From an uncultured virus (IMG/VR IMGVR_UViG_3300001605_000024) (Duplodnaviria > Heunggongvirae > Uroviricota > Caudoviricetes): 20,000 bases of DNA. The position numbers were made by a program, and so were the translations under genes. Shown piece by piece: positions 1-20,000 of this stretch. Location: IMG/VR virus record IMGVR_UViG_3300001605_000024, positions 57,268-77,267 of that record. One strand, 5' to 3'. Under the pieces are notes generated by a model, which did not search any database, was not told the origin of the DNA, and was given only the letters and a program-made list of their open reading frames with translations. The number at the start of each line of letters is the position of its first letter. Positions within the stretch are counted from its first letter, which is position 1.

Positions 1-1
1 A

Positions 2-310
2 ATGCGGAATAATGTAACAGAAGCTTGTAATTTATCAGTTAAATTAGAATATGATTTTATTGATAAAGCATTTGAAATGGGTGATATTGAGGGGTTAACT
101 AAAGAACAACTAAAAAATTTCATTAAAGCTCGCGCTAATGATAAAATGGTTGAATTAGGATATAATCCGATATATAATGACATTGATCCCTCACTATTAA
201 AACAAATGGAATGGTTCGGCCATTTAACATCAGGTAGAACACATCAAGATTTCTTTGCAAATAGAGTAACAGATTACTCTAAATCAACTGCGGATTGGTC
301 TGATTTATAA
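2..310 (+). CDS. nrdB: Ribonucleotide reductase class I beta subunit, C-terminal part (gene begins before the window)
   Basis: C-terminal HQDFFANRVTDYSK motif typical of R2 subunits; close to nrdA. Confidence 0.9.
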   Translation: MRNNVTEACNLSVKLEYDFIDKAFEMGDIEGLTKEQLKNFIKARANDKMVELGYNPIYNDIDPSLLKQMEWFGHLTSGRTHQDFFANRVTDYSKSTADWSDL

Positions 311-313
311 TAT

Positions 314-778
314 ATGATTATGATAAAATTAACAGATTTATTAAAAGAAATTATTGATTTGTATTCTCCTGAAGAATTAAAATCTAAGGATATTGAATAT
401 AGAATTGATAGAGATGCTCCAACTCGTTTTAGAGTTGAATTAAAATATAAAGATCAATATTATGTATTAACAATTCTTCCCGTATTTAATCCTAAAAGAC
501 CATCTGTAAATTTTGGTAGTTCTGATGAAAAATATGAAAATTTAAATTTAACCCAACTTCTTAATTCCCCATATTCCTCTAGGATTTTAGCTGCGGTTTT
601 TGGGTTAATTAGATATTGGGTAGATAAACATAATATCCAACAGTTTGAATATGGGGCTGAGGGAGAAATAAGAAATAAACTTTATAATTACTATCTAGAT
701 AAACATTTTTCTGATTTTGAAAATTCACAAGAAGGATTTGGAGATGAAACTATACAAATATGGAAGAAGAAAATATAA
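314..778 (+). CDS. Hypothetical phage protein with MIKLTDLLKE-type N-terminus
   Basis: 154-aa ORF packed directly after nrdB; start may be the second ATG at 320. Confidence 0.75.
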   Translation: MIMIKLTDLLKEIIDLYSPEELKSKDIEYRIDRDAPTRFRVELKYKDQYYVLTILPVFNPKRPSVNFGSSDEKYENLNLTQLLNSPYSSRILAAVFGLIRYWVDKHNIQQFEYGAEGEIRNKLYNYYLDKHFSDFENSQEGFGDETIQIWKKKI

Positions 779-909
779 TATATAAAATTGAAATACTTCA
801 ACTTATTGAATCTAAATATAATATTGAAATAAAAGATGAGGAAGTTGAAAATATAGTTACCCTTAATAATTTAATTGATTTAATAATTCTAAAACTTAAA
901 AATAAATGA
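760..909 (+). CDS. 49-aa protein resembling the C-terminal half of acyl carrier protein, without the DSL serine motif
   Basis: Manual translation MEEENIIYKIEILQLIESKYNIEIKDEEVENIVTLNNLIDLIILKLKNK; stop overlaps the nrdA start (ATGA). Confidence 0.6.
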   Translation: MEEENIIYKIEILQLIESKYNIEIKDEEVENIVTLNNLIDLIILKLKNK

Positions 910-2630
910 GTACACAAGTAGACACCAGTAAATGGGTTAGAGGCAAATCATACCCAAATTGGATGGACGATATCGCTCTTAATATTATTTCAAAAGGATA
1001 TCTCTTACCACATGAAGATGTTTATAAAGCATTTTTACGCGTAAGTAAAGCAGCCGCTAAACGTCTTAGAAGAAGAGATTTACAACCTTATTTTTACGAG
1101 GCCATTGAAAAAAACTGGCTATGTTTAGCATCTCCGGTATTATCTAATTTAGGTACTGAACGTGGGATGCCTATTTCTTGTTTTGGGATTGACGTGGAAG
1201 ACTCCATTGAAGGTATAGCTGACGCCAATTCTGAATTAATGCGATTATCTTCACAAGGTGGTGGGGTAGGTATTGGAGTTTCACGTATTAGAGGTAGAGG
1301 TAAAGCAATTAAAGATAATGGTATATCTGAGGGCATAGTTCCATGGACTAAAATATTTGATTCAACAATTTTAGCTACAAACCAGGGTTCAGTTAGAAGA
1401 GGAGCAGCATCTGTTAATTTATCTATTCATCATCCTGATATTGAAGAATTTCTACAAATTAGAAGACCTAAAGGAGATGTTAATAGACAGTGTCTTAATT
1501 TACATCAATGTGTTGTAATTGATGACAAATTCATGAATGATGTTGAAAATAAAGAACCTAGAGCATTAAAATTATGGGGTGAAATTTTAAAAACCCGTCT
1601 TGAAACAGGTGAGCCTTATATTATGTACGGAGATAATATAAATAAAGCCAATCCTGAAGCTTATAAGAAAAATAATTTAAATGTAAGCATGACCAACATC
1701 TGTTCTGAAATTACACTTTATACAGATGAATTACATTCCTTTATTTGTTGTTTATCTTCTCTAAATGCCGCTAGATGGGATGAATGGAAAGATTATAGAT
1801 TTGAAAATGGTATGTCTTTACCTGAATTAAGTACTTGGTTCTTAGATGGTGTTCTTCAAGAATTTATTGATAGAGCTAAAGGGATGAAATTTATGGAAAA
1901 TACAGTTAGATCTGCAATTAAAGGTAGAGCAATTGGTTTAGGATTACTAGGATGGCATACTCTTCTCCAAACTAAAGGATTACCATTTACATCTGTAGCT
2001 TCAACTACTTTACGTAAGCAAATTTCTAAATTTATTTATGATGAAGCTATTAAAGCATCTAAAGATCAAGCTATTGAATTGGGAGAACCAGAATGGTGTA
2101 AAGGAACAGGAATGAGACATACTCATCATATTGCAATTGCTCCTACAGTAAGTAATGCTCATATTTCAGGTGGTGTTTCTCCTTCAATTGAACCTACTCC
2201 TGCTAATGTTTATAATTTAAAAACCGCCAAAGGGGTATTTATTAAGAAAAATAAAGTACTAGAAAATCTACTAGAAAGTAAGGGATACAATATTGATAGT
2301 GTATGGGATCAGATTCTAAAAGATCAAGGATCAGTATTAGGATTACCTGATTATATTTTATCTAAAGAAGAAAAAGAAATATTCTTAACTTTCAAAGAAA
2401 TAAATCAGTTAGGCATTATACAACAAACTGCAGCTACTTATCCTTATGTAGATCAAGCGATATCACTTAATCTTAATTTTGATCCCAATTCCTCTCCTAA
2501 ATTAATATCCGAAGTTCATAAAGAAGCTTGGAAATTAGGAATAAAAACATTATATTATATGCGAACAGAATCAGTATTAAGAGGAGATACTTTATCTCGA
2601 ATGGATGAATGCATCTCTTGCCATGGTTAA
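906..2630 (+). CDS. nrdA: Ribonucleotide reductase class I alpha subunit (short, no evident ATP cone)
   Basis: PISCF, NICSEI catalytic motif, APTVS, TLYYMR tyrosine pair, C-terminal CISC. Confidence 0.96.
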   Translation: MSTQVDTSKWVRGKSYPNWMDDIALNIISKGYLLPHEDVYKAFLRVSKAAAKRLRRRDLQPYFYEAIEKNWLCLASPVLSNLGTERGMPISCFGIDVEDSIEGIADANSELMRLSSQGGGVGIGVSRIRGRGKAIKDNGISEGIVPWTKIFDSTILATNQGSVRRGAASVNLSIHHPDIEEFLQIRRPKGDVNRQCLNLHQCVVIDDKFMNDVENKEPRALKLWGEILKTRLETGEPYIMYGDNINKANPEAYKKNNLNVSMTNICSEITLYTDELHSFICCLSSLNAARWDEWKDYRFENGMSLPELSTWFLDGVLQEFIDRAKGMKFMENTVRSAIKGRAIGLGLLGWHTLLQTKGLPFTSVASTTLRKQISKFIYDEAIKASKDQAIELGEPEWCKGTGMRHTHHIAIAPTVSNAHISGGVSPSIEPTPANVYNLKTAKGVFIKKNKVLENLLESKGYNIDSVWDQILKDQGSVLGLPDYILSKEEKEIFLTFKEINQLGIIQQTAATYPYVDQAISLNLNFDPNSSPKLISEVHKEAWKLGIKTLYYMRTESVLRGDTLSRMDECISCHG

Positions 2631-2643
2631 ACATTTAAAATAC

Positions 2644-2680
2644 CCCCCATCAATTTATTAGATGGGGGATATTATTTTTA
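2644..2680 (+). terminator. GC-rich hairpin after nrdA, probable terminator or translational-control hairpin
   Basis: CCCCCATC-N9-GATGGGGG followed by an AT-rich/T-rich tract. Confidence 0.5.
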
Positions 2681-2682
2681 TT

Positions 2683-3306
2683 ATGAGTAATATTATAAAA
2701 ATTTATTATCTTCATAAAGGAAATAATATTCCTTTTTATGTAGGAGAAACTTCTCAATCTCTTAATGCAAGATTAAATAACCATAAAAGAAGATTAGGAA
2801 AAGAAATACAAATTGAGTTAATTGAAGAAGTAGAAAATGAAAATTGGAGATTTTGGGAAAAATATTGGATAAACCAATTCAAAGTTTGGGGATTTAATTT
2901 AATTAATAAGAATGAAGGGGGTGGAGGAGTTAATAAAGGTACTCCTAAACATACTTTTGAATCTAGAAAAAAAATTAGTAATTCTCGAATTGGGATTAAA
3001 TATAGTGAAGAATCTAAACAAAAAATAAGTAGAGCACTATTAGGTAAAAAACAATCTATAGAGACTTGCGAATTAAAACGAATTAAAAGATTAGGATTTA
3101 AACATTCAGAAATTAGTAAACATAATATTAAAAAAAATCTTTCCAAACCTATTTTACAATATTCTAAAAAAGGAGAATTGATCCAATCCTGGCCTAGTAC
3201 CAAACTTGCAAGTGAATCCCTTAGAATTTACTCATCTGATATATGTAAATGTCTAAAAAATAAAGGTAAATCTGCTGGGGGGTATATATGGAAATTTAAA
3301 GAATAA
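2683..3306 (+). CDS. Free-standing GIY-YIG homing endonuclease with NUMOD3-like repeats and a C-terminal NUMOD1/HTH-like domain
   Basis: IYYL...FYVGET motif, LINKNEGGGG, repeated H/Y-S/T-x-E-S-K/R units, SAGGYIWKF end; the track start at 2662 lies inside the hairpin, so 2683 is preferred. Confidence 0.85.
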   Translation: MSNIIKIYYLHKGNNIPFYVGETSQSLNARLNNHKRRLGKEIQIELIEEVENENWRFWEKYWINQFKVWGFNLINKNEGGGGVNKGTPKHTFESRKKISNSRIGIKYSEESKQKISRALLGKKQSIETCELKRIKRLGFKHSEISKHNIKKNLSKPILQYSKKGELIQSWPSTKLASESLRIYSSDICKCLKNKGKSAGGYIWKFKE

Positions 3307-3322
3307 TTTTTTAAGTATTTTT

Positions 3323-3350
3323 AGAGGAACATTAATTGTTCCTCTTTTTT
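3323..3350 (+). terminator. Intrinsic terminator
   Basis: AGAGGAAC-N7-GTTCCTCT followed by a T run. Confidence 0.8.
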
Positions 3351-3419
3351 GCATATTTATGGATGATAATTTAGGGTTTTATATAATGGTTTTTTAAAAA
3401 ATATTAAATTTAAAAAACT

Positions 3420-4034
3420 ATGAGTATAAAACTTCTGCAGGAAAAAATAGGAGCTAAATCTGATGGAGTATTTGGTCCCGGCACTATAAAGGCGGCTATG
3501 GCTCATTATAAAATGTCTCCTGAAAGAGCTGCTCATTTTTTCGGTCAAACTTCTCATGAAACTGGGGGATTTAAAACTTTTTCTGAAAATCTCAACTATA
3601 GAGTTAACGGTCTCACATCAATATTTAAAAAATATTTCCCAACAGAGGCTATAGCCTCAGAATATGCTTTAAAACCTGAAAAAATTGCCAATAGAGTTTA
3701 CGCTAACCGAATGGGAAATGGTAATGAAGCTTCAGGAGATGGATGGAAATATAGAGGTAGAGGGGCATTACAATTAACCGGTAAAGATAATTATAAAGCT
3801 TTTGCAGATTACCTTAAAAAATCTGAAATATTAACCAATCCAGATTTAGTAGCTACTTTATACGCCTTTGAATCCGCTCTATTCTTTTTTGACCAAAACA
3901 ATCTTTGGAGCATTTGTGATAAAGGAGTTAATAAAGATACAATTCTTGCTTTAACTAAAAGAATTAATGGTGGTACCCACGGTCTTGAAGATCGAATTCA
4001 AAAAACTGGAGCGTATTACGAGCAAATCAAATAA
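3420..4034 (+). CDS. Endolysin, glycoside hydrolase family 19, with a short N-terminal peptidoglycan-binding motif
   Basis: DGVFGPGT, HFFGQTSHETGG, YRGRGALQLTGKDNY, TKRINGGTHGLEDR. Confidence 0.92.
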   Translation: MSIKLLQEKIGAKSDGVFGPGTIKAAMAHYKMSPERAAHFFGQTSHETGGFKTFSENLNYRVNGLTSIFKKYFPTEAIASEYALKPEKIANRVYANRMGNGNEASGDGWKYRGRGALQLTGKDNYKAFADYLKKSEILTNPDLVATLYAFESALFFFDQNNLWSICDKGVNKDTILALTKRINGGTHGLEDRIQKTGAYYEQIK

Positions 4035-4042
4035 ATGTTAAT

Positions 4043-4510
4043 ATGAAAACCTCTTACATTATACCGGCCATTAGCATGCTGATAACTTTTATATGTTCTT
4101 ATTTCATGGAATTAACTCTCCAATATGCTGAGCAGTATTTGGTGATGGCTACTTTAATATTTGCAGATGGATTCTTTGGAATCATATCTGGGATTAAAAG
4201 AGAAGGATTTAAAACTTATAAAGCTCTTAAAATATTAAAAACCTTAGTATTTTGGGTAATATTTTTAACTTTAGTTTTAGCTATAGAAAATAGTTTTAAT
4301 GCTGTGTTTTGGCTTAGTGAAACTATTATAACTCCTTTTATAGTATTCCAACTAATTAGTATTTTAAAAAATGCTTCAATGGCCGGCATTATAAAAGCAG
4401 GTTTATTAAATGAGATTTTAGATAAAATTGACCAACATAAAGGTATTAGAGTTGAAGAAAATTCAACTCCTGAAGAAAATCCAACTCTTGAAGAAAATGA
4501 ATTGGATTAG
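4043..4510 (+). CDS. Probable holin
   Basis: 3-4 hydrophobic segments, ISILKNA motif, charged C-terminal tail, directly after the endolysin. Confidence 0.7.
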   Translation: MKTSYIIPAISMLITFICSYFMELTLQYAEQYLVMATLIFADGFFGIISGIKREGFKTYKALKILKTLVFWVIFLTLVLAIENSFNAVFWLSETIITPFIVFQLISILKNASMAGIIKAGLLNEILDKIDQHKGIRVEENSTPEENPTLEENELD

Positions 4511-4532
4511 TTCTAATTTCTTTTTATATTTA
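4500..4532 (+). promoter_or_regulatory. Degenerate copy of the 33-bp promoter
   Basis: aaTTGGa-N18-TATATTTA with the same spacing as the other copies. Confidence 0.5.
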
Positions 4533-4555
4533 GGACTAAACTCTAAATATTAAAT

Positions 4556-5647
4556 ATGAATAAGCGAATTTTACCTTGGTTGATAACATTTTGTGCTGTT
4601 GGGTTAGGAGGAACCGCCGGTTATTACAGTGTTATAGGTCTTTCTAAGTTATTTGCCGGTGAGGCAACAGCTGTTATTATAATGGCTAGTTTTTTAGAAA
4701 TCTCAAAATTAGTGTTAGCTACATTACTGCATTCATATTGGGGTAATCTTAATAAACTTCTTAAAACATATTATATATCTGCTTTAATTATACTTTCTCT
4801 TATTACTTCTGTAGGTATTTATGGAATGCTTAGTAGCGGTTACCAAAAAACATCCTCAGAATTGATTGTAGTAGAGAATCAAAAAGAATATTTAAACCAA
4901 AAAATTGATTTTTATCAAAAGGATTTAGATAGATATAATACAGAACTAGAAAGAATATCTAATAATATTTCAATACTATCTAATGCTAAATCTGTCACCT
5001 CTCAAATAAGAGATAATACGGTAGAAGGAGGAGTGAGATCAGTAATTTCAACTACTGAACTTAAATTAGCCCAACAGAGAATATTAGTTGAAGAAGAAAA
5101 CAAAAATAAAGTCCAATCCCAAAGACAAATCTCCTCAGACAGTATACAAAATCTCCAAATCCAGTTACTAGAATTAGACAATAACTCTGAAATTGCTGGA
5201 GAATTAGGTCCCCTTAAGTATCTAGCTAATTTAACTGGAGTTTCTATGGATAGGATTATAAATTGGTTATTATTGGTTATAATATTTGTATTTGATCCTT
5301 TAGCGATTTCTTTAGTTATAGCCGCCAATTTTGCATTTGCTCAACTTCAATCTAAAACTTCTCCTCAATTAGAAGAAAAAGTTGAAAATATGCGAGGAGC
5401 AGTCCAAGCTTATGATGATTTACAAGAAGAAATAGAAAACTACATTATTACTGATACTAACATAGATAAAAATAATGATGGTATTATTGATTTTAATGAA
5501 AAAACTTCAGCTATATCTAAAATAAAAGAATTAGAAATTTTACTACAAAATCCTAACATCTCCAGTTGGAAACGTACTCGACTCCAAAACCAGATAAACC
5601 AAATCAAATCCCAACTTGATGAGGAAGATATAACAAAGATTTATTAA
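4556..5647 (+). CDS. Membrane protein: three N-terminal TM segments, coiled coil, C-terminal TM region, EF-hand-like loop
   Basis: Hydrophobic segments, heptad-rich middle, FVFDPLAI motif, DKNNDGIIDFNE. Confidence 0.75.
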   Translation: MNKRILPWLITFCAVGLGGTAGYYSVIGLSKLFAGEATAVIIMASFLEISKLVLATLLHSYWGNLNKLLKTYYISALIILSLITSVGIYGMLSSGYQKTSSELIVVENQKEYLNQKIDFYQKDLDRYNTELERISNNISILSNAKSVTSQIRDNTVEGGVRSVISTTELKLAQQRILVEEENKNKVQSQRQISSDSIQNLQIQLLELDNNSEIAGELGPLKYLANLTGVSMDRIINWLLLVIIFVFDPLAISLVIAANFAFAQLQSKTSPQLEEKVENMRGAVQAYDDLQEEIENYIITDTNIDKNNDGIIDFNEKTSAISKIKELEILLQNPNISSWKRTRLQNQINQIKSQLDEEDITKIY

Positions 5648-5680
5648 GTTTGGCCTCTTAAGATTCTCTACATATATTTA
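5648..5680 (+). promoter_or_regulatory. Bacteroidota-type -33/-7 promoter
   Basis: GTTTGGC-N18-TATATTTA. Confidence 0.8.
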
Positions 5681-5695
5681 TGTAAAATAAAAGTT

Positions 5696-6199
5696 ATGAT
5701 TTACTCACCCACATTTCCTAAACCATACATTCAGGAGCAATTATCCAAGCTTAAAAAGCTAAACTATAATCAGTTTAGGTGGTGGAGGATGTATGATAAT
5801 CTCACTCCTCCTCTGCCTAATAAATCTCCATTGATTGATAAGATTCTGAATGGTGATTTTGATTATCCTCATTACAAATTGCAAGCAGAACTTGTAGAAC
5901 ATGAACTAAATGAGTTAGTTAAAAAATGTGGAGGTAACAATGAAAAGTTTGGAGAAAAAAGTTCATTATTGCGAACTAAACGTAAAAGATTACTTGATGA
6001 CTTTGAAAAAGAAGAAAATGCTAAATTACGACAATTAGTAATTGAATTTACTAAAAATTTTGAAGCTACTAAAGAACAAATAGAAGAAGAAATGCTTAGA
6101 TTTGTTGGTAATTTAGGAGAATTTTATTATTATATGGGAGTTAGATTTCAAAAAATTCAAAATCCAAATAAACGAGGAAGAAAAACAAAAAATATATGA
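5696..6199 (+). CDS. Hypothetical phage protein
   Basis: 167-aa ORF after a promoter; ATGA overlap with the next gene. Confidence 0.75.
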   Translation: MIYSPTFPKPYIQEQLSKLKKLNYNQFRWWRMYDNLTPPLPNKSPLIDKILNGDFDYPHYKLQAELVEHELNELVKKCGGNNEKFGEKSSLLRTKRKRLLDDFEKEENAKLRQLVIEFTKNFEATKEQIEEEMLRFVGNLGEFYYYMGVRFQKIQNPNKRGRKTKNI

Positions 6200-6981
6200 T
6201 TAAAATATCACATGAAGTACCTAAATGTTTACTTAGAAAAAGTCTTGAATTCAATGACTATCAATATGCTTTAGTACATCTATTAGAGGAAGATGAAGTC
6301 TATAGAAAACATTTCCTACAGTGTAAAGATGAAGGAGTTCCTATTTATCTAGATAATAGCCTACATGAACTTGGAACAGCCATTGGTGGAGATATTCTTA
6401 AAAAATGGATTAAAATTCTTGAACCTCAACATGTATTTGTACCTGATGTTTGGCAAGATAGTAAAACTACTATTGAAAACGCTAAAGAATGGATTCAATA
6501 TTCCTATCCTACAAATACAATCCCAATAGCGGTAGTACAAAGTAAAAATCTCCAGGAAGCGGAAGAATGTTATATAACGTTGAAAGACATGGGGTATAAG
6601 AAAATCGCATTCTCGTATGGCGCTGATTGGTACGCTGAAGAATTCACGGAATTTCACATAGATAAAGCCAAAATGTATGGTAGAATATCAACAATTAAAC
6701 AAATGTTTTATAATGGTACTATTAAAAATGATGATAGAATCCATCTTTTAGGTTGTTCTCTTCCTCAAGAATTTGGCTGGTACAATAATGCTTCGTATAT
6801 TGAGTCTATTGACACATCAAATCCAATTATGGCCGCGCTTGAAGGTTGGAAATATGGTAATGGTTTAATTACTAAACCTAAAATGAATCTTAACAGTTGC
6901 TACAATATTGATCTTAAAGATGTTGATTTGAATTTAGTGTTAACTAATGTAAAAGCTTTTAAATATATTAACGAATTATGA
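6196..6981 (+). CDS. TGT/DpdA-like (guanine transglycosylase-type TIM barrel) protein
   Basis: YLDNS, IHLLG and SIDTS motifs resembling the TGT superfamily; upstream of queC. Confidence 0.6.
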   Translation: MIKISHEVPKCLLRKSLEFNDYQYALVHLLEEDEVYRKHFLQCKDEGVPIYLDNSLHELGTAIGGDILKKWIKILEPQHVFVPDVWQDSKTTIENAKEWIQYSYPTNTIPIAVVQSKNLQEAEECYITLKDMGYKKIAFSYGADWYAEEFTEFHIDKAKMYGRISTIKQMFYNGTIKNDDRIHLLGCSLPQEFGWYNNASYIESIDTSNPIMAALEGWKYGNGLITKPKMNLNSCYNIDLKDVDLNLVLTNVKAFKYINEL

Positions 6982-7163
6982 TATCACTTTATGATTACTT
7001 TGGAAAAGCTGCAGGAGAAAAAATAGGAGCAGAAGTTTATAATTATGCTCGTCTTAGAAAAATACCTACAGAAATTCGAGAAGTTGAGAATCCCAAATAT
7101 AAAGGAAAAGTTATGCTTTATCCTAAAGAGTTTCTAGATGAATATTTTAAAATTAAAAGTTAA
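6978..7163 (+). CDS. Small hypothetical protein
   Basis: 61-aa ORF coupled to the previous gene by ATGA overlap. Confidence 0.7.
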   Translation: MISLYDYFGKAAGEKIGAEVYNYARLRKIPTEIREVENPKYKGKVMLYPKEFLDEYFKIKS

Positions 7164-7166
7164 TAT

Positions 7167-7346
7167 ATGAGTTTATATTTAAAAAATGCTCTAGAAAAAG
7201 GCAATATGATGTTTGATTATTCAAACCAAACTGGTCTAACTCCTAATCAAAGAGATTTAAAAAACTTGTTAGCTGAAATCTGGAATAACCAAGATAATCT
7301 TAGAGATGAAGATATTAAAACCTTAGAATATCTATCTAAAAAATAA
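7167..7346 (+). CDS. Small hypothetical protein (59 aa, MSLYLKNALEKG...)
   Basis: Manual translation; fills the gap after the previous stop. Confidence 0.6.
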   Translation: MSLYLKNALEKGNMMFDYSNQTGLTPNQRDLKNLLAEIWNNQDNLRDEDIKTLEYLSKK

Positions 7347-7378
7347 CGTTTGCCTATACGTTTAAAATACCTGGCAAA
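7345..7378 (+). promoter_or_regulatory. Candidate H-type pseudoknot in the queC leader
   Basis: AACGT/ACGTT stem; loop TTGCC complementary to downstream GGCAA. Confidence 0.45.
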
Positions 7379-7397
7379 ATCTAATTTATACAAATAA

Positions 7398-8270
7398 ATG
7401 AAAAACGTAGTAGTATCACTTAGTGGGGGAATGGATTCTTCAACATTATTATTAAGAGCATTATCTGAATACGGTAATGTAGTTGCCGTGTCTTTTGATT
7501 ATGGTCAAAAGCATAAGGTGGAGCTTGAACGAGCCCAAGAATTAGTACAATATATAAATGTAACTAAATTTACACAAAAGCCAGTTCGTGATAGAGGAGA
7601 AGGATTTAAAAAAGACTATCCTGTAAAACATCAAGTAATTAAACTTGACGGATTAACTAATCTACTTCATTCCACATTAGTAGAGGGTGGAGCAGAAGTA
7701 CCTGAAGGCCATTATGAACAAGATAACATGAAGGAAACTGTAATCCCGAATCGCAACAAGATCTTCAGTTCAATTGTTCAAGCTATTGCTTTATCAACAG
7801 CCGTACAAACCAATTTAACTTGTGATATTGCTTTAGGCATTCATGCAGGTGACCATGCTATTTATCCAGACTGCCGACAAGAATTTAGAGATATTGATCA
7901 TCAAGCTTTTGTAGTTGGTAACTGGGAAGCAGAACGAGTTAATTTCTATACACCATATCTAGATACTGACAAGTTTGGTATTTTGAAGGATGGTGAGAGA
8001 TTGTGTGAAGAGTTAGGGTTGGATTTTAATGAAGTATATAGACGTACTAATACTTCTTATAAACCCATTAAACACTACTATAGACCAGAAACTAATGCTT
8101 TTAAATGGTATTCCGATTACAAATCAGCTTCTTCAGTAGAGCGTATCGAAGCATTTCTTAAACTAGGTAAACCGGATCCAGTAGCTTATGCTGATGAAAA
8201 AGGGCCGGTAAGTTGGGAAATAGCTAAAGCACATGTAGAATCAGTTTTAATAAATCATACTTTAAACTAA
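7398..8270 (+). CDS. queC: 7-cyano-7-deazaguanine (preQ0) synthase
   Basis: SGGMDS PP-loop, FDYGQKH, VIPNRN, HAGDHAIYPDCR. Confidence 0.93.
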   Translation: MKNVVVSLSGGMDSSTLLLRALSEYGNVVAVSFDYGQKHKVELERAQELVQYINVTKFTQKPVRDRGEGFKKDYPVKHQVIKLDGLTNLLHSTLVEGGAEVPEGHYEQDNMKETVIPNRNKIFSSIVQAIALSTAVQTNLTCDIALGIHAGDHAIYPDCRQEFRDIDHQAFVVGNWEAERVNFYTPYLDTDKFGILKDGERLCEELGLDFNEVYRRTNTSYKPIKHYYRPETNAFKWYSDYKSASSVERIEAFLKLGKPDPVAYADEKGPVSWEIAKAHVESVLINHTLN

Positions 8271-8271
8271 T

Positions 8272-8637
8272 ATGAACACTATAGGATTAATAACAACTGC
8301 TGCAGAGACAGGATTAACAATTCATGAATCATTCAATGATTATTTAATAAATAATTCTAACGGTACATATAGTACTACAATTTCACCCAATTTCACATTT
8401 TCAGCCTTATCCGATTATATGGAAAACAACTCATCACAACCACAACAAGTAAAAGTAGCAGTATTCGAAATTGAACGAGATGAAAACCAAAAAGTAATCT
8501 CTACACAATTTATTAGTGAGTTTTGGATTGAACATAAGTCTAAAGCTAATTTAACATTAACAGTAGCTAAGAAACTAGCTAAAGAAGTTGATCTAGACAA
8601 GATTGTAATTAAAGAACTCTCAAGAGTTTTTTTCTAA
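8272..8637 (+). CDS. Hypothetical protein (true start possibly 8419)
   Basis: ORF track; low-complexity N-terminal part and an internal ATG at 8419. Confidence 0.55.
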   Translation: MNTIGLITTAAETGLTIHESFNDYLINNSNGTYSTTISPNFTFSALSDYMENNSSQPQQVKVAVFEIERDENQKVISTQFISEFWIEHKSKANLTLTVAKKLAKEVDLDKIVIKELSRVFF

Positions 8638-8687
8638 AAACGCGTGGAGTAATCTCTCCCACATATGTATAACAAATAACAAGTAAA

Positions 8688-8810
8688 ATGCTTTCAACAT
8701 TCAATTTACATAAGAATAATAACAGTACGATTTGGTCGTTTAATCAAAGACCGGAAGCGTATGGTGATGTTATATGTGGAGATGTCCGAGCAAAGTATTT
8801 TAGTAAGTAA
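8688..8810 (+). CDS. Putative attenuator leader peptide (40 aa) containing all 20 amino acids
   Basis: MLSTFNLHKNNNSTIWSFNQRPEAYGDVICGDVRAKYFSK; A-rich start context; followed by a terminator with a competing complementary segment. Confidence 0.75.
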   Translation: MLSTFNLHKNNNSTIWSFNQRPEAYGDVICGDVRAKYFSK

Positions 8811-8832
8811 TTAAAAAACTAAACATAACTTG

Positions 8833-8866
8833 AAAGCCTCGGACAAAAAAAGTTCGAGGTTTTTTT
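8833..8866 (+). terminator. Intrinsic terminator (putative attenuator) upstream of the tRNA array
   Basis: AAAGCCTCGGAC-A7-GTTCGAGGTTTTTTT; 5' arm CTCGGACA (8838-8845) also pairs with TGTCCGAG (8783-8790). Confidence 0.85.
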
Positions 8867-8872
8867 AGTTCC

Positions 8873-8935
8873 GTTTGGCTTTAAGAGATATGGATGTTAT
8901 ATTTAGGAGTAATTAAGATATGAGATGCATATCTG
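8873..8935 (+). repeat. Promoter + 5' hairpin unit, copy 1
   Basis: GTTTGGC-N18-TATATTTAGGAGTAATTAAGA followed by hairpin AGATATG/CATATCT. Confidence 0.75.
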
Positions 8936-8964
8936 AAAAGAAAAAAAAAGAAATACTTACAAAT

Positions 8965-9032
8965 GTTTGGCTCCTAAAAATAAGGATGTTATATTTAGGA
9001 AGTAATTGAGACGTGGAATAAGTTCACATCTA
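8965..9032 (+). repeat. Promoter + 5' hairpin unit, copy 2
   Basis: GTTTGGC-N18-TATATTTAGGAAGTAATTGAGACGTGGAATAAGTTCACATCT, nearly identical to 12484-12550. Confidence 0.8.
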
Positions 9033-9041
9033 AAAAAATAA

Positions 9042-9117
9042 CGGGTGGTAGAGGAGTCAGGTTTATCTCGCTTCCCTTGGAAGGAAGAGCACGTGCGTTC
9101 GAATCGCACTCACCCGA
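9042..9117 (+). tRNA. tRNA-Pro(TGG)
   Basis: Cloverleaf; CTTCC-CTTGGAA-GGAAG; TTCGAAT T-loop. Confidence 0.92.
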
Positions 9118-9127
9118 CTTAACAAAT

Positions 9128-9198
9128 TGACCTATAGTGTAACGGTAACACACAACACTTTGACTGTTGTTTTTCTAGTTCGAATCTAGATAGGTCAT
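9128..9198 (+). tRNA. tRNA-Gln(TTG)
   Basis: TGACCTA/TAGGTCA acceptor; CAACA-CTTTGAC-TGTTG. Confidence 0.92.
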
Positions 9199-9209
9199 CC
9201 GAAAGATTT

Positions 9210-9226
9210 AGTTCTTTGACGTATTG
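9210..9226 (+). promoter_or_regulatory. boxA-like antitermination element
   Basis: AGTTCTTTGACGTATTG, similar to rrn boxA; second copy at 13039. Confidence 0.6.
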
Positions 9227-9262
9227 ATGCCAAAAAATTCTCCGGTATACTCGCCTTCGTAG

Positions 9263-9336
9263 GGGTTGGTAGCATAGTGGTTTAATGCAGTTGACTGTTA
9301 ATCAAAAGATCGTGAGTTCGAATCTCACCCAACCCG
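9263..9336 (+). tRNA. tRNA-Asn(GTT)
   Basis: GGGTTGG/CCAACCC acceptor; loop CTGTTAA. Confidence 0.9.
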
Positions 9337-9392
9337 CTTAATTTTTCTTGTTAAGAGAAAGAGCTTTGATATATTTATAATAAATATTAATT

Positions 9393-9839
9393 ATGAAGTA
9401 TATTAAAGAAAACAAAACTGAGATTATAGAATTATATAAAAGCTCTAATGGTAATTTAAATATTACGGCTAATAGATTTAATTTAGTTTCAAAATGGGCT
9501 ATAAGAAATTTCCTTCAAAAAGAAAATTTATATGGTAAAATTAAAGCAAAAGAAACACTTCAAGAAAAAAGTAGAAGAAAAAGTTTACATGTTATTAACT
9601 GGAAGAGAAATAGGAAAATTGAATTAGTCAAATATAAAGGAGGTAAATGTGAAAAGTGTGGGTATGATAAATGTATTGAAGCATTAGAATTCCATCATAA
9701 AGACCCATCCCAAAAAGATTTCAATATAAGTTCTCATTCCTATTCATCAAAAAGAATGAAAGATGAAGCCGATAAATGTTTGTTATTATGTTCTAATTGT
9801 CATAGAGAAGAACATGTAAGGTTAAAATTAGATAATTAG
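9393..9839 (+). CDS. HNH endonuclease
   Basis: CEKCGY...LEFHH...LLCSNCHREEH. Confidence 0.9.
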   Translation: MKYIKENKTEIIELYKSSNGNLNITANRFNLVSKWAIRNFLQKENLYGKIKAKETLQEKSRRKSLHVINWKRNRKIELVKYKGGKCEKCGYDKCIEALEFHHKDPSQKDFNISSHSYSSKRMKDEADKCLLLCSNCHREEHVRLKLDN

Positions 9840-9863
9840 TTCAATTGACCGGAGAGCATAATT

Positions 9864-9937
9864 GGGCCTATGGCGCAACTGGTTAGCGTAGCACGCTCAT
9901 AACGTGAAAGTTGGGAGTTCGAATCTCTCTAGGCCCA
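9864..9937 (+). tRNA. tRNA(CAT), probably Ile2 (lysidine type)
   Basis: Loop CTCATAA; body GGGCCTA...GCACG resembles tRNA-Ile; separate Met and fMet genes are present. Confidence 0.8.
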
Positions 9938-9944
9938 CAATTCT

Positions 9945-10116
9945 GAGACGACTGTGGTAACCAGCCCACGGTATATGAATCCTTAAAAGCCGTCTTGATT
10001 CGCGATATTAAAGCGGTGCGGGTAGAGTTGATATAAGTTTGGAGTAGCTTGCCAATTAACGAAAATTCAACCACTAACGAGAGTTAGTCATGATGTCGAT
10101 GCCGACAAAAATCGGA
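9945..10116 (+). ncRNA. Unassigned structured RNA
   Basis: GC-richer than the genes; several stems including ACTAAC-GAGA-GTTAGT (GNRA loop). Confidence 0.45.
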
Positions 10117-10124
10117 ATTAATTT

Positions 10125-10196
10125 AGTTCCTTAGGCTAACTGGAAGACCTTTCGGCTACGAACCGGAGAGTGTTGGTTCGAATCCAACAGGGACTA
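10125..10196 (+). tRNA. tRNA-Arg(ACG)
   Basis: TTCGG-CTACGAA-CCGGA; GTTGG-TTCGAAT-CCAAC; weak D-stem. Confidence 0.88.
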
Positions 10197-10254
10197 CGGT
10201 AACCGTTTGCAGCTGCACTACGTTCGGGACTAAAATTAAATCGGGCAGCAACAT

Positions 10255-10326
10255 GGCTCTATAGTTAAATGGAAATAACGAGACTCTTCTAAAGTCAAGT
10301 TCCTAGTTCGATTCTAGGTAGAGCTA
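10255..10326 (+). tRNA. tRNA-Arg(TCT)
   Basis: GGCTCTA/TAGAGCT acceptor; loop CTTCTAA. Confidence 0.9.
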
Positions 10327-10328
10327 CT

Positions 10329-10437
10329 TCATCTGTAGTTTAACATGGGGTAAAACACAATGACTGGTAAGTCGCTCTTGGAGATGATCACTCCCGAACT
10401 TACTAAGAGTAAGCTGGTTCAAGCCCAGCTGGATGAG
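10329..10437 (+). ncRNA. tRNA-like RNA with an expanded anticodon-arm region
   Basis: Acceptor TCATCTG/TGGATGA, D-arm and T-arm GCTGG-TTCAAGC-CCAGC flank an approximately 55-nt stem-loop. Confidence 0.7.
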
Positions 10438-10469
10438 CAATAAAATTATGTTACATTAAAAAGAAAATT

Positions 10470-10979
10470 ATGAATGCTTACAACCGTACATTAGTACTAG
10501 ACGTTTCATATTTGGCACGTGGTATTATTACTGCTGAAAGAGCTTTTGTAATTTCTTACAAAGGTAACGCAGAAATAATTCATGAACATGAAGAAACATT
10601 CGGATTAGTTAATCCAGACTTAGAAATTAGAAAACCTTCAATTATTAGAGTTAAGAAATATGTTAACGATAAGTTACATAGGGTACCATTAACACGAGAT
10701 AATGTGTATCGTAGAGATGGATATGAGTGTGTTTATTGTGGTGAAGGTAGAAAAAAATTACTTACTTTAGACCATGTTATACCTAAATCTAAAGGTGGAG
10801 CAGATACGTGGGAAAACTTAGTCACTGCTTGCAGTAAATGCAATAATGAAAAAGATAATTTAACATTAGAGGAATACGGAAAAGCAATTCCACAACCATA
10901 TAGACCACATTATCTAATGATGATTAAGTCAATGTTTGATATACCTGAGGAATGGAAGAAGTTTTTACTATTTCAATAA
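10470..10979 (+). CDS. HNH endonuclease (McrA-like)
   Basis: RDGYECVYCG...LTLDHVIPKSKGG...WENLVTACSKCNNEK. Confidence 0.92.
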   Translation: MNAYNRTLVLDVSYLARGIITAERAFVISYKGNAEIIHEHEETFGLVNPDLEIRKPSIIRVKKYVNDKLHRVPLTRDNVYRRDGYECVYCGEGRKKLLTLDHVIPKSKGGADTWENLVTACSKCNNEKDNLTLEEYGKAIPQPYRPHYLMMIKSMFDIPEEWKKFLLFQ

Positions 10980-10982
10980 AAT

Positions 10983-11015
10983 GTTTGGCTCTTAAAAATA
11001 AAATACTTATATTTA
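10983..11015 (+). promoter_or_regulatory. Bacteroidota-type -33/-7 promoter
   Basis: GTTTGGC-N18-TATATTTA. Confidence 0.8.
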
Positions 11016-11030
11016 GGTATAAGTTAAGAT

Positions 11031-11142
11031 AGTCAGGTGGCGGAATTGGTAGACGCTGTCCGTGGAGGATTGATTGGTTCTGTTCAATTCAGACGTTGGA
11101 AATGGTGTTCCACAAATACAGGTTCAAGTCCTGTCCTGACTA
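11031..11142 (+). ncRNA. tRNA-like RNA with a Leu-like D-arm and no canonical anticodon arm
   Basis: AGTCAGG/CCTGACT acceptor, GCGGAATTGGTAGACGC D-arm, ACAGG-TTCAAGT-CCTGT T-arm, approximately 60-nt branched insert. Confidence 0.72.
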
Positions 11143-11198
11143 CCTACGTTTTCTGAGAACCACGCTAGACAGATGACAGTTCGGAAAGACGACAATAT

Positions 11199-11272
11199 AG
11201 TACCTTAGCTCAATTGGTTAGAGCATCCGTCTGATACGCGGAAGGTTATAGATTCGAGTTCTATAGGTACTA
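11199..11272 (+). tRNA. tRNA-Ile(GAT)
   Basis: TCCGT-CTGATAC-GCGGA; full cloverleaf. Confidence 0.92.
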
Positions 11273-11279
11273 CATAAAT

Positions 11280-11353
11280 GCTCCTTTAGCTTAGCTGGTA
11301 AAAGCGTTTGGCTTACATCCAAAAGGTCGGTGGTTCGAATCCATCAGGGAGTA
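11280..11353 (+). tRNA. tRNA-Val(TAC)
   Basis: TTTGG-CTTACAT-CCAAA; full cloverleaf. Confidence 0.92.
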
Positions 11354-11412
11354 CGAGTGGGACTGTTACTAATTCATAGAACTATAGAGTGTTTGCATAG
11401 AATTAGAATTAT

Positions 11413-11494
11413 GCCTGTATCGCATAGCGGCAATTGCTGAGCACTGTAAATGCTCTCTCTTTGGAGTTCGGTGGTTCGAGTCCATCTGCAGGCA
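11413..11494 (+). tRNA. tRNA-Tyr(GTA)
   Basis: GAGCA-CTGTAAA-TGCTC; long variable arm. Confidence 0.92.
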
Positions 11495-11528
11495 CAACTT
11501 AGGTTCGAGAAACTAATATTTATAATAA

Positions 11529-11984
11529 ATGTTAGATATGAAAACTCAAGATAAAGTACTTGAATTAAGAACTAAAGGAAAAACAATACCGGAAATATGT
11601 TCTATATTAGGTATAAAAAAAGGATCAGTAGGTTATCACTTAAAAAACTTAAATTTAAGTAAAAATAATCAAAGTAGTAAACCTTCAAAAAGTAAAGATT
11701 ATTGGCCTATATTAAAAGGTGAAGAACAAAGTATTGGAACATATCATAATAATATTAGAGGTGTTTTAAAACGATTTATTATAAAAAATAATATAATACC
11801 TTACATGTGTTCTGAATGTGGGTGTGATGATAACTGGAGAGGTAAAAAAATGTCATTAATTTTAGACCACATAAATGGTATAAATAATGACAATAGATTA
11901 GAAAATCTAAGATTCTTATGTCCCAATTGTGATTCTATTCAAGATACATATAAAGGTAGAAATAAAAAAACAATGGAGCAGTAG
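11529..11984 (+). CDS. HNH endonuclease with N-terminal HTH
   Basis: CSECG...LDHINGINNDNRLENLRFLCPNCDS; HTH-like N-terminus; start may be 11538. Confidence 0.9.
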   Translation: MLDMKTQDKVLELRTKGKTIPEICSILGIKKGSVGYHLKNLNLSKNNQSSKPSKSKDYWPILKGEEQSIGTYHNNIRGVLKRFIIKNNIIPYMCSECGCDDNWRGKKMSLILDHINGINNDNRLENLRFLCPNCDSIQDTYKGRNKKTMEQ

Positions 11985-12047
11985 CAATGGAGGTCCACGC
12001 ACTGAATTGAAGCTTCAGACATGTAAGTTCGATACTTACCTGCTCCA
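11975..12047 (+). tRNA. tRNA-Phe(GAA), atypical D-arm and anticodon loop
   Basis: GGAGCAG/CTGCTCC acceptor; CTGAA-TTGAAGC-TTCAG; overlaps the HNH stop. Confidence 0.82.
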
Positions 12048-12055
12048 CATTATAT

Positions 12056-12128
12056 TCTCTCGAAGCTCATGTGGACGGGCTACTGGCTTTTAACCAGTAG
12101 GTAGTTGGTTCGAGGCCAACCGGGAGAA
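12056..12128 (+). tRNA. tRNA-Lys(TTT)
   Basis: ACTGG-CTTTTAA-CCAGT; A at position 8. Confidence 0.9.
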
Positions 12129-12136
12129 CAGTAAAT

Positions 12137-12223
12137 AGAGGTGATCTGGCTGGATCAAGACCCGATCTTGAAAATCGGTAGAACGTTAATAGCGTTTTGT
12201 GAGTTCGAGTCTCACCGCCTCTT
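12137..12223 (+). tRNA. tRNA-Ser(TGA)
   Basis: CCGAT-CTTGAAA-ATCGG; long variable arm. Confidence 0.88.
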
Positions 12224-12229
12224 CAATAT

Positions 12230-12303
12230 GGCAAGATGGTAGAGTTGGTTTCTTACACTGGTCTCATAAGCCGGGGACATAGGTTCAAATCCTATTCTTG
12301 CTA
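12230..12303 (+). tRNA. tRNA-Met(CAT), probably elongator
   Basis: CTGGT-CTCATAA-GCCGG; GGC acceptor start. Confidence 0.85.
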
Positions 12304-12312
12304 CTTAAATAT

Positions 12313-12387
12313 GGTGTTTGAAGCATTAAGGTGATGCGCAGGTCTGTGGAACCTGAGAAGACGGGTCGGTACCGTTCTTACACCCCA
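12313..12387 (+). tRNA. tRNA-His(GTG) with G-1 and encoded CCA
   Basis: CAGGT-CTGTGGA-ACCTG; C73-CCA; atypical T-loop GTCGGTA. Confidence 0.85.
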
Positions 12388-12388
12388 T

Positions 12389-12474
12389 AGAGAGTAAATC
12401 ATGATGGTGATTGACCTCGCCTGCTAAGCGATGGGTTCTTTAAAAAGAATACGGTTCGATTCCGTTGCTCTCTG
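12389..12474 (+). tRNA. tRNA-Ser(GCT)
   Basis: Loop CTGCTAA; long variable arm; G73. Confidence 0.87.
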
Positions 12475-12483
12475 CTGAAAAAA

Positions 12484-12550
12484 GTTTGGCTTTTAAAAAT
12501 AAAGATGTTATATTTAGGAGTAATTAAGACGTGAAATAAGTTCACATCTT
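12484..12550 (+). repeat. Promoter + 5' hairpin unit, copy 3
   Basis: GTTTGGC-N18-TATATTTAGGAGTAATTAAGACGTGAAATAAGTTCACATCTT. Confidence 0.8.
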
Positions 12551-12569
12551 AAAAGAAAAATGACAAAAT

Positions 12570-12602
12570 GTTTGGCTTTAGTAAAAATATTTCATATCTT
12601 TA
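12570..12602 (+). promoter_or_regulatory. Bacteroidota-type promoter, tandem to 12484
   Basis: GTTTGGC-N18-TATCTTTA. Confidence 0.75.
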
Positions 12603-12606
12603 TAAC

Positions 12607-12819
12607 ATGATAAAAATAGATAAGTCACTCGTAGGAAAAATAGTTAAAGTTCATTTACCTCAAACTTATTACAAAGGATCAGGAGTTTCAACTGAGGCTA
12701 GTTATATTATAGGTAAATGCACATTTGCAGGATTTAACTGGCGTATAGGTGCTAGACAAGTAACAATAAACCGAACACCTATATTTCCCGTAATAGAATC
12801 TCAAGTTGAGATTTTATAA
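12607..12819 (+). CDS. Small hypothetical protein (70 aa), possibly near-leaderless
   Basis: The track start at 12568 overlaps the promoter; ATG at 12607 lies just after the -7 box. Confidence 0.6.
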   Translation: MIKIDKSLVGKIVKVHLPQTYYKGSGVSTEASYIIGKCTFAGFNWRIGARQVTINRTPIFPVIESQVEIL

Positions 12820-12827
12820 AAATATAT

Positions 12828-12901
12828 TGCGAGTTATAGTAATGGTAACTTACTGGGCTCATAACCCAGAGCTGGAGGTTCGAATCCTTCACTCGCTACC
12901 A
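12828..12901 (+). tRNA. Initiator tRNA-fMet(CAT) with CCA
   Basis: Unpaired 1:72; three G-C pairs (GGG/CCC) in the anticodon stem. Confidence 0.92.
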
Positions 12902-12957
12902 ATTGTATTAAACAAATAATGGTCTCCAGTGCCTACCAACAGTGGAAAATTTAACAT

Positions 12958-13030
12958 GGGCTTGTAGCTCAACTGGCTGAGCGCTTCATTTGCAATGAAG
13001 AGGATGTGGGTTCAAATCCCACCTTGTCCA
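12958..13030 (+). tRNA. tRNA-Ala(TGC)
   Basis: G3:U70; CTTCA-TTTGCAA-TGAAG. Confidence 0.92.
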
Positions 13031-13038
13031 CTAAAATT

Positions 13039-13055
13039 AGATCTTTGACATATTG
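13039..13055 (+). promoter_or_regulatory. boxA-like antitermination element
   Basis: AGATCTTTGACATATTG; 15/17 identical to 9210-9226. Confidence 0.6.
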
Positions 13056-13064
13056 TAATTAAAT

Positions 13065-13217
13065 TGTAGAGTGTCGAAATTGGCAGACGAGCCCTCCTGT
13101 CCCGAGGGTGGTGATAAAGAAATAAAGTATAGTTAACGGGTGGCATTAGATTATTTTCTAAAATTATGTTAACTATACCTAATCTCATCGTAGACGGTTC
13201 GAATCCTCTCTCTACAG
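13065..13217 (+). ncRNA. tRNA-like RNA (GTC loop) with an approximately 80-nt variable-arm insertion
   Basis: TGTAGAG/CTCTACA acceptor; CCCTC-CTGTCCC-GAGGG; 11-bp GTATAGTTAAC/GTTAACTATAC stem; GGTTCGAATCC. Confidence 0.72.
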
Positions 13218-13218
13218 C

Positions 13219-13342
13219 TATAGAAACGTAGTGAAGCTGTAATGATGTTTAATTGGATAAAAGCATAAAAAAGGGTTTAGAGTAGTGTCGCGTGTCCGTA
13301 TCTCATCATCAGTAACCCCGAAAGACCCGAAGCGTTTCTATA
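13219..13342 (+). ncRNA. Unassigned rod-like RNA
   Basis: 11-bp closing stem TATAGAAACGT/GCGTTTCTATA with nested stems. Confidence 0.55.
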
Positions 13343-13346
13343 TTAT

Positions 13347-13427
13347 GCTCCAGTGTTGGAATTGGTAGACATCAATGACTTAGGATCATTGGCCTATGGC
13401 GTGGGGGTTCGAGTCCCTCCTGGAGTA
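13347..13427 (+). tRNA. tRNA-Leu(TAG)
   Basis: AATGA-CTTAGGA-TCATT; variable arm. Confidence 0.92.
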
Positions 13428-13430
13428 CAA

Positions 13431-13560
13431 AAGGTTGATTGGGGAATGGTGATATGAATTATCTGGTAGTGAAGAAAAATTAGTATCACCGGAGTTTAAA
13501 CTACTATAGTAAAGCCAATTGTAAAAGTAGATGTCCACTGAACCATCTTCTACTTTCCTA
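13431..13560 (+). ncRNA. Unassigned structured RNA with a possible pseudoknot
   Basis: GATTGG/CCAATT, GGTGATAT/GTATCACC and AAAGTAGA/TCTACTTT stems. Confidence 0.55.
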
Positions 13561-13565
13561 AAATT

Positions 13566-13637
13566 GCTCCTAAAGCATTGCTGGCGATGCGTATGTCTTG
13601 TAAACATAAAAACTTGGTTCGATTCCGAGTAGGAGCT
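13566..13637 (+). tRNA. tRNA-Thr(TGT)
   Basis: TATGT-CTTGTAA-ACATA; A8/U14. Confidence 0.9.
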
Positions 13638-13649
13638 CAAAAAATATAA

Positions 13650-13721
13650 GCGGGATTCGTATAGTGATAATTACACTAGCCTTCCAAGCCTGTGACGAGA
13701 GTTTGATTCTCTCATCCCGCT
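13650..13721 (+). tRNA. tRNA-Gly(TCC), divergent
   Basis: GCGGGAT/ATCCCGC acceptor, U73, loop CTTCCAA; mismatched anticodon stem; T-loop TTTGATT. Confidence 0.78.
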
Positions 13722-13724
13722 CTA

Positions 13725-13880
13725 GCAGTCACTTGACTCAGATAGTACAGTGAAATTGGTTGGGGTATCTGAAACCCATGAACCAAGGCGCAAGCTAAGA
13801 GTAAACTTGCAACAACTAAGTGCCAATACATTAGAAACGTAGCTCTAGGGTGATCTAGAGTCGTAGCCAATCTTAGTTAA
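13725..13880 (+). ncRNA. Unassigned structured RNA or RNAs
   Basis: Interleaved complementary segments plus GCAAG/CTTGC, AACTAAG/CTTAGTT and CTCTAG/CTAGAG stems. Confidence 0.45.
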
Positions 13881-13889
13881 TTTTAACAT

Positions 13890-13962
13890 GTTCCTGAGGA
13901 CAAATTGGTTGAGTCGTCACCCTTTCAAGGTGAAGGAGCGGGTTCGAATCCCGCCAGGAATA
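13890..13962 (+). tRNA. tRNA-Glu(TTC)
   Basis: TCACC-CTTTCAA-GGTGA; full cloverleaf. Confidence 0.92.
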
Positions 13963-14028
13963 CACAGCTGTGGTGGACAGCAATGACGGTCAATCATTAG
14001 ACGCTCAAAACCGATCCACCAACTTTAC

Positions 14029-14099
14029 ATGTCCATAGTGAAATGGTATCATAACGCTCTCCAAAAGCAGAGTTCCGAGTTCGAATCTTGGTGGACGTG
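14029..14099 (+). tRNA. tRNA-Trp(CCA)
   Basis: Loop CTCCAAA; G73; short anticodon stem. Confidence 0.85.
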
Positions 14100-14107
14100 C
14101 ATAATAT

Positions 14108-14187
14108 ACAAGTGTAGTTTAATATGGAAAAAATAACCACTTCCGGAGTGGTAGATAGGTTTAGTTCAAATCTCCTCACTTGTGCCA
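14108..14187 (+). tRNA. tRNA-Arg(CCG) with a 3-nt T-stem bulge and encoded CCA
   Basis: ACAAGTG/CACTTGT acceptor; ACCAC-TTCCGGA-GTGGT. Confidence 0.75.
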
Positions 14188-14188
14188 A

Positions 14189-14282
14189 AAACTAAGGTAC
14201 CTATTTTGAGAAGGTAGGTCGTCTGAGTTGACCGCAGACATAAAATTTTATTCAGGAAGAAATAAAAAATCTCCCTTAGTTT
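14189..14282 (+). ncRNA. Four-way-junction RNA, not a tRNA
   Basis: 9-bp closing stem AAACTAAGG/CCTTAGTTT enclosing three hairpins. Confidence 0.5.
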
Positions 14283-14311
14283 GGCTTTCTTAAATATAGA
14301 TATTATATTTA
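14279..14311 (+). promoter_or_regulatory. Bacteroidota-type promoter
   Basis: GTTTGGC-N18-TATATTTA. Confidence 0.8.
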
Positions 14312-14326
14312 GATATAAATTAAAAT

Positions 14327-14409
14327 GTCAGAGTGTCGTAACAGGTAGCCGAGATAGACTTAAAATCTATTGAGCATAGCTCGTGCGGGTTCGAGTCCCG
14401 CCTCTGATA
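14327..14409 (+). tRNA. tRNA-Leu(TAA)
   Basis: ATAGA-CTTAAAA-TCTAT; variable arm. Confidence 0.92.
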
Positions 14410-14438
14410 CAAAAAAATAGCATCAATACATTAAAAAT

Positions 14439-14514
14439 GGTTCGTTAGGGGAGTTAGGCCGTCCCCGTTTGCCTGTCACGCAAAAGATCACGGGTTCAAA
14501 TCCCGTACGAACCG
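14439..14514 (+). tRNA. tRNA-Asp(GTC)
   Basis: TTTGC-CTGTCAC-GCAAA; G73. Confidence 0.93.
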
Positions 14515-14516
14515 CA

Positions 14517-14695
14517 ATTACTAGTTGTAGATCTTTATAGACATTCTATTGGACGTGAGTTCGAATCTCACCATCTCCACATCTAAAATTATTAACTGGG
14601 GATGACCGGTATTGACAGTAGAGAGAGTAGATAAAAGGAGATTAGTAGTTAAAGCAAACGACAACTTTGCATTAGCGGCCTAAAAAGCCATAGCG
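14517..14695 (+). ncRNA. ssrA: Circularly permuted (two-piece) tmRNA; acceptor piece about 14517-14579, coding piece from 14598; tag ANDNFALAA
   Basis: GGAC-GTGAG-TTCGAAT-CTCAC-CATCTCCA precedes GGGGATG...TTGAC; G3:U70; tag frame 14654-14683; 3' boundary approximate. Confidence 0.88.
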
Positions 14696-14837
14696 TTGAT
14701 GTTGTGCTCGATACTGTCGCGGTAAGTTAATTATACTAGGTATAAACAACTTATTTCCAGTACAATGAGAGTCCAGCGTGATCTGGCCAAATTCGGGTAA
14801 AATTATTCCCCCCTAAATCTTTTATGATTTAGGTCAG

Positions 14838-14873
14838 GAGGTGGGATACTATAAAAAGTTCTCACCTCTTTTT
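14838..14873 (+). terminator. Intrinsic terminator-like hairpin before tRNA-Cys
   Basis: GAGGTGGGA...TCTCACCTC followed by TTTTT. Confidence 0.6.
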
Positions 14874-14879
14874 ACTAAT

Positions 14880-14953
14880 GGTACTATACCCAAGTGGCTT
14901 AAGGGGCTTGTCTGCAAAACAAGTATTCATTGGTTCAAATCCAATTAGTACCT
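14880..14953 (+). tRNA. tRNA-Cys(GCA)
   Basis: CTTGT-CTGCAAA-ACAAG; U73. Confidence 0.93.
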
Positions 14954-14962
14954 CTAAACATT

Positions 14963-14998
14963 AAAGCTTGGCTATTCAAGCTTTCTTTATTATATTTA
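14963..14998 (+). promoter_or_regulatory. Overlapping terminator hairpin and promoter
   Basis: AAAGCTTG/CAAGCTTT hairpin containing GCTTGGC; TATATTTA at the conserved spacing. Confidence 0.7.
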
Positions 14999-15002
14999 CA
15001 TT

Positions 15003-15587
15003 ATGAAAAAAATAATATTTCTTGACCATGATGGTGTAATATGTTTATCCCGCAATTGGGGTACTCGCCATACTAAACAAAGGAAATGGGGAAAACGAAA
15101 AATGTCAATGGATCTCCAATCTATTCCTATAGAATATCGATTTGATAACTTTGATAAAAAATCAATTGAGTTATTAAATGATATACTAGAGCAAACTAAT
15201 GCTGATATAGTTGTTAGCTCTGACTGGAGACTTTTTACTTCTCTAAATGAAATGAGTACATATTACACATCTCAAGGAATCATTAAAACGCCGGTTGGAT
15301 TCACAAGAAAATTAGGAGATTTTGATGTACCTAAAGAATTTGAATGGAACCGACAATGGGAACTAGAACAAACCAGATGCTTTGAAATTCACCAATATCT
15401 AAAAGACCATCCAGATATTACACATTGGGTTGCGATTGATGATTTGGATATGAGAAAAATTGGTAAACACTATTCTGTTGATTTTGAGCATGAATGGGGA
15501 TTAGATAATTTTGTCCATACTCCTTTAAGTCGAGAAGGCATTAAGCAAACCGGGGTTAAAGAAAAAATATTAAGTTTCTTAACTTAA
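15003..15587 (+). CDS. HAD-family phosphatase, RNA-repair-associated (HAD_SAK_2-like)
   Basis: IFLDHDGV, VVSSDWR and WVAIDD motifs. Confidence 0.8.
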   Translation: MKKIIFLDHDGVICLSRNWGTRHTKQRKWGKRKMSMDLQSIPIEYRFDNFDKKSIELLNDILEQTNADIVVSSDWRLFTSLNEMSTYYTSQGIIKTPVGFTRKLGDFDVPKEFEWNRQWELEQTRCFEIHQYLKDHPDITHWVAIDDLDMRKIGKHYSVDFEHEWGLDNFVHTPLSREGIKQTGVKEKILSFLT

Positions 15588-15621
15588 AGCTTGGCTCTCC
15601 AAGCTTTTTTTCTTATCTTTA
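15586..15621 (+). promoter_or_regulatory. Overlapping terminator hairpin and promoter
   Basis: AAAGCTTGG-CTCT-CCAAGCTTT plus T run; GCTTGGC-N18-TATCTTTA. Confidence 0.75.
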
Positions 15622-15641
15622 TATAAATAAAATTAACGGTT

Positions 15642-16208
15642 ATGGCAACACTTACAATAACAGAAGAACAACTTAAACTAATCCAAACTGCACTAGACTT
15701 TTATTCCAGAGTAGGTATTGGTCAGATGTGGGCAATTAAAGATCATCCCACATATCAAAATGTATTATATGATAAACTAAGACCTAAAAAAGAAATAGAA
15801 GTAGGTGATAGAACTGAAAGAGGAGAGGTTGTTGAACTAGGTAAAGGTTATATCAAAACAAAAGGGAGTTGGGGAAATGGTGAAGAAATTCGTACTCATA
15901 AAGATATTAAAAATGTAAAATTATCTATTGATTATGACTTATACCATCAAATAAGAGATGAGGGTGAGGATTTATTAAATCAAGGTAGAAATAAACTATT
16001 ACAGATAGACTTACATAAAAATGGCAGTTATGGTATATTTAATGAACAAGTTGATGATAGTTGTAGAGTTGCTTTTGATATTATTCAAGTTATACGACAC
16101 GAATTTTGGAAAAGAAATCCTGAAAGAAGTAATACTGTAGATTCTTCTACAACTATTTGGACTAAAGATGGTAATAAAGTTAAATGTCAACTTAATAGCG
16201 GAGAATAA
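15642..16208 (+). CDS. Hypothetical protein
   Basis: 188-aa ORF after a promoter. Confidence 0.75.
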   Translation: MATLTITEEQLKLIQTALDFYSRVGIGQMWAIKDHPTYQNVLYDKLRPKKEIEVGDRTERGEVVELGKGYIKTKGSWGNGEEIRTHKDIKNVKLSIDYDLYHQIRDEGEDLLNQGRNKLLQIDLHKNGSYGIFNEQVDDSCRVAFDIIQVIRHEFWKRNPERSNTVDSSTTIWTKDGNKVKCQLNSGE

Positions 16209-16210
16209 TT

Positions 16211-16597
16211 ATGAAAGATTATAACGAACAAGAATTCAATAAACTCTGTGCTGAATTTTTTGAATGGGAATTTGTATATAAAAAAGGATATGTTAATGGA
16301 TACTCTACTATAATTAATAATTTTATAGGTTCTGAGTATGTTCCTATAATTCATTTAAAATTCCACTCAGATTGGAATTGGATAATGGAGGTTGTTGAGA
16401 AGATTGAACATATTAAAAAATATTCTATTGGTATAGATAGTCATCCTTCTTATGGCACAAGTGTATTAATTCAACATGCTCACATAAATGGAGTTTATGA
16501 TTTAGTAATAAAAGAATCTACACACTGGAATAAAAAAGAAGCAGTAGTAGAAGCAATTTGGCAATTCTTAAACTGGTATAACGAACAAAAACAATGA
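16211..16597 (+). CDS. Hypothetical phage protein (FHSDWNWIMEVVEKIE motif)
   Basis: 128-aa ORF, tightly packed. Confidence 0.75.
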   Translation: MKDYNEQEFNKLCAEFFEWEFVYKKGYVNGYSTIINNFIGSEYVPIIHLKFHSDWNWIMEVVEKIEHIKKYSIGIDSHPSYGTSVLIQHAHINGVYDLVIKESTHWNKKEAVVEAIWQFLNWYNEQKQ

Positions 16598-16800
16598 CAT
16601 TTAAAGAATATATTGAAGATGTAAAATCCCAACTTGAATGTAATGAAGTTGAAGGTAGAGAGGGATGGGTACTTTATACTTACACTAATGAACAAATTGA
16701 CTCTAATCTGGAATATTTTAAGTATTGCTTTCAAAAAAATTTATCCTCATACAAGTCATTACTTTTCTTTTATGATAACATATTAAGCTTGGAGGGATAA
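16594..16800 (+). CDS. Small hypothetical protein
   Basis: ATGA overlap with the previous gene. Confidence 0.65.
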   Translation: MTFKEYIEDVKSQLECNEVEGREGWVLYTYTNEQIDSNLEYFKYCFQKNLSSYKSLLFFYDNILSLEG

Positions 16801-16833
16801 GTTTGGCCTCTCAAATTCTCTTACTTATATTTA
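16801..16833 (+). promoter_or_regulatory. Bacteroidota-type promoter
   Basis: GTTTGGC-N18-TATATTTA. Confidence 0.8.
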
Positions 16834-16863
16834 TATATAAGAAAAATAAAAACCTAAAATTTT

Positions 16864-16968
16864 ATGAAAATGTCTAACAACAAAAAATGGTTCTGGTATA
16901 TTTTTATACCTTCTTTTATAGTGTGGTTGGTAATTATATTAAAAATCTTGATTAATTATTTTAATTAA
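16864..16968 (+). CDS. 34-aa single-pass membrane peptide
   Basis: MKMSNNKKWFWYIFIPSFIVWLVIILKILINYFN; first ORF after a promoter. Confidence 0.5.
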   Translation: MKMSNNKKWFWYIFIPSFIVWLVIILKILINYFN

Positions 16969-16998
16969 GAGATAAATACAAAAAAAACAAAAAAGGTT

Positions 16999-18030
16999 AT
17001 GAATTTACTGCAAACATTAGAGCAATATCACAATGAAGGATGGTTAATCAAACAGAAACATCCGGATTTTCCAATCACCATTTGGAATTATTCCAAAACT
17101 ACCCAATATGTTAGGAAATGGGATAAAATTACATTAATGTGTAGAGGATTAGTTACTATGGATGATACTGGAGAAATTTTAGCTCGTCCTTTTAAAAAAT
17201 TCTTTAATATAGAAGAAAATCAACACACACCTACCCCAGATTTTGATGTATTTGAAAAAATGGATGGTTCCTTAATTATTTCCTTCTATTTATGGGGTAG
17301 TTGGATATTTGCATCTCGTGGCTCATTTACTTCAGATCAAGCCAAAGCCGCTTCTAAGTTATTTTATTCTCAATGTGATTGTATAGGAATGAATATGGAT
17401 GTTACTTACTTGTTTGAATTCACTGCTCCATGGAATAGAATAGTAGTGGATTATGGTGATAAAGAAAATTTAACTTTACTAGGTGCTATTAGAAATGAAG
17501 ATGGGGTGGAAGCACCATGGTGGCATTTAGAATTAGTCTCTAAAGAAAATAAAATTGACTTAGTTAAAAAGTATGATGGTATTAATGACTACACTACTTT
17601 AAAAAGTAAAATCCAAGATAATGCTGAAGGATTTGTTATTAAATTTTCTAATGGTGATAAAGTAAAAATTAAAGGAGAAGAATATTTAAGACTACATAAA
17701 ATCATGACTAATATCTCTACTACTGATATTTGGGAAACTTTATCAGATGGTAGAAATATGGAAGAGATATTGAAAGATGTTCCTGATGAATTTTATAATA
17801 AAATCAAAGAGGTAGTTGGTGATATTGCCGTTAGGTTTGATAATATTAGAACAGATTATATCCAATATTTTACCGATATTGTATTCAAAATAGGTAGAGA
17901 AGATAGGAGAAGATTTGCTGAAGAAGCAAGAAGATATAATCATTCTTCAATTTTATTCGCTATGTTAGATGGAAAGGATATCAATCCTATAATTTGGAAA
18001 ATTGTAAAACCTGAATGGAAAAAAATTTAA
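16999..18030 (+). CDS. T4 Rnl1-like RNA ligase
   Basis: CRGLV, RPFKKFFN, EKMDGS (motif I), LFEF, EGFV, KIKGEEY. Confidence 0.92.
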   Translation: MNLLQTLEQYHNEGWLIKQKHPDFPITIWNYSKTTQYVRKWDKITLMCRGLVTMDDTGEILARPFKKFFNIEENQHTPTPDFDVFEKMDGSLIISFYLWGSWIFASRGSFTSDQAKAASKLFYSQCDCIGMNMDVTYLFEFTAPWNRIVVDYGDKENLTLLGAIRNEDGVEAPWWHLELVSKENKIDLVKKYDGINDYTTLKSKIQDNAEGFVIKFSNGDKVKIKGEEYLRLHKIMTNISTTDIWETLSDGRNMEEILKDVPDEFYNKIKEVVGDIAVRFDNIRTDYIQYFTDIVFKIGREDRRRFAEEARRYNHSSILFAMLDGKDINPIIWKIVKPEWKKI

Positions 18031-18034
18031 GATG

Positions 18035-18067
18035 GTTTGGCTCTCCAATCTTCCTTACTTATCTTTA
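18035..18067 (+). promoter_or_regulatory. Bacteroidota-type promoter
   Basis: GTTTGGC-N18-TATCTTTA. Confidence 0.8.
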
Positions 18068-18086
18068 GGTATAAGAAAAAACAGTT

Positions 18087-18494
18087 ATGAAAACATTAAT
18101 ACTCCTAAGAGGATTACCAGGATCAGGAAAATCTACATTTGCTCGTTATATGTTTTCAAATAACGTGTTTGAGACAGATCAGTATTTCTATGATCATGAT
18201 GGTAACTACAATTTTGACTCAACCAAACTTAAAGAAGCACATCAAGATTGTCAAAAACGTGTAGAAGCTCTAATGGAAATATCAGACTCAACTCAATATG
18301 GGAAAGAGATTGTGGTAGCTAATACATTTACTCAAGAATGGGAAATGCAACCTTATTTTGATCTAGCCTCTAAATATAATTATGGAGTATTTAGTTTAAT
18401 AGTAGAAAATAGACATAATGGTATAAATATCCATAATGTTCCTGAAGATAAACTTAAACAAATGGCAAACCGATTTCAATTTAAATTAAAATAA
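18087..18494 (+). CDS. P-loop kinase, polynucleotide-kinase-like (AAA_33)
   Basis: LRGLPGSGKST Walker A, VVANTF, NIHNVP; next to the RNA ligase. Confidence 0.85.
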   Translation: MKTLILLRGLPGSGKSTFARYMFSNNVFETDQYFYDHDGNYNFDSTKLKEAHQDCQKRVEALMEISDSTQYGKEIVVANTFTQEWEMQPYFDLASKYNYGVFSLIVENRHNGINIHNVPEDKLKQMANRFQFKLK

Positions 18495-18495
18495 C

Positions 18496-18666
18496 ATGCA
18501 AATATCAGGTATTCCAATGGAAATGGCTCTTCAATTAATGTCTAGATACATTTATGAGCAAAAAGGAACTATTATAAAAATTAAAGCTCCTGTAACTCCC
18601 CGTGAAATTGAATTATTTGAACAAATGATAGGCACAGTACTTGACTACTATAATATACCATTATGA
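18496..18666 (+). CDS. Small hypothetical protein (56 aa, MQISGIPMEM...)
   Basis: Manual translation; ATGA overlap with the next gene. Confidence 0.6.
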   Translation: MQISGIPMEMALQLMSRYIYEQKGTIIKIKAPVTPREIELFEQMIGTVLDYYNIPL

Positions 18667-19148
18667 TACCTACTATAAAATCTTTCTTTAGAAAAATTAA
18701 ACGTACTTTAGAATTTCTTCCATTAATATGGGAGGGATATGACTTTGATTATAGATATGCTTTAGATTTATTCTATTATCAGTTAAAAAGAACTGCAGAT
18801 TTATTGGATTCAGATAAAGCATATTCTGTTAACGCAAAACAGGATGCTAGACGATTAAGAACTATACTTGAACTTATGAAGAAGGTTTATGATGAAGAGT
18901 ATAGAATGGAACATTTTGAACAAATGGAAAGATTTTGGGGGGGATCTGATTGGGAATGGGAAGATAATAATGATGGAACTTCAACCTACAGAGGTATTAA
19001 ATGGAAATTTGCTCATACTCCAGAACAACAAGAGAAAGCTGAAAGACAATTTACAGGATTGGCTATAGCTGCTGAAAAAAAACATCAACGTGCTAAAAAA
19101 TTATTATGGGAATTAGTAGAACACAACTTGGAGCATTTCTGGGATTAA
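18663..19148 (+). CDS. Hypothetical phage protein
   Basis: 161-aa ORF ending in HFWD. Confidence 0.75.
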   Translation: MIPTIKSFFRKIKRTLEFLPLIWEGYDFDYRYALDLFYYQLKRTADLLDSDKAYSVNAKQDARRLRTILELMKKVYDEEYRMEHFEQMERFWGGSDWEWEDNNDGTSTYRGIKWKFAHTPEQQEKAERQFTGLAIAAEKKHQRAKKLLWELVEHNLEHFWD

Positions 19149-19309
19149 TTATACTTATGGTAGGTTGTTCTCCTAAATTATCTACTGTAAATCAAATTAA
19201 AAATTTATCTGAAGAAAATGGTAGAATAAAATTAAAAATTATTCTATTAGATACAAATCCGGAAATAGATTGGAACAAAGTAGATAGTTTATATAATATT
19301 AAATACTAA
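19106..19309 (+). CDS. Small putative lipoprotein
   Basis: Hydrophobic signal ending in MVG-C; start embedded in the upstream gene. Confidence 0.5.
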   Translation: MGISRTQLGAFLGLIILMVGCSPKLSTVNQIKNLSEENGRIKLKIILLDTNPEIDWNKVDSLYNIKY

Positions 19310-19311
19310 CA

Positions 19312-19527
19312 ATGAAATATATATTTAGAGGTTATACAGTATTTGAGTATATTCCTAATAACCCAGGAGATAAAGTAATACAACATCAAATACATGGCAG
19401 TATCGCGGCATTTGATCACTGCCGATTTATTACAGAGGATTACAACCATTTATCTAACTTCTTTGATACTGTATATAGGCACATACAAGGAGAAAATATT
19501 GAATTAAAAGATATAGAAGTTTATTAA
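19312..19527 (+). CDS. Small hypothetical protein
   Basis: 71-aa ORF, tight packing. Confidence 0.65.
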   Translation: MKYIFRGYTVFEYIPNNPGDKVIQHQIHGSIAAFDHCRFITEDYNHLSNFFDTVYRHIQGENIELKDIEVY

Positions 19528-19528
19528 T

Positions 19529-19666
19529 ATGAAAATATCAACAAGTAGATTTTACGGGCAATTTTATATAACACCTTTCCTAGCCATCACCTATAATAAA
19601 AACTTAAATGGTAATTATGAAGTATTTATTGGGTGGTTTAAGTGGGAACTAGTAATTTCATTCTAA
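19529..19666 (+). CDS. Small hypothetical protein (45 aa, MKISTSRFYG...)
   Basis: Manual translation; TAA-T-ATG junctions on both sides. Confidence 0.6.
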   Translation: MKISTSRFYGQFYITPFLAITYNKNLNGNYEVFIGWFKWELVISF

Positions 19667-19667
19667 T

Positions 19668-19967
19668 ATGAAATCTATAACTAAAACATACCAGATCAAA
19701 GAAGTGATAGTTTATGGGAATAGAGGTCAGGTTGTAAACACTTATTACTATATCGTAGAACCTGTTAAGATATTTGGAAAAGTTATTTGGTATCGCAGTA
19801 TTAAAGAAGAAATGGCGGGAAGTATGGAGAGTTTTTATGGTACTATAAATTTCTCTACTTTACTAGAAGCTCAGCAGTATATTAAAGATATTTTATTAAC
19901 CCCAGGGCCGAGGAATGTTATTAAAAAGTCTATAGTTGATAATATTCAAATTAAAATATTTAACTAA
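19668..19967 (+). CDS. Hypothetical protein
   Basis: 99-aa ORF, tight packing. Confidence 0.7.
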   Translation: MKSITKTYQIKEVIVYGNRGQVVNTYYYIVEPVKIFGKVIWYRSIKEEMAGSMESFYGTINFSTLLEAQQYIKDILLTPGPRNVIKKSIVDNIQIKIFN

Positions 19968-20000
19968 TATGAAAAAAAGACTTACATATCAACAAAAAAA

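Follow-up and report, generated by a model that had tools for sequence, protein, structure and literature searches.

What does a 40-codon open reading frame (ORF) containing all 20 amino acids do in front of a phage tRNA array? The question is raised by the window, the 20,000-nucleotide stretch of DNA from an uncultured virus of the Caudoviricetes that was analysed here. An intrinsic terminator lies behind the ORF, and an earlier note on this DNA had read the two as a leader peptide and attenuator that sense the loss of almost any tRNA and gate the array. Leader-peptide attenuation is textbook knowledge for amino-acid operons, whose leaders are rich in one or few codons. ORF 8688-8810 may be the leader ORF of a ribosome-dependent attenuator ahead of the tRNA array, one that reports on the whole decoding system; the case for this reading is about evenly balanced. 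Computation shows the ORF and its unusual codon coverage in the locus and its relatives, as well as both RNA pairings, which are conserved and covary. The elements of the window are the following.

7398-8270, + strand: QueC (Pfam QueC, 5.7e-38)
8272-8637, + strand: gene for a 121-aa protein, upstream of the leader
8644-8662, + strand: small hairpin right behind the stop codon of the 121-aa gene, from folds
8688-8810, + strand: leader ORF of 40 codons, all 20 amino acids, 23/23 decoding classes
8725-8762, + strand: hairpin inside the ORF, codons 13-25, arms 8725-8737 and 8749-8762
8783-8790, + strand: antiterminator segment, codons 32-35, duplex -12.3 kcal/mol
8836-8866, + strand: intrinsic terminator, 5' arm 8837-8844, A7 loop 8845-8851, 3' arm 8852-8859, T7 8860-8866, -15.1 kcal/mol
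8873-8905, + strand: promoter-like site P2a, TTTGGCT-N17-TATATTTAGG, kept in the relative L002
8965-8997, + strand: promoter-like site P2b, a tandem copy of P2a, conserved in L002
9042-14954, + strand: tRNA array, 26 genes for all 20 amino acids, with HNH endonuclease genes interspersed
15003-18494, + strand: RNA-repair-type genes 3' of the array, three genes identified by Pfam
15003-15587, + strand: HAD_SAK_2 (PF18143, 1.7e-21)
16999-18030, + strand: T4-type RNA ligase 1 (PF09511, 6.5e-20)
18087-18494, + strand: AAA_33 kinase-like (PF13671, 4.1e-12)

The ORF, its terminator and the promoters

The ORF translates to MLSTFNLHKNNNSTIWSFNQRPEAYGDVICGDVRAKYFSK. Re-derived from the sequence, the complete set of 20 residues is reached at codon 30 and the longest run of all-distinct residues is 15, just as the earlier note had described. 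The 77,267-bp contig has 387 ORFs of 30 aa or more, and in no other do the first 30 residues include 20 different ones. The runners-up, three ORFs, have 18, and none of the 20,452 30-residue windows in the 88 long ORFs of the contig holds all 20. Reaching all 20 by codon 30, a calculation that had been proposed with the sensor idea, has a probability of 1.2e-4 under the amino-acid usage of the genome and 7.9e-5 for random nucleotides; dinucleotide shuffles of the ORF that remain open (5,582) give 0.0079. ARAGORN finds 24 tRNAs in the array, and a relaxed threshold adds Ser(tga) at 12137-12224 and His(gtg) at 12314-12387, which gives the 26 that had been counted. The codons of the ORF match 24 of these, the exceptions being an internal Met codon and CGG.

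The terminator was unlisted by one terminator scan and listed by a second. TGTCCGAG at 8783-8790, near the end of the ORF, and CTCGGACA at 8838-8845 complement each other exactly; this pairing, the terminator and the inner hairpin, all part of the original claim, are borne out by both sequence and folds. A complement at least this long appeared in 11 of 2000 dinucleotide shuffles of the upstream sequence for a 100-nt span and in 5 of 2000 for a 150-nt span, and the corresponding complement at the genome's five other terminator-like sites is only 4-6 nt. A strain variant, 8860 T>C, found in contigs of all 4 runs, gives the terminator an extra G-C pair. Two variants fall in the inner hairpin: 8728 C>T, which changes a C-G pair to U.G, and, in the loop, 8747 A>G. 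The hairpin at 8644-8662 also has strain variants.

A contig from RNA-library run X16 spans 8783-8918 across the terminator, with adapter-like flanks; assembled contigs of this kind are not able to show transcription, ends, strand or level. An Rfam scan of 8000-15500 at E up to 1 matched only tRNA and tmRNA types, and a T-box riboswitch or other Rfam cis-regulatory family was rejected on the same grounds, the stretch 8640-8870 giving no hit even at that threshold.

Two promoters had been placed downstream of the terminator, and the promoter-like sequence TTGGCT-N17-TATATT is indeed found there, at 8875-8903 and 8967-8995. One contig of run X9 has 8891 fused directly to 8984, leaving that strain a single copy. 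Four further copies of the motif lie in the window's array (10985, 12486, 14281 and 14968). Within 70 nt before the ATG the window has no TTG-N17-22-TAnnTTT[AG], and L002 is likewise without a promoter motif before its ORF; transcripts from QueC and the 121-aa gene would enter the leader. With promoters 3' of the terminator and inside the array, read-through can only add to ongoing tRNA transcription. An attenuator before the array is well supported as a structural reading, through its layout, covariation and open frame, whereas the gating of the array is weakened and left unsupported by the promoters behind the terminator.

Recurrence ahead of other tRNA arrays

A close relative, L002, whose QueC is 80% identical, has the ORF, the terminator, two promoters and tRNA-Pro in the order of the window. 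Its ORF differs by indels of 3, 3 and 6 nt that keep the frame. The pair 8785-8843 changes from U-A in the window to C-G in L002, turning the antiterminator UGUCCGAG:CUCGGACA into GCCCGAG:CUCGGGC; no other predicted pair has changed on both sides. The inner hairpin contains a 33-nt stretch identical in L002, and a hairpin is kept in L002 at the place of 8644-8662 with a different loop.

The order of QueC and the 121-aa gene is the same in L002 and partly so in phage immuto. This nearest named phage was considered as a carrier and rejected, having a lipoprotein gene at the corresponding place and no such leader. A scan with the 121-aa gene gave no more DNA of the window's type, and in viral_contigs a degenerate core pattern matched the contig of L002 and no other. 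There were no relatives of this type in genome_contigs or GenBank phages and no confirmed ones in metagenome_contigs, where one chance match (L083) is without tRNAs. At the protein level the ORF has six relatives, P0002, P0003, P0038, P0005, P0037 and P0039. Three of these are known as proteins only; they use 18 (P0005), 18 (P0039) and 19 (P0037) residues, and their C-terminal half differs. The residues 'IPS' in these proteins may preserve CCGAG in a different frame, and G6E with P31S (P0005 to P0039) would be compensatory, judged from the residues alone.

A diverged family (the L085-L114 type) comprises 30 IMG/VR phage contigs, 24 distinct sequences, in which an ORF of 44-51 codons is followed by a terminator and a tRNA array that begins with tRNA-Ser(tga). 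The order of parts is common to the window, L002 and the family: ORF, antiterminator near its end, AT-rich spacer, terminator, promoter, array. The terminator is present in 25 of 26 distinct loci (L104 has a broken 3' arm), contains two covarying pairs in its stem and lies 33-36 nt past the stop codon in 23 of the 24 distinct sequences. A promoter-like motif begins 14-27 nt 3' of the terminator in 19 of 25 distinct loci, and one ending about 20 nt 5' of the ATG in 15 of 25. The architecture that the earlier note had proposed to look for, a short ORF with a covarying pair before the arrays of related phages, occurs in L002 and 30 contigs; the distant relatives L003 and L020 have no leader, and their tRNAs begin 11 nt behind the upstream gene.

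Of the 23 aligned family sequences, 20 show perfect pairing between the final codons and the 5' arm of the terminator. The antiterminators fall into the classes CCGGG:CCCGG, CCGAG:CUCGG, GAUUUGGG:CCCAAAUC and GAUCUGGG:CCCGGAUC. For this 5-bp register, none of 500 shuffles matched the observed percent paired, the two-sided changed cells or the covariation score. An 8-bp register, used by 6 sequences only, was rejected as a family-wide structure, since it lacks support when all 23 rows are taken together. The C-terminal residues of the leader (TGI, TEV, DLG) vary along with the terminator arm, as RNA pairing and not protein predicts.

The frame is open in all 24 distinct family ORFs, where one alternative frame has 1 or more stops and the other 3 or more, and it is open too in the window, L002 and six protein records. 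Family indels are multiples of three. Conserved as well are the ATG, the A-rich stretch before it and where the stop lies with respect to the terminator.

A possible homology between the two types was examined in three ways. By hhalign, the window type and the family match with a probability of 6% over 7 columns. A covariance model built on the family (R1) gives L002 28.7 bits (E 0.0064) and window 8804-8866 27.1 bits (E 0.013), the top two of 27 matches in 158 kb, mainly covering spacer and terminator. By eye they share two short identical nucleotide blocks, which come in the same order. A tree of the 23 elements has weak resolution and a mosaic look and is not a reliable basis for counting independent events.

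Codon coverage and competing readings

The sampling of amino acids and split codon boxes that the earlier note had seen in the window holds across the family. All 23 decoding classes are present in the window, L002 and L105, 22 in 21 sequences and 21 in two, while of 373 null ORFs, 40-51 codons long, two get to 22 and none to 23. The probability of 23/23 classes in 39 codons is 1.05e-4. The 28 codons of the window's predicted sensing zone include 21 classes (P 1.3e-4), and 20 of 24 family members have 22 in theirs.

These numbers bear on a rival reading that keeps the ribosome-dependent attenuator and regards amino-acid completeness as incidental. The element would then report overall translation keeping pace, or provide translation-dependent insulation of the upstream operon, and its codon diversity would be a side effect of RNA structure shaping a sequence of fairly balanced GC content. 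The structural evidence for this is identical to that for a sensor of whole decoding. Against a composition-matched null the P values for class coverage are 0.0014 (window), 0.0029 (L002), 0.024 (L085) and 0.057 (L091), a modest excess; composition-matched shuffles that stay open contain the full set of 20 residues in 0.8-3.2% of cases and match the class coverage observed in 0.1-5.7%. The bulk of the classes is supplied by blocks in which all three codon positions are conserved, and one such block forms a conserved helix, TTCGTTAT/ATAACGAA; since the sequences are also related and mosaic, this means few independent events. The four NCG codons of the window leader (ACG, TCG, CCG, GCG), which had been offered as a sign of tRNA sampling, are present, all in G:C pairs of the inner hairpin stem; the pairs suffice to explain them and sampling is not needed.

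Completeness is also not universal. The all-20 leader stands for the window, but the protein-only relatives use 18-19 residues, Cys is absent from the leader in 4 of 24 distinct family members, and some relatives are without Cys or Val. CGN-Arg is absent in 21 of 24 family members and internal Met in most. The idea that a Cys-less leader is paired with an array without tRNA-Cys failed in 3 of 3 cases, all three phages encoding tRNA-Cys. Two arrays are without Trp and Tyr tRNAs in the stretch fetched, yet their leaders contain W and Y. The residue set of the leader does not track the array's tRNA set. Two small all-20 ORFs in L012 and L032 proved to be ordinary operon genes that no terminator follows, and were counted as null.

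Incidental completeness nevertheless has to account for two leader types that have little common sequence and each cover 22-23 of 23 classes. The columns that provide His, Asp, Glu and CTN-Leu vary among members, yet none of the four is ever lost; the three modules without His-8 have His in another column. None of 5000 column permutations matches the observed coverage, and the coverage lies almost entirely within the predicted sensing zone. Incidental completeness is on this evidence unlikely, though it keeps appreciable weight.

Coding character bears on a second rival, an ordinary small gene: a phage protein of 40-51 aa with its own terminator and, in most relatives, its own promoter, standing before the array by chance, in which complementarity between 3' end and terminator would affect mRNA stability or translation and not read-through. 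The promoter-like motif before the ATG in the family, the terminator behind the ORF and the tRNA genes' own promoters fit this reading, as do the invariant peptide blocks GFTYNNEPK and WSDSLCG. The start context in the window is acceptable: it ranks at the 22nd percentile among gene starts and outscores 87.5% of the remaining ATGs. Between the window and L002, however, omega for the ORF is 0.70 (pS 0.26) with substitutions of 7/8/9 by codon position, compared with omega/pS of 0.13/0.53 for QueC and 0.24/0.56 for the 121-aa gene. The family gives a pN/pS of 0.72 and variable sites of 27/27/32. Judged by this equal change across codon positions, the ORF is evolving in an RNA-like and not a protein-like manner. 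The 40-aa product matches 0 families in a Pfam profile search and has a best E of 0.24 in PHROGs, and its origin as a piece of a larger protein was rejected, no longer protein sharing words with it. The C-terminal residues that shift with the terminator arm, and the differing C-terminal half of the three protein-only relatives, also speak against a gene kept for its protein, which we consider improbable.

An untranslated structured RNA, a 3' UTR or insulator hairpins closing the QueC operon, would explain the nucleotide-level conservation without coding signature, the much stronger folding than in shuffles (z -4.19 for the window region, -5.59 for L002) and the missing promoter motif before the ORF in both, and one all-20 ORF would be expected somewhere in the very many windows scanned; but it is very improbable, as it leaves to chance a frame open in every member while the other frames are stopped, the conserved ATG, A-rich context and stop-to-terminator position, an openness that only 3.7-4.9% of dinucleotide shuffles retain, and a composition that recurs in the diverged family.

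Proposed mechanism and known attenuators

Equilibrium folding of the complete RNA is silent on the order in which the structures form, and therefore RNA cut before the 3' arm was used. In cut RNA of the window and L002 the antiterminator is predicted to form with P ~1 unless a ribosome covers codons 30-39 (A site, window); in L085, L094 and L111 it is predicted with P ~1 unless a ribosome is on the last 5-6 codons and the stop. In the complete window RNA at equilibrium the terminator is predicted always to form. Conserved protector (1:2) pairing is absent from the folds of all five, and 14 outer pairs of the window's long hairpin are broken in L002. With no conserved protector, folding predicts read-through even without translation.

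In the proposed sequence of events, polymerase coming from the QueC operon would transcribe the ORF, then 8783-8790 and then the terminator. A ribosome on codons 30-40 or the stop codon would cover 8783-8790, allowing the hairpin 8837-8859 to form and transcription to terminate at the T tract. If the ribosome were delayed in codons 1-29, or absent, 8783-8790 would pair with 8838-8845 ahead of synthesis of the 3' arm. This would keep the terminator from forming, and read-through into the tRNA genes would be added to the output of their own promoters. Codons 1-29 hold 21 of the 23 classes, mostly once or twice, so that the ribosome would fall behind if almost any class were decoded slowly, whether the slowing stems from amino-acid shortage or from tRNA loss or cleavage. 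The element would therefore report on the whole decoding system, not on a single amino acid. We infer that the ORF is translated and that stalling causes read-through, and the physiological trigger is proposed in the same sense.

More tentatively, the leader could be a "test track", on which shortage, uncharging or cleavage of nearly any tRNA raises transcription of the phage's replacement tRNAs. Host anticodon nucleases would be one possible trigger, and the switch, the RNA ligase and the kinase-type repair genes behind the array would form one module. Selection would act on having at least one codon per class and not on the peptide. A single codon per class should respond more weakly than the codon runs of classical attenuators.

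The leader-peptide attenuators of amino-acid operons include trpL, hisL, pheL and the multivalent thr and ilvGMEDA leaders. The phage element resembles them in its short ORF, its intrinsic terminator and a segment that pairs with the terminator 5' arm and can be covered by a ribosome at the end of the ORF (for pheL, see the available part of PMC3082878). Unlike them, the window leader has no single-codon runs and uses nearly every class once or twice; no run of one regulatory codon is conserved, NNN (codons 10-12) reading GIN in L002. With no conserved protector hairpin, an untranslated leader here also predicts read-through. Downstream are tRNAs, not biosynthetic enzymes, with an extra promoter behind the terminator, and the element is found in phages of Bacteroidota-type hosts. 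T-box riboswitches bind uncharged tRNA directly and need no ORF. They too tie tRNA status to terminator read-through via an antiterminator, but the phage element relies on an ORF and has no Rfam T-box match.

Broad-spectrum stall sensing is published for the whiB7 (wblC) uORF of mycobacteria, where, in the available text of PMC10274678, stalling leads to antitermination and whiB7 is activated by knock-down of amino-acid biosynthesis genes, tRNAs and tRNA synthetases. That uORF is enriched in alanine and controls a bacterial transcription factor, whereas the phage leader is near-even over the classes and precedes tRNA genes. In vmlR- and msrD-type leader ORFs, as far as the accessible portions of PMC9226507 and 10.1101/2021.11.29.470318 describe them, ribosome stalling also toggles terminator and antiterminator; those leaders respond to ribosomes that a drug has stalled at particular peptide motifs, and resistance genes are under their control; the phage leader has neither such a motif nor such a gene behind it. 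Phage tRNAs have been proposed as replacements for host tRNAs cut by defence nucleases (PMC10264068, PMC11555353), and the full array beside RNA ligase and kinase-type genes resembles such anti-defence sets; the available parts of these papers describe the tRNAs and not a translation-sensing control ahead of them. The earlier note knew of no described equivalent, and the literature search found no publication describing such an attenuator for tRNA genes. For broad stall sensing the whiB7 uORF (PMC10274678) is a precedent.

New here is a candidate attenuator-type switch before phage tRNA genes, with a leader spread over nearly all codon classes. The role of phage tRNA sets has been debated for long. 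If the proposal is true, the element would give a testable link between the translation state of the host, including tRNA-cleaving defences, and expression of the phage tRNA set. It would be a case of selection on the codon inventory rather than on protein sequence, and would provide a compact natural part that reports translation stress.

Layout of the leader region

The phage contig is 77,267 bp long, with 31% G+C, and the window is its final 20 kb. The leader region reads as follows:

7398-8270, + strand, QueC (Pfam 5.7e-38)
8272-8637, + strand, 121-aa gene between QueC and the leader ORF
8688-8810, + strand, leader ORF of 40 codons, followed by a terminator, two promoter-like sites and 26 tRNA genes

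An earlier note had read this ORF as an all-20-amino-acid leader with an attenuator, and its sequence statements on the window were all correct on recheck. The all-20 property is rare. Of 387 ORFs with 30 aa or more in the phage genome this one alone has it, the runners-up having 18 distinct residues, and it is absent from all 20,452 segments of 30 residues in the long ORFs. The chance of all 20 residues, which the note had proposed computing, is P 1.2e-4 from the genome's amino-acid usage, and P 0.0079 against dinucleotide-shuffled versions of the ORF that stay open. The note had stressed four NCG codons; all four lie within G:C pairs of the inner hairpin of the ORF (8725-8762), and therefore no tRNA explanation is required. 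Another hairpin (8644-8662) directly follows the stop codon of the 121-aa gene; the close relative L002 has it too, with a different loop, and in strain contigs it carries several substitutions and one-base indels.

The proposed antiterminator (8783-8790) exactly complements the terminator 5' arm (8838-8845). An 8-nt complement to this arm arises in 5-11 of 2000 shuffles, and at five other terminator-like sites of the phage genome the complement is merely 4-6 nt. The terminator sequence 8833-8867 alone was found in contigs of two public sequencing runs, X13 and X9, with flanks unlike the window; this hairpin is apparently reused elsewhere or by other phages.

Close relatives and a diverged family

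Very few relatives of the ORF came out of protein searches that covered 5.8 and 1.8 billion sequences:

P0002, near-identical form (F5L)
P0003 and P0038, the L002 form
P0005, P0037 and P0039, a third lineage known as protein alone

In the third lineage residues 1-25 are retained, the C-terminal half differs and there are just 18-19 residue types. L002 carries the complete layout; within the ORF it differs by indels of 3, 3 and 6 nt, and all 20 residues have again appeared by codon 30. The antiterminator there reads GCCCGAG and the arm CUCGGGC; pair 8785-8843 changes from U-A to C-G, the sole two-sided change among predicted pairs. Between window and L002 the ORF has omega 0.70 and pS 0.26, with 7, 8 and 9 substitutions by codon position, compared to omega 0.13 and pS 0.53 for QueC and 0.24 and 0.56 for the 121-aa gene. 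This pattern thus indicates that the window ORF is constrained as nucleotides while the reading frame is kept. Strain variants in contigs of four public runs agree with this: those at 8717 and 8860 improve pairs, that at 8728 leaves a U.G pair, that at 8747 falls in a loop, and 8700 breaks one pair. The leader element is absent from the more distant relatives L003, L020 and phage immuto.

The search for similar leaders upstream of phage tRNA arrays that the earlier note had suggested was also carried out. In 81 loci the short ORFs preceding the first tRNA were ranked by residue diversity, so the first family pick was not composition-blind. This survey gave L029, L026 and L048, and a viral_contigs scan from these gave 30 loci (24 distinct sequences). 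Each of the 30 loci has an ORF of 44-51 codons ahead of an array headed by tRNA-Ser(tga), and in all but one of the 24 distinct sequences a terminator lies 33-36 nt past the stop. In 15 of 25 distinct loci the motif TTG-N17-22-TAnnTTT[AG], which we take to resemble the Bacteroidota promoter consensus, ends about 20 nt ahead of the ATG, and in 19 of 25 it begins 14-27 nt 3' of the terminator. In L104 (1342-1440, on L026's contig) the leader ORF and terminator 5' arm are kept and the 3' arm is replaced or broken; it is the sole member without a terminator among 26 distinct loci.

The final codons and stop of the family ORF overlap the segment that pairs with the terminator 5' arm, and both change together.

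Pairing classes in the diverged family (ORF end, terminator 5' arm)
ACC GGG ATA TGA with CCCGG
ACC GAG GTA TGA with CUCGG
GAT TTG GGA TGA with CCCAAAUC
GAT CTG GGA TGA with CCCGGAUC

Pairing is perfect in 20 of 23 aligned sequences. The exceptions are L088, a G.U intermediate, L105 and L108, which have a GGUACC palindrome instead, and L103, which is partial. For the 5-bp register none of 500 shuffles attained the real alignment's paired percentage, two-sided changes or covariation score. Pairing drops in slid registers (to 42-54% of cells for a slide of one column), though the +1 slid register equals the 5-bp register's covariation score; an 8-bp register across the family holds for its six users only. 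The antiterminator-to-arm distance is just ~45 nt and the elements look mosaic; therefore the independent compensatory events appear to number about four or five, not twenty.

The window element and the family have an identical order of parts. Between their sequences hhalign gave a probability of 6%. A covariance model built from the family's 3' part gave 27 matches in 158 kb, with L002 first (E 0.0064) and the window second (E 0.013), mainly through spacer and terminator, and two short nucleotide blocks, seen by eye, are common to both in the same order. The two are possibly homologous versions of the same design. Overall the attenuator design proposed earlier is well supported by comparison, through the L002 layout and compensatory pair and the family covariation.

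Predicted switching and the codon inventory

Folding was done on RNA truncated ahead of the terminator 3' arm, each A-site codon being placed within a 28-nt mask. In these folds the antiterminator has P ~1 at every stall position as far as codon 28-29 (window and L002) or roughly codon 40 of 46 (family members L085 and L094). It also forms without any ribosome, and is lost only with a ribosome over the ORF end. The antiterminator duplex has an energy of -12.3 kcal/mol in the window and -15.2 in L002, the terminator one of -15.1 and -14.6; the full-length minimum-energy fold of L094 still keeps the antiterminator. These folds and energies suggest that on-time completion of the leader ORF would permit termination, and that a ribosome delayed anywhere upstream would lead to read-through. 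Unlike the trp attenuator, which has a protector hairpin, these leaders yielded no conserved one in the window/L002 comparison or in the family structure.

Codon content was scored over 23 decoding classes, the 19 non-Met amino acids, Leu, Ser, Arg and Ile counting as two classes each. All 23 are covered by the window, L002 and L105, 22 by 21 sequences (CGN mostly the missing one) and 21 by two. As a null, 373 distinct ORFs of 40-51 codons were taken from the same phages; they reach at most 22 classes (2 ORFs), with a median of 17-18, and all 20 amino acids occur in 3 of 372. The probability of 23/23 in 39 codons is 1.05e-4, and of at least 22 in 45 codons 8e-3. The predicted sensing zone holds 21 classes in 28 codons in the window (P 1.3e-4) and 22 classes in 20 of 24 family members. 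His-8 is lost in three sequence modules, each with His elsewhere, and the source column of Asp, Glu and CTN-Leu varies among members, the class never being lost. None of 5000 column permutations reached the observed coverage, a figure inflated by relatedness. Blocks in which all codon positions are conserved supply most of the classes. In the stretch covered, two arrays have neither a Trp nor a Tyr tRNA, and their leaders contain both residues. All 20 amino acids also occur in two related 40-43-aa ORFs (MFE..HALGLCGD..) at L012 1995-2126 and L032 565-687, inside an operon and with no terminator behind.

The proposal of a pan-tRNA sensor stands in part. Class coverage is high against the null ORFs, but the excess over own-sequence shuffles is modest (P 0.0014, 0.0029, 0.024 and 0.057), and Cys is missing from the leaders of 4 of 24 distinct members, with tRNA-Cys encoded in 3/3 such phages examined. 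Pan-codon sensing is plausible and statistically favoured but unproven. A full-text search covering part of the literature found neither leader-peptide control of tRNA genes nor an all-amino-acid leader. In a published case, whiB7 (PMC10274678), a uORF attenuator senses many amino-acid, tRNA and synthetase defects, and uORF composition sets specificity.

The tRNA array and its proposed control

The array covers all 20 amino acids. Features in and around it, and one gene further upstream, are:

2662-3306, + strand, NUMOD3-type endonuclease gene after the ribonucleotide reductase gene
10470-10979 and 11529-11984, + strand, HNH endonuclease genes interrupting the array
15003-15587, + strand, HAD_SAK_2 RNA-repair domain gene directly behind the array
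16999-18030, + strand, T4-type RNA ligase 1, behind the array
18087-18494, + strand, AAA_33 kinase-like protein, behind the array
8875, 8967, 10985, 12486, 14281 and 14968, + strand, six copies of the promoter-like motif TTGGCT-N17-TATATT, ahead of and within the array

The HNH and NUMOD3-type genes look like homing endonucleases. Between tRNA-Asp and tRNA-Cys a permuted tmRNA match (Rfam RF04321; 14531-14683, + strand) scores 62.3 bits, with a gathering score of 47; ARAGORN reported no tmRNA there. In the regions L115-L118, ARAGORN at a relaxed threshold lists an odd first tRNA before tRNA-Ser(tga), with anticodon tta ('Stop') in record G002 (L116), Pro(agg) in G001 and G004 and Arg(ccg) in G003; a TAA-reading suppressor tRNA in G002 would be notable if real. 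In one X9 contig the tandem promoter-like copies at 8875 and 8967 are merged to one, 8891 being joined to 8984.

T4 RNA ligase 1 and polynucleotide kinase mend tRNA cut by anticodon nuclease, and the HAD_SAK_2, RNA ligase 1 and AAA_33 genes look like a tRNA-repair set. Gating of the array, as first proposed, is too strong a term. Since promoter-like sites follow the terminator and recur inside the array, the predicted switch can modulate transcription of the phage tRNAs rather than gate it.

Follow-up and report, generated by a model that had tools for sequence, protein, structure and literature searches.

Phage tRNA clusters with all 20 isotypes have already been published. According to van den Berg 2023, codon-usage compensation stands as the most widely accepted explanation of phage tRNA genes; the same work, like Azam 2024, presents phage tRNAs as a way to counter defences that target tRNA. 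In phage T4, Pnkp and Rnl1 reseal cleaved tRNAs—a system to which the Rnl1, kinase and HAD genes downstream of the array described here can be likened. Host degradation is reportedly a driver of tRNA carriage in phages (Yang 2021). The present array follows a strategy already known from phages, in a very complete form, and belongs to an uncultured freshwater myovirus of lytic type (genome ~160 kb) that probably infects an aquatic member of the Bacteroidota. At a probability of roughly 55%, we read it as a self-contained back-up tRNA pool against the loss of host tRNAs.

A complete and non-redundant tRNA set

ARAGORN and Rfam cmscan located 26 tRNA genes with cloverleaf structures, all on the + strand, between positions 9042 and 14954 of the window (the whole 20,000-nucleotide stretch analysed; Table 1). 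ARAGORN reported 24 of them at default settings and added tRNA-Ser (UGA) and tRNA-His (GUG) at a relaxed score (-ps90). The cmscan results agreed, with 24 RF00005 matches reaching the gathering score of 29 bits (His scored lowest, at 32.6) and both Ser genes as best-in-clan matches to the tRNA-Sec model, short of its cut-off of 47 bits (40.7 and 36.5). Class-II tRNAs often match this model. Together, the genes carry 24 distinct anticodons and cover 20 of 20 amino acids, joined by an initiator and a probable Ile2; the only repeated anticodon is CAU, found in three different genes. Seven four-codon boxes have one U34 tRNA apiece (UGG, UAC, UGA, UGC, UAG, UGU and UCC), Arg is served by ACG, CCG and UCU, and every split box has a single tRNA. 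The preliminary description, which had counted 26 tRNAs for 20 amino acids with no duplicated isoacceptor, was borne out, and its anticodon list matched exactly. No further tRNAs were found elsewhere on the 77,267-bp contig, which represents about half of the genome (48% complete according to CheckV).

Identity marks are kept in tRNA-His (G-1 opposite C73) and tRNA-Ala (G3.U70), and the initiator combines a mismatch at 1:72 with three G-C pairs at the base of the anticodon stem. The CAU gene at 9864 is not initiator-like and shares its C4-G69 and C5-G68 pairs with E. coli ileX, marking it as a probable Ile2; the three CAU tRNAs proposed earlier are indeed distinct, with the Ile2 assignment standing as probable. 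CCA is encoded in 3 of the 26 genes. Two genes are weak: tRNA-His, whose acceptor stem has two U.U mismatches and whose T-loop is atypical, and tRNA-Ser (UGA), with poor D- and T-stems. Their low scores count against the reading as a back-up pool.

Table 1. Features of the array and its flanks, in window coordinates; all lie on the + strand. Unlabelled bit scores are from cmscan.
Feature	Position	Evidence or remarks
QueC-like 7-cyano-7-deazaguanine synthase	7398..8270	Pfam PF06508 E 5.7e-38; PHROG 1550; upstream flank
40-codon ORF upstream of array	8688..8810	all 20 amino acids, 31 distinct codons
Promoter-like 33-mer, copy 1	8874..8906	TTTGGCT-N17-TATATTTAG
Promoter-like 33-mer, copy 2	8966..8998	
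tRNA-Pro (UGG)	9042..9118	ARAGORN default; 53.6 bits
tRNA-Gln (UUG)	9128..9200	ARAGORN default; 62.8 bits
tRNA-Asn (GUU)	9263..9337	ARAGORN default; 71.2 bits
HNH endonuclease 1	9393..9839	PHROG 2255 E 1.2e-27
tRNA (CAU), probable Ile2	9864..9938	63.3 bits; C4-G69, C5-G68
Conserved non-coding spacer	9939..10124	124 nt 80.6% identical, loci L013/L014; 151 nt 75%, L018
tRNA-Arg (ACG)	10125..10197	ARAGORN default; 49.3 bits
tRNA-Arg (UCU)	10255..10327	ARAGORN default; 60.4 bits
tRNA-like element A	10329..10440	fold: acceptor, D, T arms; anticodon region disrupted
HNH endonuclease 2	10470..10979	Pfam PF01844 E 1.1e-15
Promoter-like 33-mer, copy 3	10984..11016	
tRNA-like element B, Leu-scaffold family	11030..11144	invariant tRNA-Leu-type ends, variable centre
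tRNA-Ile (GAU)	11199..11273	ARAGORN default; 69.1 bits
tRNA-Val (UAC)	11280..11354	ARAGORN default; 69.3 bits
tRNA-Tyr (GUA)	11413..11495	ARAGORN default; 47.4 bits
HNH endonuclease 3	11529..11984	PHROG 10822 E 1.9e-26
tRNA-Phe (GAA)	11975..12048	ARAGORN default; 46.7 bits
tRNA-Lys (UUU)	12056..12129	ARAGORN default; 44 bits
tRNA-Ser (UGA), low-scoring	12137..12224	ARAGORN -ps90 only; tRNA-Sec 40.7 bits; RF00005 26.6 bits
tRNA (CAU), probable elongator Met	12230..12304	G2-C71, C3-G70, A4-U69, A5-U68; not initiator-like
tRNA-His (GUG), low-scoring	12314..12387	32.6 bits; G-1, C73, CCA encoded
tRNA-Ser (GCU)	12389..12475	ARAGORN default; cmscan
Promoter-like 33-mer, copy 4	12485..12517	
83-aa ORF	12568..12819	no family match (Pfam, PHROG)
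Initiator tRNA-fMet (CAU)	12828..12901	U1xU72 mismatch, three G-C pairs, A11-U24, CCA encoded
tRNA-Ala (UGC), G3.U70	12958..13031	ARAGORN default; 63.1 bits
tRNA-shaped RNA, giant extra arm (element C family)	13064..13219	model R1 129.7 bits
tRNA-Leu (UAG)	13347..13428	ARAGORN default; 43.2 bits
Conserved hairpin-containing spacer directly upstream of tRNA-Thr	13507..13561	90-92% identical, 9 loci
tRNA-Thr (UGU)	13566..13638	ARAGORN default; 51.9 bits
tRNA-Gly (UCC)	13650..13722	ARAGORN default; 52.1 bits
tRNA-Glu (UUC)	13890..13963	ARAGORN default; 60.7 bits
tRNA-Trp (CCA)	14029..14100	ARAGORN default; 44.4 bits
tRNA-Arg (CCG)	14108..14187	ARAGORN default; 45.6 bits
Promoter-like 33-mer, copy 5	14280..14312	
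tRNA-Leu (UAA)	14327..14410	ARAGORN default; 51.1 bits
tRNA-Asp (GUC)	14439..14515	ARAGORN default; 59.6 bits
Two-piece (permuted) tmRNA, tag ANDNFALAA	14531..14683	RF04321 62.3 bits vs. cut-off 47
tRNA-Cys (GCA)	14880..14954	ARAGORN default; 64.6 bits
Terminator-like hairpin, array end	14963..14984	
HAD phosphatase, "Swiss-army-knife RNA repair" type	15003..15587	motif DHDGV; Pfam PF18143 E 1.7e-21
T4 Rnl1-type RNA ligase	16999..18030	motif I K87-M-D-G; Pfam PF09511 E 6.5e-20; PHROG 562 E 2.2e-71
Polynucleotide-kinase-like P-loop protein	18087..18494	GLPGSGKS; Pfam PF13671 E 4.1e-12; PHROG 2071 E 4.1e-39; PHROG 505 (polynucleotide kinase) E 6.4e-9

Decoding capacity

Under strict wobble, the set reads 47 of 61 codons, and the 14 left unread make up 19.8% of the codons of the phage; if U34 reads A, G and U, 54 of 61 are covered (3.3% of phage codons unread), and four-way U34 wobble brings the figure to 61 of 61. 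Reading of the whole code, as claimed before, holds on condition of four-way wobble and fails under the classical rules. Decoding of AUA needs lysidine from TilS, and that of CGU, CGC and CGA needs inosine from TadA. A check for enzymes of these two types, suggested in the preliminary description, found neither on the half-genome contig (77,267 bp); a CCA-adding enzyme and SmpB were likewise not found there. The tRNA pool is not autonomous, and the host must supply all aminoacyl-tRNA synthetases, a further point against the back-up reading.

Genomic context and relatives

The ORF upstream of the array, earlier called an all-codon leader, does not merit that name, with 31 distinct codons out of 40, though it holds all 20 amino acids—the sole one to do so among 101 contig ORFs of 30-50 aa; of the 40-aa windows in the proteins of this phage, 0.25% have all 20. 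Five near-identical promoters, every copy of this class lying at the array (0.00 expected by chance), are found nowhere else on the 77 kb. The tmRNA aligns with a T-arm, acceptor pairing and a tag frame ending in UAA. Permuted tmRNAs have been assigned to Alphaproteobacteria, some Beta- and Gammaproteobacteria and Cyanobacteria, not to Bacteroidota, and this type counts against a Bacteroidota host and the back-up pool account. In lake strains, the segment holding it is skipped or replaced; the module therefore does not always include a tmRNA. On the 3' side of the array, the Rnl1, kinase and HAD-phosphatase genes have intact catalytic motifs.

In the closest cultured relative, with a capsid 57.7% identical, the same QueC-flanked locus holds ~4 tRNAs, and Rnl1 gave no match; the tRNA set and the ligase therefore both mark the present lineage, a gain of the module by comparison. 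In the immuto phage, QueC occupies the same relative position, as a conserved flank of the tRNA locus. The tRNAs of the array are only ~72-91% identical to any tRNA in 81 sampled Bacteroidia genomes, and are thus not recent host copies. Moreover, the array recurs at ~95-99% identity in lake metagenomes of other studies, and pieces of it appear in one freshwater metatranscriptome—a weak hint of expression, as this consists of contigs only and may include DNA.

A proposed back-up tRNA pool and its alternatives

Under the preferred reading, the five promoters would give rise to four or five polycistronic precursors, to be cut and finished by host RNase P, RNase Z and CCA-adding enzyme, and host synthetases would charge the products. 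If the host tRNA pool falls, the phage could keep translating all its codons, provided that U34 reads four ways; the fall might stem from the shut-off and decay of the host in the course of infection, or from host immunity aimed at tRNAs, anticodon nucleases included. Cleaved tRNAs would be resealed by the Rnl1 ligase, kinase and HAD phosphatase, while tmRNA would release ribosomes stuck on damaged messages or on ones that cannot be decoded. The full replacement pool suggested earlier gains from the complete, non-redundant set, the promoters, the tmRNA and the repair genes, and is weakened by its need for four-way wobble. No tRNA-depleting nuclease, of host or phage, was identified, which also counts against a back-up pool.

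Codon-usage compensation, the favoured explanation in the literature cited above, seems unlikely here. An AT-rich phage (31% G+C) would carry tRNAs for codons more frequent in its own genes than in those of its host, and benefit from a higher rate of late-gene translation; the anticodons do favour heavily used A-ending codons (UUA, 90% of UUR; AGA, 92% of AGR; AAA, 89% of AAR; AUA, 42% of Ile codons). However, coverage of every box gives no selective signal, single-codon amino acids are included, and ~4 tRNAs suffice for a related phage of similar type. Arg-CCG is kept even though CGG makes up ~5% of 288 CGN codons (22,415 codons counted), and NNU, the commonest or near-commonest codon in four-fold boxes (38-58%), is read through U34 wobble, without G34 tRNAs. 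On these two grounds, the set is not tuned to codon frequency, as the preliminary description had argued; our analysis supports a set complete per amino acid and codon box, and non-redundant.

An origin mainly as a mobile, self-propagating island is about as improbable: tRNA genes and HNH homing endonucleases would spread together from phage to phage and gather at a permissive locus, duplicates being lost by deletion between similar genes, with completeness as a by-product that perhaps widens host range. Three HNH genes lie within the array, the T4 tRNA cluster also comes with a homing endonuclease, and cassette-like replacements occur within the array of lake strains. In many viral contigs that otherwise differ, related arrays adjoin HAD genes, and no tRNAs lie within 10 kb of the HAD homologues closest to the present one (64-65% identity). 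Non-redundancy is generic, as none of the 15 arrays examined with at least 15 tRNAs duplicates more than one anticodon other than CAU; yet this array alone among the 15 reads 61 of 61 codons. A crude chance model, drawing 23 times from 45 anticodon types, gave zero duplicates in 0.1% of 200,000 trials, and zero duplicates with all 61 codons read in none of them. The conserved promoters and kept identity elements point to selection on both expression and function, and the island account addresses origin, not maintenance. That the block is host DNA, or was joined to the phage contig in a chimeric assembly, is far less credible still. The contig does come from a metagenomic assembly, and G+C is higher in the array (0.34-0.41) than in its flanks (0.26-0.32), but structured RNA genes are expected to differ in this way. 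Phage genes on the same strand lie on both sides, contigs from other runs cross the array junctions (including 8251-9089 and 14872-15815), the homologous locus of a cultured phage holds tRNAs too, and near-identical tRNAs occur in none of the bacterial genomes sampled (81 Bacteroidia).

tRNA-shaped RNAs within the array

Three tRNA-shaped elements with large insertions also lie within the array. When introns are allowed, ARAGORN forces element A into a Thr-GGU with a 29-nt insert and element B into a Leu-CAA; both are unlikely to decode, their anticodon regions being disrupted. If they did decode, the set would lose its strict non-redundancy. Two families of tRNA-shaped RNAs occur within such arrays, both previously unreported. 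One displays strong covariation, and the centre of element B is swapped in lake strains.

Composition of the tRNA gene set

The preliminary description had proposed that the 26 tRNA genes of the array form a set covering all 20 amino acids, and both ARAGORN and the Rfam covariance models agree with the composition given there. ARAGORN at default settings located 24 tRNAs, all on the + strand between positions 9042 and 14954, and added tRNA-Ser-UGA (12137-12224) and tRNA-His-GUG (12314-12387) only at a relaxed score; the Rfam models returned 24 tRNA matches at or above the gathering score, the lowest being tRNA-His (32.6 bits), with both Ser genes appearing as best-in-clan matches to the tRNA-Sec model (40.7 and 36.5 bits). 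The 26 genes carry 24 different anticodons, CAU (three genes) being the sole repeat. U34 tRNAs are present for Pro, Val, Ser, Ala, Leu, Thr and Gly, Arg is served by ACG, CCG and UCU, and each two-codon or split box is served by one tRNA. Every amino acid, and the initiator, is represented by at least one tRNA, with His and Ser-UGA scoring low. At 4.4 tRNA genes per kb (26 in 5.9 kb), the array falls within the definition of a viral tRNA gene cluster, i.e., at least 15 genes at a density of at least two per kb in a viral genome. No further tRNA was found on the contig outside the array, the contig being 48% complete (CheckV), with half of the genome missing.

Judged by the rules of E. coli, many tRNA identity marks are kept: G-1 opposite C73 in tRNA-His, G3.U70 in tRNA-Ala, and the discriminators U73 in Cys and Gly, G73 in Asp, Asn and Trp, and A73 in Leu. 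The soft spots of the completeness claim are tRNA-His-GUG, which has two U.U mismatches in the acceptor stem and an atypical T-loop, and tRNA-Ser-UGA, in which the D and T stems are weak. CCA is encoded by only three of the 26 genes (His, initiator and Arg-CCG).

A chance model—crude, with 23 draws from 45 anticodon types—gave no duplicate in 0.1% of 200,000 trials, and no duplicate together with full coverage in none. Among 162 scanned loci, 83 had at least one tRNA, and 15 distinct arrays of at least 15 tRNAs were obtained; this sample is anchored on the HAD flanking gene and hence biased, and truncation at a locus end is possible for eight of the 15. The number of duplicated non-CAU anticodons was zero or one in all 15 arrays—non-redundancy is generic among large tRNA arrays. 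Coverage of 61/61 codons, counted with four-way U34 reading, was found in the window's array only, the next being Cellulophaga phage phi4:1 with 58/61 codons and 19 amino acids. An earlier survey (Morgado and Vicente 2019, PMC6409571), in its accessible part, lists viral tRNA clusters that range from 15 to 37 genes; the full complement of 20 isotypes occurs in eight of these clusters, and Cellulophaga phages are among the carriers. The window's set is unusually clean; full-isotype phage clusters are already in print, per-phage anticodon supplements not being covered here. No paper joining 'superwobble' to a phage tRNA set was found in the literature searched, judging by titles and the start of abstracts.

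In phage phi4:1 (145 kb, Flavobacteriia host), 23 tRNA features are annotated, the first being tRNA-Pro as in the window; this phage provides the best DNA matches to the window's tRNAs (~78%). The array is like clusters of the phi4:1/phi17:2 type in being dense, encoded on the same strand and carried by a large tailed phage; it differs from that of phi4:1 in its full coverage of codons and amino acids, in gene order, in an unrelated phage backbone and in its linkage to genes for a tmRNA, a ligase, a kinase and a phosphatase. Complete or nearly complete isotype coverage, discussed in the accessible text on these phages as independence from the host translation pool, is also known from XacN1 (56 tRNAs for all 20 amino acids, in the terminal repeats of a 385-kb genome) and from Shigella phage Sf14 (26 tRNAs for 19 amino acids). 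Unlike the redundant set of XacN1 and that of Sf14, which is one amino acid short, the window has one gene per decoding unit.

Decoding capacity and dependence on the host

Codon usage was compiled from 22,415 codons in 93 + strand ORFs of the contig. The claim that the set reads the whole code stands for four-way U34 reading, the only scheme that reaches 61/61 codons, and fails under stricter rules. With classical wobble (U34 reading A and G only), 47 of the 61 sense codons are read and 19.8% of the phage codons are left unread; with U34 also reading U, as cmo5U-type modification allows, 54 codons are read and the unread share drops to 3.3%, made up of seven NNC codons. In the seven four-codon boxes with U34 genes, the reading of C- and U-ending codons hangs on U34 modification in the host. 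NNU codons make up 38-58% of each four-fold box, yet the tRNAs carry U34 rather than G34; CGG accounts for about 5% of 288 CGN codons, yet has its own tRNA. The set looks fitted to coverage, not to codon frequency.

The tRNA pool is not autonomous. Candidate genes are present for the reading of AUA (the CAU gene at 9864, which would need lysidine) and of CGU, CGC and CGA (the ACG gene at 10125, which would need inosine). No gene for TilS, TadA, a CCA-adding enzyme or SmpB was detected on the contig, which covers half of the genome, the sole trace of TilS being a 17-bit sub-threshold match inside QueC; host enzymes would therefore be needed for both modifications, and the host's SmpB for the tmRNA.

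In make-up, the set resembles the superwobble sets of Mollicutes and plastids, which have one U34 tRNA per four-codon box, a modified CAU tRNA for AUA and 25-30 tRNA species in total. Those sets belong to cellular or organellar genomes and have a U34 known to be unmodified, or tolerated as such, whereas the state of U34 in the window's set depends on the host. The single gene per decoding unit provides a natural experiment on the smallest tRNA repertoire for whole-proteome translation in a bacterial cell. Since the U34 tRNAs must serve the NNU codons that the phage commonly uses, a testable prediction on the wobble capacity of the host follows.

The three CAU genes

The three distinct CAU genes had been described as fMet, Met and probable Ile2, and their stem pairs agree with that assignment, with Ile2 still probable. 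The gene at 12828 is an initiator: its acceptor stem opens with the mismatch U1xU72, its anticodon stem rests on three G-C pairs, and A11-U24 was read from its sequence, all as in bacterial initiators. The gene at 9864 has C4-G69 and C5-G68, the same two pairs as E. coli ileX; E. coli metT has U4-A69 and A5-U68, and the gene at 12230 has A4-U69 and A5-U68, with G2-C71 and C3-G70 in common with metT. The pairs C4-G69 and C5-G68 reportedly let E. coli TilS tell tRNA-Ile2 from tRNA-Met. Because the 9864 gene has ileX-type pairs and the 12230 gene metT-like ones, we read them, quite probably correctly, as Ile2 and elongator Met, provided that the E. coli rule holds in the host. The Ile2 gene matters because AUA makes up 42% of the Ile codons in the phage.

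The 18 distinct CAU tRNAs of other arrays comprised five initiator-like, three C4C5-type and ten other sequences, with no consistent recurrence of a triad of these types; single CAU tRNAs gave no BLAST match among deposited phages. An antisense match to the Rfam family 'Plastid-ycf2' (RF04354) was considered as an Ile2 detector and rejected as non-specific in a control. It scored 41.0 bits for the 9864 gene, 39.5 for ileX and 32.1 for metT/metU, gave nothing for initiators, and also matched the Gly-UCC tRNA of phi4:1 (36.1 bits).

Genomic context, promoter-like motifs and putative repair genes

Upstream of the array lie genes for RNR subunits, a homing endonuclease, an endolysin, a holin and a QueC-like protein, while the array itself encloses three HNH endonuclease genes, an 83-codon ORF and a two-piece tmRNA (see the table). 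This interspersion of tRNA genes with homing endonuclease genes and small stable RNAs is like that in phage T4 (segB, rnaC and rnaD in its annotation).

Positions of the main features in and around the tRNA array
Feature	Position	Strand	Evidence
QueC-like gene	7398-8270	+	
40-codon ORF	8688-8810	+	31 distinct codons; each of the 20 amino acids present; immediately 5' of the first promoters of the array
Promoter-like motif, five copies	8874, 8966, 10984, 12485, 14280	+	33-base motif
Element A, tRNA-like	10329-10440	+	acceptor, D and T arms; anticodon region disrupted; ends differ from those of elements B and C
Element B	11030-11144	+	Leu-scaffold family, tRNA-Leu-type ends
Element C, tRNA-shaped RNA with giant extra arm	13064-13219	+	129.7 bits to R1 (in seed)
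Two-piece (permuted) tmRNA	14531-14683	+	RF04321, 62.3 bits (cut-off 47)
HAD phosphatase	15003-15587	+	DHDGV; 'Swiss-army-knife RNA repair' type
Rnl1-type ligase	16999-18030	+	PF09511, E 6.5e-20; PHROG 562, E 2.2e-71; motif I K87-M-D-G
Polynucleotide-kinase-like P-loop protein	18087-18494	+	GLPGSGKS
Conserved spacer	9939-10124	+	80.6% identity over 124 nt
Conserved spacer	13196-13346	+	~72% identity over 108-161 nt
Conserved spacer	13507-13561	+	90-92% identity over 53-56 nt

A 33-base promoter-like motif, TTTGGCT-N17-TATATTTAG, occurs in five copies, with none expected by chance and no copy elsewhere on the 77 kb; a looser copy at 14968 precedes the HAD gene, and a terminator-like hairpin lies 3' of the last tRNA. 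The motif would divide the array into four or five transcription units. It fits the sigma-70 pattern (9 of 12) and also the TTTG / TAnnTTTG pattern of Bacteroidota.

The alignment of the tmRNA includes the T-arm, the acceptor pairing between the two pieces and the tag frame, and agrees with RF04321 in score, T-arm and acceptor stem; G3.U70 was read from the sequence, and the tag ANDNFALAA is followed by UAA. The other low-threshold ARAGORN calls of permuted tmRNAs on the contig (11 of 12) were taken as false, the one kept being that which overlaps the Rfam match. Among 133 unique phage tmRNA structures, 53 are two-piece, 50 of these being marine or aquatic, in the part available of a recent survey (Buchholz et al. 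2022, PMC9004378). The window is like those phages in having a permuted tmRNA gene in an aquatic myophage, and unlike them in that its tmRNA is short (153 nt matched), lies inside a tRNA array and belongs to a phage whose nearest cultured relative infects Flavobacterium. A permuted tmRNA is not the type reported for Bacteroidota, which puts the host or the origin of the gene in question. Rfam reported no glutamine riboswitch in the window.

The phosphatase gene lies directly downstream of the array and is followed by the ligase and kinase genes. Their predicted products carry the signatures of T4-type RNA repair—KxDG in the Rnl1 ligase, a P-loop in the kinase and DxDxT/V in the phosphatase—on separate proteins. 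According to the available text of van den Berg 2023 (PMC10264068), T4 Rnl1 and the T4 kinase/phosphatase reseal tRNA-Lys cut by the PrrC anticodon nuclease. The likeness to T4 lies in an Rnl1-type ligase together with kinase and phosphatase activities, which are predicted in the window; the differences are that T4 has eight tRNAs, an incomplete set, and that its kinase and phosphatase form one protein, the window having a separate gene for each.

The 40-codon ORF had been called an all-codon leader, a name that holds for amino acids and fails for codons. Among the contig's 101 ORFs of 30-50 aa, no other contains all 20 amino acids, a property shared by 0.25% of the 40-aa windows in the phage's own proteins. 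No homologue was present in the 322 loci compared, and the ORF is curious, its significance being unproven.

tRNA-shaped RNAs within the array

Three further elements in the array have tRNA-like features, and two of them belong to families that recur in uncultured phages. The family of element C, with members in loci L329-L391 and in L028, L043, L057, L058, L062, L068, L072, L078 and L273, was found by pattern in 63 IMG/VR contigs, from which 57 copies were extracted, 39 of them distinct, the T-loop not being located in six contigs. Members measure 145-165 nt and combine a 7-8-bp acceptor stem, a short D-stem, a giant extra arm of three segments and a T-arm; a 6-bp stem and its loop CUGUCUC (CUGUCCC in the window) are invariant, a feature partly forced by the search pattern. 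Across 25 sequences, 22 of the 36 predicted pairs are kept through changes on both sides, and 97.7% of the cells are paired as against 81.2% in shuffles (0/500 reach the observed value) and at most 52.3% with partners slid. The covariance model of the family (R1) scored members at 101.6-154.6 bits in 10 of 54 sources and everything else at no more than 55.2 bits. Element C has no Rfam match, and T4 rnaC/rnaD gave no match to R1 at E 0.01 or better. The pyrimidine found at position 37 speaks against decoding. In its loop, element C holds a U33-G34-U35 motif of the kind recognised by tRNA-guanine transglycosylase and by colicin-E5-type nucleases, which is a lead only.

Element B belongs to the Leu-scaffold family, in which the ends are nearly invariant (5' acceptor and D-arm; 3' T-arm, acceptor and A73) and the centres, of ~45-105 nt, are unrelated. 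Several copies can occur per array, with six in L043, and the family is present in L062, L068, L013, L031, L022, L027, L058, L077, L079, L393-L472 and other loci. At least 125 stretches were found in IMG/VR (one length band), and the matches listed contain 114 distinct sequences in 93 centre clusters. A centre can recur across phages and can be swapped between strains. Representative centres, read by eye, have no normal anticodon arm, and the element centres gave only chance matches of 10-15 nt as antisense to the phage's own genes. Neither this family nor that of element C was detected among 50,697 deposited phage records at E 1e-8 and 1e-6, and no description of either was found in the literature searched, including the accessible part of a recent preprint on other tRNA mimics. 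That these RNAs could be processed scaffolded RNAs, decoys, ligase substrates or leucylated molecules are ideas only. The tRNA-shaped RNAs, which occur neither in Rfam nor in deposited phage genomes, abound in uncultured aquatic phages and may represent a new layer of phage RNA biology.

Element A, which ARAGORN forces into a 'Thr-GGU' tRNA with a 29-nt insert, had no homologue in the 322 loci compared.

Relatives, host and occurrence in other samples

The window makes up the final 20 kb of a viral contig of 77,267 bp whose genes include those for the large terminase, portal, capsid protease, major capsid, sheath, tube and baseplate, together with replication and nucleotide metabolism genes; the sheath, tube, baseplate and other structural genes mark it as a myovirus. 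Among deposited phages, the capsid protein is closest to that of Flavobacterium phage vB_FspM_immuto (57.7% identity over 100% of the protein), and the 160,410-bp genome of this phage agrees with the completeness estimate for the contig. In immuto the corresponding locus runs from QueC through a small ORF to four annotated tRNAs (Cys, Ser, Glu and Gln; three found by the covariance model), with a phosphoesterase next. Four metagenomic relatives, which are 33-55% complete fragments with capsid proteins 72-82% identical, have 0, 1, 0 and 0 tRNAs. Since immuto has about four tRNAs and the metagenomic relatives none or one, the window's lineage has expanded a small pre-existing tRNA locus into a full set. 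A protein search detected no Rnl1 homologue in the immuto genome, an empty search being weak evidence, and the window's lineage seems to carry a ligase that its cultured relative is without.

The tRNAs are ~72-91% identical, over partial lengths, to tRNAs of 81 Bacteroidia genomes, 76 of which had any match, suggesting that the array tRNAs are old, diverged copies rather than recent captures. The RNR large subunit is 47% identical to that of a Bacteroidales MAG in a comparison with bacterial genomes, and 92% identical to that on a 1,642-bp contig (L166, CAZKLA010000184.1) of an actinobacterial (Aquiluna) MAG, which is probably a mis-binned fragment of a related phage. Neither the RNR match nor the Bacteroidia tRNA matches led to a host assignment.

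Lake-water runs from several studies contain at least half of the array's sampled words. Lake strains show cassette-like exchanges: 65 other bases stand in place of the element B centre (11041-11116, 76 nt), and the tmRNA-bearing segment 14518-14871 is either skipped or exchanged. In a freshwater metatranscriptome (X13), contigs map to 8968-9246, 10120-10345, 10687-11236, 11367-11579, 12677-12899, 15036-15276 and 18042-18299; the one at 10120-10345 is identical to the window, and the others fall on stretches of the array and on the HAD and kinase genes. This coverage is a hint of array expression, not proof, as X13 consists of contigs only, with no readable strand or level, possible DNA carry-over and uninformative uncovered parts. 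Exact-pattern scans of IMG/VR and the metagenome collection for the tmRNA, the 9864 tRNA and tRNA-Arg-UCU returned nothing, and the best match in a scan of metagenomes for the HAD protein had 71% identity.

Possible roles of the array

The reading that we prefer, with a probability of roughly 0.55, is that the array serves as a back-up pool of tRNAs on which translation can continue once those of the host are lost. Such loss could come about through decay after host shut-off or through tRNA-targeting immunity. Cleaved tRNAs would be rejoined by the ligase, kinase and phosphatase, and ribosomes that have stalled would be freed by the tmRNA. Host degradation is reportedly a driver of phage tRNAs. 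Compensation for codon usage, which would account for the choice of anticodons friendly to A-ending codons, leaves the coverage of rare codons and the use of U34 for NNU codons unaccounted for, and we regard it as unlikely. The linkage of repair genes and tmRNA, set against a relative with about four tRNAs and no detectable ligase, offers a clean comparative system that could decide between codon compensation and defence evasion. A role of phage tRNAs in defence evasion has already been proposed in print, as far as the accessible text of the reports goes (PMC10264068, PMC11555353, PMC12409363).

An origin of the array as a mobile island is likely as history and doubtful as the explanation of the set: the HNH genes, the mosaic variation and the similar arrays in unrelated contigs speak for it, and the conserved promoters and identity elements are left unexplained. 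Contigs from two lake-water metagenomes (X5 and X6) match the region at ~90-100% identity and run across junctions of the array; we give hardly any credence to an assembly artefact. A more speculative extension, to which we give little credence, sees in the locus a counter-defence arsenal that unites a complete set of tRNAs able to evade nucleases with two kinds of tRNA-shaped RNA not described before, namely the Leu-scaffold RNAs and the ~150-nt RNA with an Asp-like, UGU-containing loop and a giant extra arm. These would be cut out by tRNA-processing enzymes and might serve as decoys for, or inhibitors of, immune nucleases that attack tRNA or enzymes that modify it; alternatively, they might be substrates of the adjacent ligase, kinase and phosphatase. 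Late genes would then be translated on the phage's own pool alone.

Flanking and intergenic features

A QueC-like gene flanks the tRNA locus both in the window and in immuto (NC_055915, 18607-19488). Queuosine is carried in bacteria by the tRNAs for Asn, Asp, His and Tyr; all four are in the array, and the loop of element C has a UGU motif, raising the question of whether QueC serves the modification of tRNA or of DNA.

The apparent gaps between array genes are not empty, several being 75-93% identical to spacers in the arrays of other phages whose HAD proteins are only ~55-60% identical. Three spacers are conserved in the arrays of distant phages (see the table), and conserved spacers of this kind may be further RNAs or processing signals; the third spacer in the table forms a hairpin just upstream of tRNA-Thr.
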